A stretch of 64,000 nt of DNA, taken from an uncultured Latescibacterota bacterium (lineage in GTDB: Bacteria > Latescibacterota > UBA2968). Location: contig OX638329.1 in the NCBI GenBank assembly GCA_951812755.1, positions 6,003,107-6,067,106 of the forward strand, in the 5' to 3' direction. How positions within the stretch are numbered: position 1 is the first letter of the stretch; each line of letters begins with the position of its first letter. The notes beneath the pieces are model-generated. The model did not search any database and was not told the origin of the DNA. It saw only the letters and a program-made list of their open reading frames with translations. Made by a program: the position numbers and the translations under genes. This document shows positions 1 through 64,000 of this stretch, one piece after another.

Positions 1-1074
1 CATCATGGACTCTGGGACGGATGGATGGATCACTTGAAGGCCACGGGACCGTGGCCAGGAGAGAAACAGTGGAATAAACTGCGGTGTAAGAGCATGACAG
101 ATATAGGGGACCACTCGTCATGGCGCAACTACATTGGCGTAGTTTATGCCGATGGAAATGCCATGGGACAAATTGTCCAGGCACTCAATTATCCAGAGAC
201 ATTTCGACAATTTAGCGAAATTGTTGATAATAGCATCCGGCAAGCATGTTTCACCGCACTCAGTCAAATTTTCCAAGCTGAAATTGAAAAAATTCGGGAG
301 ACTTTTGAGCAAAACCGCCGCTTTGGACACCTTGCCGCCGACATTCTGCTATTGGGAGGAGATGATTTGCTGGTGGCCGTACCAGCTGACTCTGCACTCG
401 ATTTCGCCTTGAAGGTCACAGAAGAGTTCGAACGCTTGACACAAGAGAAAATAGCTGCCCTAAAAGATGCAGAATCTCGGCAATTCTTCCGCGACCATCT
501 TGGTGATCGGGGTTTCACAATTTCTTGCGGTGTTGCCATAGCAAAAAGTAACTATCCCTTTTACCTGTCATTGGACCTGGCCGAGCAATTGTTGAAAAAT
601 GCCAAACGGAAAGACAGCTATGGGGCACAGCTCGAAACACCTGGTGAAGCTCGCATTGACTTTCATGTTGTGACTGGTGCAAATAGCCATGCACTCAAAG
701 AGGTTCGTGAAGAAACCTATCAGATATCAAGCATTGCACGCCGCACGCTCAGACCCTTGTCTTGCTCCCAGTTGGAATTACTGCACAACAGTGTACAGAA
801 GCTACGCAACGTGAAATTTCCACATAGCAAATTACACGAACTTCGAGAAGCGGCACTGTCAAAAATGGTAAATCAAGCCGACTGGCGCGTTCGCGACATT
901 TTCGTCCGGTGTCGGCACGATCGAAATAGCTCTGAACGTCGTGCATTGTGGCAAGCGGTGCAAAACCTGTGTCCCCAGGGATATACGTTTGATTTCCCCT
1001 GGTTCATAAAAAATGACCAACGCCTTATGTGTGTAGCAGACATAGTGGATATTTACAACTTATTCCGAAAATAG
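1..1074 (+). CDS. cas10: Cas10 large subunit, C-terminal part (Palm2 cyclase plus C-terminal helical domain) of a type III-D-like module. The 5' end is cut by the window edge.
   Basis: Frame 1 is open from nt 1. VVYADGNAMGQ motif is followed about 65 aa later by LLLGGDDLLV (GGDD at 355-366). RAMP genes follow directly. Confidence 0.85.
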   Translation, partial: HHGLWDGWMDHLKATGPWPGEKQWNKLRCKSMTDIGDHSSWRNYIGVVYADGNAMGQIVQALNYPETFRQFSEIVDNSIRQACFTALSQIFQAEIEKIRETFEQNRRFGHLAADILLLGGDDLLVAVPADSALDFALKVTEEFERLTQEKIAALKDAESRQFFRDHLGDRGFTISCGVAIAKSNYPFYLSLDLAEQLLKNAKRKDSYGAQLETPGEARIDFHVVTGANSHALKEVREETYQISSIARRTLRPLSCSQLELLHNSVQKLRNVKFPHSKLHELREAALSKMVNQADWRVRDIFVRCRHDRNSSERRALWQAVQNLCPQGYTFDFPWFIKNDQRLMCVADIVDIYNLFRK

Positions 1075-1088
1075 AGAGGAGTTTATCT

Positions 1089-1829
1089 ATGAAACCCCAA
1101 CGCCTGGATTTGTGCTACCACATTATTTGGCAAGGACGTTGGCATGTTGGCAGCGGCTATCAGTCGGCAGTAGCGGACCGCTTGTTGCGACGACTACCCA
1201 ATAATGCACCATTTGTTCCTGGCTCTCAGATCAAAGGTGTTTTGCGCCATCAATGCGAGCGGTTGGCATTGGCCCTTGGGCTCGAAGTGATCAATCCTCA
1301 TGCTGGCATTGAAGAAGACGAAAAAAATCTGATCAAGCATTTTACGCCGTTAAAAAAATCGGACCTGATGGTCGATAGATTATTTGGCAGTCGCTACCAG
1401 GGAGAGTGCCTGTTTGTGACGAATGCAGTGCCGATGTCGTCTGAGGTGGAAAGAGCGACTTCCGTACAGGCACGCACAGCCATTGATCGCGTCACGGGGA
1501 CTGTGATGGAACAACATTTATTCACAACCGAATTGACAGAAGGTGATGTCAACTTGCAGGGAAAAATTCGTGCACGGCATCCTGCTGGTGTTCTGACGCA
1601 GGATGAAGATAGCTTTCCGTATGAGTATGACCTTCTGATAGCAGCCCTGCTGTCGCTGGACGCTCTCGGCGGTGACAAGAGTCTTGGCCTTGGGAGGTGT
1701 AAGGTCCAAATCGAACCAGAGTCGTTGTATTGGAACGACAAACGCAGATCGTTAGATGAAGTTCTTCAGAGTTTCCATAATGAACCTGAAGAATGGGGCG
1801 AGATGCTGAAAATACTGCGCGAGGAGTGA
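1089..1829 (+). CDS. Cas7-family RAMP (Csm3-like)
   Basis: GAGGAG RBS before ATG 1089. Motifs HVGSG, FVPGSQIKGVLRH, LFGS, AIDRVTG and G-rich loop GGDKSLGLGRCKV. Confidence 0.75.
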   Translation: MKPQRLDLCYHIIWQGRWHVGSGYQSAVADRLLRRLPNNAPFVPGSQIKGVLRHQCERLALALGLEVINPHAGIEEDEKNLIKHFTPLKKSDLMVDRLFGSRYQGECLFVTNAVPMSSEVERATSVQARTAIDRVTGTVMEQHLFTTELTEGDVNLQGKIRARHPAGVLTQDEDSFPYEYDLLIAALLSLDALGGDKSLGLGRCKVQIEPESLYWNDKRRSLDEVLQSFHNEPEEWGEMLKILREE

Positions 1830-1834
1830 ATATC

Positions 1835-3073
1835 ATGAAAAAATTGCCTGTAACAGCAAAATTGCTTGCACCAGTGGCTATCAAACGCGATCGGCAATCT
1901 GAACGCTCTGAAAGTGTGCATTCTATAGCTGGGACGATGGTTCGCGGTGCCATAGCGGCTATCTATTTACAGCAACACGGAGAAGTAGATGATACCTTCA
2001 ATCATTTGTTCCTGGATGAGAACTCATGTCGATTCGGGCCATTGGATCCCGGCCCAAATTGCTTCCCATTAACTGCCGCAACGTGCAAACGGGAAGGGAT
2101 AGAGCATACTCTGGTGGACCAACTATGGTTTCGTATCGCCCAGCACCACCGGGCTGGCAGTGTACCCAATAATGCCGAAACGCCATGGCGTCAATGTGAT
2201 ACATGTGAGGCCGATTTGCAGAGCCTTAACGGTTTTTGGCAAGCAGAAAACGGCCATCCGCGGGAAAAAAGTAATGACCGGCAGCAGGTCGCCGCCCATG
2301 TTGGCATTGACCGTCACACCACCACTGCGGCGGAATCAATATTGTACACTCTTGAAGCCTTACAGCCTTCCGGACAAGAGGAAGACCTGTATGGCTGGCT
2401 CTGGGCCGACGACGATGCGCTTACTGCCTTGAAACAACTCTTGCAGAATGAAGATTATCGCATCTCGGTGGGCCACCATCGCACGCGCGGTTACGGAGAT
2501 CTGCACTTACAGTTGGGCAATCCTGTGAAGAAGAATGATTCGCAGCCATGCACAGAAGATTGGGAGCAATGGAACCGCGACCTGATTGCGTTTCTGAGTT
2601 CACCGCCACTTTCCGTTCCCGATCTCGACCCAGATAATTTTTACTTTAGTTTGTCGTTTCCCACTGGCGCAGTATTTGTGGACCGCTTTCTGTGTTATAC
2701 TCTCGATCCAGCAGACCTGATTTCATGGTTGCCGCCTATGCCTTCTGCCGATGCCGCGTTTCCAATTCAGAATCGTCCGACCCGACAACTCGCATCAGGG
2801 GGCACAATGTGCTGGATCGCTGCCGTAACCCGACATGAGCGTTTGCGCGGCTGGAATGCGGCTCACGGCTTGCCGCGTCAGGATGAATGGGCCACAGCAC
2901 GAGGATCAGTCTATGTTTACCGCTTTACAGGCACGGCCACAGAACGCGAGGAACTCATTGAACAACTTGCAACCTTGTCCGAAGAAGGCGTCGGTCTGCG
3001 GCGCAATGAAGGCTTTGGCAGGGTGATCGTGTCCGATAATTTCCATCGCCAATTTTGCAAACAGGAGGTGTAA
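1835..3073 (+). CDS. Csx10-like Cas5-family RAMP
   Basis: RBS GAGGAG, ATG 1835. IAGTMVRGAIAA near the N-terminus, C-terminal G-rich loop NEGFGRV. Size and position after cas10/cas7 match type III-D csx10. Confidence 0.6.
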   Translation: MKKLPVTAKLLAPVAIKRDRQSERSESVHSIAGTMVRGAIAAIYLQQHGEVDDTFNHLFLDENSCRFGPLDPGPNCFPLTAATCKREGIEHTLVDQLWFRIAQHHRAGSVPNNAETPWRQCDTCEADLQSLNGFWQAENGHPREKSNDRQQVAAHVGIDRHTTTAAESILYTLEALQPSGQEEDLYGWLWADDDALTALKQLLQNEDYRISVGHHRTRGYGDLHLQLGNPVKKNDSQPCTEDWEQWNRDLIAFLSSPPLSVPDLDPDNFYFSLSFPTGAVFVDRFLCYTLDPADLISWLPPMPSADAAFPIQNRPTRQLASGGTMCWIAAVTRHERLRGWNAAHGLPRQDEWATARGSVYVYRFTGTATEREELIEQLATLSEEGVGLRRNEGFGRVIVSDNFHRQFCKQEV

Positions 3074-3078
3074 TCGTG

Positions 3079-3495
3079 ATGGTCTTGAACAGCGATTTGA
3101 TCCAGAAAGTTGATCGCTACATTGACGAAAACCATAAAACGTTTTCAGAATTAGGAGATAGTTTCTTTGATGTATTTAGCTATGACAAAGGGAATGACCG
3201 CATCAGTACGCAAATTCGGAATCTGCAACAAATTACCTGCTCCGCCACGCGCTTTGCGGATATTGAGGATTTCGTAAAGAATCAGATGGGTAAAGAAAAA
3301 GAAGTCAAATGGAAGAGAGTTGGAGACAGCACTTTAAAAAAATTAAAGGAGTTGCGCGACAAAAGCCAGGAATTTGATTCCGATCCCGCTAACCAGATGG
3401 CACTGCGTCTGCGTCTCGCTCGTGGTTGGGTGCGTGCCGTAGTCAGTCAGTATCTCTATCGCGTTGCATGCGATCAAATGGGAGAGAGGTCATGA
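3079..3495 (+). CDS. Cas11-like small subunit, paralog 1
   Basis: AGGAGG RBS. About 138 aa, helical. ISTQIRNLQQI resembles the Csm2/Cmr5 signature seen in csm2 of this window (TTSQIRNVFGEV). Confidence 0.55.
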   Translation: MVLNSDLIQKVDRYIDENHKTFSELGDSFFDVFSYDKGNDRISTQIRNLQQITCSATRFADIEDFVKNQMGKEKEVKWKRVGDSTLKKLKELRDKSQEFDSDPANQMALRLRLARGWVRAVVSQYLYRVACDQMGERS

Positions 3496-4013
3496 CAGGC
3501 GTTGATTTACTATCTGATACCACCTACTGTGAACAGGCTGTTCGACAACTGGATCAACTATTGGGCGACATGAATCAATTCCCCGTAAAGCGCACGCAGA
3601 TCTACGGCCTGCGACAAATCGCCCGTCAGGAACCCAGAGAAGTTCAAAGATTTGCCAATCATCAGCGCGAGCGTGCCCAGCGCAAGCAGAAAAACGCCTC
3701 CGAAAACACCAAACCGAGATACCAGCCAGAAATCGATTTCTGGGCTCTGGTGGCCGATTTGTGCAGCAATTCGAGTTCTAATTGGTCTGTGGAAGAGGAA
3801 GGACACACCCACCTTCCGGAAGAACTACAAAATATTCCGGCAAGGCGAAAAGGCATGTCGCATGAGGAACAACGGTATTTAAACGAACTCAAGAGACATA
3901 GAAGGGAATTACTCGAACAATGGACAAACGAGCATATTCCAGCGTTTTTTGAACGGTTTTGTACACACGCTTTGTACCGCCTGGGAAAGCAAAAAAACTC
4001 GGAAAAGGAGTAA
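3492..4013 (+). CDS. Second Cas11-like small helical protein, paralog 2
   Basis: ATGA start/stop overlap with the previous gene. KRTQIYGLRQIA motif. Charged helical protein of 173 aa. Confidence 0.45.
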   Translation: MTGVDLLSDTTYCEQAVRQLDQLLGDMNQFPVKRTQIYGLRQIARQEPREVQRFANHQRERAQRKQKNASENTKPRYQPEIDFWALVADLCSNSSSNWSVEEEGHTHLPEELQNIPARRKGMSHEEQRYLNELKRHRRELLEQWTNEHIPAFFERFCTHALYRLGKQKNSEKE

Positions 4014-4016
4014 AAC

Positions 4017-4874
4017 ATGACGAATGACAATGCATTGGCTGCCGGTTTTGGATTGCAGCAAAAGATCCGCCTTACCACATTTCTTGTGTTTGACACTGCC
4101 TGGCGCATTGGCTCTGGTAAAGAAGGCGAAACCATGAGCGATTTGGGTGTGGTACTTGATCCTATAAGCCAACCAGTGCTTCCCGGTTCCTCTCTCAAGG
4201 GAAAATTGCGAAGCACCTGTGAAACCCTGTCACATGCGCTTGGATTGAGAGCCTGCATGTTGAATTACGAAGCAAGCGGTGTCAAATGTACAAGTGATGT
4301 GAATTACTATCACAATGTTCGTGGAACATATCAGGAAGCATTTCAAAAGGGGTTACGGGATCGCCTGCAATGGATTGAGGAGAACACCTGCGATGTGTGC
4401 AAGCTGTTCGGATCCCCAATGCAGGCAAGCCGGCTGTGTATAAGTGACGGCATGCTTAAAGAATGGGCGTCCGTTGTGCAGGTACGCGATGGCGTAGTAA
4501 TTGACCGCGATAGCCAGACGGCTGTCAATGGTCTCAAATACGACTATGAAGTCATCCCGTCCGGTAGCCGATTTGAAATTTGTATCGATCTCGAAAACCC
4601 AACGGACCAGGATATGGCCTTACTCGGTGCTGCTCTGTTTGAATGGCACTCTGGCAGCAGCATTGGGGGCTTTACAAGCCGTGGCCTCGGGCGCTTTCGT
4701 CTGGAGAATATTCAGCTTGCCGGTGTTAATATGTCCGACAGTGAGCAACGGATGAAGTTCCTGACTGCCACAAAGACTGAAGATCGCCTCAGCGATTTGG
4801 GTGATTGGGAAACCTACTTTACCGGACATATCAAACGGCAACTCTCGCCTGCCACCGAAATTGAGGAGAATTAA
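4017..4874 (+). CDS. Cas7 RAMP (Csm3/Cmr4-like)
   Basis: WRIGSG, LPGSSLKGKLRS, CDVCKLFGS, VRDGVVIDRDS and G-rich loop GGFTSRGLGRFRL. Confidence 0.85.
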   Translation: MTNDNALAAGFGLQQKIRLTTFLVFDTAWRIGSGKEGETMSDLGVVLDPISQPVLPGSSLKGKLRSTCETLSHALGLRACMLNYEASGVKCTSDVNYYHNVRGTYQEAFQKGLRDRLQWIEENTCDVCKLFGSPMQASRLCISDGMLKEWASVVQVRDGVVIDRDSQTAVNGLKYDYEVIPSGSRFEICIDLENPTDQDMALLGAALFEWHSGSSIGGFTSRGLGRFRLENIQLAGVNMSDSEQRMKFLTATKTEDRLSDLGDWETYFTGHIKRQLSPATEIEEN

Positions 4875-4876
4875 CC

Positions 4877-5836
4877 ATGTTGCGGAAATGGCTTTGTCAA
4901 GCTGATGTAAAAATCGCCATCGAACCGGTTGATCCGGTATTGATTAAGAGCGGCTATGCTACCAGGGATGGGGCAGATATGGTGCCTGTATCAACGTTTA
5001 GAAACGGTGAGAGAGTCTATTACTTTCCGGGCACATCCCTCAAAGGCGTGTTGCGTAGCCATTTGGAACGGATAGCTCGTACCTTGCAGCAAGGTAGCGT
5101 GTGTATTCCCTACTATGATCCAAAGAAAGACATTTCTATACCTGTTGCAGCGGAACTGCACTCCCATGGCTGTGGGTTTCGTTCACGAGGGGGAAGGAAT
5201 GGAGAGGCTGCATCGGCCAAGTACGCGGATTCGTGCGCTACGTGTCGAATGTTTGGTTCACTGAAATTTGGCGGACGTTTTAGCATTGGCGATGCCTACC
5301 CCTTGCGGGATTATGAACCCACTTTAGAAGCGCGCAACGCGGTGGGTATTGACCGTTTTACAGGTGGATCGGTATCAGGTGCTTTATTCGATCTGCAAGT
5401 GCTGGTTGGCGGTAAATTTGAAGCAAATCTGCGGTTGACAAATTTTGAACTCTGGCAATTGGCCGCTCTCAATTTGTTGTTTGCCGATCTACAAGACGAG
5501 ATGATTACCATTGGTTCGGGACGAAGTAGAGGACTCGGGCGCGTGCGCGGCACTGTCACTTCGTATTTTCTAACATACGTGCGGGAGGGGAGTCATCTTG
5601 AAGGTTTATACCAACTCGCAACCCCGGAGGAACAGCAAGCCTACCGGCTGCACAACTGGAAGCCCGACAATCCGATTGAGCTATCAACGCCAGAGTCGCA
5701 TGGCTTGCGGCAGGAATACGATCTGAGCTCTGATTGGCTCCAACATTTGCAACCGCTCGTTCCAGCCTTTGAGGCATTTTTACGGTGTCACGGCGGACCT
5801 CAAGGACAGGCATCCGGACAGGGGGATAGGTTATGA
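4877..5836 (+). CDS. Cas7 RAMP (Csm3/Cmr4-like)
   Basis: FPGTSLKGVLRSH, CATCRMFGS, AVGIDRFTGG, IGSGRSRGLGRVRG. Confidence 0.85.
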   Translation: MLRKWLCQADVKIAIEPVDPVLIKSGYATRDGADMVPVSTFRNGERVYYFPGTSLKGVLRSHLERIARTLQQGSVCIPYYDPKKDISIPVAAELHSHGCGFRSRGGRNGEAASAKYADSCATCRMFGSLKFGGRFSIGDAYPLRDYEPTLEARNAVGIDRFTGGSVSGALFDLQVLVGGKFEANLRLTNFELWQLAALNLLFADLQDEMITIGSGRSRGLGRVRGTVTSYFLTYVREGSHLEGLYQLATPEEQQAYRLHNWKPDNPIELSTPESHGLRQEYDLSSDWLQHLQPLVPAFEAFLRCHGGPQGQASGQGDRL

Positions 5837-6426
5837 CTGCCTTCTTAAAAACGGCGGATTTGACACCAGATCAGTTTCTCGATCTGATTACCAATCTCAA
5901 CCAGGATGACACACCCCAGCAACGGATCTGGCTGGAAGCACCTGATGGTTGGGCCTTCAATTGGTGGTGCGGCCTGGCTGGGGACCTCTGCTGGTGTGGT
6001 GCAGGCCGAGAGCCGGTTGAAAAATCTGCCCGTGATTGTCTGCCCCAGTCCACCTCCGGGCGATTGTTTGCGCCTGACGGTGAACTGCGCTGGCGCGTTA
6101 TTCCCTCTCTGGGGGAATCGTGCTGGCGTACCGTTTTCCTCGGTAACGCCGATTGGGTGGGTACTGCATTGGACGACTACTCAGATAGACTACATGATCT
6201 GCATCCACATCAGGACAGCTTTTTTTTGTGGGGCCAACAAACCGATGAGACGCCGGATGAGTGGATTGAATTACGCATCCCGCATCGCTTTCGCTATCCG
6301 ATTAGTGATAATCCTCGCAGTGTAAGCGTTGTGGTTGAGCAGTGGAACGACGATGCCAGCGAGCCTCACTTTGTCCGCTTGTGCGATCTCAAACCCTATC
6401 AGGAGAACAGTGATGCCGCAAGGTGA
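5833..6426 (+). CDS. Type III-associated protein of unknown function, in the position Csx19 occupies in III-D loci
   Basis: ATGA overlap with the upstream cas7. 197-aa Trp/Cys-rich protein with no motif I can name. The Csx19 assignment rests on position only. Confidence 0.45.
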   Translation: MTAFLKTADLTPDQFLDLITNLNQDDTPQQRIWLEAPDGWAFNWWCGLAGDLCWCGAGREPVEKSARDCLPQSTSGRLFAPDGELRWRVIPSLGESCWRTVFLGNADWVGTALDDYSDRLHDLHPHQDSFFLWGQQTDETPDEWIELRIPHRFRYPISDNPRSVSVVVEQWNDDASEPHFVRLCDLKPYQENSDAAR

Positions 6427-7501
6427 AAATTTCTGGAATCCTTATCGCTGGGTTCCCATCAGCGATCAGCCTGTAGAATACGGCGATCTACCTTATCAAC
6501 ATGTAGTGAGCGATCTTTCCGGCCGTTTCTGGTGCGAACTCGAAGCTCTGACGCCATTTATCGTCGGTGACGGACATGGGGTGTTTGTCGAGCATTCCCA
6601 TAATTTTCGTCCTTACATTCCGGCCACTTCGCTTAAGGGTGCAATACGTTCTCTCGCAGAAGTCATCGGCAATGCAGCCGTGCCGTTTTCAAATGTTTCG
6701 GTAGATAGCCAGCATGCACTGACGCGGGCACGCAACAACTCAAAACTTGACACAGTAGCCAGAACATTTGGCTATTTGGATCGTGGCAATGTCTTCGCTG
6801 GCTTGATACGCTTTAGTGACGCGGAAATCACCGAAGAACCGCTACCGCCAAACCGATGGCCAAAGTACGATGTCGCTGTCGGTCAGCCCAGACCGAGCCA
6901 TACCGCGTTTTATCCGGGGAAGAATCAACGCAAGTTCTATCACCATCGTCCCGGTGCCACACAGCTTATTGCACCACACGCTGGGATTAAGACGACTAAC
7001 GTACAACCTGCACCTCCCGGCACGCGCTTTAGCTTTACGGTGAATTTTGCGAATCTACGCAATCCTGAACTCAATTTGCTGCTCTACTGTCTGATGCTCG
7101 AAGAACAGGTCGCTGTCACGCTAAGCCCTGCGGCACTGGGTCGTGACGAGGCTGAAGGATCAGTCACATTAGATGGACCGTTGCGCCACAAAATGGGAGG
7201 TGCCAAACCTCACGGTGCTGGTTCTGTGCGTATTCGTATTATCAAGATGGAGTTGTGTGCAGATGCGATGGCACGTTATCGGGGTAGTGATACTGTCGAA
7301 ACATGGGAAGCAGAAGACCTTACGAATGAACTCGAAAGTCGTACCGCATCATTTCGGGGACGTACCGATCAAACCATGCAAGAATTACGCGCCATGTTGA
7401 TCTACTCTCTCAATGATCCCAGAAAGCCGATTCAGTATCCGACCTATGGATGGTTTCGGAATGGAAACAATTCAGGCAGGCAGTTAAAACCTACAATATA
7501 G
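6413..7501 (+). CDS. Large RAMP protein (Cas7-like, possibly the III-D TIGR03986-type or Csm5-like subunit)
   Basis: AGGAGA RBS, ATG 6413. IPATSLKGAIRS, TFGYL, G-rich loop MGGAKPHGAGSVRIRI. Confidence 0.7.
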   Translation: MPQGENFWNPYRWVPISDQPVEYGDLPYQHVVSDLSGRFWCELEALTPFIVGDGHGVFVEHSHNFRPYIPATSLKGAIRSLAEVIGNAAVPFSNVSVDSQHALTRARNNSKLDTVARTFGYLDRGNVFAGLIRFSDAEITEEPLPPNRWPKYDVAVGQPRPSHTAFYPGKNQRKFYHHRPGATQLIAPHAGIKTTNVQPAPPGTRFSFTVNFANLRNPELNLLLYCLMLEEQVAVTLSPAALGRDEAEGSVTLDGPLRHKMGGAKPHGAGSVRIRIIKMELCADAMARYRGSDTVETWEAEDLTNELESRTASFRGRTDQTMQELRAMLIYSLNDPRKPIQYPTYGWFRNGNNSGRQLKPTI

Positions 7502-7516
7502 TGGAAGGAATTACTC

Positions 7517-9352
7517 ATGAAAACAGAGCCAGACCAGGCGTCGGGTGTGCCGCATATTTTATTGACCAGCCTGGGGACCAGAGCTATTGCAACGAAATAC
7601 CAGTTGGATGACCGAACAGTTACCGCTTCGCTTACCCCGCTGGCGTTGGTGCAACTTCTTGACCCGTCGGAGCGGCCCAATCGCGTTGTCGCGATGGTCA
7701 CGGAAGGAGCCAGGGGTGAAACATGGGAACCCTTCAAAAATGGAATCTGTAAGACCCTCGATTTTGAACCCCAACTCATTTCGATACCCGATGGTAGTAG
7801 CAGCGAGGAAGTTCGTCAGATTCTCGAAAAGGTGGCTCAGGAAATTCCAGAAGGTGCAGAACTCACGCTTGATGTCACGCAGGGGATGAGACACTTCCCA
7901 TTCATCTTCTACGCACTGGTGCTCTACCTCACATCGCTTCGGAATGTAAAGGTTCGCGGTGCGTACTATGGGATGATCGAAGGAACTTCACAAGACTCGC
8001 CCAGACCCATCATTGATTTGCAGCCATTACTCGCATTGCCAGAGTGGTTCCATGCCGTGCGGGTGTTCCGTGATCAGGGGACGACCTCGGCAATGGCGCA
8101 ACTCCTTGAGCCGTTGGCAGAAAAATTGAAGCAGGAAACCGGGACACTGTTTAAGGCCGGGGATAAGAGTGCTGGTCAAAAATGTAGCGCGCAACTCAAG
8201 CAAGTTAAAGATGCTGTTGAGTTGCTGGAAAAGCATGCGTTTGCTTATGAGTCTGCCTTGCCACTGGAATTGGGAAAGGCCAGTTTGCGTCTCATTGATC
8301 CGATTAGGAAAATCGCTGGCATGGATACCGCCAATCTTCCACCGCTTTTTGCCGAGCTAACGGATACCATCGTTGACGTGGCAAAAAAAGCGACTTTTAC
8401 AAACCCGATACCCAACAAGGGGGTATGGAAACAAAACATCGGTTTGGATGAGAACGAGTTGAAGCGTCAAGCTCGTATGATTGATTTGTATCTGGACCGC
8501 GATCAACTCCCGCTGGCGGCTGGTCTGATGCGCGAGTGGGTAGTCTCCTGGCTCATCATGCAGCACTCAGACCAGCCCCAGGACTGGTTGAAGCATCCTG
8601 TACGCCAGAAATATGAGCGAAGGCTGGGTGCGCTTGGAGCATTAGAGAAAGATCCGTTCGTTACGCCAGAAGGTTCTGACGACATCTATCTCGAAGAAAA
8701 CGATTTTGGAGCATTAGAGAGAGATCCGTTCGTTACGCCGGAGCAGCGAGATTTCGGGAATTTCTGGAATCAACTGACACAACAGTTGCGAAATGCTCTG
8801 CACCACCATGCCATGCGCGAAGAGGCCCTCGAAGAGCCACCCAAACCCCTTGAAACGGTTCGGCATTTTTGGAATAAACTAAAAGCTGGAAAAATAGACC
8901 TGCCACAATTGGGCGGTGGTGGTGGCCGGCTGTTGCTTTCACCGCAGGGAACGCGACCGGGCGTATTGTTCTCAGCATTAAAGGTCGCCGAACCCGATAC
9001 CTGTCTGGTGATTTGTTCAGATGCGTCGGCGGATAGTATTCCCAATGCTGCCAGCCGTGCTGAATTTGAAGGTGACATTAGGCGGATCGAATTGGCAGAT
9101 CCACACGGCGGTTTTGCTGAAATTGATGCAGCAGCAGAACGTGTCCGTCGCGATCTGTTGAATGCCGATGAAGTCCTGGCCAATATGACCGGTGGTACCA
9201 CACTGATGGGCCTCGTTATCCAACGTCTGGTCGAAGAGGCACAAAAGCTGGACCGCACGGTGCAACGCTTTGCCCTCATTGATCGCCGTCCGCCCACCGA
9301 GCAAGACGGCGATCCGTTTGTGCAAAGCGACTGTCACTGGCTTGACGGCTGA
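7517..9352 (+). CDS. csx1: Csx1-like CARF-HEPN effector with an extra C-terminal CARF-like domain
   Basis: N-terminal ILLTSLGT and a DxTHG-type motif DVTQGMRHFP. HEPN-like RNALHH (R425). C-terminal LLLSPQGTRPG ... NMTGGTTLMG second CARF-like unit from about aa 470. Confidence 0.7.
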   Translation: MKTEPDQASGVPHILLTSLGTRAIATKYQLDDRTVTASLTPLALVQLLDPSERPNRVVAMVTEGARGETWEPFKNGICKTLDFEPQLISIPDGSSSEEVRQILEKVAQEIPEGAELTLDVTQGMRHFPFIFYALVLYLTSLRNVKVRGAYYGMIEGTSQDSPRPIIDLQPLLALPEWFHAVRVFRDQGTTSAMAQLLEPLAEKLKQETGTLFKAGDKSAGQKCSAQLKQVKDAVELLEKHAFAYESALPLELGKASLRLIDPIRKIAGMDTANLPPLFAELTDTIVDVAKKATFTNPIPNKGVWKQNIGLDENELKRQARMIDLYLDRDQLPLAAGLMREWVVSWLIMQHSDQPQDWLKHPVRQKYERRLGALGALEKDPFVTPEGSDDIYLEENDFGALERDPFVTPEQRDFGNFWNQLTQQLRNALHHHAMREEALEEPPKPLETVRHFWNKLKAGKIDLPQLGGGGGRLLLSPQGTRPGVLFSALKVAEPDTCLVICSDASADSIPNAASRAEFEGDIRRIELADPHGGFAEIDAAAERVRRDLLNADEVLANMTGGTTLMGLVIQRLVEEAQKLDRTVQRFALIDRRPPTEQDGDPFVQSDCHWLDG

Positions 9353-9370
9353 GTGAGATGAGAAGTTGAG

Positions 9371-9451
9371 AACCGCCTTGCAACTGTCTGAGAGAGAAGA
9401 AATAACACAGACGGGATCAGGCTGGACCACCAAACTATTGAGGTATTGAAC
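9371..9451 (+). repeat. Orphan leader-proximal fragment (45 nt) plus a solitary degenerate CRISPR repeat (36 nt)
   Basis: 9371-9415 versus 17944-17988 has 4 mismatches in 45. 9416-9451 versus the consensus repeat has 8 substitutions and 1 deletion. Confidence 0.75.
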
Positions 9452-9482
9452 CTCAAGATCAAATCAATGTAAGGAGTAAATT

Positions 9483-10115
9483 ATGAGCCAAGAATTGACA
9501 GAAAGCAAAATTAGACAGACCCTGGACTGGGCTTATGATAAAGCCGTAAATGGGATAGCAGGTTCTAAGACAGCACAACAATTTGCAGAAGATTATCTTT
9601 CCAAGAATGGTTCTCTGCATGATCAGGCAAACTCTCTTATTAGATGGCAGACCACAAAAGCAGGAACGTCAGGATTTTTGACAGGTCTTGGTGGCCTTCT
9701 TCTGATGCCAGTAACTATTCCTGCTGATCTTGCAAGCGTATTATATATCCAAATCAGAATGATTGCCGCGATTGCATATATGGGCGGGCATGACTTAAAA
9801 AATGATAAGGTGCGATCATTAGTCTATGTCTGTCTTGTAGGAAATTCTGCAAGAGAGATAATCAAAGACCTGGGAATCGTGCTTGGAACCAAACTGACAA
9901 CGCAAGCAATCAGAAAAATCTCAGGAAAAACCATTATTGCAATCAACCAGAGAGTTGGATTTCGGCTACTGACAAAGTTTGGAGAGAAAGGTGTGGTTAA
10001 TTTGGGAAAAACTGTTCCACTTGCCGGTGGTGTTGTGGGAGCTATTGCTGATTCAGTGCCTACCAAAATAATTGGCAACGTAGCGAGAGACACCTTTATT
10101 GGATCGAAAGCATAG
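9483..10115 (+). CDS. EcsC-family protein
   Basis: AAGGAG RBS. TKAGTSGFLTGLGGLLLMPVTIPADL, IQIRMIAAIAYMGGHDL and GFRLLTKFGEKGVVNLGKTVPLAGGVVG match my recollection of the EcsC family pattern. Confidence 0.65.
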   Translation: MSQELTESKIRQTLDWAYDKAVNGIAGSKTAQQFAEDYLSKNGSLHDQANSLIRWQTTKAGTSGFLTGLGGLLLMPVTIPADLASVLYIQIRMIAAIAYMGGHDLKNDKVRSLVYVCLVGNSAREIIKDLGIVLGTKLTTQAIRKISGKTIIAINQRVGFRLLTKFGEKGVVNLGKTVPLAGGVVGAIADSVPTKIIGNVARDTFIGSKA

Positions 10116-10242
10116 CAGTCTATTTCAATAATTATGCGGGATTGTATCTACATTTACCTGTCATTATTTATTTGTCATTCCAATTCAGTTCCTAACCATT
10201 CCTAACTACTGACCTCTCGCCCTTATAGGTAGTATGCATGGG

Positions 10243-10272
10243 AATGATTTGCAAAGTAATGATTTGCAAAGT
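10243..10272 (+). promoter_or_regulatory. Perfect 15-bp tandem direct repeat (AATGATTTGCAAAGT x2), each with a TTTGCAAA palindrome. Candidate operator in front of csm1.
   Basis: Read directly from the sequence. It ends 22 nt before the csm1 ATG. Confidence 0.35.
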
Positions 10273-10293
10273 GTTGAAAGGAGAGCCAGCAAG

Positions 10294-12675
10294 ATGGCTG
10301 AACGAGATGCTTTAATTTTGGGTGCTCTGTTGCACGATATAGGGAAGTTTTGGCAGCGGTCAGGTATCCGCAGAAAGCATGAACACCTGGGAGCAGAATT
10401 TTTGGATTTGCCAGTGATTCGAAACAAGATCGAAACACTGGTTGACCTTCGAGATGTTCAAAACATCATTTCTGAACACCATGAATCGGGTGTATATGAT
10501 GTGCTGGTTCGCATAGCTCAGGTTGCTGACCGTCTTGCTTCTGGCGAACGCCGTGCCCTGGGAGAGGGCCAAACGCAGACGCCGTGGGAGGAGCCGTTGA
10601 AATCCGTTTTCGCACAGATTTACGACCAGGAAAAGGGACTTTCAAAAGCATCTTATCCCACGCAAAAGCTATCGCTAAATAGGGAAACCATCTTTCCACG
10701 CGAAAATGTGCGCCCGGATTACGACAGCCTTTGGCAAGAATTTTTGGATGAAGCAGAGCAACTGCCGAGTGGAGATTTTGAGATATTTTTTGAATCCCTT
10801 TTTTACCTCCTAAAAAAATATACATGGTGTGTACCCAGTGCAGCATACAGGGACCACGCGGATATTTCGCTGTTTGATCACAGCAAGGTGACAGCAGCCA
10901 TTGCGTGGTGTCTCTATGAGTTGCGCGATCGGTTAGAACCTGTGGAACAGTTTGTATCGAACCGCGGAGGAAACGGAACAGCACCAGTCGCACTTCTCGT
11001 TGGTGGCGATATTTCAGGCATTCAATCATTCATCTATTCGATTTCTTCAGATGGTGCCGCAAAGAGCCTGCGCGGACGCTCTGTCTTTCTCAATCTGCTG
11101 AGTGATGCAGTTATGGAATACGCAATACAACAGTTGGGAAATCCACCCATCTGCAACTTGCTCTACAGTAGTGGGGGCCATTTCTATTTTTTAACTTCTG
11201 TTGACCAGTTGGAAAACGTAAAGCGCGTTAAAAAAGAAATTTCAGAGTGCCTTTTTGACGCTTTTGGAACTGAAATTTATTGTGGACTTGAAGCCGTGAG
11301 CCTTGCAGCTATAGATTTCCAGCGCGAAGCGGGCAATCGGGAAGGCAAGCTCAATATTGGAGACCGATGGAAAGAATTGATGGAAAAACTCGGGATGTGT
11401 AAACGACAAAAATTTGGCGATCTGATGCCTGAGCGATTTGATGATTTCTTTGAGCCTGTGGGTAGCGGTAAGGTGGATGATGTTTGCACGGTTTGCCATG
11501 TTGAAATATCGCAAGCAACTCGACGCACAATAGCAGAACGTACAGAGGACGATTCAGTTGTATGTTCGCTTTGCCACAGTTTTGAGCGACTGGGAGATGA
11601 TGTAAGGAAAGCAAAGTATCTGATGACCCGTGATGTTTCGCCCCAGAAATTTCGGGTGATAACGTGGGGGCGTGCCCTTGAAGGATTAGGACGCCGTTAT
11701 CAGTTTTCGCCTGATTTGGAGTCGAATTGGGATCGTGCCTATACGCTGGACAATACGGAGTTTTTGTCGGTTGGCGCACAGGGATTTCGTTTTGTAGGCA
11801 ACGCCGCCCCTATTGACAAAAAAACCAGCCATGTACGGGACTTCAGCGACCTCGCTGACGCCTCAAAAGGGATTCCCCGCTGGGGTTTGTTGAGGATGGA
11901 TATTGATAACCTGGGCAAAATATTCAGTGAGGGACTGGGCAAGGATTTGTCTCTCTCACGTATCACAACCTTGAGTTCAATGGTCTCGTTGTTCTTTGAA
12001 GGGTATGTGAATACGCTCTGTAAAGATACCGACCCAGACCGATTGTATGTGATCTATACAGGAGGCGATGATTCATTCATCGTTGGATCGTGGGATGCCG
12101 CGCTTGATTTCGTACAGAAATTGCAAATGGATTTTCAAAATTACACCTGTGACAATCCAAAAGTAACGCTCTCGGCTGCTCTGACGCTTGAAGCCCGGAA
12201 ATATCCGCTCTATAAAGCCGCAGACCGTTGCGGTGAGTGGCTGGACCTGGCAAAAGATCAAAAAGATGATGTCCGAGGTCTTGAGAAATCCAGCTTTACA
12301 TTTCTCGGACAACCGATATTCTGGCATGATTTTGAGCCTATTGAACAGATGAAACATGTGATCGTCAATCTGGTGAGCGATGGCGGACGTAGCTTGCTTC
12401 AGCGACTCATGTCAGCCTACAAACTGTATGAAGAAAACAAGCAACACTTGTCATCCCAATCATTGAGCCGAGATAAGTTGAACCGGCTGGTTCAAAATGA
12501 TCGGTGGCGGTGGCAACTGGCTTACAGTCTGGCCAGAGAAGCAGAGAGGTCAAAGTCACAGCGAAAGGAGGGTTTAAAGCACCTCCAAACCATGATTTTT
12601 AATCAAAATTTCATCGAATTTCTACACATTGCGACCCGATGGTCCGAACTGGCAACACGAAAACAAGGAGAGTGA
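10294..12675 (+). CDS. csm1: Cas10/Csm1 with N-terminal HD domain (type III-A)
   Basis: RBS AAAGGAGAG. HD motifs LHDIGKF and SEHHE. LLVGGDISGIQSFIY, SSGGHFYFL, LLRMDIDNLGKIF, IYTGGDDSFIVGSWD. Confidence 0.92.
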   Translation: MAERDALILGALLHDIGKFWQRSGIRRKHEHLGAEFLDLPVIRNKIETLVDLRDVQNIISEHHESGVYDVLVRIAQVADRLASGERRALGEGQTQTPWEEPLKSVFAQIYDQEKGLSKASYPTQKLSLNRETIFPRENVRPDYDSLWQEFLDEAEQLPSGDFEIFFESLFYLLKKYTWCVPSAAYRDHADISLFDHSKVTAAIAWCLYELRDRLEPVEQFVSNRGGNGTAPVALLVGGDISGIQSFIYSISSDGAAKSLRGRSVFLNLLSDAVMEYAIQQLGNPPICNLLYSSGGHFYFLTSVDQLENVKRVKKEISECLFDAFGTEIYCGLEAVSLAAIDFQREAGNREGKLNIGDRWKELMEKLGMCKRQKFGDLMPERFDDFFEPVGSGKVDDVCTVCHVEISQATRRTIAERTEDDSVVCSLCHSFERLGDDVRKAKYLMTRDVSPQKFRVITWGRALEGLGRRYQFSPDLESNWDRAYTLDNTEFLSVGAQGFRFVGNAAPIDKKTSHVRDFSDLADASKGIPRWGLLRMDIDNLGKIFSEGLGKDLSLSRITTLSSMVSLFFEGYVNTLCKDTDPDRLYVIYTGGDDSFIVGSWDAALDFVQKLQMDFQNYTCDNPKVTLSAALTLEARKYPLYKAADRCGEWLDLAKDQKDDVRGLEKSSFTFLGQPIFWHDFEPIEQMKHVIVNLVSDGGRSLLQRLMSAYKLYEENKQHLSSQSLSRDKLNRLVQNDRWRWQLAYSLAREAERSKSQRKEGLKHLQTMIFNQNFIEFLHIATRWSELATRKQGE

Positions 12676-12678
12676 GAT

Positions 12679-13137
12679 ATGGCAATGCACTGGAGGGATA
12701 TTGTGTCTGAGGATAGACAAAGAGGAAGAAAGAATTATTCACTAAACAAAAAAGGTGCGGAGCTGATTTCAAGCGTTATCAAACAAAAAGACCAGACAGA
12801 TAAACTGGTAGATATTGCAGAAACACTAGGCCGGTTTTTAGCGGAAGGTTATAACGAGGCAATTACAACATCCCAAATCCGAAATGTTTTTGGCGAAGTT
12901 CGAAAGACCGAGATGGAATGGAAACGGGACTCTGAAGCAAGTTGGGTACGCTTACAACTTCTGCGTCCTAAACTGGCATATACAGCAAAAAAAGATAATA
13001 AAGCTCGAGCGATTATTTTTCGAGACGTGCTTTCTACTGCTATACTCAATGTTGAGGGCAACTCCGAAAATTTTCAACGATTTGTCAATCTTTTTGAAGC
13101 AATTCTCGCTTACCATCGCGCATCCGGTGGAAGATAA
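12679..13137 (+). CDS. csm2: Csm2 (Cas11 small subunit)
   Basis: 152-aa helical protein with TTSQIRNVFGEV, positioned between csm1 and csm3. Confidence 0.8.
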   Translation: MAMHWRDIVSEDRQRGRKNYSLNKKGAELISSVIKQKDQTDKLVDIAETLGRFLAEGYNEAITTSQIRNVFGEVRKTEMEWKRDSEASWVRLQLLRPKLAYTAKKDNKARAIIFRDVLSTAILNVEGNSENFQRFVNLFEAILAYHRASGGR

Positions 13138-13158
13138 AAAACGAATAGGAGCAATACT

Positions 13159-13992
13159 ATGAACACATTGGATTTTTTTCAGAATTGGCAAGGCAAAGTG
13201 ATGATTTCAGGTTGTTTGGAAGCAGTCACGGGCCTCCACATTGGAGGATCGGAGACGGGTATCGAAATCGGTGGTGTGGATAATATCATTATTCGACAAC
13301 AGTCAGATGGTCGCCCCTATATTCCGGGCAGTTCGCTCAAGGGAAAGATGAGAAGCCTGACTGAACGGGCGCACAATAAGAGGCTTATTGAAGTAGTGCG
13401 TGGACGCAACCCTATTCGGCAGCATCAATGCGATGATAACGAACCTGAAGTCTGCGAGGTCTGCAAAGTATTTGGCTTGCCGGGACAACGGAGGAACAGC
13501 CAGCCCACTCGATTAATCGTGCGAGATGGCAAGCTACTGGACGAGTTATATGTTACAGAGCCAAACGGTAAACGAAATCTTCGAAACTGGGATGATTCCA
13601 ATGTGGATACAGACATGCCGTTCTCCGAGGTAAAAAACGAGGTTGCCATTGATCGGATTACGTCAGCCGCAATGCCGCGTCCGGTTGAGCGCGTGCCCGC
13701 AGGTGCTCGGTTCAGTTATGACATGGTATTCGATATTTTTGAAGATGCGGACAAAGATCATTTGGGCCTTGTCTTTGAAAGTATGCGCCTACTGGAAAAC
13801 GACTACCTCGGTGGATATGGTTCGCGCGGTTCGGGACAAATTCGTTTTGAGTCCGTCAAAATCACCTGGCGATCTAAAACCGATTATCGGTCAGGTGGTA
13901 GTGGCACAGTGGTTGGCGATAATCTGGATTTGAGTGAAATAGCAGAAAAATTTGAAACAGAGATCAAGACCAAACTGAACGGAGTGGCGTGA
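13159..13992 (+). CDS. csm3: Csm3 (Cas7)
   Basis: LHIGGS, YIPGSSLKGKMRS, CEVCKVFG, AIDRITSAA, GGYGSRGSGQIRF. Confidence 0.9.
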   Translation: MNTLDFFQNWQGKVMISGCLEAVTGLHIGGSETGIEIGGVDNIIIRQQSDGRPYIPGSSLKGKMRSLTERAHNKRLIEVVRGRNPIRQHQCDDNEPEVCEVCKVFGLPGQRRNSQPTRLIVRDGKLLDELYVTEPNGKRNLRNWDDSNVDTDMPFSEVKNEVAIDRITSAAMPRPVERVPAGARFSYDMVFDIFEDADKDHLGLVFESMRLLENDYLGGYGSRGSGQIRFESVKITWRSKTDYRSGGSGTVVGDNLDLSEIAEKFETEIKTKLNGVA

Positions 13993-15014
13993 TGGATGTA
14001 TCTTATCTGCTGGTACGCCTTCAACCGCTCGCGCCGTTTCATCTTGGGAAACGGGGCATCGGTTTGGAGGAGACAGAGACATTTGTGCATGCAGATACCC
14101 TGTTTAGCGCGCTGTGCAATGTCTGGGTGCGCTGTTTTGGTCGAGACGATCTTGAGAATCGGTTCTTGCCATCGGTAGAAACCAGTGAAAATGGCTCACT
14201 TTTCCAAATTTCATCAGCGTACCCCTATGCCAATGATGTGCTATTTTTTCCCAAACCGCTTTCGCCTTTGCCTGTGCAAAATGTCGATTCCAAAAAACTC
14301 AAGCACTGCCGGTTTATTTCAGAACAGATTTTCAGGGATCTAATTCATGGACGCGAAATTGTCCCGGCTTCGCAGGATAGGATATTCTGGTTATCGCAAG
14401 CAGAGCAAGATACGCACGCACAATTTGACGATCAGTTTCATATCTGGCAGGAAACAGAAGTCCCTCGTGTATCACTGGATCGCGTAACGCAGGCGTCTAA
14501 CATCTTTTATTTTAGCCAAGTGACATTCGCAGAGGGATGTGGTCTATTTTTTTTGGTGAATCTGGATGCATCTTTGAGACCCGATTTTGAGATGGCTATT
14601 CGCGTCCTTGGTGATACAGGCATTGGTGGAGACCGCACGGCAGGATACGGTCAATTTGAACCCCAATTCTCGAAATTCACGCTGAATATCCCTGATAACG
14701 CTTCTCAAGCCGTAACCTTATCGCTTTTGTCTCCTCGAAACCGGGCGGAACTCTCAAATTATCTCGGAGAACAGAGTGCGTACGAACTGATTCGGCGCGA
14801 TGGATGGATTGATTCTCCAGATGGGCGGAACTACAGGCGGCGTGCCTGCCTGATGTTTGCGGAAGGTAGTGTGATAAACCGATCTGAAAATGGCATGATG
14901 GGACGGCTTGTGGATGTGACGCCAACGGCTCCTGAAGTACAGTTGACACACTCGGTTTATAGATACGGCATTGGATTCCCCGTACCGATTTGCCTGCGAG
15001 AGGAAGGTGTTTGA
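13992..15014 (+). CDS. csm4: Csm4 (Cas5-family RAMP)
   Basis: TGATG overlap with csm3. LAPFHLGKRG ... HADTLFSALCNVW N-terminus. GIGGDRTAGYGQF G-rich loop. Confidence 0.85.
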   Translation: MDVSYLLVRLQPLAPFHLGKRGIGLEETETFVHADTLFSALCNVWVRCFGRDDLENRFLPSVETSENGSLFQISSAYPYANDVLFFPKPLSPLPVQNVDSKKLKHCRFISEQIFRDLIHGREIVPASQDRIFWLSQAEQDTHAQFDDQFHIWQETEVPRVSLDRVTQASNIFYFSQVTFAEGCGLFFLVNLDASLRPDFEMAIRVLGDTGIGGDRTAGYGQFEPQFSKFTLNIPDNASQAVTLSLLSPRNRAELSNYLGEQSAYELIRRDGWIDSPDGRNYRRRACLMFAEGSVINRSENGMMGRLVDVTPTAPEVQLTHSVYRYGIGFPVPICLREEGV

Positions 15015-15015
15015 T

Positions 15016-16305
15016 ATGGCTAATGCAGTAAAAAAATACCGCGTAAAAGTTCTGACACCTGTTCATATCGGCACTGGAGAAGAACTACAAGAAAACCTGG
15101 ATTTTTACGTCAAGAATAATCGAGTTCGCGTACTGGATTTTGACCGTTTGATAGTGGCGTGTGAACAGGCTGGTATTGATCCAATGCCTTATGTTGAAGA
15201 AGGTCGTCTGGATAATTTGTTCAATTCCAGCGCAGTGTCGCAACCCAAACCAGATATTGATCCTCGCTGGGCCAAGCTGGCTGCTTTGCAAACCGGGAAT
15301 CAAGCCCAGGCGCAATTAGAGATAGATGACGGACTTGCTTATCAAGCACAGATTCAGGCCGTAAATAGACCGCAGACTATTTTGTCTCAGATCAAAACGG
15401 CCTCATCGCTGGGGTATATCCCGGGAAGTTCGGTTAAAGGAGCAATACGAACTATTTTGGCACGCCATTTGATGAACGACGACGCTGTGCGGTCTCAAGT
15501 GGCAAGGCAACTCCGTGACCAGGGTCCCAGAGCATGGCAGCGACGAGCAGGGCAAGATATGGAAAAGAAATTATTTGGTCGCAATCCCAATTATGATCTC
15601 GGTCGAGTAATTCAGGTGACAGATGTGGGTCCCGGTGCGCGTGTTCAGGTGACAGAAGTACTGATCGCTGACATGGATCGAAACGAACGACTTCGCTGGA
15701 AAAACCTGAGCAATCATCGCATTGTGAGCGACCCGAGACAAGGTACTTCAATTTTTTGCGAATGCCTGCCTGTGGGCATGGAACTTCTTACAGAGATTCG
15801 GATTGATCAGTGGTTGCTGGAACATCGAGCACTTGGATTTAATACCCATCGCGACCTGATATTGCAGTTCGAATCCCTATGCCGCGCCCAGGCCAAATCA
15901 CATCTGGAAAGAGAAACTATGTTTTTCCGAAAAGGGGGCATGAATGACCTGTCTTCTTTCTGCGAAAAGCAATTGCTGCCTCTAACAGAAACAGATTCAG
16001 GGTTCATACTTCGCGTGGGATGGGGCACAGGATGGGAAGACAAAACAGCCGGGGATAATCTGGATACTTCTCTAAAAGAAAATTTGCGACGCTGGTATGA
16101 GTTGGGTAAAATGGTGCATAAGGGATGTAATGGAGATGTAAACAGGTGGAGGGGCAGTTATTCATGCAGGCGATGTCGAAAAAACAAACTTACAGTATCT
16201 CAAATTGACCTGATCTCTCCATTTCCAAAAACGCGGAAAATTGCATTTGCAAACCAAAAGCCAGCCTACCCAATGGGATGGTTGGCTTTTGAAGCCATTT
16301 CTTAG
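15016..16305 (+). CDS. csm5: Csm5 (Cas7-like RAMP)
   Basis: LTPVHIGTGEEL, YIPGSSVKGAIRT, VGWGTGWEDKT. Position after csm4. Confidence 0.8.
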   Translation: MANAVKKYRVKVLTPVHIGTGEELQENLDFYVKNNRVRVLDFDRLIVACEQAGIDPMPYVEEGRLDNLFNSSAVSQPKPDIDPRWAKLAALQTGNQAQAQLEIDDGLAYQAQIQAVNRPQTILSQIKTASSLGYIPGSSVKGAIRTILARHLMNDDAVRSQVARQLRDQGPRAWQRRAGQDMEKKLFGRNPNYDLGRVIQVTDVGPGARVQVTEVLIADMDRNERLRWKNLSNHRIVSDPRQGTSIFCECLPVGMELLTEIRIDQWLLEHRALGFNTHRDLILQFESLCRAQAKSHLERETMFFRKGGMNDLSSFCEKQLLPLTETDSGFILRVGWGTGWEDKTAGDNLDTSLKENLRRWYELGKMVHKGCNGDVNRWRGSYSCRRCRKNKLTVSQIDLISPFPKTRKIAFANQKPAYPMGWLAFEAIS

Positions 16306-16337
16306 CTCAAAGTAGTTTATACAAGGACTGACACTTT

Positions 16338-16406
16338 ATGGCACATTTACTTATCACCACCGTTGGCATGTCTCTGCTGCCAAGTCCAAAGCGTTCTTAT
16401 AGGTGA
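16338..16406 (+). pseudogene. 22-codon remnant resembling a CARF-protein N-terminus
   Basis: MAHLLITTVGMSLLPS... with an AAGGA RBS. It parallels HTLLCTVGTSLLYP of the intact CARF gene 42 nt downstream, in another frame. Confidence 0.3.
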
Positions 16407-16447
16407 AATTTTCTATCCCAGTATTTTCAAGTGAAAGAGATTATCTT

Positions 16448-17575
16448 ATGCCTAAGCCTCACACACTTCTCTGCACTGTAGGAACCAGTCTGTTATATCC
16501 CAACTTATCTGGTCTCGTGCAGGCACCGCAGTCTGATCCAATTCAGGCGGCTTTGGCCGATGCTTTTTCCAAAAAGAATTGGTCAGAGGTAGCGATACAG
16601 CTACAAAAACTTGCGCCAACGGAGCGGCTTTGCGGTGCAGAGATCAACTCTGTAACAGACCTCCTCAAGCAGGGATTTATTGAACAAGTCCATCTCCATC
16701 TGCTCCATTCTGATACAGATGATGGACAGGTAATCGCGGAAATTTTGCAATTCTATTTTAAAGAGGATGGTTGGCAAGTAACGACCCATTGCGTGGAGGG
16801 CTTGCGCGACGATGACCCTCGCGCTTTCCGCACGCATGGCTTACGCAATCTGGCAAAAATCTTTGGAGAACGGGTGCGTGAAACTGGGACAGACTTTTGC
16901 GCGATTAACGCCACAGGCGGCTATAAAGCCCAGATCGCCATTGCCGTTCTGATGGGTCAAGCACTCGACATTCCAGTGTATTACAAGCATGAACGCTTTG
17001 ATGCCATTATCCCGTTTCCGCCTATGCCTGTGGCACTCGATTTTTCGATCTGGCAGCGGGCCAGCGGCATGTTTATGGTCCTCAGCAAGGAGGGTATTGT
17101 TCCCTGGGAGCAGTATCGTGAAGAATGGGATGAACGCTTTGAGACACTGGTCAACCGCGAGGAAATCGACGGCGAGGACTATCTGGAACTCTCCGCGACG
17201 GGTCAGATATTTCACGAGACCTTCCGAACCCGTTTTCAGCAGATAAAGGCTACCAGCCTACCGAGACCAGCAACAAAGAATGAGAAGCACGCACCCAATT
17301 TGGGCAACCATGGATACGGACAAGCGCGCACCCCCATTTTGCGGTTCCTGCAAAAACTCACAGATGAGATGCCTTACGTCCGATTTTGCCACTCAACGTA
17401 TTGGAACCCGGACCTGCCTGAATCGTCTCGGTTTCGGTCATCGGGCGAAGAAATCCAGGGCATATACTCCAACGGAACCTGGTGCGTGAAATTTAAGGTG
17501 CATACAACAACAGATGACCAGGATGTATTACCCGGCATTGTGGCTGATCTCAATGACTGGATAGAGGAAGTCTAA
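16448..17575 (+). CDS. CARF-domain protein (APE2256/Csm6-type CARF) with an unassigned C-terminal domain
   Basis: LLCTVGTSLL, CGAEINS, LLHSDTDDG, INATGGYKAQIAIAV. The last 150 aa or so have no clear Rx4-6H HEPN motif. Confidence 0.75.
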   Translation: MPKPHTLLCTVGTSLLYPNLSGLVQAPQSDPIQAALADAFSKKNWSEVAIQLQKLAPTERLCGAEINSVTDLLKQGFIEQVHLHLLHSDTDDGQVIAEILQFYFKEDGWQVTTHCVEGLRDDDPRAFRTHGLRNLAKIFGERVRETGTDFCAINATGGYKAQIAIAVLMGQALDIPVYYKHERFDAIIPFPPMPVALDFSIWQRASGMFMVLSKEGIVPWEQYREEWDERFETLVNREEIDGEDYLELSATGQIFHETFRTRFQQIKATSLPRPATKNEKHAPNLGNHGYGQARTPILRFLQKLTDEMPYVRFCHSTYWNPDLPESSRFRSSGEEIQGIYSNGTWCVKFKVHTTTDDQDVLPGIVADLNDWIEEV

Positions 17576-17684
17576 AAGAGAGTTCGCATGCGTCTGGCCT
17601 CTCTTGCCGGCCAACAGTCTCCCTACCGCCGGCGCGATCAAGAAACGTCTAAAAGAGAGTTCGCATGCGTCTGGCCTCTCTTGC
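17570..17684 (+). repeat. Two identical 38-nt direct repeats separated by 39 nt (77-nt period), each with an AAGAGAG/CTCTCTT stem
   Basis: GTCTAAAAGAGAGTTCGCATGCGTCTGGCCTCTCTTGC at 17570-17607 and 17647-17684. The first copy overlaps the CARF gene stop codon. Confidence 0.7.
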
Positions 17685-17988
17685 TTCAATGCAAAATAAG
17701 CACCTGTTTGGCAGGTTGCAGACTAATTCAAGCCAATAGATGCGACCCAGATGCATCTCTCAATGTCACACTGGCAGCTTGAGCGTGTAGCGAACAACGC
17801 GCGTGAGGATTAGAGGCATTTCCTCATGTTCTGGTGGGTCGCAAATTTCTAACTTTTTGCAGGAGTGTGTATTATGAACAGAGAATTGAATGCAGTTTTT
17901 CATTTTTGGGAGGATTTTGAGTGTCAAAATGGCCTGAGTCGCAAACCGCCTTGTAACTGTCTGCGAGAGAGGAAATAACACAGACGGT
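17685..17988 (+). promoter_or_regulatory. CRISPR leader. Candidate promoter TTCTAA-17 nt-TATTAT at 17847-17875.
   Basis: Non-coding stretch upstream of repeat 1. Orientation is set by the ATTGAAAC repeat 3' end and by the degenerate terminal repeat at the far end. The promoter is a weak motif match only. Confidence 0.45.
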
Positions 17989-20900
17989 ATCAGGAAGGAT
18001 TACCCGACTACTGGGGTATTGAAACTGGGGAAGTATCTCGTTCCACGATCTTTTCACTTCTATCAGGAAGGATTACCCGACTACTGGGGTATTGAAACAT
18101 AAGCGTCTTTGACAGCTTATGCTGAAAATCGCGTCTCTTGATCAGGAAGGATTACCCGACTACTGGGGTATTGAAACTTGAACACGCAGTAGCCAACGCC
18201 AATGGTGAGCAAGGTATCAGGAAGGATTACCCGACTACTGGGGTATTGAAACTTCCAAAGACTGTCTGTTATGAGGTCGCTTTCCTCTCGCATCAGGAAG
18301 GATTACCCGACTACTGGGGTATTGAAACCATTGCCACCATTATCAACACTTCCTGTCAATTGCACCTATCAGGAAGGATTACCCGACTACTGGGGTATTG
18401 AAACCTGTAAACACACCCATATAATCCAAGATGTGTCTATATTCAATCAGGAAGGATTACCCGACTACTGGGGTATTGAAACTACTCGAAAGAACTGGAT
18501 ATTATCACCGAAAATTGCCACCTATCAGGAAGGATTACCCGACTACTGGGGTATTGAAACTTGAAGTCCCAATACAACACCTTCGAGAAAAGAGATAGAT
18601 CAGGAAGGATTACCCGACTACTGGGGTATTGAAACTTGAATAGCCTAATTCTAGACGACTCTGCAAAGTTTGGTAATCAGGAAGGATTACCCGACTACTG
18701 GGGTATTGAAACGTTCTTGCATCTTACGTAGAGCTTTATCCTGCTCAACAATCAGGAAGGATTACCCGACTACTGGGGTATTGAAACTTTTTCAACTCCG
18801 CTTCAATTTCTTTGCGGATTTTCGATCAGGAAGGATTACCCGACTACTGGGGTATTGAAACTCAATATGTGCGCTTAATACTAAAACATCCGTTCCGTTA
18901 TCAGGAAGGATTACCCGACTACTGGGGTATTGAAACTTACGTGCAGCGCGCTTCTTCATAATAGCCATGGTAACACCTCCATCAGGAAGGATTACCCGAC
19001 TACTGGGGTATTGAAACTTTCTGATATAGCTTCCACCACCATACGCAACTTTTTTTATCAGGAAGGATTACCCGACTACTGGGGTATTGAAACGATTTGA
19101 CCACGACAATAGCAGTTATTGCCTTGGAGAGCAGATCAGGAAGGATTACCCGACTACTGGGGTATTGAAACCTGTCGGGCGGTGCGTTCATCAACCGCGA
19201 TCATCGGGATATCAGGAAGGATTACCCGACTACTGGGGTATTGAAACTAATCGAATTCTTCGTATAGATGTTCGGCATGGGTGAAAAATCAGGAAGGATT
19301 ACCCGACTACTGGGGTATTGAAACTAACGTCTGCTCTACACCAACAAACCAACTTCTTACCAGCAAATCAGGAAGGATTACCCGACTACTGGGGTATTGA
19401 AACCATTCAGCCACTGCACGGAATGGCGGGATCTTCCGGGCCTATCAGGAAGGATTACCCGACTACTGGGGTATTGAAACTTTTCCGTAAGGGTTGTTGT
19501 CTTTTATCCACATGTGTCAATATCAGGAAGGATTACCCGACTACTGGGGTATTGAAACCTGTCGGGCGGTGCGTTCATCAACCGCGATCATCGGGATATC
19601 AGGAAGGATTACCCGACTACTGGGGTATTGAAACTTCTTGGATTTCTCCGTTATCCCATCTCCATAAAAATCAGGAAGGATTACCCGACTACTGGGGTAT
19701 TGAAACGAAGATTGTGGTCAGTTGTGGGAAGACAGTATTGATCAGGAAGGATTACCCGACTACTGGGGTATTGAAACCAATGATGGGTTCGGCAGAAAGG
19801 GCGACCATCTTGAGAGAATCAGGAAGGATTACCCGACTACTGGGGTATTGAAACCTGTCCATATCAGCGCAAGCATGGAGGACTCGAAAATTAATCAGGA
19901 AGGATTACCCGACTGCTGGGGTATTGAAACTTGAGCATTGCACGAACGTGAGCACCAATACGAACATTTGATCAGGAAGGATTACCCGACTACTGGGGTA
20001 TTGAAACTTGACAGCCTCGCGCCGAGTTGGTTCGAAATTCTCCGCGTGAATCAGGAAGGATTACCCGACTACTGGGGTATTGAAACCTCTATCCCAGTGC
20101 CGTCAATCCATTCCAGACCTATTCATCAGGAAGGATTACCCGACTACTGGGGTATTGAAACTTTCGGCATGTTGTCACCTTCGGGGTAATCCTGAAAGCT
20201 GATCAGGAAGGATTACCCGACTACTGGGGTATTGAAACTTGGTACGTTTTGCATAAGCCCGTCATAATACAAGTATTTATTAGGAAGGATTACCCGACTA
20301 CTGGGGTATTGAAACTGTTCGGTTTGTTCGTCTTGTTCGTCCAATATGTCAAAAAATCAGGAAGGATTACCCGACTACTGGGGTATTGAAACTTTCGCCA
20401 AAACGTATCTTTGTACTGTCATTTTCAAATCAGGAAGGATTACCCGACTACTGGGGTATTGAAACTATACAACGTCGTGGTCAATCGCCCAGACCTTTAT
20501 CTGTCCATATCAGGAAGGATTACCCGACTACTGGGGTATTGAAACTTAAACTCTGCCAGTAAAAAACCAGATCGGCTACGCGAAATCAGGAAGGATTACC
20601 CGACTACTGGGGTATTGAAACTTCTTACATAAAGGATCATTACAACCTCCAAAATTATGCCCATCAGGAAGGATTACCCGACTACTGGGGTATTGAAACC
20701 ATTTTCTGGTGACGATGTATATATCTCGATATACGGAAATCAGGAAGGATTACCCGACTACTGGGGTATTGAAACTTATCCGTCTGCTTGATAATTTTCC
20801 CTTTTGAAACGAAGGATCAGGAAGGATTACCCGACTACTGGGGTATTGAAACTTCGATCATCTCACTCGCCTCTGTAGATGTCAAAACCAATCAGGAAGG

Positions 20901-21909
20901 ATTACCCGACTACTGGGGTATTGAAACTCGCAAATATCGATATGGTGAATATCCGTCAGATAATCAGGAAGGATTACCCGACTACTGGGGTATTGAAACA
21001 GATAGATTGTGGTGCTACTCGCCTACCTATGTTGACTGGATCAGGAAGGATTACCCGACTACTGGGGTATTGAAACTTGTGAGTTTTGGAGTCAAAGGCT
21101 TCCACATCCACAAACATCAGGAAGGATTACCCGACTACTGGGGTATTGAAACCATTCGTTCCGCTAAACATACTGATGAGGTTACATATCAGGAAGGATT
21201 ACCCGACTACTGGGGTATTGAAACTTATTGCCCTGACCAACAGCATCTTCATGAGCAACCATCAGGAAGGATTACCCGACTACTGGGGTATTGAAACGAG
21301 ATAAAGCCGTCTCCTGCGCCATTATTCCAAAACAATCAGGAAGGATTACCCGACTACTGGGGTATTGAAACCTCAAATGCAAGGTCAAAATCATAATATG
21401 CGTCATCAATATCAAATCAGGAAGGATTACCCGACTACTGGGGTATTGAAACTTCTTACTCGCTACCCAACCCCACAACTCTTCACTAAATCAGGAAGGA
21501 TTACCCGACTACTGGGGTATTGAGACTGGTTAGGCGACGGAGAGAAAAGAGCAAAGGAATCAGCATCAGGAAGGATTACCCGACTACTGGGGTATTGAGA
21601 CGTTTCGGGCATTTCGCGTTCAATCTCAAACTCCACTTTATCAGGAAGGATTACCCGACTACTGGGGTATTGAGACACAAATGACAAGTAACCCACCATA
21701 AAACCAACTAACGAAAATCAGGAAGGATTACCCGACTACTGGGGTATTGAAACTTCAACTGCATCAATTCTTTTGTGAGATGTCCCAAAACGACGCTCAT
21801 CAGGAAGGATTACCCGACTACTGGGGTATTGAAACATATCTCCGGAAATCTTCTTGGAGCAGATAGAACCGGTATCAGGAAGGATTACCCGACTACTGGG
21901 GTATTGAAC
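17989..21909 (+). CRISPR. CRISPR array with 52 repeats of 37 nt (ATCAGGAAGGATTACCCGACTACTGGGGTATTGAAAC) and 51 spacers of 34-45 nt
   Basis: Repeats counted by hand (periods 71-82 nt). Variants: 19894 (A>G), 20279 (C>T), 21490/21565/21640 (ATTGAGAC). The terminal repeat at 21874-21909 lacks one A. Confidence 0.97.
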
Positions 21910-22186
21910 AGGCCATTTTTGTGGTTGTACTTGTATTGTAGCCGGAGACTCTCTATCTTTTGAACACATCGTGACGAGTGGAAAACCGCTCTGATCCATC
22001 TGCTAATACTAATCAGATATAGCAATCTTGCATCAGGTTCTCGAAACTGGGTAATCGCGGCAGGGATGCCGCTCCCACAGTAAGCGAGTTGTAGGAGGGA
22101 AATCCTTTTCCCGACTCTGCGACAGCTTGAGCAGGCAACAGACCATGCATAGTTAATTCTTACGATTGGTATAAGCTATCAAGGAG

Positions 22187-22456
22187 ATGCCAATGAACGA
22201 GCTAATATTAAGCGGATTTGACAAAGAATTAACCGATAGAATCCGGCATTTCGCAAACCAGGAGGGTATTTCGCTGAATCAAGCCGCGCTGAGACTTCTG
22301 CGCGTTGGAGCCGATCTCAAGCAATCAAAGGATAGCGGAGACACAGTTGGATCTTCCCTGGACCATCTAATTGGAACCTGGACGCTTGAGGAAGCCGAGG
22401 AATTGAATAATGCTGTGAAAGAATTTGAACAAATTGACGAGTCTATGTGGAAATGA
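22187..22456 (+). CDS. vapB: Ribbon-helix-helix antitoxin (VapB-like)
   Basis: 89 aa. ELTDRIRHFANQEGISLNQAALRLL RHH-like N-terminus. Stop overlaps the start of the PIN gene (ATGA). Confidence 0.65.
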   Translation: MPMNELILSGFDKELTDRIRHFANQEGISLNQAALRLLRVGADLKQSKDSGDTVGSSLDHLIGTWTLEEAEELNNAVKEFEQIDESMWK

Positions 22457-22761
22457 AGATTCTCCTTGACACCAATGCGTATTCACATCTGAAGCGAGGG
22501 CATCGCAGGGTTGCGGAGTTGGTACGCATGTCCGAGGAAATTTTCCTGTCGGCCATTATCATTGGCGAGTTGCTCTACGGCTTTCGGCAAGGCTCTCGCA
22601 TTGACCGTAATATTGAAGAACTTAAAGCCTTCCTCAACAACCCCTATGTCACATTTGTACCTATAAGTTTCACAACAGCCGAACATTACGCGCAGATTGC
22701 AATGTCGTTGAGAACCAAAGGGCGTCCCATCCCGTCGAACGACATTTGGGGGATTATGTAG
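22453..22761 (+). CDS. vapC: PIN-domain VapC toxin, apparently 3'-truncated
   Basis: MKILLDTNAY ... IIGELLYG ... PIPSNDIWGIM-stop. It ends where full-length VapCs continue (NDxWIAA...), so the last roughly 30 aa, including the final acidic residue, are missing. Confidence 0.65.
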   Translation: MKILLDTNAYSHLKRGHRRVAELVRMSEEIFLSAIIIGELLYGFRQGSRIDRNIEELKAFLNNPYVTFVPISFTTAEHYAQIAMSLRTKGRPIPSNDIWGIM

Positions 22762-22795
22762 GATAGTGACCAAAAGCAAAGCAAATTGGCACAAT

Positions 22796-22828
22796 AAAAA
22801 GAGCGTAGATTTAATCTACGCTCTTTTG
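22796..22828. terminator. Bidirectional intrinsic terminator
   Basis: AAAAA-AGAGCGTAGAT-TTA-ATCTACGCTCT-TTTTG. An 11-bp stem between convergent genes. Confidence 0.65.
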
Positions 22829-22842
22829 TCATGGCGTTCAAG

Positions 22843-23232
22843 TTATTCCATAAAGCCGCCACGCCTATGTCGGTGCTCTTTTAGCTCTTTGCCCAACCTT
22901 AAGATTTCATCTTGGTGAGCTTTCAGTATCTGCAAAACATCATACCAATTTGGTAAAATTTCTCCCTCCTTTAGGCCGGAATCAGGATTGTTCCTTCCTT
23001 CTCCTTTGCTATAAATCTCTCTTGAAGGGGCTCCCTGACCAAAGTTATCGGGCCATCCCTCCAGCCCCATCCAAGGATGAGTGAAGGCCATATACTTGCG
23101 GGTAGAATCCCTTGGGTCTTCAACTTCTATGTTTTCAGTGTCTGGATTGCCAGATTGCACAGATACTGGGATCAACTTACCACACTTCCAGATAGCGATT
23201 TCACCATCTTTCTTTTTTTCTTTTGTATCCAT
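22843..23232 (-). CDS. Hypothetical protein (129 aa), last gene of a small minus-strand operon
   Basis: AGGGGG RBS 12 nt before ATG 23232. No motif recognised. Confidence 0.5.
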   Translation of the reverse strand: MDTKEKKKDGEIAIWKCGKLIPVSVQSGNPDTENIEVEDPRDSTRKYMAFTHPWMGLEGWPDNFGQGAPSREIYSKGEGRNNPDSGLKEGEILPNWYDVLQILKAHQDEILRLGKELKEHRHRRGGFME

Positions 23233-23258
23233 ATCTATATCTGCCCCCTTGCAAAGGT

Positions 23259-23510
23259 TTATGGTTTTAAGGTTTCCGCAAGCATTGCGATCACCTTCAT
23301 AAGCTCTGTTGTTGTCTTTGTGTTTGCTGTGTAGAGAGCTGCGGCTATCATCAGTAAGCCTGATATAGCACCACATAGAACCCAAATCTGCACTGTTTTG
23401 AGATCTGCCTTGGTTGCCCTATGATCTAGTTCGCTTTCTAATTTACGTAGGCGTCCCTCAACGTTTGCCCTGAAATCACCAAAAGATGCTTCTATTTCTC
23501 TTTGGGCCAC
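23259..23510 (-). CDS. Small coiled-coil protein with one C-terminal TM helix (83 aa)
   Basis: GTG start with an AAGGAGAG RBS. RLRKLESELD coiled-coil-like segment, then IWVLCGAISGLLMIAAALY. Confidence 0.55.
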   Translation of the reverse strand: MAQREIEASFGDFRANVEGRLRKLESELDHRATKADLKTVQIWVLCGAISGLLMIAAALYTANTKTTTELMKVIAMLAETLKP

Positions 23511-23520
23511 AGTTCTCTCC

Positions 23521-23811
23521 TTATACTGTCATCTTAACATCTGAAATCCATTGCCACAATTCTTTGTAATTGCGACCTGCATAACTACTATTTAATTTTA
23601 CAACAATACCGAGAAAGTTGTCAGGAGCATCTTCACTTGTCATTTTTATGCGTTCAGATATAGATGCCGGAGTAACAGCATTATCGGGAGAAGAGCTGCT
23701 TGCGATCAAAATGCAACTATCCGATAGCCGATAATTTTTTGGATAGATACCTTCGATCCTCGAACAAGCACCTTTATCTTCTTTATTAAGCACAACAGCA
23801 AATACTTCCAT
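23521..23811 (-). CDS. Hypothetical protein (96 aa), first gene of the operon
   Basis: AGGAGG RBS 5 nt before the ATG. Upstream on the minus strand is TTGACT-18 nt-TTATAT at about 23855-23895. Confidence 0.5.
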   Translation of the reverse strand: MEVFAVVLNKEDKGACSRIEGIYPKNYRLSDSCILIASSSSPDNAVTPASISERIKMTSEDAPDNFLGIVVKLNSSYAGRNYKELWQWISDVKMTV

Positions 23812-23995
23812 TTCATCCTCCTTTCATAGCGCGTAGTGCTATGCTTATCCAAGGCAACGCTCTATAGATATATAACGAAACTCCTTTTCAAAAAGTCAAA
23901 CGGTTTTTTGGGGGAGGGATTATTTGCGACAGCATCTAAAATTTGAAATAATTTTTTCTTTGCGGCAATAGCAAGTATGATTATATTGCTTTTGT

Positions 23996-24253
23996 TCATC
24001 ATTAGGCAAACACCCGCAGGTCGGGTGGCCTACCGAATACAAGAGCCTATCACAAAAGCGGGGGTCGCTCCCTTGCTTGGGCGAATAGGAAGGACCTTCC
24101 GTAGATGTGTTTGCGTAATGGTGAACTCCGCCCGGCACCTTTTATCAGTGCCGACAGGGGCAAACCATTAGCACCCTTACTCTTCTTCTTCCTGAAATAC
24201 CCTTAAGCCCTGGCGGACAAGCTGAAAATAGTTTGAGTCGTCAGGGCTTTTTT
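23996..24253 (+). ncRNA. Candidate structured non-coding RNA (about 260 nt) of unknown class
   Basis: No convincing ORF. Nested hairpins: CACCCG/CGGGTG, and TAATGGT...ACCATTA enclosing CGGCAC/GTGCCG. Weak promoter TTGCGG-16 nt-TATATT at 23960-23988. Ends at a strong terminator. Confidence 0.25.
24207..24253 (+). terminator. Intrinsic terminator
   Basis: GCCCTG...CAGGGC long hairpin followed by TTTTTTATTT. Confidence 0.6.
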
Positions 24254-24338
24254 ATTTATGCTCGGTGCTGAGGGATCAACTCGGCACCGAGCGATTTGCC
24301 CACACTTCACCGTTGTTCTTAACACAGGAGGTAGAAGT

Positions 24339-24671
24339 ATGAAGCAAAGAGATAGTGATTTTTTGCGTTGGGCTGATGAGGCCAATGATTACTTAGATGC
24401 AGGGGCGCAGTCTGTGGAAAATCTGGAGCGGCTTTTCCGTGCAGCCGATAAGCTCATGAAAAATGAATCTTTCCAGCGCCTGTGCCAAGAGATCAAGAGA
24501 CTTTTCTTAGAAGCTCTGGATCGCTTAATGTCTGTTCTCGGGAGACTGGGAAGAAAAGTCGGGGAGCTTATCGAGAGTATGGATGCACAAAGCCCCCCTG
24601 GACTTTTCGGCAAAAAGGACGACCTCTTGCACAATGCTACGCTGTGCAGCATGCTAGCCATACAGGCTTAA
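24339..24671 (+). CDS. Hypothetical helical protein (110 aa)
   Basis: AGGAGG RBS, ATG 24339. A 12-bp-stem hairpin (CCGGAGGCTTAT...ATAAGCCTCCGG) lies at 24722-24752 downstream. Confidence 0.5.
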   Translation: MKQRDSDFLRWADEANDYLDAGAQSVENLERLFRAADKLMKNESFQRLCQEIKRLFLEALDRLMSVLGRLGRKVGELIESMDAQSPPGLFGKKDDLLHNATLCSMLAIQA

Positions 24672-24938
24672 TTGTCCTTATGGTATTGTGCCAGAAAAAA
24701 GGAGAATACGCACAAAGAAATACCGGAGGCTTATGAGCAAGATAAGCCTCCGGCAGTTGGCGAACACGAAGCCAGATGTAAGCTATACATTTTGACCGCC
24801 GTATCCACCGAGTATGAATATCAGAAGGGTAAAAATAAAAAATTACTCGCCCTGTGTCAAGCGAGCGAGTAATTACAATACTTTACACTACTTTGCCCAA
24901 GGCGGGTGCGGCGGTCTTATCAACGAAGGAAATAAAAT

Positions 24939-25448
24939 ATGAACACAGAAAGATACAAAGATCCTAAGAAGTACACAGAATCCGGCCTATGGAAGAAGTT
25001 GGCCAAATATGCCATTGATGCAGGCTCCGAGGTGGTGAAGATGGTCTTGGAGCTTTACTATACCTCGAAGGCTAAAGGAACGCCTATGCCGATAAAGACT
25101 GTTATTTGGGGTGCGTTGGCATACTTTATTGTGCCCATTGATTTGGTCCCTGATTTTTCCCCTGGGGGATATGTTGATGATGGAGGGGTTTTGGCAGGGG
25201 CCTTAGCTGCGGCCAAGGCATATATGACAGTAGAAACAGCGGGGCAGGCAAAGAACAAGCTTTCTCAACTGTTTGGCTCCTTTAGCAGGGGTAAGTCGGG
25301 CAGTATTAGCAGGGCAGGTAGTAGTGGGGGCCGTGGCGTAAATTCCGGGGGTGTGGGAATGCTGAGGCTGGGACTAGGGAAGGCCGACGGAAGCAAATAC
25401 AATGCGAAAAATTACAGAGAATTCAGGAGCGAAAAGAGAGGAGGGTGA
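24939..25448 (+). CDS. DUF1232 (YkvA-like) membrane protein
   Basis: ALAYFIVPIDLVPDFSPGGYVDDGGV matches the DUF1232 PxDxxPDxxPxxGxxDD signature. Confidence 0.7.
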   Translation: MNTERYKDPKKYTESGLWKKLAKYAIDAGSEVVKMVLELYYTSKAKGTPMPIKTVIWGALAYFIVPIDLVPDFSPGGYVDDGGVLAGALAAAKAYMTVETAGQAKNKLSQLFGSFSRGKSGSISRAGSSGGRGVNSGGVGMLRLGLGKADGSKYNAKNYREFRSEKRGG

Positions 25449-25557
25449 GCATGGCAAAAAATATCTGGAGATCTAAACTTAGAGCAATAACAAAGGTGTC
25501 AGCAGAGAGGGTGATTGTGCTCTTCATATTCCTTGTAAAAGCCGGGCTACGTTTACC

Positions 25558-25689
25558 TAGTGCATCGTGGCGTAAGTAATGCCCCATATAGAAGTGAACA
25601 GCAAAACCGTCTGGATTGCGGCTTTAAGCGTGCCGCAATGACAATCGCAAGTAAAATTGATATGACCAGATTCTTTTGCCGAGATGCAC
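25558..25689 (+). repeat. Dispersed repeat family A unit (about 110-130 bp, core GGATTGCGGCnnAAnnnnTGCCGCAATGAC hairpin)
   Basis: Near-identical units at 27678-27919 (two tandem). Core-only copies at 25819-25861, 29256-29296, 39631 and 39739. Confidence 0.7.
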
Positions 25690-25926
25690 TACCCGACTAC
25701 TGGATCCGCAGATGACGCAGATGAACGCAGATAAAAAATCTTGACAAGCGCATCAGAGAGGATTACCCGACTACTGGGGTATTGGAATGTCTGCTCGTCT
25801 ATGGTGCCACAATAACGAGCAAAACCTTCTGGATCGCGGCTAAAAGCCTGCCGCGATGACAGGCGGGACGACCTGGACAGCTTGCTGATGAGCATAGGGA
25901 TTATCCGCTTACTGAGGTATTGAAAC
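25690..25926 (+). CRISPR. Decayed CRISPR repeat remnants (same repeat family as the main array)
   Basis: 25690-25703 is a 14-nt core, TACCCGACTACTGG. 25752-25788 has 4 mismatches in 37. 25890-25926 keeps the 3' 29 nt with 4 mismatches while its 5' end is lost. Dispersed-repeat elements sit between them. Confidence 0.7.
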
Positions 25927-25933
25927 TTTTTTC

Positions 25934-25962
25934 TTGACAAGTGAACATTTGAGCACTATTTT
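25934..25962 (+). promoter_or_regulatory. Sigma70-like promoter candidate for the TPR-primase gene
   Basis: TTGACA-17 nt-TATTTT immediately after the last decayed repeat. Confidence 0.35.
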
Positions 25963-26060
25963 TTGACCTAAAAATTAAAATTGCTAAAAAGAGTAACGTA
26001 AGCCACAGGTGCCCCCCGCATGTGGTTATATTTTTCTCAAAAAAAGAAAGGAATCTCCCC

Positions 26061-27584
26061 ATGACAACCCCTGCGATTGAATCGTCCCCCACATCTCTCG
26101 TGGATACCCTCTGCGAAAAAGCACAGGTACTCCTGGAAGAAAACAATATAGATGGCGTGGAAGCACTCGCTTCGGAAGCCTGTGCGCGCGATCCGGCGTG
26201 CAACCGCGCCCATCAATTGATGGTCCGCATCGCCCTCATCCGAGGAGAACAGGACAGGGCAGAGACATTGCTCAATCGGTGGCGCGATTTGCCGGTAGAT
26301 GATGCATTTGCCGAATGGGGTGTCCTCGCAGAAGAAATGAACGACATCCAATCAGCCGTTGAAATCTATCAGGCCCACCTATCCCAGCACCCTCACAATG
26401 CCAAATCCCTATTTGGACTGGCAATGTTACACGCAGACCGCAACGAAAACGGCCTCGCGCAATCGCGCTTGCAAACCCTCATCCAGCACCATGCAGACCA
26501 TATAGAAGGCATCTTCGAACTCGCGCGCCTATACGAAGAAGACGGCATGATGGGCCTCGCGCAGGAACTCTACGCACGGGTACTCGAACTCGACCCGGAC
26601 CACGCGGGCGCACTCGCCGGCAAACAACTCGTCGGCGCACAATTGCAATCAACACTTCCCAGTGCAGAAATCAAAAGCCACCCCGATGTAGCCGTCCTGA
26701 TCCTCCAACTATTCGCCGCGCGAAAAGACGTGTACGCGCGCCAATGGATCGATGACGACGGAAAAACCGGCTACGTCCCCGTGCGCGAACCCCTCACAGA
26801 AAACGCGATCCAATCCCACCTGAGAGGAGATACAACTGTAGGCGTCTATCCGATTTTTGACCGGGACAAAGCACAATTTTTAGCCCTGGACATCGACATC
26901 AAAAAAGACGCACTCAACAAAGCGCGACAAAACAACACCTTAATGGAAGCACTGCGCGAACAAGTATGCAAAGACATCCGACGGGTATGCGCTGGCTTCG
27001 CGTCCCTCAACCTCCCGGTTCACATCGAAGACAGCGGGAACAAAGGCGCACATATATGGCTCTTCTTTGAAAAACCTCTGCCTGCATGTGACCTGCGCGC
27101 ATTAGGCCGCGCTTATGCGAAGCGATTTGGCCCAGCATCAGAGGAATTGCAATGGGAGTGGTTTCCCAAACAAGACGCCGTAGGAGAAGACGAACTCGGC
27201 AATTTGATCAAACTCCCTCTGGGCATCCACCGCAAAACAGGACGGCGCGCGCTATTTATCGACACAGAAGGCCACGCCCTCGCAGATATGGAAGAATTTC
27301 GCCCGGTAATTGTAGATGCAATGGTACTGGACCTGCTAAATCACGGACAAATCAAAAAAGAAGACTTTGAACAGCGCGACGGTGGTGTGTTTTTGTGCGG
27401 CGATGGACGGATGCAGTTAATCCGCGCCTATCAGGATCGCGTCGCAATTAAAGTTCAATATGTACAACCCAATGGACAGGTACAAAAAGTGCCGTATCGC
27501 CAGTGTTTCGAGTTGCAAGCCCGTCGTCTCATCCGTATGTTGCGCGGCGAAGACACAGCATACCTGCCGTTTTTAATTCGATAA
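26061..27584 (+). CDS. TPR-repeat protein fused to an archaeo-eukaryotic primase (AEP/PrimPol-like) domain
   Basis: N-terminal TPR-like helices. Then RKDVYARQW, GYVPV, HLRGDTTVGVYP, LALDIDIKKD (DxD), SGNKGAHIWLFF, GNLIKLPLGIHRKTGRR. Confidence 0.75.
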   Translation: MTTPAIESSPTSLVDTLCEKAQVLLEENNIDGVEALASEACARDPACNRAHQLMVRIALIRGEQDRAETLLNRWRDLPVDDAFAEWGVLAEEMNDIQSAVEIYQAHLSQHPHNAKSLFGLAMLHADRNENGLAQSRLQTLIQHHADHIEGIFELARLYEEDGMMGLAQELYARVLELDPDHAGALAGKQLVGAQLQSTLPSAEIKSHPDVAVLILQLFAARKDVYARQWIDDDGKTGYVPVREPLTENAIQSHLRGDTTVGVYPIFDRDKAQFLALDIDIKKDALNKARQNNTLMEALREQVCKDIRRVCAGFASLNLPVHIEDSGNKGAHIWLFFEKPLPACDLRALGRAYAKRFGPASEELQWEWFPKQDAVGEDELGNLIKLPLGIHRKTGRRALFIDTEGHALADMEEFRPVIVDAMVLDLLNHGQIKKEDFEQRDGGVFLCGDGRMQLIRAYQDRVAIKVQYVQPNGQVQKVPYRQCFELQARRLIRMLRGEDTAYLPFLIR

Positions 27585-27615
27585 CTGACTTACGCACAGA
27601 CACAATGTAATGCGT

Positions 27616-27680
27616 CTGTCATTCTGAGCCTTTCGACTTCGCTCAAGATAAACTCTGCGCAGCGGAGTCGAAGAATCTAC
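27616..27680 (+). repeat. Dispersed repeat family B (TGTCATTCTGAGC...GCAGCGGAGTCGAAG)
   Basis: Related copies at 30977-31096, 36509-36570 and 38078-38112. Confidence 0.65.
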
Positions 27681-27919
27681 TGCATCGTGGCGTAAGTCAT
27701 GCCCCATATAGACATGAACAGCAAAACCTTCTGGATTGCGGCTAAAACCATGCCGCAATGACAATCGCAAGTAAGATTGATATGGGTAGTGCATCGTGGC
27801 GTAAGTCTTGCGACATATAGAAGTGAACATCAAAACCTTCTGGATTGCGGCTTAAACCATGCCGCAATGACAACCGCAAGTCAAATTGATATGACCAGTT
27901 TCTTTTGCCGAGATGCAGT
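27678..27919 (+). repeat. Two tandem family A units
   Basis: TGCATCGTGGCGTAAGT...GGATTGCGGCT.AAACCATGCCGCAATGACAA.CGCAAGT.A.ATTGATATG occurs twice. Confidence 0.7.
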
Positions 27920-28062
27920 AGTCTCTTTTGCCGCGATGAAGTAGATACTCATTTGTCGCATGGATAACAGGACCGAGATGGAGATAAGTTGACGACAGAC
28001 CGAAAAATTGCTTTTTTCCACGCATGACCGCGCCCCTCGTGGAATTGAGCCTGAAATTAAAC

Positions 28063-28095
28063 CCCGTTGATGGAGCGTATCAACGGGATTTTTTT
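28063..28095 (+). terminator. Intrinsic terminator
   Basis: CCCGTTGAT-GGAGCGT-ATCAACGGG followed by ATTTTTTT. Confidence 0.6.
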
Positions 28096-29223
28096 ATGAG
28101 AAATCGCATGAAACCTGTCGTCGCGCACAGTGCCAACCCCTATTTACCAGCAACAGCCACCTGGATATACGATCAAATTCGCGCACTGCAACGGTATCGC
28201 CCCATCGTCCTCACACAAACGCGCCAGAACCTGGATCGTTTTCCCATAGACCCCGTTCTATCAGCTGAAGATATCTCGCCTATTCGCAGAACAGTTCTGC
28301 GCCTCATCCGCAAAATGCGCGGCACGTACGCTGGCTATGAAAACTGGCTCCGAGAACACAACGCCACCCTCATCCACGCGCACTTTGGGCAAGAAGGATA
28401 CCGGTGTCTCTCCGCAAAACAGCGCGCGGGCATCCCCCTGATCACCACCTTTTACGGCCTGGACGTATCGGCACTACCCCGGCAAAAAAAATGGCAAAAA
28501 CGGTACAAACGCCTCTTTGCCGAAGGCGACCTCTTCCTGGTTGAAGGCCCCTTCATGGGCGAACAACTCATCGCACTGGGATGCCCGGCCAACCGGGTAA
28601 TCGTCCAACACCTGGGCGTAGATCTCGACAAAATACCCTTCAGAACAGACCATACAACCAAACAACCCGTCGTATTGACATACAGCGTATTTCGAGAAAA
28701 AAAAGGATTGAAATACGCACTCCAGGCTTATGCAAAAATAGCGGAAAAATACCCGGACGCCCAACTGCGGATGATAGGCGATGGACCTTTGCGCCCGCAA
28801 CTACAAGCCGAAATACGGAAACTGCGCCTTGAAAACCGCGTAAAAATGCTCGGCCTGCTCCCCCATCCTGAAGCACTTGAAGAACTAAAACGCGCAACCG
28901 TCCTCCTCTATCCCAGCGTCACAGCATCAGATGGCGACACCGAAGGCGGCGCACCCGTCGCATTGATCGAAGCCATGGCAATGGGCGTCCCCATTGTATC
29001 ATCCCTACACGCCGACATCCCCGAAGTCGTAATCGACAAAACCTGCGGTCTATTATTTCCTGAACGAGACGTCGTGGGCCTCGCTGAAGGATTGGACACC
29101 CTCCTCAGTTCCCCCGAACAATTTGGCCGCGCTGGCCGCACCCATGTGGAAGAGCAACACAACCTGGAAAAACAGGTGAAAAAATTGGAGGCGATTTACG
29201 ATCGGGTTGTGGGAAAAACATAA
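28096..29223 (+). CDS. GT4-family glycosyltransferase
   Basis: C-terminal EGGAPVALIEAMAMGVPIVSS (the E-x7-E region typical of GT4). Start placed after the terminator hairpin. Confidence 0.8.
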   Translation: MRNRMKPVVAHSANPYLPATATWIYDQIRALQRYRPIVLTQTRQNLDRFPIDPVLSAEDISPIRRTVLRLIRKMRGTYAGYENWLREHNATLIHAHFGQEGYRCLSAKQRAGIPLITTFYGLDVSALPRQKKWQKRYKRLFAEGDLFLVEGPFMGEQLIALGCPANRVIVQHLGVDLDKIPFRTDHTTKQPVVLTYSVFREKKGLKYALQAYAKIAEKYPDAQLRMIGDGPLRPQLQAEIRKLRLENRVKMLGLLPHPEALEELKRATVLLYPSVTASDGDTEGGAPVALIEAMAMGVPIVSSLHADIPEVVIDKTCGLLFPERDVVGLAEGLDTLLSSPEQFGRAGRTHVEEQHNLEKQVKKLEAIYDRVVGKT

Positions 29224-29492
29224 AGAGCAGGAAGCACAGAAACCGCCCCCTACTACAAAACCTTCTGGATCGCGGCTTTAAGCATGCCGCGATGACGCAC
29301 CGAAGCCTACTCCGTAGTGATTCTGTACGGGAACCGTCCCCTACAACAACATCCCGCGATGACAGGTGATAGAACGACACGCGTAGCACAACGACAGTTA
29401 CGCACACCCCAAAGTATAATCCTTGACATCAGCGGCTATTGGCACAATTTATGGCGGTGCTCATTCCTCGCGTACTTAACATGGAGATAGTG

Positions 29493-30863
29493 ATGCCTGA
29501 TCATCCCAACCTCGTATTTGTATTCCCCGATGAATATCGCAAACAAGCCATGGGATTCATGAACGAAGACCCTGTAATAACGCCCAATATCGACCGATTT
29601 GCGTCTGAAAGCCTCGTATTAACCGATGCCGTAAGCACCAGACCTGTATGCAGCCCATATCGGGCAATGCTCTTCACCGGGCAATATCCCCACGCCAATG
29701 GCGTACTCAGCAACGTCAACTCCACCACAGTACAATACGAAAACTACCTCCAAGAAAACGCAGAGTGCTTCTCAGACGTCTTGCACAAAGCCGGCTACAA
29801 TCAGGCATACCTGGGCAAACTACACCTCGACCCACCCAATGAACAATACGAATACACAGAAGGACCGAGAGGGAATGGCGTCATCTGGGACTCATATACC
29901 CCGCCGGGACCGCGCAGACACGGATATGACTTCTGGTATTCCTACGGCTGTTGCGACTGGCACTTCAACCCCCATTATTGGACCGGCAATGACCCCATTG
30001 ACAAACGCATTGACCCGCGGGAATGGTCCACCAAACACGAAACCGACATCGCAATAAACTACATCCGCAATGAAGGTGGCAAATACAGAGATCCCGAAAA
30101 ACCATTCTCACTCGTCATATCCCACAACCCACCGCACATGCCATTCAAACAAGTACCAGAAGAATACGTCGCCCAATACGGCGATGCCACCCATGAAGAC
30201 CTCTTGACGCGCCCCAACGTACCCACCGATACACGCGGCGACAGCGCCCGCGAAAACGCGAAACACTACTTCGCCATGGTAACCGGCGTCGATGAAAACT
30301 TCGGACGCATATTGGACTGTTTGAAAACCGAGGGCCTAAAAGAAAACACCATCGTAGTCTTCACCTCTGACCACGGTGAAATGATGGGCAGCCACGGCCG
30401 CATAGGCAAAACCGTACACTACGAAGAATCCTTTACCGTGCCATTCATCATCCGCTGGCCTGGAAAAATCACACCCGGCACAGATAACCTGTTAATCGGC
30501 ACACCCGATTTAATGCCCACATTGCTCAACCTCATGGGCGTGGGACAGGTCCCCGACAGCGTCCAGGGAACGGATTACTCCGACATCCTCCTGGGCAGAG
30601 AAGGCACGCGCCCGACCTCTGCACTCTACCTCAACGTAATGCCCGACAACCCCGCGGGCGGATCGCGCGGCGTACGCACACACCGACACACGTATGTCGT
30701 CACGCGAACGTCCCAGGGCGAAGAAATAATCCTCCACGACAATATCGCGGACCCCTATCAATTACAAAACATCGCTGGCGATCATCCCGCACTTATCGCA
30801 GAGCTTGCGGAAAAAATGAACAACTGGTTAGAAAAAAACGACGACCCATGGTTACGCGAATAG
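29493..30863 (+). CDS. Cys-type sulfatase (arylsulfatase family)
   Basis: PNLVFVFPDE, CSPYRAMLFTG (C-x-P-x-R), FTSDHGE. No signal peptide. Confidence 0.9.
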   Translation: MPDHPNLVFVFPDEYRKQAMGFMNEDPVITPNIDRFASESLVLTDAVSTRPVCSPYRAMLFTGQYPHANGVLSNVNSTTVQYENYLQENAECFSDVLHKAGYNQAYLGKLHLDPPNEQYEYTEGPRGNGVIWDSYTPPGPRRHGYDFWYSYGCCDWHFNPHYWTGNDPIDKRIDPREWSTKHETDIAINYIRNEGGKYRDPEKPFSLVISHNPPHMPFKQVPEEYVAQYGDATHEDLLTRPNVPTDTRGDSARENAKHYFAMVTGVDENFGRILDCLKTEGLKENTIVVFTSDHGEMMGSHGRIGKTVHYEESFTVPFIIRWPGKITPGTDNLLIGTPDLMPTLLNLMGVGQVPDSVQGTDYSDILLGREGTRPTSALYLNVMPDNPAGGSRGVRTHRHTYVVTRTSQGEEIILHDNIADPYQLQNIAGDHPALIAELAEKMNNWLEKNDDPWLRE

Positions 30864-30868
30864 ATGGA

Positions 30869-30903
30869 GCGGTGTACAACTGGTCGCCTCTCAGGCCAGT
30901 TCA
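30869..30903 (+). repeat. Dispersed hairpin family C (GCGGTGTACAACTGGYCGYYTCTCAGRCCAGTTCA)
   Basis: Copies at 32457-32491, 37989-38023, 38115-38148 and 38260-38294. Three of the five sit just after a stop codon. Confidence 0.7.
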
Positions 30904-31122
30904 TAGACGAATAGCTAATTGGTTTGTCAAAAAAATTTACTAACGGATGCTACGCATTATGCACAATATCATGGGCCTGTCATTTTGAGCGAAGCGCAGC
31001 GGAGTCGAAAAATCTACGACCAACGCAGGTGGAACAGATGCTTCGGCTCCGTTCCACTCCGCTCAGCATGACAAAAACACAGATCTGCGTAACGTCAATA
31101 ATTCATTAAAAGGAGCAATAAA

Positions 31123-32433
31123 ATGCCAGACACCCCAAACCTCCTCGTCATACACACCGACGAACAAAGCTGCTGGACATTGAGCGCATACAACGGAACA
31201 CTCGTCGAAACGCCCCATATCGACTCCCTCGCAAACGAAGGCGCGATCTTGACCAACTTCATGGTCAACGTCGCCGTATGCACCCCATCCCGAGGCGTAT
31301 TCCTCACCGGACGCTACGAACATGTACACGGCGCGTATCGCAACAACATCCCCCTCAACCGCGATGAAATCACATTTGCCCAAGCATTAAAAGACCGCGG
31401 ATACGACACCGGATACGCCGGCAAATGGCATCTGGACGGACCCCCGCGCCCCGGCTGGGTACACCCCGAACGCACAATGGGCTTTGACGACGCCCAATAC
31501 ATGTTCAACCGCGGACACTGGAAAAAAATCGAAGACGTCGATATGGGCGATGTACAACCCACAGTATTCAGCTACAAAACCATGGGCGACGAAAAAACCT
31601 ATCCAACGGACTGGCTAACCGAAAAAACCAATGAATTTTTGACGCGAGATCGCGAAAACCCATTTTGTTTTATGCTCAGCATCCCCGACCCCCATCCGCC
31701 ATTTCCTGTACGCGCACCCTACGACACCATGTACAATCCCGCAGACATGCCCTTGCCCGACACGCGCAACGAAGAAAACCAGCCCAGTTGGGTACCGAAA
31801 AAACAGGCTCCGAACGATGATATCTTACGCAAACACACGGCCCACTATTGCGGCATGGTCAAACTCATAGATGACTGCGTTGGCAAAATGCTCAATGCAC
31901 TACGCGAAAAAGGCATCCTGGACAACACCATTGTCGTATTCACATCCGACCATGGCGAATACCTGGGCGAACACGGATTAATGGGCAAAAATCAACTCTA
32001 TGAAACAGCTTATCGCGTCCCCATGTTAATCCGCTGGCCCGAGAAAATCCCGGCTGGCACGCGAATAGATCGCCTGGTCGGCTCCGTCGATTTTATGCCC
32101 ACCATCCTGACCCTCATGGGATTTGAACCCTGTGGACGCGAACACGGGCGAGATGCATCCGCACTCTTGCGCGGCGAAAAAACCGAATGGAACGACATCT
32201 GTTATATCCACCACGACCCGAACAGAGCCGGCGTATTCACCTCCAATTACGAACTGGCTTATGTAAAGGACCACGACCCCATACTCTTTGACCGTCAAAA
32301 CGATCCCGATCAGGTGAACAACCTGTTTGACGCCCCCGAACACCGGGAAATGATCGCAGCCATGACCGCCGACCTCGCCGCACATCACGCATCGGTCAAC
32401 TCGCCATCAGCAGAATGGTTGGGAAAAGCGTGA
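31123..32433 (+). CDS. Cys-type sulfatase
   Basis: PNLLVIHTDEQ, CTPSRGVFLTGRY, FTSDHGE. Confidence 0.9.
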   Translation: MPDTPNLLVIHTDEQSCWTLSAYNGTLVETPHIDSLANEGAILTNFMVNVAVCTPSRGVFLTGRYEHVHGAYRNNIPLNRDEITFAQALKDRGYDTGYAGKWHLDGPPRPGWVHPERTMGFDDAQYMFNRGHWKKIEDVDMGDVQPTVFSYKTMGDEKTYPTDWLTEKTNEFLTRDRENPFCFMLSIPDPHPPFPVRAPYDTMYNPADMPLPDTRNEENQPSWVPKKQAPNDDILRKHTAHYCGMVKLIDDCVGKMLNALREKGILDNTIVVFTSDHGEYLGEHGLMGKNQLYETAYRVPMLIRWPEKIPAGTRIDRLVGSVDFMPTILTLMGFEPCGREHGRDASALLRGEKTEWNDICYIHHDPNRAGVFTSNYELAYVKDHDPILFDRQNDPDQVNNLFDAPEHREMIAAMTADLAAHHASVNSPSAEWLGKA

Positions 32434-32565
32434 TCCGCAGAAAAAAACGCGAGTGAGCGGTGTACAACTGGCCGCCTCTCAGGCCAGTTCATTTGAGCGT
32501 TTTACGCAGATAAAAAGAGGAGATGGGAATAGGGGCGTCTCGCGTCTCACCTAACAGGAGGATTT

Positions 32566-33051
32566 ATGGCATTTGATTCACGGCTGCAACGAGATATAAT
32601 GGGGCGGTTTGCAACAGGTGTCACCGTCGTCACCACGCGATACAAAAACGGCGACATAACCGGCATGACAGCCAATGCCGTCATGTCTTTGTCGCTGGAT
32701 CCACCGCTCGTCGTGGTATCGGTCGATAAATCGGCGACCATGCACAGCGCCTTATCTGACGGACAGTGTTATGCAATCAACATCCTGACCCGAGAACAAG
32801 AACATCTGTCCAACCGATTTGCCATGCCGGGACCAAAGGATTTTTCCGATCTAATATTGCGCGAAAGCAAAACAGGTGCGCCGATCCTGGAAGGAACACT
32901 GGGATATCTCGACTGCAAGATAGTGGACATCTTGCCAGCAGGCGATCACGATATGTTTGTAGGAGAAATACTGGCGGGAGAATTGGGAGAGGGGAACCCG
33001 TTGCTCTATTATGGAAGCAGATATCAAAGCATAGCGGAGGGGCAGGTTTGA
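32566..33051 (+). CDS. Flavin reductase-like FMN-binding protein
   Basis: RFATGVTVVTT...GMTANAVMSLSLDPPLVVVSV matches the flavin reductase domain pattern. Confidence 0.8.
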   Translation: MAFDSRLQRDIMGRFATGVTVVTTRYKNGDITGMTANAVMSLSLDPPLVVVSVDKSATMHSALSDGQCYAINILTREQEHLSNRFAMPGPKDFSDLILRESKTGAPILEGTLGYLDCKIVDILPAGDHDMFVGEILAGELGEGNPLLYYGSRYQSIAEGQV

Positions 33052-33086
33052 AACCTGCCCGTACAAAATCGGCTACTGGCTACTAT

Positions 33087-34802
33087 TCACACATGAACAT
33101 ACATATCCAAAAATCGCTTTTCCCCTTTTGAACTGCCAATAAGGAGGATCTCTGCCGCTCTTGGTAGCGGTTCATTGGGATCGGGATTGAGTTGCATTTC
33201 GTGGTTGTCATTAAGTGCAATAACCGTACACCCCGTATTCCTGCGAATAGCTGAATTTGCAATCGTCTTACCAACAAGCGAAGAGGGCATCTTCATCCTG
33301 AACACGCTGATATCCTCACTAAACACGCTGAGGCTCTCGGCCACCATCAGGGTATCACTGCGTTTTAAGAAATTGAAAATCGCATCTGCACCCATCGACG
33401 CATAAGACATGACAAAATCCGCGCCCGCACGGTGCAGAGTCGCGATATTCCTCTCTTGCGTAACGCGACTGATAATCTGAATTTCCGGATTTAATCGCCG
33501 GCAATAAACCGTGAGATAAACATTGATATCATCATCATGCGTCGTAATAATAACCGTCAACGCATTCATAATCTCGGCTTTTTTTAAAACATCATAATCC
33601 GCAGCATCTCCCACAATACAATTGTCGAGCTTCTGAGCCTGGTCCGCATCTCTTTCCACAATCCGATAGTCGAGACCCTGTTCGACAAGGGTGCGCGCAG
33701 CCTCCATGCCAACACCACCACCACCAATAATCACAACGGGGACATTCGAAACTTTGTAAATACAAAACAACTCGTTGAATCGGTCCAATTGACTCTGTGT
33801 CCCCGTCATCACCAGCACAGTGTGGGGACCAATACGGGTATCGGGCAATGCCGCTTGAAAGATGCCGCGTTCCCAAACCCCGACAGCCGTCAAGCCCAGT
33901 TCTCTACGCAAGCCTATTTCCTCAAGGGTTCTCCCCACAAGAGGCGTATGGGTCGCCGTGGTCTCGGCAATGAACAGGTCTTCATACTGACCAATCACAT
34001 GCGCTGCGGCCTCCCCGCTTTGGGCGCGTCGCGCAAGAGATGCGCCGAGCATTTTTTCAAGTTGCAAAACATGGTCGCATCCCGCTAATTGGAGAATATC
34101 TACGGAATTGGGGTCATCTACTCTGGCGATAATCGGCACATTGGGATTGAGATCGCGCACAGTAAATGCGGTATGGGTGTTAATCGGATCGGTATCTGTT
34201 GCCGCAACGAGAGCCGCTTGTTCAATCTGCATTTTTTTATACGTTTCCGGATTGTCCAAATCTCCAACCACAACATTGATACCCTGATCGTAAAGTTGCT
34301 GTGCATGCGCCAAATCTGGCGTGATGAGATAATAGGAATAGTGGTAGCGATCCAGCTTGTTGATAAGCGCTTGCGTAATGGGGTCATAGTTGGTCAAAAG
34401 AACATGCTCTCGCGTACTGCGGGGCAACTGGCGCGGCGCGCGGGATTCGGATTGGGCTTGAATCCACGGCACGTAAAAAAACTGAATAAAAGTAAACGGC
34501 AGAACAATAAACAGAAAAATCATACCCGTCAGTAAAACCAGCATAGAGAATAAACGCCCCAGATCTCCATGAAAGGTAATATCGCCAAAACCCAATGTTG
34601 ACATAACCGTAAGCGTCCAATAAAAACCCGTAAACCAGCTAAACTCCTGGCCCTCTCTGAGCATAATCAGATGAAAAAGAATGCTAAAAATTGTAACAAT
34701 CACAGAAAAGGCCAGCAGAAGTTTGAACAGCACACCGAGATTTTGCCGATTTGTGCGCTTTCCCAATAAAAAGGCGAGTTGTGGAGCAAAACCTTTGATC
34801 AT
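33087..34802 (-). CDS. Potassium channel with two RCK (TrkA-N/C) domains
   Basis: Selectivity filter TLGFGD. Two GxGxxG Rossmann-like RCK units. Confidence 0.85.
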   Translation of the reverse strand: MIKGFAPQLAFLLGKRTNRQNLGVLFKLLLAFSVIVTIFSILFHLIMLREGQEFSWFTGFYWTLTVMSTLGFGDITFHGDLGRLFSMLVLLTGMIFLFIVLPFTFIQFFYVPWIQAQSESRAPRQLPRSTREHVLLTNYDPITQALINKLDRYHYSYYLITPDLAHAQQLYDQGINVVVGDLDNPETYKKMQIEQAALVAATDTDPINTHTAFTVRDLNPNVPIIARVDDPNSVDILQLAGCDHVLQLEKMLGASLARRAQSGEAAAHVIGQYEDLFIAETTATHTPLVGRTLEEIGLRRELGLTAVGVWERGIFQAALPDTRIGPHTVLVMTGTQSQLDRFNELFCIYKVSNVPVVIIGGGGVGMEAARTLVEQGLDYRIVERDADQAQKLDNCIVGDAADYDVLKKAEIMNALTVIITTHDDDINVYLTVYCRRLNPEIQIISRVTQERNIATLHRAGADFVMSYASMGADAIFNFLKRSDTLMVAESLSVFSEDISVFRMKMPSSLVGKTIANSAIRRNTGCTVIALNDNHEMQLNPDPNEPLPRAAEILLIGSSKGEKRFLDMYVHV

Positions 34803-34936
34803 ATCATTTATTCCTTAAATGAAAAAGGGACTGGGGCTGGTTGGGCTGATCGCTGGCTGCTAATAGCTTGTTTTTGAAAGATAGAGTATCAAAACAGTTG
34901 TGTCAATTTGGTTCTCAGAAAAGGAAGGAGTTCAAA

Positions 34937-36367
34937 ATGTCATCCAGATACAATATCCTGCTCATAATCTCAGAAGACAATGGGCAACATATCGGTTGTT
35001 ATGGCGACCCTTATGCACAAACGCCGCATATCGATAAACTCGCCTCCGAAGGCGTGCGATTTGAAAATATGTATGCGACACAGGCCGTATGCAGCCCCGG
35101 GCGGGCGAGTATTCTAACCGGATTATATCCGCACCAGAATGGTCAATTCGGATTGGCAACCCACAAATACGCACTGTACGACGAATTTCCCAACATGCCC
35201 CGCCTGTTAAAAAACGAAGGATACAGAACCGGACTAATCGGCAAATTGCACATCAACCCCGAAGACGCTTTTCCCTACGACCTGCGGTGGAATCCGAAAG
35301 AATTTATTAGCTTTGCCAACCGCGACGTACGCAAAATGGCCGAAACTGCCGGTGAGTTCATGAAATCATCAGACGAGCCATTCTTTTTACAAATCAGTTT
35401 TCCCGACGCGCACCTGCCATTCCACCGCCAACAATTCGGCGTACCAGAACAACCACAGGAGGGCAAAGACGTCGAGACACTCCCATTTGTCGGCATTGAC
35501 ACCCCCCGTCTCAGAGAGGAAACAGCAGACTACTACAACTGCATGTCCAGATTGGATACCGGCATAGGACTCGTATTAGAACAACTGAAAGCACTGGGCA
35601 AAACCGAAAACACACTCGTGATCTTTACGACCGATCACGGCGCCCAATTTTCACGGGGAAAAACATCGATCTACGAGGGCGGATTGCGCATCCCGCTAAT
35701 CGTGCGATGCCCCGGCATCAGCCTTGAAAGTCACACACGCGACGAACTGGTATCGCAGATCGACATTTTACCAACCGTGACAGAAATTTTGGGAATAGCG
35801 TGTCCCACAGGTGTGGCGGGCGCATCCTTTGCCCCCCTATTGAAAGGACAAGAAATTGAATGGCGAACCCATCTATATGCCGAATGGGGAAGCGGTGGCG
35901 TCGTCACGTATTTCCCACAGCGCTCCATACGAGATAGCCGATACAAACTCATCTCCAATCTCCTCCAAGACCGCCCAAGCCCGAGCGCACTGGGATATTC
36001 GGACAGAAACCAAAAATGGACATCTGGCGCGACACAAGAGGAAATTGCCGGTTCAGATAAGCGCATTCGGGCAGCATACCAACTCTATGAACAACCGCCC
36101 GCATACGAACTCTACGACCTGCAAAACGACCCATGGGAATTTGAAAATCTATCCAACAACCGGGCATACCGCGACATATTGCAGACATTAAAAAATCGCC
36201 TTGAGACCTGGCAAAAAGAAACCAACGACGCCCTGAGACACCCCGAAAACCTGCATCGACTCACCCAAAAACACGACGAAATTCTGGAAAAATACTACGC
36301 GGAAAGCGTATGGGGAAGTTCCCGGGATTACGAGTGGGATTACACCGAATACCTCTACGACCAATAA
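34937..36367 (+). CDS. Cys-type sulfatase
   Basis: ILLIISEDNG, CSPGRASILTG, FTTDHG. Confidence 0.9.
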   Translation: MSSRYNILLIISEDNGQHIGCYGDPYAQTPHIDKLASEGVRFENMYATQAVCSPGRASILTGLYPHQNGQFGLATHKYALYDEFPNMPRLLKNEGYRTGLIGKLHINPEDAFPYDLRWNPKEFISFANRDVRKMAETAGEFMKSSDEPFFLQISFPDAHLPFHRQQFGVPEQPQEGKDVETLPFVGIDTPRLREETADYYNCMSRLDTGIGLVLEQLKALGKTENTLVIFTTDHGAQFSRGKTSIYEGGLRIPLIVRCPGISLESHTRDELVSQIDILPTVTEILGIACPTGVAGASFAPLLKGQEIEWRTHLYAEWGSGGVVTYFPQRSIRDSRYKLISNLLQDRPSPSALGYSDRNQKWTSGATQEEIAGSDKRIRAAYQLYEQPPAYELYDLQNDPWEFENLSNNRAYRDILQTLKNRLETWQKETNDALRHPENLHRLTQKHDEILEKYYAESVWGSSRDYEWDYTEYLYDQ

Positions 36368-36390
36368 GGAGAAGATATGGCAAAAACCTA

Positions 36391-36440
36391 TCCGCAGATG
36401 GACGCAGATGGACGCAGATGGACGCAGATGGACGCAGATA
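36391..36440 (+). repeat. 10-bp tandem repeat (GACGCAGATG, about 5 units)
   Basis: Read directly. Related CGCAGATGACGCAGATGAACGCAGATAAAAAA at 25704-25737. Confidence 0.8.
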
Positions 36441-36464
36441 AAAAATTCTATGAATGTTAAGAGA

Positions 36465-36711
36465 CTGTTTTAAAACTCATTTTGCCCCTTCTCAGCTATG
36501 CGCTATTGCCCTGTCATTCTGAGCCTTTCGGCTTCGCTCAAGATAAACTCCGCGCAGCGGAGTCGAAGGAGCGGGGTATGAAGGCGAGTAAATCGAGCAT
36601 GACTGCGTAGCAGTTCATCTCTTACCAACTCAGGTGGAAAAGATGCTTCGGCTACGCTCAGCATGACAAAACGCCTGACATGCGTAACATCAGGTATTAA
36701 TTTTAAAACAG
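36465..36711 (+). repeat. Composite repeat (families B/C), upstream copy
   Basis: Aligns end to end with 38032-38242 apart from two internal indel blocks. Confidence 0.75.
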
Positions 36712-36727
36712 CTTCTAAGGAGAAAAC

Positions 36728-37978
36728 ATGGCAAAAACACACCTGACCATTGAAGGCGAAAAATTTCTGATAAACGAGAAGGTGACGTATTCAGACATTG
36801 ATGGAACGAGACCTGGCGCCCATGGACTGTTGATGAATGCTCGATTCATCCAGGGCATTTTTGACGACGCGATGGAACCTGAACGCTTTGCGCGATGGGG
36901 CCACAGCGAATGGGATCCCACAGCCAACACCGAGCGTCTCATTGCGGCACTGCCCGAATGGTATCGCTATGGACTGCGCGCATTCACAACCGGATTTCAG
37001 GGCGGAGGCCCGTGTTTTACAGCACCAAATCACACCATCCAGAACAACCCCTTTGGCGAAGACGGCCTGAACCTCGACGCCGACTACGCCGAGCGGATGG
37101 ACAAATTGATCCGGGGAGCAGATGCAGTTGGAATGATCGTCATCGTCAGCTTCTTTTACGGCTCGCAAACCCGCTGGATAGAAGATGAAAAAGCCATCCG
37201 CAACGCCGTAACAACCGCCTCGCGTTTTGTAAAAGAATATCCCAACGTCATCATCGAAGTCGCAAACGAGATGAATATTGGATCATTCGCAAATCATCCC
37301 ATTATTCAAGAGCCAGAAGGAATGGCAACTCTACTGGATCTCGCGCGAAAAGAATCGGGCGGCTTGCCCTGTGGATGCAGCGGAGGCGGTGGATATCACA
37401 ACCGGGAAGTCGCCGAAGCCAGCGACGTCATCCTCATTCACGGAAACGGCTGCACGCGGCAGCGATATCACAACATGATACGAGAAGTGCAAAGCTGGAA
37501 CCTGAACCGCCCCATCGTGTGCAACGAAGATTCTCAAGCCATCGGACAACTCCAGGTCGCCTATAAAACGCAGACCTCCTGGGGATATTACAACAACATG
37601 ACCAAACAAGAGCCACCCGCCGACTGGGGAATCACCATCGGAGAAGACACCTTTTTTGCACACCGGATGGCAGAAGGCATAGGAATCGACACAGACCCGA
37701 TTGATGACCAGTACTACCTCCAGGGCCTGGAACCCAATTGGGAATATCAGGGCCAGCGCTGGCTTCGACTCGCCAGCTTATATCCCGAAACAATCAGCTA
37801 TGTCGATTTTTATCGGAATGGCAAATTCTACGATACCGCGTATGACGAACCCTTTTCCCTGCACTTTCAGACCAACTGGCGGCAAGGCGGCATTGAAGTT
37901 CGAGACAATGACAGAGAATGGAAAGCCGTTATTCACCTCGGTGATGGGGAAGTGATCGAATTAGAAATTAGGAATTAG
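36728..37978 (+). CDS. Putative TIM-barrel glycoside hydrolase (GH5-like); function uncertain
   Basis: IIEVANEMN (NE motif typical of clan GH-A). Good RBS AAGGAG. Confidence 0.45.
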   Translation: MAKTHLTIEGEKFLINEKVTYSDIDGTRPGAHGLLMNARFIQGIFDDAMEPERFARWGHSEWDPTANTERLIAALPEWYRYGLRAFTTGFQGGGPCFTAPNHTIQNNPFGEDGLNLDADYAERMDKLIRGADAVGMIVIVSFFYGSQTRWIEDEKAIRNAVTTASRFVKEYPNVIIEVANEMNIGSFANHPIIQEPEGMATLLDLARKESGGLPCGCSGGGGYHNREVAEASDVILIHGNGCTRQRYHNMIREVQSWNLNRPIVCNEDSQAIGQLQVAYKTQTSWGYYNNMTKQEPPADWGITIGEDTFFAHRMAEGIGIDTDPIDDQYYLQGLEPNWEYQGQRWLRLASLYPETISYVDFYRNGKFYDTAYDEPFSLHFQTNWRQGGIEVRDNDREWKAVIHLGDGEVIELEIRN

Positions 37979-38031
37979 GAATTAAGAAGCGGTGTACAAT
38001 TGGTCGTTTCTCAGACCAGTTCATTAAGAAG

Positions 38032-38242
38032 CTGTTTTAAAACTCATTTTGCCCCTTCTCAGCTATGCGCTATTGCCCTGTCATTCTGAGCGGAGCGCAG
38101 CGGAGTCGAAGGAGCGGGGTACAACTGGCCGCTTCTCAGGCCAGTTCATCTCTTACCAACTCAGGTGGAAAAGATGCTTCGGCTACGCTCAGCATGACAA
38201 AACGCCGGACATGCGTAACATCAGGTATTAATTTTAAAACAG
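38032..38242 (+). repeat. Composite repeat (families B/C), downstream copy
   Basis: See 36465-36711. Confidence 0.75.
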
Positions 38243-38363
38243 TCTCTAAGAATTAAGAAGCGGTGTACAATTGGTCGTTTCTCAGACCAGTTCATTAAGG
38301 AACGATGTACAACTGCGATAGCAGTTCATTGCTCTCCAATTCTTAATTCTCAATTTTTAATTT

Positions 38364-39566
38364 TTAATTCGCATTTAAAAACTCATCCAGCGCATTTACC
38401 GCCTGGTCAATATGTTCTTTCTCAACCACCAGCGGCGGCAAAAAACGCACCACATCTGGCCCTGCGACACATACTAGAATATCGTTATTTTCTCGAATCG
38501 CATTCATCGCATCCGCCGCCGGTATCTCTTTCAGCACCGCGCCCGCGATCAACCCGCTGCCGCGAATTTCCGTCACCTTATCGGCGTGTTTGTCCTTCAA
38601 AGCATTCAGCTTCCCAAACAAATACGCACTCTTCTCCTGGATACCCGCAATAAATTCGGAATCGGATATCGTCTTAAACACCTCAATCGCCACCGCGCAC
38701 GACACGGGATGCGCTCCAAAAGTCGCGGCGTGATCCCCCGGCTCCACGGCATCGGCCACATCCTGCGTCACAAGCGTCGCCCCAATCGGCAACCCGCCAG
38801 CTAAGGGTTTGGCAAGCGTCATAATATCTGGCGCCACGCCGTACTGCTCATAGCAAAACAGCGAACCAGCCCGCCCCAAACCACACTGAATCTCATCGAA
38901 AATCAACAACATCTTCATCTCATCGCACAGGGCGCGCACACCTTCCAAAAATGCCGGATCTGCCGAATGAATACCCCCTTCTGCCTGTAATGGCTCCAAC
39001 AGCACAGCCACCGTCTGACCATCTGCTATCTTCTCCACCGACTCCAAATCGTTCAAATCGGCAAACTCAATACCCGGCAGCATCGGCCCAAAACCCTGGT
39101 GATATCTGGGTTGACCCGTTGCAGAAATCCCACCATACGTTCGCCCGTGAAAAGAATTATTCATCGCAATAATTTTATTCTTCGGCGCATCTTCAAAATT
39201 TTTATACCCCCACTTGCGCGCAAACTTCAACGCAGCCTCAATGGACTCTGTGCCGCTATTGCAGAAAAATACGCGATCTGCAAACGAATGCTCGCACAAC
39301 AACTGTGCCAGTTGAGGCGCTGGAATCGTGTGATACAAATTTGAAACATGGATCAACTTGCCCAACTGCGCGTTGGCAGCCTCTTGAATCATCGAATTAT
39401 TATATCCCAGGGCATTGACAGACAAGCCACTTACAAAATCGAGATAATGCTTCCCATCCGTATCCGCAATATGGACCCCATCGCCCTTTTCCAGCACAAA
39501 CTCGGGCCGTCCATAAGTTTGCAATATATACTTCTGTTCTAAGTCAATAATTTCTCGAGTCGTCAT
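38364..39566 (-). CDS. argD: Acetylornithine aminotransferase
   Basis: Class III aminotransferase pattern (DFVSGLSVNALGY, FCNSGTES, FDEIQCGLGRAG). Located in the arg cluster. Confidence 0.9.
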   Translation of the reverse strand: MTTREIIDLEQKYILQTYGRPEFVLEKGDGVHIADTDGKHYLDFVSGLSVNALGYNNSMIQEAANAQLGKLIHVSNLYHTIPAPQLAQLLCEHSFADRVFFCNSGTESIEAALKFARKWGYKNFEDAPKNKIIAMNNSFHGRTYGGISATGQPRYHQGFGPMLPGIEFADLNDLESVEKIADGQTVAVLLEPLQAEGGIHSADPAFLEGVRALCDEMKMLLIFDEIQCGLGRAGSLFCYEQYGVAPDIMTLAKPLAGGLPIGATLVTQDVADAVEPGDHAATFGAHPVSCAVAIEVFKTISDSEFIAGIQEKSAYLFGKLNALKDKHADKVTEIRGSGLIAGAVLKEIPAADAMNAIRENNDILVCVAGPDVVRFLPPLVVEKEHIDQAVNALDEFLNAN

Positions 39567-39630
39567 GCTAAATCCTTATGTTAAAAGGCTATCGGCTTTT
39601 AGCTTTCAGCTCCCCGCCCAACTACTCCAG

Positions 39631-39846
39631 TGGATTGCGGCTCAAAATCATGCCGCAATGACGGATGCCTCGTCTTATATCTTTGTGTCTTTGTGTCTTT
39701 GTGTGAAACCCCCTCACATCTCACCGCTATTGCACAATTGGATTGCGGCTCAAAATCATGCCGCAATGACGGATGCCTCGTCTTATATCTTTGTGTCTTT
39801 GTGTCTTTGTGTGAGACCCCCTCACATCTCACCGCTATTGAACAAT
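39631..39846 (+). repeat. 108-bp tandem duplication (x2) containing the family A core and a TCTTTGTG microrepeat
   Basis: The unit starting TGGATTGCGGCTCAAAATCATGCCGCAATGACGG occurs at 39631 and 39739. The second copy runs into the argB stop codon. Confidence 0.8.
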
Positions 39847-40740
39847 TTGCGTTCCAATACCCTCGCGGGTAAAAATCTCCAGCAAAAGTGCGTGCGGAAC
39901 ACTGCCATCAATAATATGCGTCTTGTGAACACCGCCCTTCACAGAACGCTCACACGCGCGCAACTTGGGAATCATCCCCCCGCTGGCAATACCTCTCTCA
40001 ATCAGCATCTCCACGTCATTGACATGCAGTGTTGAAATCTGCGAATTCGGATCGTCTGGAAACCGCCGGATGCCGTTCACATCCGTCAAAAACACCAGCT
40101 TCTCCGCTTGCAGTGCCCGCGCAATCTCGCCAGCTGCCGTATCGGCATTCACATTATAACTCTCGCCATCTGGCCCCAATCCAACAGGCGAAATAACGGG
40201 AATCATGCCTTCTTCACAAGCCAGACGGATGGGTTCGGGATCAATTCGGGCAACATCGCCAACATAGCCGATATCGACCCTCTTCGTCTCCCCATCTTCC
40301 TCCTCTACCGTCGCAAAATGCTGCGTCACATACATCACGCCAGCGTCTTTGGCCGACATGCCGCGCGCGCGTCCATCGAGTATCTCCAGACCATCGACAA
40401 TGCGCCGATTCACCTCGCCAAACAACGTATCTTCCACCACCTGCATCGACGCCTTATCGGTCACCCGCAATCCATTGACCCATTCCGATTCAATACCCGA
40501 CGCCTCCAGACGCCTGCTAATATCCTTCCCGCCGCCGTGTACAACCACAGGACGCATACCCACGGTTTCCATAAACACCAGATCGGCCATTATCGTAGGG
40601 GAGCCACCCTCTTCGGGCTGTGTGCTACCGCCGTATTTCACCACAATAATTTTGTCGCGAAACGCGCGAATATACGGAAATGCCTCAATTAAAATCTCAG
40701 CCTTTTCAATGATCTTGTAATCCAAGGTCTTCTCCATCAC
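39835..40740 (-). CDS. argB: Acetylglutamate kinase
   Basis: VVKYGGS, VVHGGG, amino-acid kinase fold motifs. Confidence 0.9.
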   Translation of the reverse strand: MMEKTLDYKIIEKAEILIEAFPYIRAFRDKIIVVKYGGSTQPEEGGSPTIMADLVFMETVGMRPVVVHGGGKDISRRLEASGIESEWVNGLRVTDKASMQVVEDTLFGEVNRRIVDGLEILDGRARGMSAKDAGVMYVTQHFATVEEEDGETKRVDIGYVGDVARIDPEPIRLACEEGMIPVISPVGLGPDGESYNVNADTAAGEIARALQAEKLVFLTDVNGIRRFPDDPNSQISTLHVNDVEMLIERGIASGGMIPKLRACERSVKGGVHKTHIIDGSVPHALLLEIFTREGIGTQIVQ

Positions 40741-41669
40741 ACTGTAGTAATCCCATAAAGACGCGGCAAGCCTTGCATCAAATTCATATTTTCCACAGCC
40801 TGCGTAGCCGCGCCTTTTTGCAAATTGTCTTCCAGGGCATTGATATAAGCAAAACCGCCATCAACGCCCAACTTGATAATCAATTTATGTGTATCCACCA
40901 CATCGCGCGTACCCCACCAATGCGCGTCGGAATCTTCAACCACCTGCACCAGATCGTCAGCGCCATAAGCATTGGCAACCGTCTCGCGCAACTGCGCAGC
41001 GGCATCTTCACTTGTCAGCACCTTCAACTCATCAGCCAATTCAATTCGAATATTTGCATTGATCCCCGCAAATACCGACCGCAGAACAACAGGCGTAAAA
41101 TTCACTTCAAAACCCGAATACAAAACCATTTCGGGCACATGTTTGTGTCGCTTGCCATAGCTATACGCAATCTCATTTGACACATCCTCAACCTCGGCTC
41201 GCGCACCCGAATTGCCCGAAGTCGCCACAATCGTCGCTTCCCCTTGCACGAGCGATTTGAGAGGATACAGAGACAAAATAACACTCGTGGGATAACAGCC
41301 CGGATTGCCCACCAGACGCGCCATAGCAATCTCTTTGGCAAACAAAGCTGGCATGCCATAAACCGCTTCTTTGAGCAACTCAGACGCCGTATGCGCCAGG
41401 CCATAACCCCTTTCAAACGCCTCTCTCGGCAACCGAAAAGCACCACTCATATCGATCACCTTCGCACCTGCGGCCAGTGCTTCGGGCGCAAACTTCATCG
41501 ACTCGGGATCCTTCGTCGCCAAAAACACCACATCGCAATCAGCCAAATTGCCTTCCCGACGCCTTGAATTTTGTCGAAACGCGATATTTGCCCGATCGTG
41601 GTGCTTTAACACCTTTTGGATTTCCTGCCCCACCATCCCCGTATCGCCGTAAATACCTATTTTGATCAC
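40737..41669 (-). CDS. argC: N-acetyl-gamma-glutamyl-phosphate reductase
   Basis: GIYGDTGMVG, GNPGCYPTS active-site Cys motif. Confidence 0.88.
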   Translation of the reverse strand: MIKIGIYGDTGMVGQEIQKVLKHHDRANIAFRQNSRRREGNLADCDVVFLATKDPESMKFAPEALAAGAKVIDMSGAFRLPREAFERGYGLAHTASELLKEAVYGMPALFAKEIAMARLVGNPGCYPTSVILSLYPLKSLVQGEATIVATSGNSGARAEVEDVSNEIAYSYGKRHKHVPEMVLYSGFEVNFTPVVLRSVFAGINANIRIELADELKVLTSEDAAAQLRETVANAYGADDLVQVVEDSDAHWWGTRDVVDTHKLIIKLGVDGGFAYINALEDNLQKGAATQAVENMNLMQGLPRLYGITTV

Positions 41670-41835
41670 AATTATACCCTTTTGAATTCCTTTATCAAAT
41701 TGATCAACCGGACTTCACGCTCATCCTTTACCATATCCCTGAGTGGTCGAAGCGGTCTGGCACAACTCACCCATACGCCATCTTTGAAAATTAAAAGTGC
41801 GGACTCATCATTTGCTTGCGTGTCTCGTATATTGC

Positions 41836-42321
41836 TCATGAGCCTGTATTCCCAATTTGCCCCTGAATATCGCGCTCGAGATTTTCCCGCGCTTCAGGCG
41901 AACGACACAAAATAAAAATCGTATTCTCACCCGCAAGAGTACCCACGACTTCGGGCCACGACATCTGATCTATGGACTCACAAACCCCCTGCGCGTGCCC
42001 CGTTATCGTCTTTACAACCAGCATAAGGTCAACCCCATCTACACCCACGACAAAATCCTGCAATTCGCGCCGGAGCAAATTCTCGCCCTGTAATACCAGC
42101 CGATCTACCCCGATAAACGCACCGGGAACCTGATAGCGAAACCCACCTTCGCCATCGGGCACTTTAACCACACCCAACTCCTTAATATCTTTTGACAGAG
42201 TTGATTGCGTAGTCGAAATCCCAACATCCATCAACGCGGTGCTGAGTTCCTCTTGCCGAGCAATGGGCTGATGTGCAATCAGCTCTAAAATTTTTTGCTG
42301 GCGTTCTTGTTTCGCGCTCAT
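41836..42321 (-). CDS. argR: Arginine repressor
   Basis: N-terminal wHTH (QEELSTALMDVGISTTQSTLSKDIKELG) and C-terminal oligomerisation domain (GTLAGENTIFI). Confidence 0.9.
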   Translation of the reverse strand: MSAKQERQQKILELIAHQPIARQEELSTALMDVGISTTQSTLSKDIKELGVVKVPDGEGGFRYQVPGAFIGVDRLVLQGENLLRRELQDFVVGVDGVDLMLVVKTITGHAQGVCESIDQMSWPEVVGTLAGENTIFILCRSPEARENLERDIQGQIGNTGS

Positions 42322-42359
42322 AAGACCATAAAAATACGTGAAGATTCGTCTAAGTCAAG

Positions 42360-42389
42360 AATAAAAATTCAAAAAAATGAATTTTTATT
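42360..42389. promoter_or_regulatory. ARG-box-like perfect palindrome upstream of argR
   Basis: AATAAAAATTCA-AAAAAA-TGAATTTTTATT. The arms match the TGAAT(A/T)n ATTCA ARG-box consensus. It overlaps the S9 peptidase stop codon. Confidence 0.45.
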
Positions 42390-44724
42390 CCTCTTTAGCG
42401 TACTTATCCAACCACTCTGACATCTCCCACAGAACGTGCATAACCGACTCGCGCGCCCGATATCCGTGGCTCTCGTGCGGCAACATCACCAATCGACAGA
42501 TGGCGCCGTGTCCCTTGAGCGCGTTGTAAAATCGCTCGCTCTGCATGGGAAACGTACCCGAATTATTATCCGCCTCACCGTGAATAAGCAGCAAAGGTGC
42601 CTTAATTTTGGGCGCGTGATAAAAAGGAGACATCGCCGCATAAATATCTGCTGCCTGCCAGAACGTGCGCTCTTCCGCCTGAAAACCAAAAGGCGTCAAC
42701 GTGCGGTTATACGCGCCACTGCGCGCAATACCACAACAAAACAAATCGGTATGTGCCAGCAAATTCGCCGTCATAAAACCGCCGTAAGAATGTCCCCCCA
42801 CCGCCACTTTTTCTGGATCCGCCACGCCCAGACTTACCAACTCATCAACCGCGGCCCTTGCACTATCGGCGAGTTGCGCCACATAAGTATCATTTGCCTC
42901 GCGATCTCCCTCGCCCACAATCGGCATCGCCGGACCATCCAGCACAGCATAACCCCGCGCCAAAAAAGGCAACGCGCCATGCGGACTGATACGCACAAAG
43001 CGAAAAGGAGAATCCTTCACCTGACCCGCGGCATCTGCACTCTTAAATTCGCGGGGATAAGCCCACATCAACACCGGTAGCGGACCATCGTCTTTTTTAT
43101 ATCCAGGCGGCAAATACAACGTCCCATTCAACTGCACCCCATCTTCGCGCTGGTACTGAATCAACGACTTCTGTACCGCCTTCAATTGCGGCATAGGATG
43201 AACAAAATGCGTAATCTGCCGCATATTGTTGCGCTTCAAATCCCGCAAATAATAATTGGTTGGCTCATCAACGCCCTCCCGGCTCATCAACACCGTATTG
43301 GCATCGATCATCATCGTTGGCCGCTCGTAAAAAGGCGCCTGAGAATGCATGAGACGTTCCGCCTTACCCGTCTCCAGATCATAGCGATCCAAAAACGGGC
43401 GATCGCCTTTGGGAGACGCACCATCGCCTGCAAAAAACAGATGGCGTTGTGACGCATCCGTCAGCAACACGGACCGACCATTGGGCAACCGCGTAAACAC
43501 GGGCGCGCCCGGCGCGCCATAGCGATCTTCCCACGACCGATCAAACAACACCTGCGGTTCAAAATCCGAATCATCCGGTCGAATGCGCCACGTCCGCACG
43601 CGCCGCGTCTTCCACCAGCGTTCTGAAACCAACGCGAGATCACCTGTACCCCACGAACACCCGCCATAGCGCATCGCCAGCGACATGAACGCGCGCCCAT
43701 CGCCCTCATAAGGCGCGTCGAGCGCATATACAATATCCCGCACCGCCACATCCACCTCGGGATCGCCCCCATCCTGTGCTATAACCCACGTCACGGTTGC
43801 AGGCGCGTCTGCCCGCCAGCCAAACGAACGCGCACCTTCGGGCACGGCATCATAAGCAATCGGAATAGACTCGGCCAATGGCAAATCCACGAGTTCGCGC
43901 ACCTCGCGCCCGTCCAGATCCCAGATCGCCACCTTTGTCGGAAAACGGTACGAAGGCACCAGATACGAAAACGGTCGGTGAAAAGTCGATACCAGCACAT
44001 AGCGACCATCTGGCGACGGGTCGGCGCGATAGATCAGCCCGGGAGAACCTAAGGGTCTCACATCGCCATTCAGGCGCACAAGTACAACCTGTGAAGTGGC
44101 ATAATATTCAAATAACAACTCATCATGTGCATTCTTCAACAAATCTTGATACGTACGCGATGGCGCTGCCCGCTCCCCCACATTTTCCTGTACCACCGGA
44201 CCTCTGGGCACATGCGAAACCTCGGGCGGCTCGCCCCGACCATCGCACACCGCGCGCACCAACAGCCCCGAACTATCCGGCAACCAGGCGATTGCCCCCC
44301 CAAACACCTTATTCAATTTCACATCGCCAACCGGACGCGCCCTGCCCGTCTCCGCATTGCCAACCCACAGAGCAATCCCATTGTCACCCGTCACCGAAAA
44401 AGCAAACCACCGCCCATCGGGCGCCCAATACGCCCGTCCAATTCTCGCGTCCTTCGGCAACCCCGTCACAGGTATTTCACGACCATCGGCAACCCATTTG
44501 AGCGTTAGCCCATTGTAAAATCCCACGCGACTTTGCCCATTGACATCCGGATCCAGGCGCAATCCCGCCAGGCGCAACTCGGACCGCGACACCTCTTCAA
44601 TAGACGGTGCGCCCGGACGGTGCATCAACAGCAGCACTGTCCTCGTCGGATCAATACTAAACGAAGGCGTCAAAGGCGCGTCAACAATCGCAGCGAGTTC
44701 TTCGGGTGGCATCTCGTAAGACAT
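42385..44724 (-). CDS. S9 family serine peptidase (prolyl oligopeptidase/dipeptidyl peptidase-like) with N-terminal beta-propeller
   Basis: GGHSYGGFMT nucleophile elbow. C-terminal D and H region (IHGEADNN, HESHGY). Start chosen at ATG 44724 with an AAGGAG RBS. Confidence 0.85.
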   Translation of the reverse strand: MSYEMPPEELAAIVDAPLTPSFSIDPTRTVLLLMHRPGAPSIEEVSRSELRLAGLRLDPDVNGQSRVGFYNGLTLKWVADGREIPVTGLPKDARIGRAYWAPDGRWFAFSVTGDNGIALWVGNAETGRARPVGDVKLNKVFGGAIAWLPDSSGLLVRAVCDGRGEPPEVSHVPRGPVVQENVGERAAPSRTYQDLLKNAHDELLFEYYATSQVVLVRLNGDVRPLGSPGLIYRADPSPDGRYVLVSTFHRPFSYLVPSYRFPTKVAIWDLDGREVRELVDLPLAESIPIAYDAVPEGARSFGWRADAPATVTWVIAQDGGDPEVDVAVRDIVYALDAPYEGDGRAFMSLAMRYGGCSWGTGDLALVSERWWKTRRVRTWRIRPDDSDFEPQVLFDRSWEDRYGAPGAPVFTRLPNGRSVLLTDASQRHLFFAGDGASPKGDRPFLDRYDLETGKAERLMHSQAPFYERPTMMIDANTVLMSREGVDEPTNYYLRDLKRNNMRQITHFVHPMPQLKAVQKSLIQYQREDGVQLNGTLYLPPGYKKDDGPLPVLMWAYPREFKSADAAGQVKDSPFRFVRISPHGALPFLARGYAVLDGPAMPIVGEGDREANDTYVAQLADSARAAVDELVSLGVADPEKVAVGGHSYGGFMTANLLAHTDLFCCGIARSGAYNRTLTPFGFQAEERTFWQAADIYAAMSPFYHAPKIKAPLLLIHGEADNNSGTFPMQSERFYNALKGHGAICRLVMLPHESHGYRARESVMHVLWEMSEWLDKYAKEE

Positions 44725-44747
44725 GATTTCTATGCTCCTTTTTCTGG

Positions 44748-45119
44748 TTACGGTATATCCAGAGAAAATAAAACACCTATCGCAATACCCATCGCAAACA
44801 TAAATAAACCCCAATACAATCCATACATATTTTTTCGAAAAAACCTCTTATACATCCACATCGGCAATGTCACATTTTGTTTTTTATATTTTCTAAATGA
44901 CTGAGCCAATTGAATTTCGATCAATCCATCCAAAACCTCTTGTAAATGTGCAACAGTTACTTCCCTATATTCTCCATCCAACATTTTTACAATTAAAGGA
45001 TCTCTATCACTTAAAAACTGAGAATCGTTTTTACTATCGTAAACATATCCATCATCATACATTTGCTGCACGATATTCTGCACAATATCTTCAGGGACTT
45101 TTACATAAATAGATTGCAT
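44748..45119 (-). CDS. Hypothetical small membrane protein (AT-rich gene)
   Basis: AGGAGG RBS. C-terminal TM helix LYWGLFMFAMGIAIGVLFSL. Confidence 0.5.
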   Translation of the reverse strand: MQSIYVKVPEDIVQNIVQQMYDDGYVYDSKNDSQFLSDRDPLIVKMLDGEYREVTVAHLQEVLDGLIEIQLAQSFRKYKKQNVTLPMWMYKRFFRKNMYGLYWGLFMFAMGIAIGVLFSLDIP

Positions 45120-45161
45120 GTTTCTCCTCCTGTATCAGTTCGACAAGCCCTAAATGCGCCA

Positions 45162-46310
45162 TCAAAACGGAGTAACTCCAAACCATTTCTTGTAATAAAA
45201 CGGACTATTCTCATCTTCATTCAATTGCTTTACCACCTCGTAGAACCACAAATCCAACGGCATCTCATGCGCGTCCAATCTCGGAAAAGGATTAAAATCA
45301 TCGGTCGCCAGCGTCCTGCCAATCACATCTATCATCCCCAACCCCAACTCTGGCACATCCACGCGCTGGATACCCGCTCTCTCCATCAATTTATCATACA
45401 CATAAGACATCGTCGTACCGCCCGGAATAAACGGCAAAGCCCGCGTCCGCATCACCGGAAAAAACGCATCTATCACCTTCCGGTCTGTACCATAAGCCGC
45501 AGAAGTCGCCGCATGAAGCGCGTCCTTGGGCAAATACAAACTCGTGGAATACGCGCCATTGCGCCCGTATTCCACGGCTTTTGGATCGCGGCTCGGCTTG
45601 TCCAAACTGCCGCGCCAATCGCAAAAAGCCGTCACAGCCACGGAAATTCCCGAATCCATCAGCGCATCTGTAAACTGCACAGCCATATCGCCCATCAAAA
45701 ATTTGGTCGCCTCAACAGCCCGTTCAGACAAAGGCGTCAACTGCCACTGGAACAAACCCTCTGCATCGACATCCTTCACAAATGTCGGTGGATAGCCCGG
45801 CAACATCCCCGAACTCGCTGCCGCCATAGAATTGATATAAACCACATCCTCCGCATCGGCTGCTTTGAGCGCATCTACGATCTTATCCAACGCCCTCCCC
45901 TCCAACGCATACCCATCATTAACCCAGTGAAAACGATCTCCCAAACCAGCCGCATCTGCGTGCCTCTGCATCTCCTCGCCCGTCGCATATCCCAGCGACC
46001 TCGACAAATCGCGTGCCACCACCGTCAGACTTCCACTTTCGGCAATTAGCTCGAGCAACGCCACTGCCACCGAACAGCCAATACCCAACCCCGTCCCTCC
46101 AATAATGACAAAATGTCGTCCCTTTGCCCAATCGAGCGCGTACCTATCCACAGCAGCGCGCTGTGCCGACCGCCGCTGATCCAGCAATTTCACCGCCTCT
46201 GCCGGAAACGCCTCAACCTCTTCTTTGCTCGGCCGCGAAAGCGCCGGCGCGCCTTCCACGACACGCACCCCTAACATCGGACTTGCAAACGGACTTGGAA
46301 ATTCACTCAT
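45162..46310 (-). CDS. Rossmann-fold oxidoreductase, possibly a FabV-like enoyl reductase (uncertain)
   Basis: FVIIGGTGLGIG dinucleotide-binding motif. Size of about 380 aa. The family assignment is a weak recollection only. Confidence 0.4.
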   Translation of the reverse strand: MSEFPSPFASPMLGVRVVEGAPALSRPSKEEVEAFPAEAVKLLDQRRSAQRAAVDRYALDWAKGRHFVIIGGTGLGIGCSVAVALLELIAESGSLTVVARDLSRSLGYATGEEMQRHADAAGLGDRFHWVNDGYALEGRALDKIVDALKAADAEDVVYINSMAAASSGMLPGYPPTFVKDVDAEGLFQWQLTPLSERAVEATKFLMGDMAVQFTDALMDSGISVAVTAFCDWRGSLDKPSRDPKAVEYGRNGAYSTSLYLPKDALHAATSAAYGTDRKVIDAFFPVMRTRALPFIPGGTTMSYVYDKLMERAGIQRVDVPELGLGMIDVIGRTLATDDFNPFPRLDAHEMPLDLWFYEVVKQLNEDENSPFYYKKWFGVTPF

Positions 46311-46362
46311 ATTATTTCTCCTATTAACGGGCGGGTTTCAAACCCGCCCCTACTTGACCCTA

Positions 46363-48873
46363 CTACCCATTGTCCCATTCAATTGTAAAACCCGTACTCT
46401 CTTCAAACGCTGTCGCGTGTGTACCTGCATCCTCTGGCACCATCGCCACTGGCACCACCACGCGATTCTCATTCAGATAAATTTTCGCCGCACCGCGCAC
46501 CACACATTCTTCTGGCGTAATTGCCCGCGCTTCCCGGGCAATCTCATCTTGATTGGCTGACGGACGCACCCGAATCTCCCACCCAATCCTCTCGCCCACC
46601 TCGTCTAACAACCCGCCATAGCGATTGCCCACCTGAGAGGAAATAAAAGCCGCCTCAATATACGAACCGCTCTTCAGGCCCATTTTTGATGGCGCGTGAG
46701 GTTGATCCCCAAATGCCCTTCGGATCTCGCTGTATGCTTTATTGATCTCCCATGCATCTGCCCTCTTCTCCGGCATTGCAACTTCTGTCTTTACACCCCC
46801 TGGCCAATCCAATATCAAATCAAAACCCGTCTTTGCCTTAAAGCCCGCTGCCGCTTCACCGCTTACCCGCTCCCAATCATCCACCTCATCCTTTGATACA
46901 TCAACAGCCAACATCACCGCCTTTTGATCCAGATGTAGCGCAGGCGCCTTCAAAACCCTTGCACCCGTTGGCACGGCCTCTTGCGCCTCTTCAAAAAGCC
47001 GTCCCTGATGCGGTGTTTCCCGCAGCCTGAGCGACCAGCCCGTCTCATCCTCTAATCTGCCCAGCGTCTCGCCATACTGCTCTCGAACCACATCGGGAAA
47101 ATAAAAAGCCAGTTCATACACGCCGTCATCTACATACGCGCTGCACTTAAACAATCCCGCCTCGGGCGGAAAAACCGACATAATATGCGCACGGGCCTCA
47201 TTCATCTCCATCGGCCCGGCGGCTTCTGACACCTCTTTTGGATGGAACAAATACGCACGCCGATAATCCGCCTCAAAAAATGCCCGTGAAACCGACAACA
47301 ACAACCGAAAAGCCTCCACCTCTGACGGCGTCGTCATCTCCGTACCAAACCAAATCTCCGCCAGTTCCTGCGCGCGAAACGGCCCCTGCGCGCCAGTTTC
47401 CCTCACATAATTATGCACCTCCGCAAGCGTATCATCGCTCAGCGGTCTTCCGCCTGAAACACCCGCCCGTGAAACGCGCCGACCATAGCCGCGTTGTCGC
47501 ATCGCCCCCATTGTCTCCACGGAATACACACCGCCATTTTCCGGCAACTGCACGCCCTCTGGCAAATACACATCCACCATCGAAGACAGCGCGCCGCGCG
47601 CCTCTGCATCGCCGTGTACCAGAAAACAGGTACGCGGTTTCAACCTCTGAACCAACCCCGTCAGTTCACCCCCATCTGCATGCGCCGAAAGCGAATACGG
47701 TTCCACCTGACACGATACGCGCACCCGCTGCCCATTCAACATCAACACGCGCTCCTCGGGATCTCTCGCCTGCATCAGATCCAATAGCGCACGCCCGGGA
47801 GACTCTTCATCCTGATACCCCGTTATAGCAATCAAATTCGCCGCATCGCCAGCCAAACGCTCGGCATAATAACTCGACGCACCCCCGATCAACATCCCCG
47901 AAGACGCCACAATACAACACGGCGGCCCCGACAAAACCCGGCGGCGATCAGCCGGTGACGACACCGCCCCCACAGCATCCGAATAAAAAACATCCTCACC
48001 GCGCTCTGCCCTGCGCCGCACCGATGGCGCGAGATCATCGCCAAAAGCCGCATACACCGCATTGACCGACCGCACCATCCCATCGACAAACACGGGAAAC
48101 TCGGGAATCTGCTTGCGCCGCATCGCCCGCGCCAAAATCAGAATAACCTCCTGAGAACGCCCCACAGCAAATGCCGGAACCAGCACCTTGCCACCCGCCT
48201 CAATCACCTCGGCCACGCGCAATGCGAGCGCGGCCTCTTGCTGAGCGCGATCCGCGTGCTGGCGATTGCCATACGTCGATTCCATCACCATCACATCGGG
48301 ACGACACTGCGGCACAACCATACCCGGAATAGTCAGTTGATTGGCAACCGACACATCGCCCGTCATCAAAACACTTTCTCTCACACCCTCAATATAAATC
48401 AATGCCGCACCCAGAATATGCCCCGCGGGAATCCATGTCGCGGTCAACGCACCGTCGCAAATCGGCACCGTTGCAAGCCACGGCACGCCCACCATGCGCC
48501 CCAATGCCTCATCGGCCGCCTCGGGCGGATAAAGAGGCAACTCGCCATCCCGGTCTTGCGCCATCAATTTCACAGCATCTGATAACAACACCTGTGTAAT
48601 CGCCTGTGTTGCAGGCGTAGAATACACCTTCACACCCGCCGGCAAACTACTCACCAAAACCGGCAACGCACCCGTATGATCGGTATGCGCGTGTGTAATC
48701 AGCACCTCATCGGGCATGCCCACATCGTCCAGCACCGAAAAATTGGGCAACTGCGACCCCTGTGCAGCCCCCATTCGAATACCCGCATCCACCAGAATGC
48801 GTCGCCCTTCAATCTCAATTAATGTACAGGAAGCACCGACCTCGTCGGCACCGCCCAAAAAATGGAGTTTCAT
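46363..48873 (-). CDS. Metallo-beta-lactamase/beta-CASP family nuclease with a long C-terminal extension
   Basis: LGGADEVGASC, ITHAHTDHTGALP (HxHxDH), beta-CASP-like middle region. About 380 extra C-terminal residues. Confidence 0.8.
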   Translation of the reverse strand: MKLHFLGGADEVGASCTLIEIEGRRILVDAGIRMGAAQGSQLPNFSVLDDVGMPDEVLITHAHTDHTGALPVLVSSLPAGVKVYSTPATQAITQVLLSDAVKLMAQDRDGELPLYPPEAADEALGRMVGVPWLATVPICDGALTATWIPAGHILGAALIYIEGVRESVLMTGDVSVANQLTIPGMVVPQCRPDVMVMESTYGNRQHADRAQQEAALALRVAEVIEAGGKVLVPAFAVGRSQEVILILARAMRRKQIPEFPVFVDGMVRSVNAVYAAFGDDLAPSVRRRAERGEDVFYSDAVGAVSSPADRRRVLSGPPCCIVASSGMLIGGASSYYAERLAGDAANLIAITGYQDEESPGRALLDLMQARDPEERVLMLNGQRVRVSCQVEPYSLSAHADGGELTGLVQRLKPRTCFLVHGDAEARGALSSMVDVYLPEGVQLPENGGVYSVETMGAMRQRGYGRRVSRAGVSGGRPLSDDTLAEVHNYVRETGAQGPFRAQELAEIWFGTEMTTPSEVEAFRLLLSVSRAFFEADYRRAYLFHPKEVSEAAGPMEMNEARAHIMSVFPPEAGLFKCSAYVDDGVYELAFYFPDVVREQYGETLGRLEDETGWSLRLRETPHQGRLFEEAQEAVPTGARVLKAPALHLDQKAVMLAVDVSKDEVDDWERVSGEAAAGFKAKTGFDLILDWPGGVKTEVAMPEKRADAWEINKAYSEIRRAFGDQPHAPSKMGLKSGSYIEAAFISSQVGNRYGGLLDEVGERIGWEIRVRPSANQDEIAREARAITPEECVVRGAAKIYLNENRVVVPVAMVPEDAGTHATAFEESTGFTIEWDNG

Positions 48874-48926
48874 AAATAGTTGTCCAAAAAACTAAAATAC
48901 GCTATTTTTCATTCACGAGATAGGAG

Positions 48927-49556
48927 GTGATGGCTTTGATCGATATTCAAGTCCTAAAAGAAAAAACGCTACCCAAAGAACCCATCTCAATTGAGCAATT
49001 TCTGGCATGGTGTGAAGAAGACATTTGGGCTGAATGGGTGGATGGAGAGGTCATTATTATGTCGCCAGCATCGCGCAAACACCAGCAAATTGCAGATTTT
49101 TTGTCCGCCATTCTCAGGATCTTTTCAGAAACCAAAAATTTGGGCCTCGCCATCAGTGCGCCCTTCTCCATGCGCCTCGATGAAACTTCCGCAGTTCGAG
49201 AACCCGACCTGCTATTTATAAGCACAACAAATTTGCACCGCCTCAAAGAAAGCTACCTCGACGGCCCGGCAGATATCGCAATCGAAATCGTCTCTCCTGA
49301 AAGCATTGGACGCGACTGCGAAGACAAATTTGTCGAATATGAACAGGCGGGTATCCCCGAATACTGGCTCATTGATCCCGTTCTTGAACAAGCCGAATTT
49401 TATATTCTGAAACGGGGAAGATATCATCTCGCTGACATCTCCGACGGTATCTTCCGGTCCCACATCTTACCCGGGTTCGACCTTCAAATCGCATGGCTCT
49501 GGCAAAATCCCCTGCCCAACACATTGCGCGTCTTGCGCGAAATCGGCATTTTGTAA
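48927..49556 (+). CDS. Uma2 (DUF820) family endonuclease
   Basis: EWVDGEVIIMSPA, EPDLLFI, IAIEIVSPES, EYEQAGIPEYWLIDP. Confidence 0.8.
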   Translation: MMALIDIQVLKEKTLPKEPISIEQFLAWCEEDIWAEWVDGEVIIMSPASRKHQQIADFLSAILRIFSETKNLGLAISAPFSMRLDETSAVREPDLLFISTTNLHRLKESYLDGPADIAIEIVSPESIGRDCEDKFVEYEQAGIPEYWLIDPVLEQAEFYILKRGRYHLADISDGIFRSHILPGFDLQIAWLWQNPLPNTLRVLREIGIL

Positions 49557-49568
49557 CGTCTTTGATCT

Positions 49569-50651
49569 ATGTTCAAATTACTCGCCTTCATACACCGTTT
49601 CACACTTCATACTTCTTGTATCTTCGTGTCTCCGTGTCTCCGCGTGAGGCCCTCTCGCATCTTATTACTCCTCTCAGCCATCCTGCTCTTCGGCTGCACT
49701 GAACGCCAAGTCCGCATCCACTTTGAACAGGCCGAAAAATATCGCCACGAAGGCAAAATCGACCTCGCCATCGAAGAATACAAAGCCATCCTCGCCCTGA
49801 GTCCCGATGCGATTGACGCCCTCAACAACCTGGGGTATCTCTACGTTGGAAAAGGCCAATATGCCAATGCCATTGCACAATATCAAAAAGCCATAGCCGT
49901 CAAACCCGACTTTGCCGAAGCCCACTTCAACCTGGGCGTCGCCTATGTCGCGCATAGCCAATTCGACAGCGCCATTGTCGCGTACCAGCGCGCCCTCCAA
50001 TACGATCCCGAAAACCATGAAATCCACAACAACCTGGGCGCTGTCCACACCATGGCTGGGAATCACCGGGAAGCCGAAGTCAGCTACCAGCAGGCTCTCA
50101 AACTCAAACCCGACTACGCCGACGTGTACCACAACCTCGGCCTGCTCTACACTTACGAAGGTCGGTACCGAGACGCCATCCCACAATATGAAAAAGCCAT
50201 CCGCTACAAACCCAATTTTGCCGACGCATACAATAACATGGGCAGTGCGTACCTCGAATTGGGCCAATATGAAGACGCCATCCAGCACTTTCAAACCGCC
50301 GTCCGCCTCCAACCCAATCACGCACTCGCCCAGGAAAACCTTCGAGAAACCAAAACGCGCATGGCAGCGCGAGAAGCCGGAGAAATGCGCGCCCAACACA
50401 TCCTCGTCAAAACCGAAGCCGACGCCCACAAACTGCTCGAACAACTCGACTCAGGCGCCAAATTTGAAGCACTCGCACAACTCTATTCCACCGACACAGC
50501 ATCTGGGCGACAAGGCGGCGACCTCGGCGCATTCCTCCCCGGCACGCTCTTGCCCGGATTTGAACAAGCCGTAAAAAAAATTGAACCAGGAAAAATCGGT
50601 GGACCAGTTAGAACTCCGGCGGGATATCACATCATCAAACGCATCTATTGA
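49569..50651 (+). CDS. TPR-repeat lipoprotein with a C-terminal PpiC/parvulin peptidyl-prolyl isomerase domain
   Basis: Lipobox LLFGC, so the true start may be GTG 49644. Multiple TPRs. C-terminal HILVKT...GGDLGAF...GYHIIK. Confidence 0.8.
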   Translation: MFKLLAFIHRFTLHTSCIFVSPCLRVRPSRILLLLSAILLFGCTERQVRIHFEQAEKYRHEGKIDLAIEEYKAILALSPDAIDALNNLGYLYVGKGQYANAIAQYQKAIAVKPDFAEAHFNLGVAYVAHSQFDSAIVAYQRALQYDPENHEIHNNLGAVHTMAGNHREAEVSYQQALKLKPDYADVYHNLGLLYTYEGRYRDAIPQYEKAIRYKPNFADAYNNMGSAYLELGQYEDAIQHFQTAVRLQPNHALAQENLRETKTRMAAREAGEMRAQHILVKTEADAHKLLEQLDSGAKFEALAQLYSTDTASGRQGGDLGAFLPGTLLPGFEQAVKKIEPGKIGGPVRTPAGYHIIKRIY

Positions 50652-50684
50652 AGCTCTATGCATCGGAGCAAGTTCCTCGAGCTA

Positions 50685-51005
50685 TCAGGCTCCAACGCCG
50701 ACGACTTCTCCGCGTTTCACATTAGATAGAGCACTCAGTATGTCGGAGATTATTGGTAGATAGTCCGCAATGCGATTACCTCTTGCAATGAGCACGATGA
50801 TTGGAATATCCTCTTCGGTTATGTTCTGTTGATGCTCTATATGCTGATCGGCAGTAATAAAGGCATCAAAATTATCCTTGGCCAAAGCCAAAAGCTCACC
50901 ATTGCTCTTGCCGTCCCATTGCATGTCTCTCGCTGTCCGCACCACATGCCCGGGTAAATGGCGTCTTAGCTGTCTTGGTACGGATTCATCAAGAAGCACT
51001 CTCAT
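50685..51005 (-). CDS. DUF5615 (PIN-like) putative toxin
   Basis: MRVLLDESVP start typical of DUF5615. Overlaps the upstream DUF433 gene. Confidence 0.65.
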   Translation of the reverse strand: MRVLLDESVPRQLRRHLPGHVVRTARDMQWDGKSNGELLALAKDNFDAFITADQHIEHQQNITEEDIPIIVLIARGNRIADYLPIISDILSALSNVKRGEVVGVGA

Positions 51006-51438
51006 AAGCGTAACTCTCCAAAGCCTCTTTCGCCATATCAAGTGCCTTCACTGCCTGCTCACGGCTCACACTTGGAAAGCCACACAAAAACTCGTCTAGA
51101 TTATCTCCAGATGCAAGATAGTCGAACAGATTTTTTACAGGCACGCGGGTTCCTCTGAACACGGGCAGGCCGCTCATGGTGTCCTTGCGGCTGTGAACAA
51201 CGCCATCGGCGTTCTCGCGCACCCTCTTTCCGATTTCCTCCACCGCCTGCTCGCGGCTCACTGACGGAAAATAGTCTAAGAAAATGTGTAGATTGTACCC
51301 TTTTTCCAGATAGTAGAAAAGTTTCTTCACAGGCACATCGGTCCCCTCAAAGACGTGGGCATCGTCTGCAACCTCCTCGCCACTTTGGATAACGCTATCC
51401 TCAATTGTGGTGGACACGCTTTTGCTTGTTTGCATCAT
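50989..51438 (-). CDS. Tandem DUF433 protein (putative antitoxin)
   Basis: Two copies of F.GT.VPVK.LF.YL..G.....FL..FPSVSREQAVE. AGGAGG RBS before ATG 51438. Confidence 0.65.
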   Translation of the reverse strand: MMQTSKSVSTTIEDSVIQSGEEVADDAHVFEGTDVPVKKLFYYLEKGYNLHIFLDYFPSVSREQAVEEIGKRVRENADGVVHSRKDTMSGLPVFRGTRVPVKNLFDYLASGDNLDEFLCGFPSVSREQAVKALDMAKEALESYAYESAS

Positions 51439-51464
51439 GGCATTCCTCCTTTTAATCGCGCCTA

Positions 51465-54338
51465 TCAATCACCCAGCACAAACCGCGCCTGCTTGCTCAC
51501 GCTGGGTGTATTTGGCTTGTTCAAATCCGTCACCACCACCTCGATCTCCAATTGCTCTTTGCTATTCTCGGGCACATCCAGCGCAATATAAAGCGACTCT
51601 GATGTCGCGGTTCCCGTATGCTCATAAGAAATCTGCACCCCATCGGCCCGTGGCGTTTGGCTCAACAGCCGTCCCAATCCCCGAATCAGACCCGTACCCT
51701 GTACCCCCTTAAGCCTGTACTCCACGCGATAACGGGTTTGCCCAAACGCATCCCGGCTCAAATTGTAAACCTCGTAATAGAGATAAACCGGTTGCCCCTT
51801 TGCAAAAGTCTTAGACGGCAGGGGCACCACCCGCAAATCTCCCTTTTGGAACTTTCCTACCTGCTCTCCCACCTCGACAATCTGCCCCGCCAATTCCAGA
51901 TCGCTCAGAGTTAGAGCCTCACCGCGGAAAGATGAAACCGCGACATACGTCTTATGCACCTGAACTTTTCGACTTATGGGATCGCGCACCTGAGCCGCCA
52001 ATAAATACTGCCCAGGAGACAGCGCCGCGCGCACCTGATCCACCATCAGCGTCCCCTTCCCCGCCTGCCCACTGAAAGCTTCAGCCACCCGCACACTATC
52101 CCGAAAAACCGGCCTCAGCGACCGATCATAAACCACCACATCTCGATCCAGCATTACCTGTGAATTTTCCGACGGCGTCAAAGCGGCCATCGGCACCCCC
52201 ATATACGCCTCCATAGCCGTCTCCCGCTCCGATGCCCGGAAATTTGCCGTGTACATATAAAAGTCCAGAGGATCGCCCCCATAATCATGCACATAAACCG
52301 AAGGCGTATGGGACACAACCCGCGCCACAACCGTCTCGGGCGCCATCCGCGACCACAGCGCGTGATTGGGCGAATTGGGCGGAATGGGTGCGAAATCAAA
52401 AAAACCGCTACCAGTCGGATCCAAAAACGTAATCTCAATCCCCCCGCCGACCTCGGCATAAATCCACGACTCCCACTTATAACCCAGCTCAGACCCATCG
52501 AGCATCACACTGCGCCTGCGCGGTATCGGGAAAGTCGGCACCCCCCGCAACTCAGCTGTCTCAGGCTCCACTCCATATCCATAAGACGACCGCGACTGCC
52601 CGTGTACATGCTTGCTCGGCGACACTTCTTCCAGAGCATTTGCAGCCATCATATTCAGGCGATTCTTCACCTTTGCGACTTTCTCATCCGTCTCAAACAC
52701 CAGATAATCCGACCAACTCTGATGGTCCGGGTGCCCCAGCCGAATGTACACATCGCCCCGCCGGTCCCATCCCCGGCCGTGCCACTCTTCCAGACCCTCG
52801 GCAAAATTTGAACGCGCGAAATGCACCCGTCGATAATGCTCAACACGGCGCTCGTTCACCCGTGTCGTCGGCGTGGGGTCCTGCTCCAGCCAGAAAACAT
52901 CTCGAAGCCGTGTTAGCGACCGACCAAACGCTCCTTGTATCTTGGCAAGCACTTCCGCAGAAGCCACCAGCGACAAATCCTGATAATATTCCCGCTCTGT
53001 CGGATCCAAAAACTGAAAATAGCGGCCAAAAGTAGCCTGTGCCTGGACAAAATCCCCCCGCTCAATATACATCTCGGCCAAAAGCGGCAAATACTCCTTC
53101 GGCTTTGTCTTTGCCATCGCCTTCAGGTCGTCCAGACTATAGGTCTCCTTCCCCGCGCTCTTCAACCGCATCGCCACATGCGCCAGACGCGCAGGCGTAA
53201 TGGGATGGCCGGGATTCACCGCTATCTGCCGCGAATACGCTTTCATCGCCTTGTCGTAATAGCGCAGCGACTCGTAAAAAACACCCAGCTTGAAATACGC
53301 GTCATAGTGATCCGGAAAAAGCTCCACCACATTCCCAAAATAATAATCCAGATCCACCCGATCCATCCCCACCATCGCCAGATGGCACATCCCCAGATTG
53401 TAGTGTGCCGCCGGATATGCTTTATCCATCGCACAGGCCTCGCGGAACAACCTCAGTGCCCGCGACTTCTGGCCCGGCATCTTCAACGCCGCCAGCGCCC
53501 GCCCATTGCGCGCCTCCACAAATTTCTTCTGCTTCTTAATCGCCCCTAAGAACAGTTTCTCTGCCTCCTTCACCTCGTCTTGCTCCAGACGAAGATAGCC
53601 CAGCGCGCACATCGCCACCACATCATTCGGGTGTAAAATCAGCATCCGATCGCAAATACGGGCAGCCTCTGTCACCAGCTTTTCATCCAGAGCCTGCGCC
53701 CGCGTAATATACTTCTTCGGAATCAAATCTCCCCGCTCAAAATACGCATCTGACACCGTCACATAGCGGCGCCCAAAGTGGTAATCGTAATAATACTTCA
53801 ACACCAGCGGATTGCGCCCCTGCCAAAACCGCGCCAAAAACAGCCCCTTCGCCTTCCGATCCAACGCCTTGTAAAAAGCCGCCGTATCCGCATTGGCCAC
53901 CTCTGCCAAAATCAAACCCGCCACCTGATCTTCAAACTCGCCAAAACTCGCCTGCAACTCCACCCCAGCGATCTGCTGATCCCCCTCCTCGGCACTATCC
54001 TCTCGCTCTATCATTTTAATAAGCGACTTCTCTATCCGAAGTTCGCCTATTGACGTCTTGACCACCACCTCTGCCTCTGATTCCGACACCATCTCACCCT
54101 TCAACACCGTACCATCCTCGAGCAACACAGTAATATTGCGCGAAGGTCGCTCTATCATTTTAATAAGCGACTTTTCTACCCGGAGTTCCCCCATCGATGT
54201 CTTGAGCACCACCTCAGAATCTGACTCTGACACGATCTCGCCCTTCAACACCGTACCATCCTCGAGCAATACCGTTGCGCCATAAGCAGATGCAACCGCC
54301 AAAAAGAAGCAAAATACAATCAAAAAAGCATTCAACAT
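51465..54338 (-). CDS. Secreted TPR plus GWxTD-domain protein
   Basis: Signal peptide. Two tandem units of about 48 aa (VLLEDGTVLKGE.VSES..EVV.KTS.GELR.EKSLIKMIER). TPRs. GRGWDRRGDVYIRLGHPD (GWxTD-like). Confidence 0.7.
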   Translation of the reverse strand: MLNAFLIVFCFFLAVASAYGATVLLEDGTVLKGEIVSESDSEVVLKTSMGELRVEKSLIKMIERPSRNITVLLEDGTVLKGEMVSESEAEVVVKTSIGELRIEKSLIKMIEREDSAEEGDQQIAGVELQASFGEFEDQVAGLILAEVANADTAAFYKALDRKAKGLFLARFWQGRNPLVLKYYYDYHFGRRYVTVSDAYFERGDLIPKKYITRAQALDEKLVTEAARICDRMLILHPNDVVAMCALGYLRLEQDEVKEAEKLFLGAIKKQKKFVEARNGRALAALKMPGQKSRALRLFREACAMDKAYPAAHYNLGMCHLAMVGMDRVDLDYYFGNVVELFPDHYDAYFKLGVFYESLRYYDKAMKAYSRQIAVNPGHPITPARLAHVAMRLKSAGKETYSLDDLKAMAKTKPKEYLPLLAEMYIERGDFVQAQATFGRYFQFLDPTEREYYQDLSLVASAEVLAKIQGAFGRSLTRLRDVFWLEQDPTPTTRVNERRVEHYRRVHFARSNFAEGLEEWHGRGWDRRGDVYIRLGHPDHQSWSDYLVFETDEKVAKVKNRLNMMAANALEEVSPSKHVHGQSRSSYGYGVEPETAELRGVPTFPIPRRRSVMLDGSELGYKWESWIYAEVGGGIEITFLDPTGSGFFDFAPIPPNSPNHALWSRMAPETVVARVVSHTPSVYVHDYGGDPLDFYMYTANFRASERETAMEAYMGVPMAALTPSENSQVMLDRDVVVYDRSLRPVFRDSVRVAEAFSGQAGKGTLMVDQVRAALSPGQYLLAAQVRDPISRKVQVHKTYVAVSSFRGEALTLSDLELAGQIVEVGEQVGKFQKGDLRVVPLPSKTFAKGQPVYLYYEVYNLSRDAFGQTRYRVEYRLKGVQGTGLIRGLGRLLSQTPRADGVQISYEHTGTATSESLYIALDVPENSKEQLEIEVVVTDLNKPNTPSVSKQARFVLGD

Positions 54339-54498
54339 ACATCCCTTCCTTGAAAAACCCCGGCAAAGGCAGATACAATACCCCTTCCCCGCACACCTGT
54401 CAAGCCATGAAAAAACGGCGGAAGGACATTGCGTCCCTCCGCCGTTGTGATTCTGCTCACAGGGCAGTCAGCAAAGACAAACCACCCCGATCACTGAC

Positions 54499-55617
54499 TT
54501 AGAAAGTAACAGCAGCACTGAGGATATGCACCGCAGAGAAGAAAGCACTATCAAACTGCTTGAATGCATAATCCACCTTCACGCCCTGACCACCTTCGGT
54601 CTTAAACTGCAACCCACCACCTGCAGAGATACCCTCTGTATCGTGGTTGGTCTTATACCCACCTCGCAGCGTAAAACCAACCGAGGAACCCGCTGCGCGA
54701 TACGTATATTCGGCGCCGACGTGAATGCGCTCATCAAAATCGATGGGATTATTCACATCCAAAGCCAGGTCCAGATGGTGCGGCACAGGCGTATTGCCCA
54801 TCATCGAAATCATATCGACGAGCAAGCCCAGGCGGATATTCCGCGGCAACTCAAACTGCTCCCGCTGATAAACCACCTCTGTGCTAAAATTCTGCACACT
54901 CATCGCCATCACCGTATTCCGGAACCCCGTATTGAAATACGTACCCAGGTCAAAGGCAAAGGCATTCTTAGAATTTTCCACCGTCTGCCTGGAGGCCCCC
55001 AAAAAGATATTACCAGTGCCCAGATCCTGATGGGCAAGCCTGAGGGTCGCTCCTGCGGAAAAACGATCGGTAATTTTGAGACCATAAGCCGCAGAAATGG
55101 CATAATTGCTGGTGGTAATCTCGCCCTCGTCTTTGAACCCTGCGCCAGCGGGATTTGGATCAATGGATGTACCGTTGACAGTACCCGCATCGAAAGTCAC
55201 AATCGAAAGACCGAACGTCCCTCTGCCCGGCATATTCACCGCAACACCAGCGACCATACTCCTGGTATCGACGAGCCAATCGACATAAGTGACATGCGCT
55301 TCTCTACCTTCCATAAAAGCCAGCGCACCCGGATTGAAAAGAATCGCCGACCCACTGCCGATCAACCCCACCCCGGCGCCACCCAGAGCAGCGGTGCGAG
55401 CATCGGTGGGAATAGCCAGGAAAGCAAAACCAGCCTGTCCGGTCTTGATAAACGTCGGCGAGGCTTCTTCAAAGCCAGGAACAACGGGATCCAGTTCACG
55501 AACGCGACCATCGAAGTTGTCGGTCACGCCAGTAGCAACACTCCCCTGGGCAAACATATCGCTCGGCATCAGCCCCGCGCACACAAGCGCGATTAGAATA
55601 TATTTTTTCACGATCAT
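54499..55617 (-). CDS. PorV-like outer-membrane beta-barrel protein
   Basis: Signal peptide. GFAFLAIPTDARTAALGGAGVG resembles the PorV N-terminal motif. C-terminal residue is Phe. Confidence 0.55.
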   Translation of the reverse strand: MIVKKYILIALVCAGLMPSDMFAQGSVATGVTDNFDGRVRELDPVVPGFEEASPTFIKTGQAGFAFLAIPTDARTAALGGAGVGLIGSGSAILFNPGALAFMEGREAHVTYVDWLVDTRSMVAGVAVNMPGRGTFGLSIVTFDAGTVNGTSIDPNPAGAGFKDEGEITTSNYAISAAYGLKITDRFSAGATLRLAHQDLGTGNIFLGASRQTVENSKNAFAFDLGTYFNTGFRNTVMAMSVQNFSTEVVYQREQFELPRNIRLGLLVDMISMMGNTPVPHHLDLALDVNNPIDFDERIHVGAEYTYRAAGSSVGFTLRGGYKTNHDTEGISAGGGLQFKTEGGQGVKVDYAFKQFDSAFFSAVHILSAAVTF

Positions 55618-55626
55618 CCTCCTTAT

Positions 55627-57783
55627 TTAGCGAACCACAATGAATTTCTCGATATGAGTGCCCGGAACCTGGGGATCCCTGCTCTCAATATGTGCGAAGT
55701 AGATACCCGACACCAGGAACTGGTTGTTGTCGTTGATCATCAGATCCCACGACAGGTCGCCAGAACCCGCGGTGTGCTCAAACTCCTGAATCAGATCGCC
55801 AGTTATCGAGAAAATACGGATGATCGCGCTCGCAGGCAGATTTACGAATAGTAGTTTATTGGACTGACCCGTAAAATTGAATCCACCTTGCTCTAAATCG
55901 CCGCCCTGAATCTGGAAAGGATTTGGCACAATCCGCACACTCGTAATATCTCGCCCGGGCGCGCGGAATGGACTCACGCCATCCCCCAGAGTGCGGGTGG
56001 CAAAATAACTGCTCTCCAGACCATTGGCATCAACGGCTGTAACCGCGTAATAATACCGCGTACCACGAATCACAGTATTGTCATTGTAGGATGTGCCATT
56101 AACCGTGAAAACATCCCGCAGACCGGGTGGTTTTGTCTGAAAACCCGCCATGCGATAAACCCGGTATGAAGCCGCGCCGGGAACCGCAGCCCAGGAAAGT
56201 TCGTTTTGATCCGGACCAGATGTTATTTCTACCCGTGAGGGCCAATCTGGCGTGGGCGGCAAAACGGGCTGCAAACCAATCACCGAGTTTACCTCGCGGT
56301 TGTTCCACGCCTTGTGCGCCACAGCTACCGCCGCCTTCAGGGAATCCAATCCGCTGTTGAGAAAAGCTTCTTTCTCGTCAAAAGAAATAGAACCTTCCGA
56401 CCACATTCTGCCCACCCGTTTGTTCTCTTCAATAGATGGACCCGTAACAATCCAGGCCGACACAATGTGAATGCTCTCGCCGGGATTCAGTTCGGGCCAG
56501 GGACCAAATGTCACCATCCATTCCCAGTACCCTTGCTGAGATGCCACAGAAGTCGCTATCCCTCTAACGCGCTCGATCCGCTCGGTATTCGACAGCGTGT
56601 AAAAGTCGTGTACAGCCCCCATATCCGCACTATCTGTGGTAATCCAGCTGGCGTCTGGCACCCAGCGGGCAACGCGCGGCTGCCGCATCTCGGGGTCAGG
56701 CTCATTCATATTGTCCAGCCAGTTGTCGGAAAGCGTATTGGGATCGCTCACCGGCGTCTTATCCACGTGCAAGAACACGCGACCTTTGTATTCCGACTCG
56801 AGAAACTCACCCGCATCGACCAATGCCTCGCGGATCTCGTCTAACTTCGGGACACCCGCCGCAGGTGCCGGTTCGCCGCGATCATCGCCATCGGGCCGGG
56901 TACCTGTGCGGTCTGAGGCATTGCCATCGTAGGAATACATCAGCTTGCGTTCGTCATCCCAGTTGTTTACCTCATCGAGAATCCCGTGCTCAATTCCCGC
57001 GTCAAACGGACGCGAATCATTCCCAAAAGTCGGCGTGATGTGGGAACCACCAGAGGGACCGCGATTGGCCGCCTGCATAAACCAGTGGAAGCCGAGATGG
57101 AAATTCTGCAGCATCGGGTTCTTATCGCGGGTTTCCGGACTCAGGTCTGTACCGCGCTCACCGGTGCGCACATCGGGCACGCGGGGATTTTCGGGATATG
57201 TAAAGGTCTCAACCTGAAAAATAATATCCTGGGCTTCGGTATTTGCCCATCGCCACGTCTGAGTTCTCTGGTGGATACCACCAGTATGGACGCGCTGACC
57301 TTCGTGATACACGTCCGAACCCAGCCCGGGAATGACAGCCTCAAACTGGTCGGCGGGTAATCCATCAAAGCGGTCATCAAAAATCGTCCATGCCTCTCGC
57401 TTGATCTCTGAGCCATCCTGAATCAACAGAGGTGGCTGAATGCGAAATGCCTTGGGAGAACCTTTGCCCACCGCATTGAAGAAAGAACCCGAAATATCGG
57501 CAAGGTCATCCGTACCGTCGTTGACGTACTTGCTTATGGTAGTATTGGCGAGTTCTGGAAAATGCGCGGAGTAGCTGGGCATATTGAAATTATCCATAAT
57601 AATCGCTGACCTCAGCCCCCAATTTCGAGCGACCAGGTAGCCGATATCCGGGTTGGTGCGCCCCTCGTTCAGGCCGCCGGGCCAGTGCGTGCCCCAGTTG
57701 CGTCCCGGATTTTGTGCAAAGGCACTTCCCGAAGAGACCAGCAATCCCAGAACCATCAGAAGGGGTACATATCGTCTCATCAT
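55627..57783 (-). CDS. Secreted protein with an FN3-like domain and a T9SS/FlgD-type C-terminal sorting domain
   Basis: Signal peptide. ELSWAAVPGAASYRVYR. C-terminal VPNPF...IRIFSITGDLI...SWDL...SGIYFAHIE. Confidence 0.7.
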   Translation of the reverse strand: MMRRYVPLLMVLGLLVSSGSAFAQNPGRNWGTHWPGGLNEGRTNPDIGYLVARNWGLRSAIIMDNFNMPSYSAHFPELANTTISKYVNDGTDDLADISGSFFNAVGKGSPKAFRIQPPLLIQDGSEIKREAWTIFDDRFDGLPADQFEAVIPGLGSDVYHEGQRVHTGGIHQRTQTWRWANTEAQDIIFQVETFTYPENPRVPDVRTGERGTDLSPETRDKNPMLQNFHLGFHWFMQAANRGPSGGSHITPTFGNDSRPFDAGIEHGILDEVNNWDDERKLMYSYDGNASDRTGTRPDGDDRGEPAPAAGVPKLDEIREALVDAGEFLESEYKGRVFLHVDKTPVSDPNTLSDNWLDNMNEPDPEMRQPRVARWVPDASWITTDSADMGAVHDFYTLSNTERIERVRGIATSVASQQGYWEWMVTFGPWPELNPGESIHIVSAWIVTGPSIEENKRVGRMWSEGSISFDEKEAFLNSGLDSLKAAVAVAHKAWNNREVNSVIGLQPVLPPTPDWPSRVEITSGPDQNELSWAAVPGAASYRVYRMAGFQTKPPGLRDVFTVNGTSYNDNTVIRGTRYYYAVTAVDANGLESSYFATRTLGDGVSPFRAPGRDITSVRIVPNPFQIQGGDLEQGGFNFTGQSNKLLFVNLPASAIIRIFSITGDLIQEFEHTAGSGDLSWDLMINDNNQFLVSGIYFAHIESRDPQVPGTHIEKFIVVR

Positions 57784-57869
57784 AACAGATTATCTCCTGA
57801 AAAAAACAGATTGCAAACCTCCCCGGTTCCTCCATACGAAAGGAACCGGAAGAGGTATTCATCTCAAAA

Positions 57870-60800
57870 TTAGAAGGACCAGCGCACGCCGAGGTGAATA
57901 TCCCGCGGATTGACATAGAACAAGTACGACCGCTGCGACATCACGCTCTCATCCAGTTCCTTACCCGGCTTATCGCCTTCTTGTAAGTTTCCGCTCGCAT
58001 CCACGGTCCAGCCCAATGCCTCCATATACCTCTTAAAGTTATTGCCAGCACTGTCGCCGAGATGGGATCGCGTATCCCATATCCGGGACGTAGAAGTCGT
58101 GGTGACATTTTTGAAGTTGAGCGGGTTGCGAATCTCCAGATAAACCGTTGGTGCCATCTTTACGTCAAACATCTTGGCAAACCGCAAATCCAGAAGTCTG
58201 GTTGACTGCCACTGTGCGTTATCCACAGAGCGCAGTGCCACGTCGTTGGACGGGTTGTAATTGAACCACGAGCCTGCCTGATGGCGGTAATAAAGGTTGG
58301 CTTCCCAGCCGCCCTTCAACATGCGCTGCTCGCCTCCGTAATCCAGCGGCGTGCGGAAATTCAGACCAAACTTCAAAATCGGTCGCGCCTTAAAGCGCGG
58401 ATTTGCACCAGCGGGACTGCTCTCGATCAAGCGGAAGGACGCTGTCGATACAGTCTGTGCATCGTAGATGCGCTCCCAGCGCACGATGCGCCTGCGCTCG
58501 GCGCGGAACTCGTAGGACAAAAAGCCCGTCACAAACTGCCCGCGCGCCTTGCGCACAGACAACTCGAACCCGCGAGTATCTTTCACATTCCCATTCATGT
58601 GGAAGCGCGTACTGCGCCCCGTGGTATTCTGGATATACACTCTTCCCTGTTCCGTGTCCTTCTCGATGTCTTTGAAGAACACCGTGCCGTTGAACAGATA
58701 CTGATTGGCGAAATTCCGCTCGTAGCCCAGTTCATAAGCTATTGTCACGGGCATGTCCAGCCACGGATTGCCAAACCGCTCTAAAGGCTCACCCAAGCCG
58801 CTCTGCGTCTGATACAAATCCACAGATGTCGGAATCTGTGAAAAGTGACCGTAGTTGAAGAACAGCTTGCTCTCGGCAGTAATCGGATGCGATATACCAA
58901 CCCGAGGACTCAGCTTCCACTTTGTGGGCGGGCGCACGGCCTCTGCCTTGGAATACAGCAACACGGCATTGGAGCCCATCCACTCGGCGTGTACCTCGTT
59001 GGGAATGTCGAAGTACTTGTCCGGACGGTGGAAATCCAGGCGCAGACCCGCATTCACCACAATCTGCCGATACTCCATGCGATCCTGCACGAACACGCCG
59101 CCGTAAAGAGGCGTGCGGACCCAGTAATTGTGGAAGTCAGCCGTATCCGTCACTTCCATATTGGGCGGATCATCGACATTGCCCGGACGGAAATTGACGT
59201 CTTCCAGAGTCGGATCCTGTACCGAAGATGCAAAACCGCGGATCTCGCGCAGGAAGAAGTGATGCACCTGCACACCGGCTTTGATCTGGTGATTCGGCGT
59301 TACTTGAGACGTAATATCAAAAGTGTAATCGTCTTCCCATGTATAAGACCAGTCGCCCGAACGCGCCGGGTTGCCGTCGCCACCGCGCATGCGATAAGCA
59401 CCCAGAAGATCGAAGGTTCCGGGCTTATACGTAAAGCCCTTGGGACCTTCGTCCAGGATCACGGCACCTGCGGCCTGAGCCGCCTGATAGCTGCTCTCGG
59501 TAACTTCCTCAACGCGACCATCTGGGTACACCGCTGCTGCGGGCACACCGCGCTTCTGCAAGGGCTGCCACGAAGCCTCAAAGTCGGCCTTGCCCACGCG
59601 CACCGACAGATTGTAAAACGTCCTGGGAGACAGCGTGTGCGTCCACGTCAAAGTGCCATACCGACGGTCAATCGTTTCGATATTGCTGCCCGACCCCATC
59701 GCAAAAATATTCCGCGTACGCAAATTGCTCACTTCAAAAGCAGGCGTGCGGGCAAATGTGCCCAAAAAGTTCCCGTACTTCGCACCCTGAGACCAGCCCT
59801 TCAGGAAACCCAAAGACAGCTTGGTCGTGGCTGTGGGCGTGAAGATCGCCTTGGCCTGCCAGGTATCATCGCGATAATTGGGAACGGTCATTGTCCACGT
59901 ATAAGCCGACTTTTCCCGGCGCGTGGAAAGCAAGAACGACACCTTGTCTTGTACGAGCGGACCGCCAACGGTCACATCGTAGGTATAATCCGCATCGCGG
60001 TCTGTGGCGTCGAAGTTCTGCTGATACGGATAGTCCGCATCTTGCTGAAAAGGACCTATGCCACTGGCTTCGGTCGCGATTCCGCCGACCTTCCGATGCT
60101 GGAAATCCCATATTCCCTTGGCTTGCGCAGGCGTTGAAATCACGTCTTCGAAGGGACCGGCTTTCCATTCGCCAGCAGGTCCACCCTTGTCCGCAAATAT
60201 ATTATTCCAGCCAGCGAAATCCGGATTCCCGTCGCCATCTCTATCAGCCGTCGGCGACATACTCTGGAACCGACCCACATCCCACCAGTTATCGGTGCTG
60301 TACATCGTGGGACCAAAATACTTATTCGCTGCGGGACTCCAGCGCAGGTCGCCAGCCGTGGTCCATGCGCGAGGCTCGCGGTTGACCACGTTGATCACAC
60401 CGCTGCGCACATCGCCGTACTCGGCATTGAACCCGCCCTTCAGAATCTGAACCTCCTGAAGTGCTGTCTTGGAAAAGGACGAATACGGACGGTTATCCCG
60501 GCTGTCTTTCATGCTCACGCCGTCAACCATATAAACGATCTCAGTCTCGTTGCCACCGCGGATATTCAAACCCCAGCTATCCGTATCTATACCCACCTGC
60601 GTGGCAAACGCATCGCGCAACCGGGGTCCCACTGGCGGGGCCTCGATCTCTTTGGCAGACATGATCACCTGCGTATAAGACACATCCATCTCAACCGGTG
60701 GACGCTCTGCCGTCACCGTGATCTCTGCCAACTCTGCCGTTGTCTCGCCAAGCGAGAAATCCAGGGGCGTGGTGCGGTCAATTGAAACCGCCACATCGCG

Positions 60801-61076
60801 CTGCGTCACAGCGCGATAACCCACCAGCGACGCGGTGACTTCATACACGCCCGGATTGACGCGAATGATGAAGTACTCGCCATTGACATCTGCTGTAGCA
60901 CCCATTCTGGTACCCACAATCACCACATTGGCCCCCGGCAGAGGTTCGCCGGTGCCAGCATCGGTAATACGACCCGAAATTTTACCCGTGGTGGTCTGCG
61001 CATCGGCCTGATACGTCAGCCCAAACCCCAGCGCAATGGCAAGCAAGGTTATAAACCCAGCTCTCAAACGATACAT
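57870..61076 (-). CDS. TonB-dependent receptor with an N-terminal carboxypeptidase-regulatory-like domain
   Basis: GKISGRITDAGTGEPLPGANVVIVGT...GEYFI. Plug region. 1068 aa, C-terminal WSF. Confidence 0.85.
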   Translation of the reverse strand: MYRLRAGFITLLAIALGFGLTYQADAQTTTGKISGRITDAGTGEPLPGANVVIVGTRMGATADVNGEYFIIRVNPGVYEVTASLVGYRAVTQRDVAVSIDRTTPLDFSLGETTAELAEITVTAERPPVEMDVSYTQVIMSAKEIEAPPVGPRLRDAFATQVGIDTDSWGLNIRGGNETEIVYMVDGVSMKDSRDNRPYSSFSKTALQEVQILKGGFNAEYGDVRSGVINVVNREPRAWTTAGDLRWSPAANKYFGPTMYSTDNWWDVGRFQSMSPTADRDGDGNPDFAGWNNIFADKGGPAGEWKAGPFEDVISTPAQAKGIWDFQHRKVGGIATEASGIGPFQQDADYPYQQNFDATDRDADYTYDVTVGGPLVQDKVSFLLSTRREKSAYTWTMTVPNYRDDTWQAKAIFTPTATTKLSLGFLKGWSQGAKYGNFLGTFARTPAFEVSNLRTRNIFAMGSGSNIETIDRRYGTLTWTHTLSPRTFYNLSVRVGKADFEASWQPLQKRGVPAAAVYPDGRVEEVTESSYQAAQAAGAVILDEGPKGFTYKPGTFDLLGAYRMRGGDGNPARSGDWSYTWEDDYTFDITSQVTPNHQIKAGVQVHHFFLREIRGFASSVQDPTLEDVNFRPGNVDDPPNMEVTDTADFHNYWVRTPLYGGVFVQDRMEYRQIVVNAGLRLDFHRPDKYFDIPNEVHAEWMGSNAVLLYSKAEAVRPPTKWKLSPRVGISHPITAESKLFFNYGHFSQIPTSVDLYQTQSGLGEPLERFGNPWLDMPVTIAYELGYERNFANQYLFNGTVFFKDIEKDTEQGRVYIQNTTGRSTRFHMNGNVKDTRGFELSVRKARGQFVTGFLSYEFRAERRRIVRWERIYDAQTVSTASFRLIESSPAGANPRFKARPILKFGLNFRTPLDYGGEQRMLKGGWEANLYYRHQAGSWFNYNPSNDVALRSVDNAQWQSTRLLDLRFAKMFDVKMAPTVYLEIRNPLNFKNVTTTSTSRIWDTRSHLGDSAGNNFKRYMEALGWTVDASGNLQEGDKPGKELDESVMSQRSYLFYVNPRDIHLGVRWSF

Positions 61077-61312
61077 AAACTCCTCCTTTGTTTTCTTCCC
61101 CCGGCTTTGGGAAAGATAAGGGAAAAGCCACCCTGGCTCATCCCGCGAAATTACTCCTGTAACTGAGAAAACTACCCACTACAAAACACTATCGATAAGC
61201 CCTTAAACATCACCTCCTTATTAATCCCCTCCCTGTGGTCTTAAAAGCGGGCTTAAATACCCCACCTCCTTTCGGTCTGTGCCTGTTGGTTCTCATTATA
61301 AACTTCTGGATA

Positions 61313-61609
61313 ATTTCCGATAAATCCACCAATCGTTCAATTTAATATCCCACTCAAAGCCTGTCAAGTGTTATACATCAAAATACGCGATATGTAATTT
61401 TCGATCATAACATATTATTTTTCAAAAGGTTAAATTTTAAGCTATCAAAATTTTTCAAAATAACTCGCTGAAATCAAAAAAGTGAGCCAGCGTGCAAACA
61501 AAAATGTCCTGCGATATTCGGCATTTCAGCCATTTCACCTGGTCAAATACCAAATAGAGCTACAACACTTCGTTGCCCTTTATTTCCGATATGTGGATTT
61601 ATCGGAAAT
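61313..61609. repeat. Perfect 17-bp inverted repeats (ATTTCCGATAAATCCAC at 61313-61329, its reverse complement at 61593-61609) flanking a 263-bp AT-rich segment
   Basis: Read directly. A third half-site, ATTTCCGAT, lies at 61582-61590. Minus-strand TTAACC-18 nt-TATGAT lies at 61404-61433 inside the segment. Confidence 0.6.
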
Positions 61610-61717
61610 AAATAGAAAAAAGACTATCGCGCGTCTGATTGATGAATCTAAATCGGATAGCGCAAGCGTCTAATAAAAACCACTTGCTCCACAGGTTTAC
61701 AAAAACAAAAGAGGAAA

Positions 61718-62716
61718 ATGACCACAAAAATTAAAGCACCCACCTCCCAGTCCAGGCACCTGCCCGCCTGCAGATGTTCCGCGCAGACAGGTCACACCGC
61801 ACAGACACTCTCAATGCCCGCGGCTGAACTCGCGCGTGCATCACTCGCTCCTGCTACCATCAGAGCCTATCGGTCTGCGCTTTATGCCTGGGATACATTT
61901 CTCAACGACCGGGCCGAAAGCGATACACTCATCGCCGAATATTTAACGGCGCGATATGAAGCGGGAACCAGCCCAGCTACCTGTACACAAATCGTGGGCG
62001 CAATCCGGTTTCGCGCAAAATACCAGGGCTATATAGATCCCATTGGTCCAGCCGCCCAGCGTGTATTAGCCGGCATACGACGCCGGGGACGAGACCGCGG
62101 ACGGGGGCAAATGGATGGCCTGCGCTGGAATGAAGCAGATACAATGGTACGCATCGCCCAGTGCGACCAGACCCTCGCTGGCCTTCGAGACGCGGCCATC
62201 ATCGCCGTCATGTCTGACGCACTCCTGCGCGTGTCTGAATGCACTGCCCTCAATATCGAAGATCTTTTACAAACCGACCTGCCCGATGGAAGTGCCCGCA
62301 TTACCGTCCGACATTCTAAAACCGATCAGGAAGGGCGCAGCAGCATCCTGTACATTGGGCCGACAACAGCAACGGCAGTGAGGGCCTGGCTAAACGCCTC
62401 CCAAATTGACGATGGTCCCCTATTTCGCCGTGTACGCCGCGGCGACCATCTGGGAAATGGGCGACTGACAGACCGCTCAATCAGGAACATCGTAAAACAG
62501 CGTGCCGCAGCAGCCGGAGTCTCCGGAAGATTCTCAGGGCACTCGCTCCGCATTGGATCGGCGCAGTCCCTCGCAACAGCAGGTGCATCGGTTGTCGAAA
62601 TGCAAATAGCGGGAAGATGGCGCGATACATCTATGCCCGCTCACTATGCCCGCGCTCAACTCGCTGGCACTGGTGCCGTAGCGCGGTTGCGATATGGATG
62701 TGGAAATAAAAAATAA
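61718..62716 (+). CDS. Cre-like tyrosine recombinase/integrase
   Basis: LLRVSE, HSLRIGSAQSLATAGASVVEMQIAGRWRDTSMPAHYAR (R..HxxR..Y catalytic region). AGAGGA RBS. Confidence 0.85.
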   Translation: MTTKIKAPTSQSRHLPACRCSAQTGHTAQTLSMPAAELARASLAPATIRAYRSALYAWDTFLNDRAESDTLIAEYLTARYEAGTSPATCTQIVGAIRFRAKYQGYIDPIGPAAQRVLAGIRRRGRDRGRGQMDGLRWNEADTMVRIAQCDQTLAGLRDAAIIAVMSDALLRVSECTALNIEDLLQTDLPDGSARITVRHSKTDQEGRSSILYIGPTTATAVRAWLNASQIDDGPLFRRVRRGDHLGNGRLTDRSIRNIVKQRAAAAGVSGRFSGHSLRIGSAQSLATAGASVVEMQIAGRWRDTSMPAHYARAQLAGTGAVARLRYGCGNKK

Positions 62717-62740
62717 AGCCCCGCACTATACGGGGCTTTA
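62715..62740 (+). terminator. Hairpin terminator after the recombinase gene
   Basis: AAAGCCCCG-CACTATA-CGGGGCTTT. Confidence 0.5.
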
Positions 62741-62830
62741 TGATGTTGACCATATTCTGGGGTAAATCACTGTCACTCCTGCGAAATCAGGAACCCAGAT
62801 TGCTTTCGAGAATAGTTTTAAGACAATCTC

Positions 62831-63229
62831 TCAGGAAGTACCTAATGCACTCAGAGATTTAAAAACTCCCAGGGCAACAGCGACAAGATAGAACGTGTTT
62901 ATAAGACCTACCGCAATGGCGATTAACCAAACACGCGGCCCACTTGACTTACATTGTAGATCTGGAACATTGATTAAAAATATTAGGATCCCGATTAAAA
63001 AAGCAACAATTGCAGCAACTGTTTCAGAATCAGTATCTGGCCATAGCTTAGTTATGACACCCGATATGATAACGATAGCGGTTGAGGCTACAGGAAATGA
63101 TGTAAGAGTCTGCGGGGTGATGAATACACCGGTTGCCTCTTGCTCTTGGGCACCAGCAGCTACTGCTTGTCCCTTCCGAGCCGGTGCCGATGGTAGTCCT
63201 TTAACAAATAATCTTCTCCACGAGTTCAT
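62831..63229 (-). CDS. Hypothetical multi-TM membrane protein
   Basis: 132 aa with three hydrophobic helices. AT-rich. Confidence 0.45.
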   Translation of the reverse strand: MNSWRRLFVKGLPSAPARKGQAVAAGAQEQEATGVFITPQTLTSFPVASTAIVIISGVITKLWPDTDSETVAAIVAFLIGILIFLINVPDLQCKSSGPRVWLIAIAVGLINTFYLVAVALGVFKSLSALGTS

Positions 63230-63323
63230 AGTTCCCTCCTGCTCTTGATCACAGGTCTTTCATCTGTGTTAATCCGTGTTCATCGGTGGTTGCTTTTGAA
63301 GTCACACATGACGTAATCTATAA

Positions 63324-63554
63324 TCACGGCTTATTAACCCCTGTAATTATGAAATGCACAGGTACACTGACTGATCTTCCCCATTTTTTAATCAAATTCC
63401 GATACTCTGTAGAATCATCTGCCAAGAGGAAGACTAAAGTATCCTGCTCTTGTCCAATTGAGCCTACACCTACGATTGGTCCTTGACCTAAGAAACGCTT
63501 TTCAGCGGTTTTCTTCGCTTCCTCAAAATGACTTTCCAATTCCGCCATATCCAT
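63324..63554 (-). CDS. Hypothetical small protein
   Basis: 76-aa ORF directly downstream of the protease gene. No motif recognised. Confidence 0.35.
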   Translation of the reverse strand: MDMAELESHFEEAKKTAEKRFLGQGPIVGVGSIGQEQDTLVFLLADDSTEYRNLIKKWGRSVSVPVHFIITGVNKP

Positions 63555-63560
63555 ACGATC

Positions 63561-64000
63561 CTATAAGACAATTTTCATACCAAAGTGACCCAAGACTGCT
63601 TCAATTGGGTTTACATAAGTGAGATCTATACCGGAAGCCGTTGCAAATAGAAGTCCAATAACCTTGTTATCCTCGTCAATGATTACCGATCCTGAGTCTC
63701 CTTGCTTTGAAAAGTCCGCCGCCGTAGAACCGATAATAGCCATCTGTCCGTCAAATAAGGCCTTTTGCCCTCCATCATATTCGACTATGACAGAGAGATT
63801 TTTAATATGTAACTCACCATCTGTTCGGCCAGTCATCCACCCTTCTTTCCGAACCCTAATGTTAAAATTCGAGTTTGAAACAATGCCTTTCAATGCTCCA
63901 CATTTTCTTAAACCAGATTCGACGTCAGTCTCATCGTCAGGTTTACAGATAGCAGCATCAATATCGTTACCACTGATTGCCCCAAATTGAATATCCTTAA
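63561..64000 (-). CDS. Trypsin-like (S1/chymotrypsin fold) serine protease, N-terminus beyond the window
   Basis: GDSGSVII active-site Ser motif and NDIDAAI Asp motif. The frame stays open to nt 64000. Confidence 0.7.
   Translation of the reverse strand, partial: KDIQFGAISGNDIDAAICKPDDETDVESGLRKCGALKGIVSNSNFNIRVRKEGWMTGRTDGELHIKNLSVIVEYDGGQKALFDGQMAIIGSTAADFSKQGDSGSVIIDEDNKVIGLLFATASGIDLTYVNPIEAVLGHFGMKIVL

Follow-up and report, generated by a model that had tools for sequence, protein, structure and literature searches.

A gene between two type III effector operons

The window, that is, the whole 64,000-nucleotide stretch of the Latescibacterota contig that was analysed, carries a type III-D and a type III-A effector operon and, between them, the gene of a protein in which a Csx1-like CARF-HEPN module is followed by a second CARF domain (Table 1). 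Only 15 bp lie between the end of the last type III-D RAMP gene and the start of this gene, and the GGDD cyclase motif is kept in both adjacent Cas10 proteins, those of the III-D and of the III-A system. Downstream of the III-A operon, a 390-aa protein of the CARF7/APE2256 type, possibly a separate ring nuclease or effector, precedes the CRISPR array; a lone copy of the 37-nt repeat lies near 25750. Related loci with retained flanking sequence number 39 (L001-L040 except L006); in 15 of them, III-D genes of the window type, at least cas10, adjoin the gene.

Table 1. Features of the locus, in window coordinates
Feature	Position	Strand	Details
Type III-D effector operon, directly upstream	1..7501	+	cas10 3' part with GGDD, csx10, two csx7, csx19, TIGR03986 RAMP
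CARF-HEPN-CARF gene (CARF2-family Csx1 + C-terminal CARF)	7517..9352	+	ATG start; 611 aa
N-terminal CARF	7550..8116	+	aa ~12-200; TIGR02221 E 9.3e-24, above its cut-off
Helical connector	8117..8506	+	aa ~201-330; AF2 secondary structure all-helical
HEPN domain	8507..8902	+	aa ~331-462, boundaries approximate; PADLOC CARF+HEPN model covers aa 13-454
24-aa tandem duplication in HEPN loop, private to this protein	8633..8743	+	aa ~373-409
HEPN motif R-x4-H = RNALHH	8789..8806	+	R425...H430
Gly-rich tether P-x-L-G-G-G-x-G, HEPN to second CARF	8903..8929	+	aa 463-471
C-terminal CARF	8930..9346	+	aa 472-610
CARF motif II of second CARF, N-M-T-G-G-T-T	9182..9202	+	aa 556-562; predicted ligand-pocket loop after beta4
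D-R-R motif	9281..9289	+	aa 589-591; after last core strand
Complete type III-A operon, csm1-csm5	10234..16305	+	Csm1 with HD domain, GGDD at aa 610
Second CARF protein, CARF7/APE2256 type	16403..17575	+	390 aa; PF09651 E 7.3e-34; PADLOC PDLC01930 'CARF7--CARF_DUF2103' E 1.6e-124
CRISPR array, 37-nt repeat ATCAGGAAGGATTACCCGACTACTGGGGTATTGAAAC	18215..22000	.	repeat-copy ORF translations reach about 22000

The reading frame is not a chance ORF because its homologues are numerous, nearly full-length and endowed with invariant motifs. The search recovered 382 homologues, and among the best 120, all except one have at least 96% query coverage, at lengths of 570-630 aa and 57-86% identity; full-length homologues number in the hundreds and come from Poribacteria, Latescibacterota and Planctomycetota. 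The mean pairwise identity within the family is 0.72 for the N-terminal CARF, 0.70 for the C-terminal CARF, 0.61 for HEPN and lowest, 0.55, for the helical connector. The motifs on which the initial annotation relied, namely, ILLTSLGT (aa 14-21), DVTQGMRHFP (aa 119-128), RNALHH (aa 425-430), the GGGGG linker (aa 466-470), and, in the C-terminal domain, LLLSPQGTRPGVLF (aa 472-485) and NMTGGTTLMGLV (aa 556-567), are all located where it had placed them.

The CARF-HEPN-CARF architecture as such is already known: PADLOC-DB holds three 'CARF2--CARF_HEPN_CARF' models (PDLC01838-01840), and the window protein matches PDLC01840 from end to end (aa 13-610 against profile positions 5-544 of 547, E 1.6e-137), with the C-terminal domain alone matching positions 406-544 at E 6.4e-39. 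The literature yielded no biochemistry for this family, which is catalogued only. What is new here is that the two CARFs are not copies of one another, that the second occurs also in free-standing and split forms, and that it occupies a position in common with ring-nuclease fusions.

The Csx1 module and the relatives of the second CARF

The N-terminal two thirds of the protein (aa 1-460), assigned to the DxTHG/Csx1 family in the initial annotation, are indeed a Csx1 of the DxTHG/TM1812 type, composed of a CARF, a helical region and a HEPN domain; the helical region is the counterpart of the HTH/helical part found at this place in Csx1 proteins. NCBIfam TIGR02221 reaches 84.6 bits, above its cut-off of 76.25; the PADLOC Csx1 models match at E 1e-48 to 1e-60, and the Csx1/Csm6 'CARF+HEPN' model at E 2.8e-60; the best Foldseek matches to the whole model are Marinitoga Csx1-Crn2, SisCsx1 and TtCsm6, with alignments of ~500 columns to Csx1-Crn2 and SisCsx1. 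In phmmer, the N-terminal CARF matches the CARF of Csx1-Crn2 (8y75, 8y7g) over aa 87-200; the TIGR02549 motif model reaches E 0.28 only. The beta1 loop reads HILLTSLGT, and the DxTHG-type motif, DVTQGMRH (aa 119-126), has Gln for His (D119-V-T-Q-G); this Gln is nearly invariant in the clade, and the canonical DVTHG/DITHG is retained in the split relatives described below. The HEPN helices of the model span aa 331-350, 360-376, 408-430 and 444-456; R425, N426, H430 and H431 do not vary across a 31-sequence alignment, nor do the C-terminal motifs, and the HEPN motif of split and unfused relatives reads RNGTHHH, RNAWHHH or RNPLLH. The tandem duplication (GALEKDPFVTPE / GALERDPFVTPE), a detail missed in the initial annotation, is absent from all 30 aligned homologues, and the pLDDT falls below 50 over aa 381-403, inside the duplicated loop. 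The whole-protein model has a pTM of 0.60, with uncertain inter-domain geometry.

The last ~140 aa do form a second CARF, as had been surmised from the sequence. Residues 472-610 are confidently modelled as such (AF2 pLDDT 88.5, pTM 0.86), with alternating strands and helices, and Foldseek against the PDB, one of the checks that the initial annotation had named for this region, retrieved for the isolated domain nothing but CARFs at ranks 1-25 (TMq 0.5-0.69). The domain profile matches the CARF of Can2 (8bao, E 4.4e-6) and the second CARF of Can1 (6sce, E 2.5e-5), and 26 of 34 members of the C-terminal CARF family weakly match Pfam CARF_Card1. The nearest relatives of this domain are sensor-type CARFs (Can1/Can2/Card1, TtCsm6, Cam1), and the closest characterised CARFs by structure, for both domains of the protein, are all cA4 binders. 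The suggested likeness to Crn1 was not borne out: PF09651 (Cas_APE2256) matches a single one of the 34 members, at E 0.084, and the top fold matches to the isolated domain include neither of the Crn1 structures Sso2081 and Sso1393.

The second CARF is as conserved as the N-terminal one, with its pocket motifs preserved, and at E <= 0.001 the domain is represented by 450 representative clusters. Its conserved loops are SPxGxxPG at beta1, with invariant G478 and G482, and NxTGGTT at beta4, where all of 34 diverse members have G559 and G560, and N556, T558, T561 and T562 are each conserved in at least 90%; HMMER aligns the NMTGGTT loop to NISGGTK of Can2, and hhalign aligns it to DVTQG of the N-terminal CARF. 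Beyond the core, the DRR motif combines with Q596 and P600 into a C-terminal signature specific to the family: D589 and R591 never vary, and Q596 and P600 reach 97% conservation, whether the member is fused or stands alone. The domain has no conserved His or Lys; in place of the Crn1 Ser/Lys pair, it shows Ser/Thr and the invariant Arg591. The chain stops 20 aa past the CARF core, with no PD-(D/E)xK domain. In the tether, P463, L465, G466 and G470 are invariant; the stand-alone relatives lack the tether and start directly at beta1.

Several other assignments were considered and rejected. A recent internal duplication of the N-terminal CARF is ruled out, given an hhalign probability of 34% and the placement of the two domains in different PADLOC CARF clades. 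Csx14, Csx15, Csx16 and Csx20 gave no NCBIfam or PADLOC match to the tail domain, and the fold of Crn4 is unrelated (PMC12830947). The protein is not a member of the Csx1-Crn2 group, its C-terminal domain being a CARF with no DUF1874 match in Pfam or PADLOC, nor of the Can1/Can2/Card1 (CARF4) group, to which its CARF part is closest in sequence but whose PD-(D/E)xK nuclease it lacks. It does not have the architecture of Csm6-2 either: there is one HEPN with one R-x4-H motif, and no further domain follows the second CARF. A search of IMG/VR by pattern and tblastn found no phage-encoded relatives, which would have pointed to an anti-CRISPR role, and BFVD gave only weak, generic Rossmann matches.

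Fused, split and free-standing forms and a putative brake

The C-terminal CARF behaves as an independent module. Type III loci encode free-standing homologues of it, 140-165 aa long, and in four of these loci (L045, L046, L048 and L049) the protein is split: a Csx1 of 469-475 aa, with 31-35% identity to aa 3-454 of the window protein (E 1e-56 to 1e-73), is followed directly by the small CARF and then by cmr1-6, as in the pair of a 475-aa Csx1 and its 158-aa neighbour in L045. Elsewhere, the stand-alone small CARF, itself without an effector domain, adjoins unrelated Csx1 and Can2-type effectors; in Carboxydothermus ferrireducens, a small CARF of 140 aa accompanies a Csx1 of another family. Having no effector domain, the small CARF can only bind or destroy the signal. 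Unfused close relatives of 443-447 aa have no second CARF at all. A CARF7 gene accompanies all 3 unfused loci and 4 of the roughly 10 fused loci in which the III-D operon is visible; this complementarity of the fused domain and the neighbouring CARF7 gene is not clean and is suggestive only.

In the fused proteins, the tail CARF sits in the C-terminal slot that in sister Csx1 fusions is held by the known ring nucleases Crn2, Csx3, Csx16 and Csx20: aa 14-440 of the window protein also match PADLOC CARF2--CARF_HEPN_CSX3 (E 4e-31), _CSX20 (1e-30) and _CSX16 (4e-13). Csx16 and Csx20 have been shown to degrade cA4 (PMC12409355), and Csx1-Crn2 has proved to be a self-limiting RNase (PMC7293037, PMC11317161). 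Because stand-alone and split versions exist and the slot is that of ring-nuclease fusions, the context favours an off-switch role of the tail CARF over that of a second allosteric sensor.

Under the mechanism that we propose, a homodimer would bind the cyclic oligoadenylate (cOA) made by Cas10 in the N-terminal CARF pair, as other Csx1 do, and this binding would join two R-x4-H motifs into an active RNase. The C-terminal CARF on its Gly-rich tether would provide a second cOA site, where the activator would be removed by ring-nuclease cleavage or sequestration; such removal would raise the activation threshold and turn the RNase off once Cas10 stops, like Crn2 in Marinitoga Csx1-Crn2. We put at roughly 0.55 the probability that the protein is a self-limiting, cOA-activated (most likely cA4) HEPN RNase, the tail CARF of which removes the activator by cleavage or sequestration; within this reading, we infer the cA4 ligand, the dimer arrangement, and the cleavage or sequestration by the second CARF. 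Several observations count against a brake. Can1, Can2 and Card1, the nearest relatives of the second CARF by sequence, reportedly bind but do not cleave cA4 (PMC12409355); the Crn1 Ser/Lys pair is absent; and there are the negative phage searches. Furthermore, the CARF7/APE2256 family has documented ring-nuclease activity (SyCsm6, PMC9676260) and a protein of this family is present in many fused loci, the window included, so that a built-in ring nuclease is not strictly needed.

The kinship with the sensor CARFs of Can2, Can1, Card1, Cam1 and Cad1 speaks also for a second allosteric sensor, in which the C-terminal CARF would bind the same or a different cOA and co-activate or gate the HEPN RNase, integrating two signals, such as cA6 made by the adjacent III-A system and cA4 made by III-D. 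The III-D and III-A systems that flank the gene both retain GGDD, and the two CARFs, being of different clades, may have different specificities. In most fused loci, however, a single type III system is found within 10 kb (e.g. L007, L008, L012, L020), and the split forms are located in plain III-B loci; close relatives do without the domain, and it also stands free beside unrelated effectors, where a sensor with no output domain makes little sense. We consider such a sensor unlikely. A non-catalytic cOA sink or oligomerisation module, with the second CARF binding cA4 tightly without cleavage and thus buffering the signal or driving cA4-dependent assembly, seems to us quite unlikely, the reported failure of its clade to cleave cA4 and the lack of a conserved His or Lys notwithstanding. 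Ligand-induced oligomers of the small CARF-like protein Csx15, as reported in PMC13148439, offer a precedent, and higher-order assembly is also reported for Csx1 hexamers. Nevertheless, stoichiometric sequestration at one tethered site per effector makes a weak brake, the other four domain families in the slot of CARF2 Csx1 proteins are enzymes, and the conserved D589, R591 and Q596 along with the Thr-rich loop would be compatible with metal-independent phosphodiester cleavage.

Can1 and Csm6-2 build a ligand site from two CARFs of one chain (PMC11229360; 6sce, matched here), and by analogy the N- and C-terminal CARFs of the window protein could pair into an intramolecular pseudo-dimer with one asymmetric cOA site. 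With one HEPN per chain, a homodimer would still be required; the two CARFs are only remotely similar, unfused relatives and split forms exist, and the stand-alone small CARF is found with Csx1 proteins of unrelated families, all of which makes this arrangement highly improbable. Least credible of all is the default null hypothesis, which has no specific support: a degenerate fusion remnant without ligand function would not be expected to match the sensor CARF in conservation, to keep its pocket motifs invariant across hundreds of 50%-identity clusters, or to persist as an independent gene.

Going beyond the proposed tethered brake, we tentatively suggest, at somewhat less than even odds, that the C-terminal CARF and its 140-165 aa free-standing relatives constitute a distinct family, as yet without a name, of ring nucleases (or cOA sinks) of type III systems. 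This family would have its origin in the sensor-type CARF1/CARF4 branch, separate from that of Crn1, would act tethered to CARF2 Csx1 or in trans, and would escape current surveys, which rely on profiles of Crn1-3 and Csx15/16/20 and on a length cut-off.

Implications and comparison with known systems

Type III CRISPR immunity is a balance between a toxic, signal-activated RNase and removal of the signal, and, to our knowledge, Csx1-Crn2 is the only effector-brake fusion examined in detail. Should the tail CARF prove to be a ring nuclease, it would be a second solution to the effector-brake fusion, built from a sensor-type CARF, in a family that spans hundreds of 50%-identity clusters and features prominently among Planctomycetota and sponge-associated Poribacteria and Latescibacterota. 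The free-standing relatives would then be a ring-nuclease family currently uncounted by locus surveys, which would help explain the apparent absence of an off-switch in many Csx1 loci. Such a role of the tail would not overturn current models.

From the PADLOC 'CARF2--CARF_HEPN_CARF' class, which is named in the style of Makarova 2020, the window protein differs by its private 24-aa duplication; the domain order is the same, with no structural difference. In structure, Marinitoga Csx1-Crn2 (8Y6Z, 8Y7G) is the protein that best matches the whole model (Foldseek E 1.6e-13); it also gives the N-terminal CARF its best sequence match in the PDB. Sequence identity is only about 15%. Both proteins are CARF-HTH-HEPN Csx1 with a domain handling cOA, as predicted here for the window protein, fused behind the HEPN; however, the fused domain of Csx1-Crn2 is Crn2/DUF1874, with the AcrIII-1 fold and of viral origin, whereas that of the window protein is a Rossmann-like CARF. 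The CARFs of Can2/Card1 and Can1 (CARF4/Crf4; 8BAO, 7BDV, 6WXW, 6SCE), which come closest to the C-terminal domain in sequence, superimpose on it at 2.5-2.7 A rmsd over ~118 residues and have the motif N-x-[ST]-G-G-T in common with it, but they are sensors fused to PD-(D/E)xK, whereas the tail CARF stands behind a HEPN, has no nuclease and carries a unique DRR...Q...P tail.

With the stand-alone CARF-type ring nucleases Crn1/Sso2081, Csx14, Csx16, Csx20 and Csx15, the free-standing relatives share their size, their location in type III loci, often beside Csx1, and the lack of an effector domain; nevertheless, none of the NCBIfam, Pfam or PADLOC models of these nucleases matches the C-terminal domain. 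Csm6-2 (CARF-HEPN-CARF-HEPN; PMC11229360) likewise combines two CARFs in one polypeptide and is associated with type III-D, but it is monomeric, a duplicated pseudo-dimer that has a pair of HEPN domains, whereas the window protein has one HEPN and a second CARF that comes from another clade.

A Csx1-type protein and its surroundings

The target is a real ORF of 611 aa, and on every computational criterion applied its N-terminal two thirds are predicted to be a bona fide Csx1-type CARF-HEPN RNase, because the profile, fold and motif results agree. The target score exceeds the curated cut-off of TIGR02221 (NCBIfam, TM1812 family), the PADLOC Csx1 and Csx1/Csm6 'CARF+HEPN' models match with E-values of 1e-48 to 1e-60, and the whole-protein AF2 model (pLDDT 79, pTM 0.60) finds its best Foldseek matches in Marinitoga Csx1-Crn2 (E 1.6e-13), Sulfolobus islandicus Csx1 (1e-8) and Thermus Csm6. 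DVTQG is the form taken by the DxTHG motif in the clade of the target, and the R-x4-H motif of HEPN is intact and invariant. These results support the initial annotation, which had assigned this part to the Csx1 family with the HEPN motif at R425; all six sequence strings that it quoted are found at the residues it gave.

The target has many relatives: 382 homologues were recovered by a word-indexed search, and 119 of the best 120 align over 96% or more of the query, with lengths of 570-630 aa and identities of 57-86%. Invariant in a 31-sequence alignment are R425, N426, H430 and H431, residues L465, G466 and G470 of the Gly-rich tether and, in the C-terminal domain, the motifs SPxGxxPG and NMTGGTTLMG. 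The tandem duplication in the HEPN loop, seen in none of the 30 aligned homologues, is modelled as disordered (pLDDT <50). Hosts of the family, on one-genome-per-species contigs, include Poribacteria, Latescibacterota, Planctomycetota, a Caldilineaceae and a Myxococcales MAG.

Features of the window around the target gene
Feature	Position	Strand	Remarks
Type III-D operon	ends 15 bp before target start		cas10 3' part, csx10, csx7 x2, csx19, TIGR03986 RAMP
Target gene	7517-9352	+	611 aa
24-aa tandem duplication	8633-8743		aa ~373-409 of target, HEPN loop; GALEKDPFVTPE...GALERDPFVTPE; alignment and AF2
EcsC-family protein	9483-10115	+	210 aa; PF12787, E 2.2e-12; between target and csm1
Type III-A operon	after the EcsC-family ORF		complete, csm1-csm5
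CARF7/APE2256 protein	16403-17575	+	390 aa; after csm5; PADLOC 'CARF7--CARF_DUF2103', E 1.6e-124
CRISPR array	18215-22000, lone copy near 25750		>40 units; 37-nt repeat ATCAGGAAGGATTACCCGACTACTGGGGTATTGAAAC
Two small overlapping ORFs	22187-22761	+	89 and 104 aa; after array
AEP/Cas1-tail ORF	26022-27584	+	520 aa
~108-nt repeats, two tandem pairs	27681-27893; 39631-39847		common core TGGATTGCGGCT-AAAA-CATGCCGCAATGAC

Both Cas10 proteins of the locus keep the GGDD cyclase motif, so cyclic-oligoadenylate signalling is expected. Flanking sequence is available for 39 related loci (L001 to L040 without L006). In 15 of them the gene is followed immediately by III-D genes of the window type, at least cas10, and 9 of these show the complete gene set. 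No homologue of the EcsC-family protein was found beside the gene in any of the 42 related loci. The CARF7/APE2256 protein also matches CARF_RelE models of PADLOC. The array is split into many rows by TRF, and translations of the repeat (QYPSSRVILPD) extend past 21527. The two small ORFs that follow it appear, on reading of their sequences, to resemble a VapBC-like antitoxin and PIN toxin. Just downstream of the lone repeat, the 520-aa ORF joins TPR repeats to an archaeo-eukaryotic primase domain (PF22548 AEP-TOTE, E 3.5e-43); of Cas1 it has no more than the final ~50 residues (PF01867 positions 234-282 of 283, E 2.6e-12). Its neighbourhood showed no intact cas1 or cas2, and the ORF is possibly a fusion of AEP with Cas1, or what is left of such a fusion. 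The core of the ~108-nt repeats holds an inverted repeat, and they may represent a dispersed intergenic element.

Fold, conservation and origin of the C-terminal CARF

Modelled alone, residues 463-611 form an alpha/beta domain of alternating strands and helices (AF2; pLDDT 88.5, pTM 0.86), and Foldseek against the PDB, a check that the initial annotation had itself proposed, returned CARF domains at all of ranks 1-25 (TtCsm6, Can2, Cam1, Cad1, Csm6'; query-normalised TM-scores 0.5-0.69, rmsd 2.5 A to Can2). A profile of 34 diverse members of the tail domain matches the Can2 CARF with E 4.4e-6 (8BAO) and the second Can1 CARF with E 2.5e-5 (6SCE), and Pfam CARF_Card1 gives weak matches in 26 of the 34. 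Fold, profile and conservation thus confirm the observation of a Csx1-like CARF-HEPN protein with a C-terminal CARF.

Across the diverse set, G478 and G482 in the loop after beta1, and G559 and G560 of N-x-T-G-G-T-T in the loop after beta4, are invariant; by what is established for CARF domains, these two are the canonical ligand-pocket loops. D589 and R591 are likewise invariant, with Q596 and P600 nearly so. Mean pairwise identity within the close family is 0.70 for the tail CARF versus 0.72 for the N-terminal CARF, 0.61 for HEPN and 0.55 for the helical part.

The two CARFs show only marginal profile-profile similarity (probability 34%, NxTGGT aligned on DVTQG), and PADLOC places the N-terminal CARF in 'CARF2', with secondary matches of the tail domain to CARF1 and CARF4 models. 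Together, these observations argue that the second CARF was acquired from another clade; its origin by duplication of the first is rejected.

Stand-alone and split relatives of the tail domain

An exhaustive HMMER search (E <= 0.001) found the tail domain in 450 clusters at 50% identity, and most of the best 150 carry it as the C-terminal part of a 550-620 aa protein. It also occurs as complete small CARF proteins of 140-165 aa, whose first residue falls right at beta1; a profile of six of these detected many more on long contigs, and all the contexts examined are type III loci. In four of them (L045, L046, L048, L049), a 469-475 aa protein is followed by a small CARF (158-163 aa) and cmr1-6. 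The first of these genes encodes a Csx1 of the target's family (31-35% identity, E 1e-56 to 1e-73, over target aa 3-454), with the HEPN motif RNGTHHH in all but L048, where the match stops at target residue 379. The four loci represent a split version of the target's fusion. Elsewhere, the small CARF precedes a RAMP gene (L047). In a III-A locus of Carboxydothermus ferrireducens it is accompanied by WYL regulators, a CARF7 protein and a Csx1 that belongs to another Pfam family and shows no similarity to the target; in a Eubacteriales MAG its neighbours are a Can2-like protein and a Csx1 of the DxTHG type. In three close relatives (L021, L024, L025; 53-57% identity), matches are confined to target residues 1-455 to 1-462, the ORF calls in L021 (447 aa) and L025 (443 aa) end right after the HEPN domain, and a homologue of the CARF7/APE2256 gene directly follows the short csx1 in all three. 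The stand-alone and split forms are new here and are evidence that the tail CARF is an autonomous module.

Two unrelated type III loci of Firmicutes, in C. ferrireducens and the Eubacteriales MAG, have a DUF1848 gene (309-316 aa; L043 7014-7943 and L050 6341-7291) immediately beside the stand-alone small CARF, and the two genes may form a conserved pair. In L045-L049, cmr1 adjoins the small CARF gene or overlaps with it. The 261-aa protein P0136, from a 94.9-kb metagenome contig, carries a small CARF (aa 23-171) and a C-terminal stretch with a Pfam RAMP match (PF03787), and might represent a fusion of the small CARF with Cmr1 or an artefact of gene calling.

Candidate role of the tail CARF and its known counterparts

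The ligand is presumably cA4, since for both CARFs all structural neighbours that have been characterised bind it. Bound in the N-terminal CARF dimer, cA4 would activate the composite HEPN site, and the tail CARF dimer would compete for this activator and remove it; binding or destroying the signal is all that a CARF without an effector domain can do. The occurrence of the same module tethered, adjacent or unlinked, with different effectors, and in a slot shared with Crn2 and others, points to a self-limiting RNase as the best-supported mechanism. We assign a probability of about 0.55 to attenuation as formulated here, with a ring nuclease preferred; the initial interpretation is supported, with its built-in off-switch favoured over its second ligand sensor.

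The Crn1 Ser/Lys pair is absent from the tail CARF, and its nearest sequence relatives (Can1, Can2, Card1) are reported without cA4 cleavage (PMC12409355); even so, metal-independent cleavage could be compatible with the invariant Thr-rich loop, D589, R591 and Q596, and we regard a purely non-catalytic sink or assembly module as quite unlikely. CARF7 is a family with documented ring-nuclease activity (PMC9676260), and the presence of such a protein in many fused loci, the window included, speaks against a built-in brake being strictly necessary. A second activating sensor, by which the protein would read two signals, is doubtful: most fused loci hold a single type III system, plain III-B loci host split forms, and the tail domain also exists without any effector, all of which weaken the idea. 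An intramolecular pairing of the two CARFs, or a dead remnant, seems very improbable.

The architecture is catalogued, but biochemically unstudied. Among three 'CARF2--CARF_HEPN_CARF' models in PADLOC-DB, PDLC01840 spans the target end to end (E 1.6e-137), and the sibling models CARF2--CARF_HEPN_CSX3, _CSX20, _CSX16 and _Unk_f1 also match its first 440 residues. Full-text literature searches found no characterisation of a Csx1 with a C-terminal CARF; the sole match to 'CARF-HEPN-CARF' was Csm6-2, which is itself CARF-HEPN-CARF-HEPN, in contrast to the target. What is added here is the autonomy of the tail CARF and its apparent origin from a sensor-type clade. Fusions of Csx16, Csx20, Unk_01 and Crn3 to Csx1 were described by Makarova et al. 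2020, as relayed in a passage of PMC8284326. Whereas the tail slot of CARF2 Csx1 proteins holds Crn2, Csx3/Crn3, Csx16 or Csx20 in other fusions, in the target it holds a CARF; Csx16 and Csx20 have been shown to degrade cA4 (PMC12409355), and the Marinitoga Csx1-Crn2 fusion is proven to be self-limiting (PMC7293037, PMC11317161).

What the first reader, a model, noticed from the sequence alone, without database searches (positions are those of the whole stretch)
9371..9451. Orphan leader fragment plus solitary degenerate repeat between the two type III modules; together with the real leader it brackets an 8.5-kb ecsC-csm cassette
nt 9371-9415 match the 45 nt immediately upstream of repeat 1 of the main array (17944-17988) with 4 mismatches. 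9416-9451 is a decayed copy of the 37-nt repeat with 8 substitutions and 1 deletion. The 5' ATCAGG and the 3' ATTGAA-C handle region are kept, while the TACCC/GGGTA stem is weakened. The unit ends 31 nt before the ATG of the EcsC-family gene. With the genuine leader and repeat 1 it forms a direct repeat around the whole ecsC + csm1-5 + CARF block. Three readings are possible. (a) It is a collapsed array that once served the III-D-like module. (b) It is a recombination scar from capture of the III-A cassette at a leader-repeat junction. (c) It is a repeat-like RNA element still recognised by Cas6 that defines or regulates the 5' end of the ecsC-csm transcript. Only the repeat-proximal leader part is duplicated, not the candidate promoter.
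Basis: partly seen in the sequence, partly recalled or inferred. Interest (0 to 1): 0.75.

Follow-up and report, generated by a model that had tools for sequence, protein, structure and literature searches.

The report
Vestigial CRISPR leader plus decayed repeat
The 82 bases are the leftover stump of a CRISPR array that once followed the upstream gene, now joined to a small defence-candidate gene that carries a CRISPR repeat in front of it in related genomes; this is mostly an ordinary relic, with one unexplained conserved hairpin.

Summary
Window 9371-9452 aligns without gaps to 17944-18025 (leader end plus repeat 1): 69/82 identical, blastn E=2e-21.

Three related contigs show where it came from. 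There the Csx1-like CARF-HEPN gene (window 7517-9352) is followed by a leader of about 255-300 nt and a full array of the same repeat. The window keeps that gene's 3' end and stop, has lost about 275 nt of leader including the candidate promoter, and retains about 52 nt of leader plus one decayed repeat. This is a collapsed array.

The decayed repeat is tied to the EcsC-family gene (PADLOC candidate PDC-S29), not to the csm block. A repeat sits 31-35 nt before that gene's ATG in three other contigs: one with the window's own upstream context, one behind csm6, and one at the distal end of a 67-repeat array.

One relative lacks csm1-5 and the CARF gene but keeps ecsC and both leader copies. Its deletion endpoints are not the direct repeats.

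Cas6 use is unsupported: the stem is lost, no cas6 is in the window, and cas1 is truncated with cas2 absent. A 7-bp hairpin across the repeat/UTR junction persists in three lineages with two compensatory changes. This is suggestive but not significant.

The parts
7517..9352 (+). Csx1/Csm6-like CARF-HEPN-CARF gene, the native upstream partner of the leader
   Evidence: It matches NCBIfam TIGR02221 and PADLOC CARF_HEPN_CARF at E=1.6e-137. Homologs at 82-86% identity in L085, L086 and L087 are each followed by a full leader and array.
9364..9415 (+). Leader remnant: the last ~52 nt of a ~310-nt leader, with about 275 nt deleted between the CARF stop and this point
   Evidence: In alignment A4 the window shares the CARF 3' end and stop with L085 and L087, then skips about 275 nt of their leader. 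It is 41/45 identical to 17944-17988. Substitutions TTGTAA>TTGCAA and the junction T>G hit positions invariant in 7 true leaders.
9416..9452 (+). Solitary decayed repeat, 9 of 37 positions changed
   Evidence: The canonical hairpin is lost. The sequence is identical in L001.
9438..9456 (+). Hairpin TTGAGGT-ATTGA-ACCTCAA, spanning the 3' half of the decayed repeat and the first 4 nt of the ecsC 5'UTR
   Evidence: Its energy is -8.1 kcal/mol, in the 5% tail of 203 repeat+spacer controls. Equivalent hairpins occur in L002 (-8.0) and L003 (-7.5) but at no other repeat-gene junction. All 7 pairs are paired in every cell and 2 pairs changed on both sides, but 49 of 500 shuffles reach this.
9453..9482 (+). 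ecsC 5'UTR with Shine-Dalgarno AAGGAG at 9471-9476. It is shared only with the CRISPR-linked ecsC copies
   Evidence: Alignments A2 and A5. Homology with the non-CRISPR copy L004 starts only about 11 nt before the ATG.
9483..10115 (+). EcsC-family gene, which matches the PADLOC defence candidate PDC-S29. It is the cargo gene that carries a repeat at its 5' edge
   Evidence: It matches Pfam PF12787 and PADLOC PDC-S29 at E=1.5e-87. It is about 70% identical across many phyla, and only 1 of 80 GTDB loci has an array nearby.
10234..17575 (+). Type III-A block: csm1 (start probably 10294), csm2, csm3, csm4, csm5 and a Cas_APE2256 CARF7 gene. It can be lost independently
   Evidence: Family matches are. 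The block is absent from L001, apart from the last ~37 nt of the CARF gene. Called homologs are 793 aa.
17680..17988 (+). True leader of the main array. Its last 45 nt are the copy matched by the orphan
   Evidence: It is homologous over about 300 nt to the leaders of L085 and L087. The last 60 nt are compared across 7 loci.
17989..21910 (+). Main array: 53 repeats of ATCAGGAAGGATTACCCGACTACTGGGGTATTGAAAC
   Evidence: No spacers are shared with the arrays of L001-L003 or L085-L087.

Best explanation
The element is the vestige of a leader-repeat 1 junction. The array belonged to the Csx1-like CARF-HEPN gene at 7517-9352.

Shown:
- In three related loci this gene is followed by a leader of about 255-300 nt and a full array of the same repeat family.
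- In the window about 275 nt of that leader, including the candidate promoter, are deleted. Only the last ~52 nt and a single repeat remain.

Inferred:
- The window once held two CRISPR-Cas loci of one repeat family in tandem. Locus 1 was III-D + CARF-HEPN + leader + array 1. Locus 2 is csm1-5 + CARF7 + leader + the present array.
- Array 1 carried the EcsC-family (PDC-S29) gene as a repeat-flanked cargo unit at its far end, as seen in L002.
- Recombination between repeat 1 and the repeat in front of ecsC removed all spacers. That left leader stump - one repeat - ecsC.
- The two 'direct repeats' are therefore the leaders of two neighbouring loci, not the ends of a mobile ecsC-csm cassette.

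Present function:
- As a CRISPR part it is most likely dead. It has no promoter of its own, no canonical Cas6 stem, an altered leader-repeat junction, and has gained no spacer. The local cas1 is truncated and cas2 is missing.
- It is probably transcribed by read-through from the III-D/CARF operon as part of the ecsC 5'UTR.
- The only candidate for a retained role is the 7-bp hairpin formed by its 3' half with the first UTR bases. This could stabilise the ecsC message or hide the 8-nt handle and cleavage site from crRNA processing. That role is inferred, not shown.
For: 1. Origin. In L085, L086 and L087 the CARF-HEPN homolog (82-86% identity) is followed by the conserved 45-mer, 254-297 nt after its stop, then the array. 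Alignment A4 shows the window sharing the gene's 3' end and stop, then a gap of about 275 nt, then the leader end.
2. The repeat goes with ecsC. A repeat sits at the same offset before the ATG in L001, L002 and L003, with three different upstream neighbours. In L002 ecsC lies between two repeats at the distal end of a 67-repeat array. In L003 a truncated repeat (ATCGGGAAGGAT) follows ecsC at the same offset. No leader homology lies upstream of the L002 or L003 units.
3. The csm block is separable. L001 lacks window ~10148-17537 and keeps the last ~37 nt of the CARF7 gene.
4. Repeat-mediated recombination is active in this lineage. The arrays of L085 and L086 are mosaics of repeat variants. The ecsC-linked repeat carries the loop variant of the other array type in both L002 and L003.
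5. It is dead as a CRISPR part:
   - the stem is lost;
   - substitutions fall at invariant leader positions;
   - no sigma-70-like promoter is found;
   - no cas6 or cas2 is found, and cas1 is reduced to aa 232-333 fused to a PrimPol gene;
   - the seven arrays share no spacers, yet the orphan is still one repeat in both the window and L001.
6. Base rate. Standalone repeat-like sequences occur in 39-44% of III-A and III-D loci and were judged to be degraded repeats (PMC10120712).
Against: - The order of events (tandem loci, then collapse) is a reconstruction from four ecsC-bearing contigs. No intermediate with III-D + CARF + full array + distal ecsC was found.
- The decayed repeat and leader stump differ at only 1 of 82 positions between the window and L001. 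Their CARF genes differ by 18-19%, and ecsC third positions by 10.5% (p=0.007 against all third positions). This could mean constraint.
- The first 152 nt of ecsC are also identical, so the effect may be regional (p=0.59 against adjacent third positions).
- The junction hairpin is kept in three lineages with two compensatory changes. A pure relic does not predict that.
- In relatives the CARF-HEPN gene follows a csm module, so 'served the III-D module' is an assumption.
Confidence: 0.7

Rival explanations
1. Recombination scar from capture of a whole ecsC + csm1-5 + CARF + leader unit at the leader-repeat junction of a pre-existing CARF-HEPN-leader-array locus. This is Campbell-type or double crossover between repeats. 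The two leader-repeat copies would then be the ends of the inserted DNA.
For: - The join lies inside a repeat, and direct leader-repeat copies flank the block.
- The window's csm1 is only 30% identical to the csm1 that precedes the CARF-HEPN gene in L086, so it is a different lineage that could have been imported.
- Arrays in this lineage are recombination mosaics.
Against: - ecsC and csm do not behave as one unit. L001 has ecsC without csm. L002 has the same csm/CARF7 type with ecsC placed after the array. L003 has ecsC behind a different csm module.
- The L001 deletion endpoints are not the direct repeats.
- No variant lacking 9452-17943 was found.
Confidence: 0.15
2. Functional RNA element of the ecsC (and csm) transcript. 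The decayed repeat would be bound or cut by Cas6, or its junction hairpin would control the stability, translation or crRNP capture of the ecsC message. This would couple a cargo defence gene to crRNA biogenesis.
For: - A repeat keeps a fixed position 31-35 nt before the ATG in three architectures.
- The 3' ten bases (GTATTGAAAC) have 1 change in 20 across the two strongly decayed copies, against 19 in 54 elsewhere in the repeat (counted).
- The hairpin is specific to ecsC units, all cells are paired, and two pairs are compensatory.
- Only 1 of 82 positions differs between the window and L001.
- The L003 copy is nearly intact (3 mismatches, stem kept), so Cas6 would very likely cut it.
Against: - Linkage alone explains the fixed position if the unit moves by recombination at repeats.
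- The covariation rests on three independent sequences, and 49 of 500 shuffles reach it.
- The low divergence is regional.
- The canonical Cas6 stem is lost in the window and in L002.
- The hairpin would bury the expected cleavage site.
- No cas6 is in the window.
- The ecsC-linked repeat does not track the local array's repeat variant.
- The survey of type III loci found no conserved standalone repeats.
Confidence: 0.14
3. Chance resemblance or assembly artefact.
For: None beyond the fact that repeats can mislead assemblers.
Against: - The match has E=2e-21.
- The same orphan occurs, with 81 of 82 positions identical, in an independent metagenome contig (L001) whose flanking genes are only 81-96% identical.
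Confidence: 0.01

Closest known systems
Standalone repeat-like sequences and degraded mini-arrays in CRISPR-cas loci (Shmakov et al. 2023, PMC10120712)
   Same: It is a single, partly degraded repeat in an intergenic region of a type III locus, next to a cargo gene. That survey found such sequences in 39% of III-A and 44% of III-D loci and judged those of type III to be degraded, non-functional repeats.
   Different: This one still carries about 52 nt of leader, so its origin can be traced to a specific gene-leader junction. The repeat's position relative to one cargo gene is kept in three locus architectures, whereas the survey saw no positional conservation in type III loci.
Solitary repeat units (SRUs) of mobile elements, proposed to recombine with resident arrays (Faure et al. 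2019, as summarised in PMC8616872; Racrs, PMC10651486)
   Same: A lone repeat is attached to non-CRISPR DNA, and the unit appears at different places in arrays of the same repeat family. That fits recombination between the lone repeat and array repeats.
   Different: The carrier here is a single chromosomal defence-candidate gene, not a virus or plasmid. No matching repeat was found in IMG/VR. No anti-CRISPR role is indicated.
crRNA-like regulators: CreA/CreTA, CreR, scaRNA and type I mini-arrays
   Same: A degenerate repeat lies upstream of a cas or cargo gene within a CRISPR-cas locus.
   Different: There is no second repeat and no spacer-like segment with a target. The 30 nt after the repeat are simply the 5'UTR and Shine-Dalgarno of ecsC. 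Such regulators have not been reported for type III in the papers read.
Degenerate terminal repeats and array collapse by recombination between repeats (general knowledge)
   Same: Spacers are lost through repeat-repeat recombination and the surviving repeat drifts. Mosaic arrays in L085 and L086 show that this process operates in the lineage.
   Different: The collapse went down to a single repeat and was accompanied by a separate internal deletion of the leader.

Membership tests
Functional CRISPR leader-array unit | Full leader with promoter upstream of repeat 1 | tested here: not met
   About 275 nt of the ~310-nt leader are deleted relative to L085 and L087. No promoter-like site lies in 9000-9482 upstream of ecsC.
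Functional CRISPR leader-array unit | At least two repeats separated by a spacer, with turnover by adaptation | tested here: not met
   There is one repeat only, in both the window and L001. The seven full arrays share no spacers, so the full arrays turned over while the orphan did not.
Functional CRISPR leader-array unit | Conserved leader-repeat junction and repeat sequence | tested here: not met
   The junction T>G and TTGTAA>TTGCAA changes fall at positions invariant in 7 true leaders. The repeat is changed at 9 of 37 positions and its stem is lost.
Standalone degraded repeat (Shmakov et al. 2023 sense) | [quoted passage not shown] | tested here: inconclusive
   The repeat part is 28/37 identical and lies 8.5 kb from the array. 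Taken alone, the repeat part gives blastn matches of 39-45 nt at about 77% identity to other array repeats, E=4e-05 to 0.006. Its longest exact run is 9 nt. Whether this passes that paper's 16-bp criterion depends on how the criterion is read, which I did not check.
crRNA-like regulatory mini-array (CreA/CreR/crlRNA) | Two repeat-like units flanking a spacer-like segment | tested here: not met
   No second repeat follows. The next 37 nt of ecsC match the repeat at 13/37 (counted by eye from the sequence), near the chance level of about 9. They are coding sequence, also conserved in the non-CRISPR copies L004, L088 and L089.
crRNA-like regulatory mini-array (CreA/CreR/crlRNA) | Spacer-like segment partially complementary to a promoter or transcript in the locus | not tested
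   The segment after the repeat is the ecsC UTR itself. No separate search for targets of that segment was run.
Cas6 substrate | Repeat hairpin (TACCC/GGGTA) with the cleavage site at its 3' base, and a cognate Cas6 present | tested here: not met
   The canonical hairpin is not formed in the copy. The alternative hairpin covers the expected cut site. tblastn with the L086 Cas6 finds nothing in the window. Actual cleavage cannot be tested with these tools.
Type III-D module (upstream genes) | Csx10 and Csx19 together with several Csx7-like RAMPs and Cas10 | tested here: met
   Matches are Csx10 TIGR02674 at E=3.9e-43, Csx7 TIGR02581 at 1.3e-35, Csx19 TIGR03984 at 1e-4 (weak) and the Cas10 palm2 domain. 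Pfam Csx19 is called on the L001 ortholog.
Type III-A module (downstream genes) | Csm1 with HD and palm domains, plus Csm2, Csm3, Csm4 and Csm5 | tested here: met
   Pfam gives HD + Csm1_B + palm2, Csm2_III-A, RAMPs and Csm4_C.

The most novel reading that the evidence does not exclude
In this lineage CRISPR arrays act as a landing and shuffling platform for defence genes. Single genes such as the EcsC-family PDC-S29 candidate, a PIN toxin-antitoxin pair and others sit between repeats like oversized spacers. They move between array positions by repeat-guided recombination, or conceivably by integration through Cas1-Cas2 with the associated PrimPol. The repeat kept in front of ecsC, with its junction hairpin, would be a selected RNA element. 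It would tie expression of the cargo gene to transcription of the CRISPR locus while shielding the message from Cas6 and type III crRNP loading.
Probability: 0.12. Interest if true: 0.7.

Novelty: new member of a known kind. Interest (0 to 1): 0.3.

Why it matters
As a relic it matters little, because stray decayed repeats are common in type III loci. Its value is as a dated fossil. Because it still carries leader sequence, it shows how a composite III-D/III-A locus was assembled, by tandem loci, array collapse and independent loss of the csm block. It also shows that the direct repeats do not mark a mobile cassette. The more interesting by-product is that a widely transferred defence-candidate gene (PDC-S29/EcsC) and other small genes are embedded between repeats in these arrays. 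If the conserved junction hairpin proves functional, it would be a natural example of a cargo gene adapting to life inside a pre-crRNA transcript.

Tried and rejected
- Exact-product look-up of the window's ecsC found nothing on record. Look-ups of P0134 and P0243 also failed. As a result I could not see what precedes csm1 of the window type in another genome.
- The GTDB scan with an ecsC alignment returned 80 loci, all at 71% identity or less. Only one (L016) has an array within 10 kb. A test of covariation against other repeat families was therefore impossible, and ecsC is not generally CRISPR-linked.
- The JGI metagenome scan for the UTR plus start of ecsC gave one irrelevant hit.
- IMG/VR scans for the repeat gave 0 hits, and for the leader core gave 2 chance hits in phage coding sequence.
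- The plasmid database gave no match. Rfam gave no family for the orphan or for the true leader and repeats.
- A decayed repeat downstream of ecsC in the window and L001 is not significant (p=0.64 and 0.13).
- Leader homology upstream of the ecsC-linked repeats of L002 and L003 is not significant (p=0.4-0.9).
- Purifying selection on the orphan, judged from window versus L001 divergence, is inconclusive because the adjacent 152 nt of ecsC are also identical.
- ecsC homologs at 79-87% identity (L004, L088, L089) lie in non-CRISPR contexts without repeats.

Full report
**Observation.** Window 9371-9452 aligns without gaps to 17944-18025, which is the last 45 nt of the leader plus repeat 1 of the 53-repeat array. 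Overall 69 of 82 positions are identical: 41/45 in the leader part and 28/37 in the repeat part. blastn of 9340-9460 against the whole window gives one 83-nt hit at 84.3% identity, E=2e-21. The gene context is as described:
- a III-D module (Csx10, Csx7-like RAMPs, Csx19);
- a CARF gene at 7517-9352;
- the orphan;
- an EcsC-family gene at 9483-10115;
- csm1-5 and a Cas_APE2256 CARF gene at 16403-17575;
- the leader and the array at 17989-21910.

**Where the stump comes from.** The CARF gene at 7517-9352 is a Csx1/Csm6-like CARF-HEPN-CARF protein (PADLOC E=1.6e-137). Homologs at 82-86% identity were traced to three contigs, L085, L086 and L087. In all three the gene is followed directly by a full leader and an array of the same repeat family. 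The conserved 45-mer lies 254-297 nt after the stop codon, with 1-5 mismatches to the window's true leader. Alignment A4 shows the window sharing the gene's 3' end and stop with L085 and L087. It then skips about 275 nt of their leader and resumes about 52 nt before the repeat, at roughly 9364. The orphan is therefore what remains of this gene's own leader-repeat 1 junction, after an internal leader deletion and the loss of all spacers. In those relatives the gene sits behind a csm module, not behind III-D.

**What the decayed repeat is attached to.** The closest ecsC homologs led to four contigs.
- L001 (99% protein identity) has the same III-D + CARF + orphan + ecsC arrangement. ecsC is then followed, after about 500 nt, by the true leader and array. 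Window ~10148-17537 (csm1-5 and most of the CARF7 gene) is absent. The last ~37 nt of that CARF7 gene plus its stop survive, so L001 looks like a deletion derivative. Its deletion endpoints are not the direct repeats.
- L003 (90%) has csm1-5 and csm6, then a nearly intact repeat (3 mismatches), then ecsC. A truncated repeat (ATCGGGAAGGAT) follows 22 nt after the stop, and then come the leader and array.
- L002 (91%) has CARF7, the leader and a 67-repeat array. After 324 nt comes a strongly decayed repeat (11 mismatches), then ecsC, then a good repeat 18 nt after the stop, and then the terminal repeat and trailer.
- L004 (87%) and the 79-82% homologs (L088, L089) lie in non-CRISPR contexts and have no repeat.

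In every CRISPR-linked case the repeat ends 31-35 nt before the ATG, and the UTR is homologous. The repeat is therefore the 5' edge of a repeat-flanked ecsC unit, and it is independent of the csm block. No leader homology precedes the L002 or L003 units. The leader stump thus belongs to the CARF gene side and the 3' part of the repeat to the ecsC side, so the join lies within a repeat.

**What ecsC is.** The protein matches PADLOC's single-gene defence candidate PDC-S29 (E=1.5e-87). It is about 70% identical across Proteobacteria, Firmicutes, Bacteroidota and others. Of 80 GTDB loci only one has an array within 10 kb. It is a widely transferred cargo gene that entered CRISPR loci in this lineage only.

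**Reconstruction (inferred).** The window most simply descends from two tandem loci of one repeat family. Locus 1 was III-D + CARF-HEPN + leader + array 1, with a distal ecsC unit as in L002. Locus 2 is csm1-5 + CARF7 + leader + array. Recombination between repeat 1 and the ecsC-linked repeat collapsed array 1. Three observations show that recombination between repeats is active in this lineage:
- The L085 array is a mosaic of GACTACT-type and GCTTACT-type repeats, and the L086 array switches variant at its end.
- The ecsC-linked repeat carries the other array type's loop variant in both L002 and L003.
- A toxin-antitoxin pair in L086 is flanked by duplicated repeat-X-repeat units.

**Present function.** As a CRISPR part the element looks dead, for these reasons:
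- Most of the leader is gone, and no sigma-70-like site lies upstream of ecsC.
- Two substitutions shared by the window and L001 orphans (TTGTAA>TTGCAA and the junction T>G) hit positions invariant in seven true leaders.
- The canonical stem is lost.
- The seven full arrays share no spacer, so they turned over completely, yet the orphan is a single repeat in both the window and L001.
- tblastn with the L086 proteins finds no cas6 and no cas2 in the window. cas1 is reduced to residues 232-333, fused in frame to the first 423 residues of a TPR-PrimPol gene at 26022-27584.

The survey of Shmakov et al. found standalone repeat-like sequences in 39-44% of III-A and III-D loci and concluded that those of type III are degraded repeats (PMC10120712).

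**What a pure relic does not explain.**
- The 3' half of the repeat pairs with the first UTR bases: window TTGAGGT-ATTGA-ACCTCAA at -8.1 kcal/mol, L002 CTGGAGT/ACTTCAG at -8.0, and L003 CTGGGGT/GCTTCAG at -7.5. These values fall in the 5% tail of 203 ordinary repeat+spacer units, and the hairpin is absent from all other repeat-gene junctions. On alignment A5 all 26 cells pair and two pairs changed on both sides. With three independent sequences, however, 49 of 500 shuffles do as well.
- The orphan differs at 1 of 82 positions between the window and L001. The CARF 3' end differs by 18-19% and ecsC third positions by 10.5% (p=0.007). However, the first 152 nt of ecsC are also identical, so the tract may simply be young or locally conserved (p=0.59 against adjacent third positions, p=0.06 against flanking non-coding).

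I therefore keep an RNA role for the junction hairpin as a minority possibility. It could stabilise the message or mask the handle and cut site from crRNA processing.

**Verdict on the three readings.**
- (a) Collapsed array: supported, with the correction about which gene it belongs to.
- (b) Scar of capture of a III-A cassette: only partly supported. The join is at a repeat, but the unit joined there is ecsC, and the csm block comes and goes independently.
- (c) Element still recognised by Cas6: no support in the window, though it is plausible for the near-intact L003 copy.

**Novelty and interest.** This is a new, unusually well-traceable example of a known kind, a degraded standalone repeat in a type III locus. 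Interest is low to moderate. The repeat-flanked cargo genes in these arrays are the part worth following.

**Limits.** All comparisons rest on seven metagenomic contigs of one lineage. The taxon was not determined; a 61% CARF homolog is labelled Candidatus Poribacteria. No expression data exist, and the last contig look-ups failed.

Noticed in passing
window 26022-27584: This single ORF fuses TPR repeats and an AEP/PrimPol domain (PADLOC 'adaptation polymerase') to the last ~100 residues of Cas1. In L086 the orthologous place holds a 642-aa TPR-PrimPol gene, a complete cas1 and cas2. A deletion here removed the PrimPol C-terminus and Cas1 residues 1-231, and cas2 is absent. The adaptation module next to a 53-repeat array is therefore broken.
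   Followed up: partly
window 25689-25926: Stray repeats lie 3.8 kb beyond the array: a partial repeat at 25689-25704, a good copy at 25752-25788 (4 mismatches) and a decayed copy at 25890-25926 (11 mismatches). They are followed by a T-run and a TTGACA just upstream of the TPR-PrimPol gene. The same decayed variant (GAGCAYA..ATTATCCGCTTACTG..GTATTGAAAC) with the same upstream flank also sits in front of ecsC in L002, and a close relative of it forms the terminal repeat of the L002 array.
   Followed up: partly
window 22193-22749; L086 14086-15185: A small gene pair (87 aa plus a PIN-domain protein, here truncated to 99 of 132 residues) follows the array end. In L086 the pair is flanked on both sides by repeat - 38 nt - repeat units whose 38-nt 'spacers' are nearly identical and palindromic (GGGCGAGGCATGCCTCGCCC). 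It looks like a cargo gene cassette duplicated into the array.
   Followed up: partly
window 9483-10115: The EcsC-family protein matches the PADLOC defence candidate PDC-S29 over its full length (E=1.5e-87). It is about 70% identical across very distant phyla, which is unusual conservation for a 210-aa protein and fits frequent horizontal transfer. Only the copies at 90% identity or more are CRISPR-linked.
   Followed up: partly
window 25560-25670, 25800-25860, 27681-27893, 39631-39847: A family of roughly 100-nt repeated elements carries a hairpin core (CTGGATTGCGGCT..A..ATGCCGCAATGAC). Copies occur in tandem pairs and next to the stray CRISPR repeats, and also in L002 and L087. They resemble MITE or REP elements. 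Their nature was not examined.
   Followed up: no
L085 9741-11680; L086 12057-13102: These arrays are mosaics of repeat variants. L085 has 18 repeats with loop GACTACT, then 6 with GCTTACT, then 2 with GACTACT. L086 has 13 with GCTTATT, then 1 with GACTACT. This indicates recombination between arrays of related loci.
   Followed up: no
window 9353-9634 versus L001: This 280-nt tract covers the orphan, the UTR and the first 152 nt of ecsC. It has only 5 differences between the two genomes, and none at all in the 152 coding nt. The flanking CARF gene is 81-82% identical and the rest of ecsC about 95%. It is either a recent recombination tract or nucleotide-level constraint, and this is unresolved.
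   Followed up: partly
window 10104-10293: Called csm1 homologs are 793 aa, and tblastn homology starts at 10294. The real csm1 start is therefore probably 10294, not 10234, which leaves a 178-nt gap after ecsC. That gap contains the only promoter-like site near here (TCGAAA-17-AATAAT at 10104-10132), so csm may have its own promoter.
   Followed up: no
window 21490-21676 and 19130-19706: Three consecutive repeats near the trailer end share the variant ...TTGAGAC. Spacers 16 and 21 share a 16-mer, and TRF reports periods of 155 and 232. Both point to internal duplication within the array.
   Followed up: no

Follow-up and report, generated by a model that had tools for sequence, protein, structure and literature searches.

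Type III CRISPR systems respond to infection with nucleases gated by cyclic oligoadenylate (cOA) and with a few membrane effectors. Among the latter, the membrane-associated accessory effectors Cam1, Csx23 and the CorA-type proteins carry, or partner with, a domain that senses cOA or SAM-AMP. A transcriptional branch of type III immunity has so far been seen, to our knowledge, only in subtype III-E (CASP-sigma). The EcsC family (Pfam PF12787) has its founder in Bacillus subtilis, whose EcsC is encoded in the ABC-transporter operon ecsABC.

An EcsC homologue was described by Strecker (2022) in the III-E CASP locus of Desulfonema ishimotonii (DiCASP), with a CASP-sigma motif in its promoter; the mention is brief and comes without a functional test (PMC10028731). 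EcsC-like (PF12787) genes also share operons with jukA, a sensor of jumbo phages, and have been proposed as swappable effectors beside it (bioRxiv 10.1101/2022.09.17.508391). In PADLOC the family appears as PDC-S29, a bioinformatic single-gene candidate whose definition includes no link to CRISPR, DUF1232 or sigma-54; it is listed, without a test, in a survey of S. thermophilus (PMC11514479), and no phage-resistance experiment with PDC-S29 was found in the literature searched. An earlier note on the DNA studied here, made from the sequence alone, had stated that no role of EcsC-family proteins in CRISPR immunity was described, which needs amending in view of the family's standing as the candidate PDC-S29 and of the III-E homologue already noted (PMC10028731).

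The window analysed is a stretch of 64,000 nucleotides from an uncultured Latescibacterota bacterium (OX638329.1:6003107-6067106). The gene under study, ecsC (9483-10115, plus strand), encodes a protein of 210 aa and starts with an ATG located 7 nt downstream of an AAGGAG ribosome-binding site. A Pfam HMM search confirmed the assignment to the EcsC family made in the earlier note: residues 9-205 align to positions 39-235 of the 240 of PF12787 with 47.6 bits (E 2.2e-12), above the gathering score of 30.4. This score is modest compared with the very strong, full-length match to the PADLOC PDC-S29 model PDLC04988 (290.8 bits, E 1.5e-87; residues 3-207 on positions 10-214 of 220, PADLOC-DB v2). 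The only matches of the protein in Pfam, NCBIfam and PADLOC were EcsC, PDC-S29 and PDC-S30, with no CARF or SAVED domain and no family of its own in NCBIfam, and a protein Atlas search returned EcsC clusters only. The protein shares PF12787 with EcsC of B. subtilis but, unlike in the ecsABC operon, it has neither ecsA nor ecsB beside it and is flanked by the cas genes csx1 and csm1; no ABC-transporter family was matched by any of the 19 main plus-strand ORFs scanned between 1 and 21300.

The AlphaFold2 model of EcsC (pLDDT 80.9) is all-alpha, with seven helices, of which the C-terminal one is glycine-rich, and a hydrophobic helix-Pro-helix hairpin at about residues 62-101; Gln90 and Arg92, inside the hydrophobic helix, are conserved. 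The hydrophobic, glycine-rich segments pointed out previously are therefore present, but as transmembrane helices they are borderline, the best 19-residue Kyte-Doolittle window reaching 1.69; among 70 relatives the median is 1.75, with 49 at 1.6 or above. Such features suggest an association with the membrane. A Foldseek search of the model against the PDB gave nothing at E <= 0.001, a wide VIA-align structure search reached at best Z 6.6, the noise level of helical bundles, and a profile search of the PDB returned 0 matches, so that the structural comparisons by Foldseek and VIA-align gave no clue to mechanism. EcsC resembles Cam1, Csx23 and the CorA-type proteins in its small size, its hydrophobicity and the place of its gene as an accessory gene in a locus that signals by cOA, as well as in the abortive response at the membrane that can be proposed for it. 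In contrast to them, it has no CARF or SAVED domain, its membrane insertion is putative and any coupling to the type III system would be transcriptional.

The surroundings of ecsC are shared by two type III modules, all on the plus strand. Positions 1-7501 encode the effector proteins of the III-D module, which Pfam and NCBIfam matches identify as Cas10d (C-terminal part), RAMPs, a protein weakly similar to Csx19 and a Cas7-type RAMP, and the III-D block has as its final cas gene csx1 (7517-9352; CARF-HEPN-CARF, 611 aa; PADLOC CARF2--CARF_HEPN_CARF, 457 bits). Beyond ecsC, csm1 starts at 10234 or 10294 and ends at 12675, with HD, Csm1_B and palm2 domains, and opens a III-A cassette identified by profile scans (csm1-csm5 plus a CARF7-DUF2103 gene, 10294-17575), followed by a leader (~17900-17987) and a CRISPR array of ~52 repeats of 37 nt (17988-21925). 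As claimed from the sequence, ORF and profile scans left ecsC as the lone sizeable plus-strand ORF between csx1 and csm1. The orphan repeat reported ahead of it is also real: 9364-9453 is 82% identical to 17937-18026, that is, to the first repeat of the array and the ~53 nt of leader that precede it, and thus consists of a vestigial leader end (9364-9415) and a single decayed repeat (9416-9452), which ends 30 nt ahead of the ecsC start codon and retains the ATTGAAC(C) 3' tag region. No sigma-54 site was found in the window directly before ecsC, and the promoter and terminator scans gave results at chance level.

Comparison with relatives indicated on which side ecsC belongs. Forty relatives lack the gene; 20 of these are congeners, including G013 of the same genus, which has a homologous csm cassette, and G001 and G014, which have csx1. 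The csm1-5/CARF7/leader/array cassette of G013 is 85-90% identical to that of the genome studied here (G000), and a blastn alignment of the window with the G013 locus (L174) begins, at 90% identity, at window position 10275. In G013, a cas6-like gene lies 45 nt before csm1 (itself 90% identical), in the place taken here by ecsC, whereas the G000 counterpart of this cas6 (6000639-6001571, 90% identical) is found ~1.5 kb before the window start. As the homology with G013 stops upstream at the cas6 stop codon and resumes at 10275, a block of ~11.8 kb lies here between cas6 and csm1. From its sequence, the block comprises a predicted sigma-54 promoter, a DUF1232 membrane-protein gene, the III-D genes, csx1, the relic of leader and repeat, ecsC and an AT-rich spacer (10116-10274, plus strand), which forms the right-hand end of the block and is unique to this genome. 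A perfect 15-bp tandem repeat (AATGATTTGCAAAGT x2, 10243-10272) abuts the breakpoint at 10275.

Contigs from two sponge metatranscriptome runs point the same way, as they are ~93% identical to the window over the csx1 end, the relic and the whole of ecsC. Contig X19, from an RNA library, spans window 9216-10115, and both X19 and X20 diverge immediately after the ecsC stop codon (10115), so the conserved unit is csx1-relic-ecsC and not ecsC-csm1. With cas6 directly followed by csm1 in the sister species G013, ecsC does not appear to be a component of the III-A cassette in this genus. The earlier proposal of an accessory gene between two type III modules was right as to position, but the affinity of the gene appears to be with the III-D/csx1 side and not with csm1. 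In the contig of a related strain, the relic is ~88% identical compared to ~95.6% for ecsC, and because it has diverged more than the gene, the relic looks vestigial. The RNA-library origin of the contigs is a weak hint that the ecsC region may be transcribed. The low GC of ecsC (~41% compared to ~50% in the flanks) fits a recent, separate acquisition of the gene.

The start of the block was analysed in the region upstream of the window (L180, G000:C1:5995000-6003200, from 8.1 kb before the window up to its first position). The order found was a CARF activator gene, a sigma-54 site, cas6, an enhancer-like GTGCAGAACTGCACG, a second site TGGCACGCGGATTGC, a DUF1232 gene and the start of cas10d. 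The activator (L180 3471-5357, 628 aa) combines CARF, Sigma54_activat and HTH domains, and the two -24/-12 sites (L180 5577-5591 and 6719-6733) are perfect matches to TGGCAC-N5-TTGC, for which 0.02 would be expected. The DUF1232 ORF (L180 6800-7153) opens the III-D block and is preceded by a -24/-12 promoter motif (6719-6733), an enhancer-like site and a nearby activator gene, and so the block looks sigma-54-dependent, with the promoter ~11 kb upstream of ecsC. The first ~60-80 codons of the activator ORF match window positions 36498-36740 and 38065-38253 (95% over 63 aa), which coincide with the dispersed repeat families D10 and D15; this match indicates that the true start of the activator is probably further in and that the repeat may be a small mobile or REP-like element. 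A second DUF1232-like gene (24939-25448, plus strand) was found past the array as a tblastn paralogue of the upstream ORF (49% identity over 116 aa), in an AT-richer island.

A parallel arrangement was found in G141, a genome of the same class but of a different family. There, the locus (L165) runs cas6, CARF activator, three copies of TGCAGAATTGCAC (0.04 expected), TGGCACGCAGATTGC located 34 nt ahead of the next ORF, DUF1232 and ecsC, which is followed after a gap of only 22 nt by a III-D cas7, a CARF-PD-(D/E)xK gene, cas10d and cas5/7. The G141 activator has the Pfam domains Cas_NE0113 (CARF), Sigma54_activat and HTH_8 and is 75% identical to that of G000; the DUF1232 proteins are 76% identical and the EcsC proteins 66%, with the same PDC-S29 score. 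From this layout, ecsC of G141 is predicted to be operonic with cas7, behind a putative sigma-54 promoter next to the CARF activator, and a set of regulator, promoter, DUF1232 and ecsC is thus common to two genomes of different families. Both activators match the RtcR-like PADLOC model RtcR_PspF2--CARF_AAA_HTH (281 bits), for which no description of target promoters or of a DUF1232/EcsC output was found in the literature. A strict sigma-54 motif within 700 nt upstream of EcsC was present in none of the 134 sampled loci with enough upstream sequence, which argues that the wiring is specific to these III-D systems, and no sigma-54 activator was found beside EcsC in G257, G583, G484 or L079. G141 also has a second, intact EcsC copy (49% identical) without cas matches nearby and a third split in two pieces ~1.3 kb apart (L166, G141:C1:1348500-1368499; L167, G141:C1:3241500-3261499).

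The locus described in III-E resembles the present one, by its published description, in having an EcsC-family gene in a type III locus, with a predicted activation of that gene by a transcription factor that responds to infection. It differs in subtype and in using a protease/sigma-factor relay and another regulator. The jukA operons have another sensor and no CRISPR, and the effector role of EcsC is likewise a proposal there.

The EcsC family itself is large, with 3571 near-length relatives at E <= 1e-5 and 1661 clusters at the 50% level, and it occurs on 339 plasmid records compared to only two phage records. The closest homologues of the protein (P0002-P0009) are 79-99% identical to it. 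Many relatives are 60-72% identical across phyla, which indicates frequent transfer, and fusions to AAA_15/21 ATPase, DUF4268, GNAT or protein-kinase domains occur in some members of the family. In six non-CRISPR loci (L035, L152/153, L090, L014 and L089), the gene immediately before EcsC encodes DUF1232. Many cyanobacterial PDC-S29 copies are split or carry in-frame stops (G712, G861, G664, G895, G761), suggesting that the gene often decays in cyanobacteria. An EcsC gene (58% identical) was matched in about 280 plasmid records of Klebsiella; on one IncFIB plasmid (L169, 5219-6648) it follows a DUF2971 gene, beside a Ter/VWA/PP2C/kinase cluster.

How often EcsC sits in CRISPR loci was assayed in several samples. 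A first census with the window's Cas proteins (tblastn and phmmer) was too insensitive and missed III-B loci. In a broad sample of 79 species-representative and 80 metagenome loci, of which 156 had a called EcsC gene, CRISPR features lay within 10 kb of EcsC in two: L079, with the order array, ecsC (frameshifted), Card1-like CARF, nuclease, cas10 and RAMPs, and L105, with the order RT-Cas1, array, TPR protein, cas6 and ecsC. Between array and cas6-ecsC, L105 encodes two ~310-aa ORFs without family match in addition to the TPR protein of 755 aa (4796-9790). As the Pfam Cas10 palm model weakly matches GGDEF proteins, Cas10 was counted only at 44 bits or more; by this threshold, 14 of 50 EcsC-bearing genomes had a clear Cas10, which lay on the same contig as EcsC in one (L079). 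What looked like short arrays after EcsC in contigs from the gut turned out to be Sel1-repeat genes and was rejected.

Closer to home, both of the ecsC-carrying genomes among the 168 of the phylum have the gene in III-D loci. Outside it, on two plasmids from two Allochromatium species, a III-B locus has EcsC flanked by csm6 on one side and by the cmr genes, with a radical-SAM cluster, on the other. The genes between cmr6 and EcsC there (L168 4281-7860, L170 7753-9850) encode radical-SAM, radical-SAM/SPASM and small hypothetical proteins, and this conserved cluster is possibly an additional accessory set. Of 401 Thermodesulfobacteriota genomes sampled evenly, six had the family, and in three of the six (G257, G583 and G484) EcsC lies no more than 8 kb from RAMP genes or arrays; the three copies belong to a divergent subfamily with related repeats and so may represent one lineage. 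On the minus strand of G583 (L178 10950-11000), a degenerate last repeat, a strong intrinsic terminator and two GGAAACGTT precede the EcsC-like gene, and the GGAAACGTT motifs could mark a regulated promoter. Among 401 cyanobacterial genomes, nine had EcsC and none of these near RAMP genes.

Taken together, type III-linked EcsC was found in ~7 lineages (this genome, G141, Allochromatium, L079, L105, Thermodesulfobacteriota and the published III-E case), covering III-A/D, III-B, III-D and III-E loci and one beside an RT-Cas1 array. Six type III-linked copies require five changes on a quick maximum-likelihood tree of the family, and they are thus scattered, although the tree has a weak backbone, with which one common origin would formally be compatible. 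The association with type III is recurrent, extends across subtypes and concerns a minority of the family, as judged from raw counts of EcsC loci. The census suggested in the earlier note thus gave a divided answer, with recurrence in type III loci of unrelated lineages but only 2 of 156 loci in the broad sample and 0 of 9 in cyanobacteria.

Part of these data can also be explained if ecsC is an independent passenger, that is, a self-contained mobile EcsC/PDC-S29 gene, either defensive or selfish, that inserts at defence islands and CRISPR recombination seams and receives no input from type III. The GC of ecsC below that of its flanks and the same tendency of the family in high-GC hosts, its absence from the 40 relatives, the many plasmid records, neighbourhoods that vary among type I R-M, PARIS, DRT and AbiL genes, transposases and integrases, with no universally conserved neighbour in the sampled loci, and an adjacency to type III loci of only a few percent are what such a gene would show. 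It accounts less well for the G141 copy, operonic at 22 nt from cas7 with a putatively CARF-activator-controlled promoter ahead, for the III-B position kept in two Allochromatium species, for the CASP-sigma motif reported before the III-E homologue (PMC10028731), and for the regulator/promoter/DUF1232/ecsC set common to two families of one class. For these reasons a passenger seems to us somewhat unlikely. A different explanation, that EcsC has a general housekeeping role in the envelope or under stress and is neutral cargo at this locus, agrees with the synteny of Bacteroidales and Dysgonomonas EcsC with redoxin, SOD, MFS transporter and M3 peptidase genes, with the ABC-transporter operon of the founding Bacillus gene, and with the literature searched, which gave a listing of PDC-S29 and no defence phenotype. 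However, the recurrence in type III loci of ~7 lineages, the fusions to AAA_15/21 ATPase or DUF4268, the frequent transfer implied by 60-70% identity across phyla and the several copies that are pseudogenes are traits of accessory genes more than of core genes, making a role outside defence improbable.

The decayed repeat ahead of ecsC raises still another alternative, a CreTA-like guard, in which the mRNA of ecsC would be processed or masked by Cas6 and the type III complex through the repeat, so that EcsC, as a toxin, would be made only upon loss or inhibition of the CRISPR machinery. A repeat or array end does lie upstream of ecsC in the transcribed orientation here (30 nt), in L079 (~130 nt) and in G583, and the relic has kept its 3' tag region. 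Nevertheless, between strains the relic is less conserved than ecsC (~88% vs. ~95.6% identity), which gives the idea low odds; the RNA fold of the relic region (z -0.88) is no better than that of shuffled sequence, a strong terminator separates array and gene in G583, and most type III-linked copies, such as those of G141 and Allochromatium, have no repeat ahead. A guard of this kind is very improbable.

The reading that we prefer is that ecsC is an effector-type gene whose product is probably directed to the membrane, often accompanied by DUF1232 and tied to the III-D system through co-expression or induction, to which we assign a probability of about 0.5. As EcsC has no cOA sensor, its coupling to type III would have to be of this kind. 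Given the recurrence of the family in type III loci and the place of ecsC at the end of a III-D block that starts with a putative CARF/sigma-54 switch, the gene is a plausible candidate helper in CRISPR immunity. Upon encounter of the type III complex with a target RNA, Cas10 would make cyclic oligoadenylate, which the CARF activator may bind and sense, increasing sigma-54 transcription of the block. Transcription induced in this way could reach ecsC, and DUF1232 and EcsC would then act at the membrane as a dose-dependent effector pair leading to growth arrest or abortive infection, as a possible backup to the RNases Csx1 and the CARF7 protein.

A broader version of this proposal, which we consider unlikely and advance only tentatively, is that type III signalling has a transcriptional output arm, leading from cOA through the CARF-sigma-54 activator and the sigma-54 promoter to DUF1232 and EcsC as an inducible pair of membrane effectors. 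In III-E, CASP-sigma would relay to EcsC instead, and EcsC would be a general plug-in effector for different sensors: type III-A, B, D and E systems, JukA and AAA_15/21 ATPases. As far as we found, the spread of EcsC over type III subtypes, its partnership with DUF1232 and the CARF-activator/sigma-54 wiring in two genomes are new.

Should the wiring fail, ecsC would be another hitch-hiker in a defence island. If the proposal is true, it would provide the first function for the large and mobile EcsC/PDC-S29 family and account for the presence of EcsC beside several different defence sensors, and III-D immunity would gain a transcriptional arm. This locus and that of G141 offer a compact and testable case, in which DUF1232 and EcsC, both small and hydrophobic, are the likely outputs.

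Follow-up and report, generated by a model that had tools for sequence, protein, structure and literature searches.

Genetic context of the gene

The window, that is, the whole 64-kb stretch of DNA analyzed here, begins with two type III CRISPR effector modules and a long CRISPR array and runs on into glycosyltransferase and sulfatase genes. The gene under study lies between these two parts, just after a pair of degenerate CRISPR repeats. The surrounding features are as follows.

1 to 7501: type III-D module, with a Cas10 fragment at the window edge, Csx10, Csx7-like RAMPs, and Csx19
7517 to 9352: CRISPR-associated gene of the TIGR02221 family
9483 to 10115: EcsC-family gene
10234 to 16305: type III-A module, Cas10/Csm1 to Csm5
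16403 to 17575: CRISPR-associated protein of the Cas_APE2256 / TIGR02619 family
17989 to 21910, + strand: CRISPR array with 52 copies of the 37-nt repeat ATCAGGAAGGATTACCCGACTACTGGGGTATTGAAAC
22187 to 22456: small ORF, matching the gene upstream of the PIN gene in the related locus L001
22447 to 22761: truncated PIN toxin gene
25752 to 25788 and ~25892 to 25926, + strand: two degenerate CRISPR repeats flanking one copy of a palindromic repeat element
28024 onward: glycosyltransferase and sulfatase genes

About 3 kb between the PIN gene and the degenerate repeats (~22750 to 25750) has no counterpart in the closest relative, and the repeat-element-repeat structure at 25752 to 25926 is conserved in L001 and in a second related locus, L006. 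No spacers are common to the window and its relatives, and even the near-identical L001 and L006 have none in common; the arrays therefore give no timing for the events described below. An Rfam scan of the window returned no match at the gathering threshold.

Domain composition of the reading frame

The gene consists of the following parts.

26061 to 27584, + strand: chimeric ORF of 507 amino acids (aa) from its ATG, made up of CAPP residues 1 to 409 followed in frame by Cas1 residues 236 to 333 and a stop codon
26226 to 26615, + strand: TPR repeats (aa ~56 to 185), matched by Pfam TPR_19, TPR_14, TPR_16, and others; the usual N-terminal domain of CAPP type A1
26703 to 27287, + strand: AEP / Prim-Pol catalytic domain (aa 215 to 409), PF22548 (AEP-TOTE), E value of 3e-43
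27288 to 27584, + strand: Cas1 C-terminal remnant (Cas1 aa 236 to 333 of 333, plus stop), from Pfam, NCBIfam, and an alignment of 18 Cas1 sequences

An earlier note on this DNA had described a stand-alone TPR-PrimPol fusion gene here, and its account of the reading frame holds: the ORF is uninterrupted on the + strand, opens with the ATG at 26061, closes with the stop codon at 27582 to 27584, and encodes 507 aa. A GTG located 13 codons upstream is also open and would give a 520-aa version. Position 26061 is the likely start, since the ATG and the preceding AGAAAGGAA are unchanged across seven orthologous loci.

All motifs quoted in the note (DVYARQW, GYVPV, HLRGDTTVGVYP, LALDIDI, SGNKGAHIWLFF, and LIKLPLGIHRKTGRR) are found in the translation, and Pfam places TPR repeats at aa 56 to 185, where an N-terminal TPR array had been claimed. 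The pairing of TPR and AEP domains had been singled out as a noteworthy fusion; it is instead the standard architecture of the CAPP-TPR family, and the intact 641-aa orthologue P0001 also has the TPR domain. The assignment to AEP domains of the CAPP or "TOTE" type was likewise sound. [quoted passage not shown] (7nqd/7p9j) with an E value of 1.5e-31. The protein also scores 214.5 bits against NCBIfam NF040561 (CRISPR-associated primase-polymerase type A1; cut-off, 200). Both profile matches stop short. PF22548, placed by Pfam at aa 215 to 410, is covered over positions 7 to 212 of 230 in the chimera versus 5 to 227 of 230 in P0001, so that the last ~15 profile positions of the AEP domain are missing; NF040561 is covered over positions 24 to 320 of 515 only, versus 9 to 513 of 515 (347 bits) in P0001.

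The remaining residues belong to another family. Classification of the last ~90 aa, which the earlier note had proposed, identified a Cas1 C-terminus. PF01867 (Cas_Cas1) matches aa 410 to 458 with an E value of 2.6e-12, over profile positions 234 to 282 of 283, that is, the last 50 positions only. Five NCBIfam Cas1 models match aa 406 to 507, each through its final ~100 positions only, and the generic cas1 model TIGR00287 gives 54.9 bits, below its cut-off of 71.7. This tail is 92 to 97% identical to Cas1 residues 232 to 333 of neighboring species. Going by these matches, the last 98 residues of the chimera are the C-terminus of Cas1, and the whole is best described as a truncated member of the TPR-type CAPP family, descended from a TPR-type CAPP. 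The gene is thus not the "stand-alone" fusion with "no Cas1/Cas2 partner nearby" that had been reported, since residues 410 to 507 are themselves the C-terminal end of Cas1.

Intact relatives and synteny

A search of 5.8 billion proteins returned close matches of two kinds, and none spans the whole 507-aa query. The first kind comprises TPR + AEP-TOTE proteins of 638 to 641 aa with 72 to 87% identity, which cover ~81 to 83% of the query (aa 1 to ~420 only). The second comprises Cas1-annotated proteins of 333 aa with 80 to 92% identity, which cover only its last 20% (aa 406 to 507). BLASTP alignments with one member of each kind agree with this division: query aa 1 to ~410 align with P0001 (641 aa), which is divergent beyond, and residues 232 to 333 of P0015 (Cas1, 333 aa) align to query aa 406 to 507 with 92% identity.

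P0001 is encoded in locus L001, which lies on a 3.3-Mb metagenome-assembled contig. The gene order of L001 starts with type III-D genes, a Cas_APE2256-family gene, and a CRISPR array with the same repeat as the window. After the array come a small gene, the gene for a PIN toxin, and the three genes encoding CAPP (641 aa), Cas1 (333 aa), and Cas2 (93 aa). Cas2 is followed by a small ORF and then by glycosyltransferase and sulfatase genes, and these downstream genes share 87 to 91% DNA identity with those of the window.

The same three genes, CAPP (638 to 642 aa), Cas1 (333 aa), and Cas2 (93 aa), occupy the corresponding site in nine related loci from Candidatus Latescibacterota. When one genome per GTDB species was scanned, seven further loci emerged, all in Candidatus Latescibacterota metagenome-assembled genomes (MAGs); by tblastn, full-length CAPP, Cas1, and Cas2 are found in L007, L008, L009, L010, L011/L002, L012, and L003/L004, although the contig of L012 ends within CAPP. 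All related loci have the CAPP orthologue between the CRISPR array and cas1-cas2.

The association with CRISPR, one of the checks named in the earlier note, is therefore tight: CRISPR arrays, genes for type III effectors, and cas1-cas2 accompany the orthologues, which supports the known role of CAPP rather than a new system. Both interpretations offered earlier, a PrimPol recruited to a type III locus that lacks adaptation genes and a separate single-gene conflict system, fail. The gene is very probably what remains of the first gene in a canonical TPR-CAPP-cas1-cas2 adaptation operon associated with type III CRISPR; this operon is intact at the same position in nine relatives, and the 52-repeat array is the one that the lost module would have served. 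Decay of the CAPP-cas1-cas2 operon is also seen in L006, where a comparable deletion arose independently, and in L014/L015, again independently of the window. These independent lesions indicate that erosion of the adaptation operon recurs.

The deletion junction

Comparison with L001 places the breakpoint as follows.

27287/27288, + strand: deletion junction; 1399 bp present in L001 (11234 to 12632) without a counterpart in the window

By blastn, window positions 26000 to 27287 correspond to L001 positions 9939 to 11233 (89.4% identity), and window positions 27288 to 27582 correspond to L001 positions 12633 to 12927 (93.2% identity). The intervening 1399-bp segment of L001 encodes the CAPP C-terminal domain (aa 412 to 641) and Cas1 aa 1 to 235. 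The comparison thus shows a single clean 1399-bp deletion, which removed the 3' third of CAPP and the 5' 70% of cas1 and joined CAPP residue 409 (411 in L001 numbering) to Cas1 residue 236. The two genes are joined in frame because 1399 equals 1 modulo 3, which offsets the +1 frame difference between CAPP and cas1 in L001; the prior for an in-frame outcome of a random deletion is 1 in 3. At base level, the sequence reads ...CTCGCAGAT up to the junction and ATGGAAGAATTT... beyond it, and alignment with L001 shows the two sides to meet without microhomology.

A short similar patch, CCCTCGC, occurs a few bases upstream of the join on both parental sides.

Losses from the adaptation operon

Homology to CAPP ends at aa 409, and ~230 CAPP residues are gone; a tblastn search with the 230-aa C-terminal domain of the orthologue found no match anywhere in the 64-kb window. 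The lost part corresponds to the PriCT-like C-terminal domain of MpCAPP, which contains conserved cysteines and is reported to serve in self-association and Argonaute binding (PMC8211822).

We assessed Cas1 residue conservation in an alignment of 18 full-length Cas1 proteins, using the numbering of the L001 Cas1. E157, H222, and D234 are near-invariant, and the group E237/E238/R240/D245 is invariant. The Glu-His-Asp set of Cas1 is the metal-binding active site required for integration. The chimera keeps the E237/E238/R240/D245 group and lacks Cas1 residues 1 to 235, including E157, H222, and D234, such that E237 alone remains of the active-site set E157/H222/D234/E237. No match to the first 232 Cas1 residues was found by tblastn in the 64 kb, nor was any other Cas1 homolog: 21 diverse Cas1 queries match positions 27201 to 27581 only.

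The orthologous Cas2 likewise has no tblastn match in the 64-kb window, and the place where cas2 would be expected is occupied by other sequence.

27585 to 28023, no strand: interval expected to hold cas2, with two tandem palindromic repeat elements and unmatched sequence

The two elements, each of ~134 nt with a palindromic core, lie at 27678 to 27811 and 27787 to 27920 (repeat family D6/D7). Homology to relatives ends exactly at the cas1 stop codon and picks up again at ~27940 to 28038. This pattern shows the loss of cas2, replaced by palindromic repeat elements, to be a second lesion separate from the 1399-bp deletion.

Promoter

The sequence upstream of the gene contains one promoter-like site.

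25934 to 25962, + strand: promoter-like TTGACA-17-TATTTT, 10/12 matches, 8 nt after the degenerate repeat ending at 25926

The earlier note had named this promoter, and both the site and its spacing from the repeat are as described. It is the sole sigma-70-like site reported by a scan of 25400 to 28100; 2.8 are expected in shuffled sequences, however, so the motif by itself does not rise above chance. What supports a real operon promoter is conservation, as the block TCTTGACAAGTGAACATTTGAGCACTA(A/T)TTTTT is almost invariant in the seven orthologous loci, unlike its variable or rearranged flanks. This supports TTGACA-17-TATTTT as the likely promoter from which CAPP-cas1-cas2 is normally transcribed, located shortly beyond the last, degenerate repeat of the array.

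Uniqueness of the chimera

The chimera is absent from the 5.8-billion-protein database. A 158-aa query spanning the junction recovered no protein with the same junction among 1.84 billion representative proteins, and a degenerate 23-mer across the junction gave 0 matches in JGI metagenome contigs. An exact-sequence index holds no record of the chimera with either the 507-aa or the 520-aa start; it also holds no record of the neighboring glycosyltransferase with either of two starts.

Three proteins were considered as possible fusions of this type and set aside. P0129 and P0250 span AEP and Cas1 only in appearance, with Pfam detecting one of the two domains in each, and P0145 is a different chimera, itself degraded.

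Selection and alternative explanations

Pairwise dN/dS of the CAPP part is 0.10 to 0.19 between the window and its relatives and 0.085 to 0.17 among intact orthologues, so relaxed selection was not detected by this measure, the window values being indistinguishable from those of the intact genes. Changes in the CAPP part private to the window lineage number 12 nonsynonymous and 15 synonymous (other lineages range from 3/7 to 21/11). They give an omega of 0.24 (P = 3e-4 versus neutrality over the whole terminal branch), and the private amino acid changes are conservative and clustered in the linker between the TPR and AEP domains. In the Cas1 tail, the private changes are 0 nonsynonymous and 2 synonymous; compared with L001, the tail differs by 1 nonsynonymous and 19 synonymous changes. 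Because the private substitutions look selected, either the deletion occurred late on the branch or the TPR-AEP part is still used. As far as substitution patterns can tell, low omega fits a recent deletion and continued selection on the chimera equally well.

The second of these options would make the chimera a functional, selected protein, either a lone TPR-PrimPol acting as a conflict or repair factor or a protein whose Cas1 tail serves as an interaction module, for example, by binding a Cas1-Cas2 encoded elsewhere or by regulating adaptation. Taken together, these two versions are improbable. The intact, in-frame ORF with its conserved promoter and ribosome-binding site, the omega of the private substitutions, and Prim-Pol motifs unchanged from the orthologues are all in keeping with a working protein, as are the published findings that the CAPP Prim-Pol domain on its own, without the C-terminal domain, primes efficiently in vitro (PMC10345425) and that MpCas1 binds the part of CAPP that lacks the C-terminal domain (PMC8211822). 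Against this, no second occurrence exists in any collection searched, and all close relatives hold three separate full-length genes. Moreover, the Cas1 piece begins within the catalytic helix motif and does not correspond to a structural domain, ~15 C-terminal AEP profile positions were lost too, cas2 was lost separately, and low omega is equally expected from a recent deletion. The specific proposal of a natural "minimal CAPP," in which selection would maintain an expressed chimera that works as a TPR-PrimPol, we consider distinctly improbable.

It is highly improbable that the deletion is an assembly or consensus artifact and that the real genome carries intact CAPP-cas1-cas2. The related genomes are metagenome assembled, and the collections searched contain no independent assembly of the window's genome, which leaves some room for such an error. 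The junction, however, is clean, with unique sequence on either side and no repeat long enough to collapse. In addition, the same operon was hit by a second, separate lesion (the cas2 loss with insertion of repeat elements), and the deletion in L006 is comparable and independent.

Membership in a TOTE conflict system (TPR, OB, TBP, Effector; defined in PMC12458937) instead of CRISPR adaptation can be dismissed as having almost no likelihood. Although the best Pfam match carries the name AEP-TOTE and the C-terminal domain of the intact orthologue weakly matches Mu_Gam-Sipho_Gp157-TOTE (E values of 0.018 to 0.048), the chimera passes the NCBIfam CRISPR-associated primase-polymerase equivalog, the gene sits between the CRISPR array and cas1-cas2 in every related locus, and no TPR-OB/CSD (cold-shock) or TBP gene occurs among the flanking ORFs searched against Pfam or NCBIfam, which comprise a PIN toxin, a DUF1232 protein, a glycosyltransferase, and ORFs without assignment. 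We rejected this assignment on gene context, the Pfam name reflecting the AEP clade.

Comparison with known systems

TPR-type CAPP (type A1, NCBIfam NF040561) is a described family (Zabrady et al. 2021), and its N-terminal TPR domain has been described for MpCAPP (PMC8211822). The chimera shares with the CAPP_A TPR type (Marinitoga piezophila / Marinitoga sp. 1137; 7NQD, 7P9J) the order of TPR followed by AEP and the quoted motifs, and it likewise stands beside a type III CRISPR locus and immediately before cas1 sequence. It differs in lacking the PriCT-like C-terminal domain and the ~15 terminal AEP positions and in being fused to a Cas1 fragment, and its TPR-plus-linker region measures ~210 aa, compared with ~100 aa in MpCAPP. 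Two defining features of CAPP type A1 are missing, namely, the C-terminal domain and functional cas1-cas2 partners.

The tail is closest to the NCBIfam models Cas1c, Cas1d, and Cas4g/Cas1g and retains the invariant EEFR motif of Cas1 integrases but has no N-terminal domain and neither the catalytic Glu and His nor the first Asp. The chimera is not a Cas1 in any functional sense. It resembles RT-Cas1 and Cas4-Cas1 fusions in joining a polymerase or nuclease domain to Cas1 sequence in one polypeptide of an adaptation operon. Such fusions contain a complete, catalytically competent Cas1 and keep their architecture from lineage to lineage, whereas the Cas1 part here is a 98-residue stump in an architecture found in this window only. 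Degraded or orphan CRISPR loci without adaptation genes are the nearest parallel, since they too keep effectors and an array and have lost cas1-cas2. There is no difference in kind; the window offers a clear example, with deletion breakpoints that can be read to the base.

Consequences of the deletion

In the favored explanation, that of a truncated operon, the 1399-bp deletion fused the front two-thirds of CAPP to the last 98 codons of cas1, and a second lesion took cas2. The window locus encodes neither a complete Cas1 nor Cas2. Spacer integration with its own machinery is presumably impossible, since the Cas1 N-terminal domain, E157/H222/D234, and Cas2 are all missing. Interference with existing spacers presumably remains within the capacity of the two effector modules (III-D and III-A) and the 52-repeat array. 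The chimera is probably still expressed, given its conserved promoter and intact ribosome-binding site, and its product would be a TPR-PrimPol protein with a 98-residue tail derived from Cas1. This protein may keep primase/polymerase chemistry, as the isolated CAPP Prim-Pol domain has been reported to be efficient in vitro without the C-terminal domain (PMC10345425), and any activity kept would be without an integrase partner. The clipping of the AEP domain by ~15 positions and the foreign tail speak against retained activity.

The locus is a decaying adaptation module of a known kind and presents nothing new in kind. Both the family with its architecture and its connection to Cas1-Cas2 have been in print since 2021, and routine NCBI annotation includes the family. 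If the improbable minimal CAPP were nevertheless real, it would be released from its C-terminal domain and from Cas1-Cas2 and might act in repair or defense or modulate a Cas1-Cas2 encoded elsewhere in the genome. The case also carries a caution for annotation: a seeming single-gene PrimPol conflict system near a CRISPR locus turned out to be a deletion chimera, which only syntenic relatives reveal. The type III loci of Latescibacterota compared here repeatedly lose the adaptation operon, by differing lesions, and keep long arrays and two effector modules. They could be used as a natural series to learn for how long type III interference outlasts the loss of adaptation.

Sequence environment of the chimeric gene

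The chimeric gene, which joins CAPP residues 1-409 in frame to Cas1 residues 236-333 (window 26061-27584, + strand), has copies of a dispersed element of ~134 nt on both sides.

Window 25558-25691, 27678-27811 and 27787-27920: ~134-nt element
Window 25818-25861 and 29256-29296: core copies of the element
L001 (syntenic relative with intact CAPP-Cas1-Cas2), positions 8354, 9667 and 14963: copies of the element

The element, which resembles a REP or MITE, has imperfect terminal inverted repeats (AGTGCATCGTGGC...GCCGAGATGCACT) and a palindromic core (GGATTGCGGC-N9-GCCGCAATGAC). In the window, copies have taken the former place of cas2; one copy separates the degenerate pair of CRISPR repeats, and another lies 3' of the glycosyltransferase gene. 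Upstream, a segment of ~3 kb (window ~22750-25750) has no counterpart in L001 or L006, a related Latescibacterota locus. It breaks a PIN toxin gene at the 3' end; the gene encodes 104 aa in the window versus 132 aa in L001. A DUF1232 protein is encoded inside the segment (window 24939-25448), along with ORFs that match no family.

Effector modules and CRISPR arrays

Tandem type III effector modules, III-D (Csx10/Csx19) and III-A (Csm1-5), occupy window 1-17575, together with accessory CRISPR-associated genes, and adjoin a single array; at the equivalent site L001 has only the III-D module. In the related locus L002, the type III genes are preceded (positions 1-550) by the gene for a protein of 857 aa, whose weak match to a cold-shock (CSD) domain may bear on the TPR-OB component of TOTE-like systems. 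In the leader region immediately upstream of the window array, a 38-nt direct repeat, GTCTAAAAGAGAGTTCGCATGCGTCTGGCCTCTCTTGC, occurs as two perfect copies 77 nt apart.

Window 17570-17607: first copy
Window 17647-17684: second copy

Within the array (17989-21910), one spacer-repeat unit is doubled (19135-19257 and 19522-19644, 97% identical). The window array has no spacer in common with any array of L001-L012, and L001 and L006 likewise have none in common, though their flanks are 96-98% identical. This points to rapid turnover of arrays within the lineage.

Recurrent decay of the CAPP-cas1-cas2 operon

L006 7700-8150 (OZ253501.1, Candidatus Latescibacterota chromosome): decayed CAPP-cas1-cas2 operon
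L014 2249-3442 and L015 2241-3434 (one distantly related metagenomic locus in two samples): in-frame chimera P0145

The L006 genome is 96-98% identical to L001. A 5-bp deletion frameshifts its CAPP near aa 588, and a 1063-bp deletion, with ~10 bp of overlap between its two sides, takes out the whole of cas1 together with codons 1-17 of cas2. This decay is independent of that in the window. P0145 consists of the AEP domain's C-terminal portion, a piece of the CAPP C-terminal domain and Cas1 profile positions 61-221, and the short ORFs flanking its gene may be further fragments. The presence of this second chimera suggests that CAPP::Cas1 deletion chimeras are recurrent products of operon decay.
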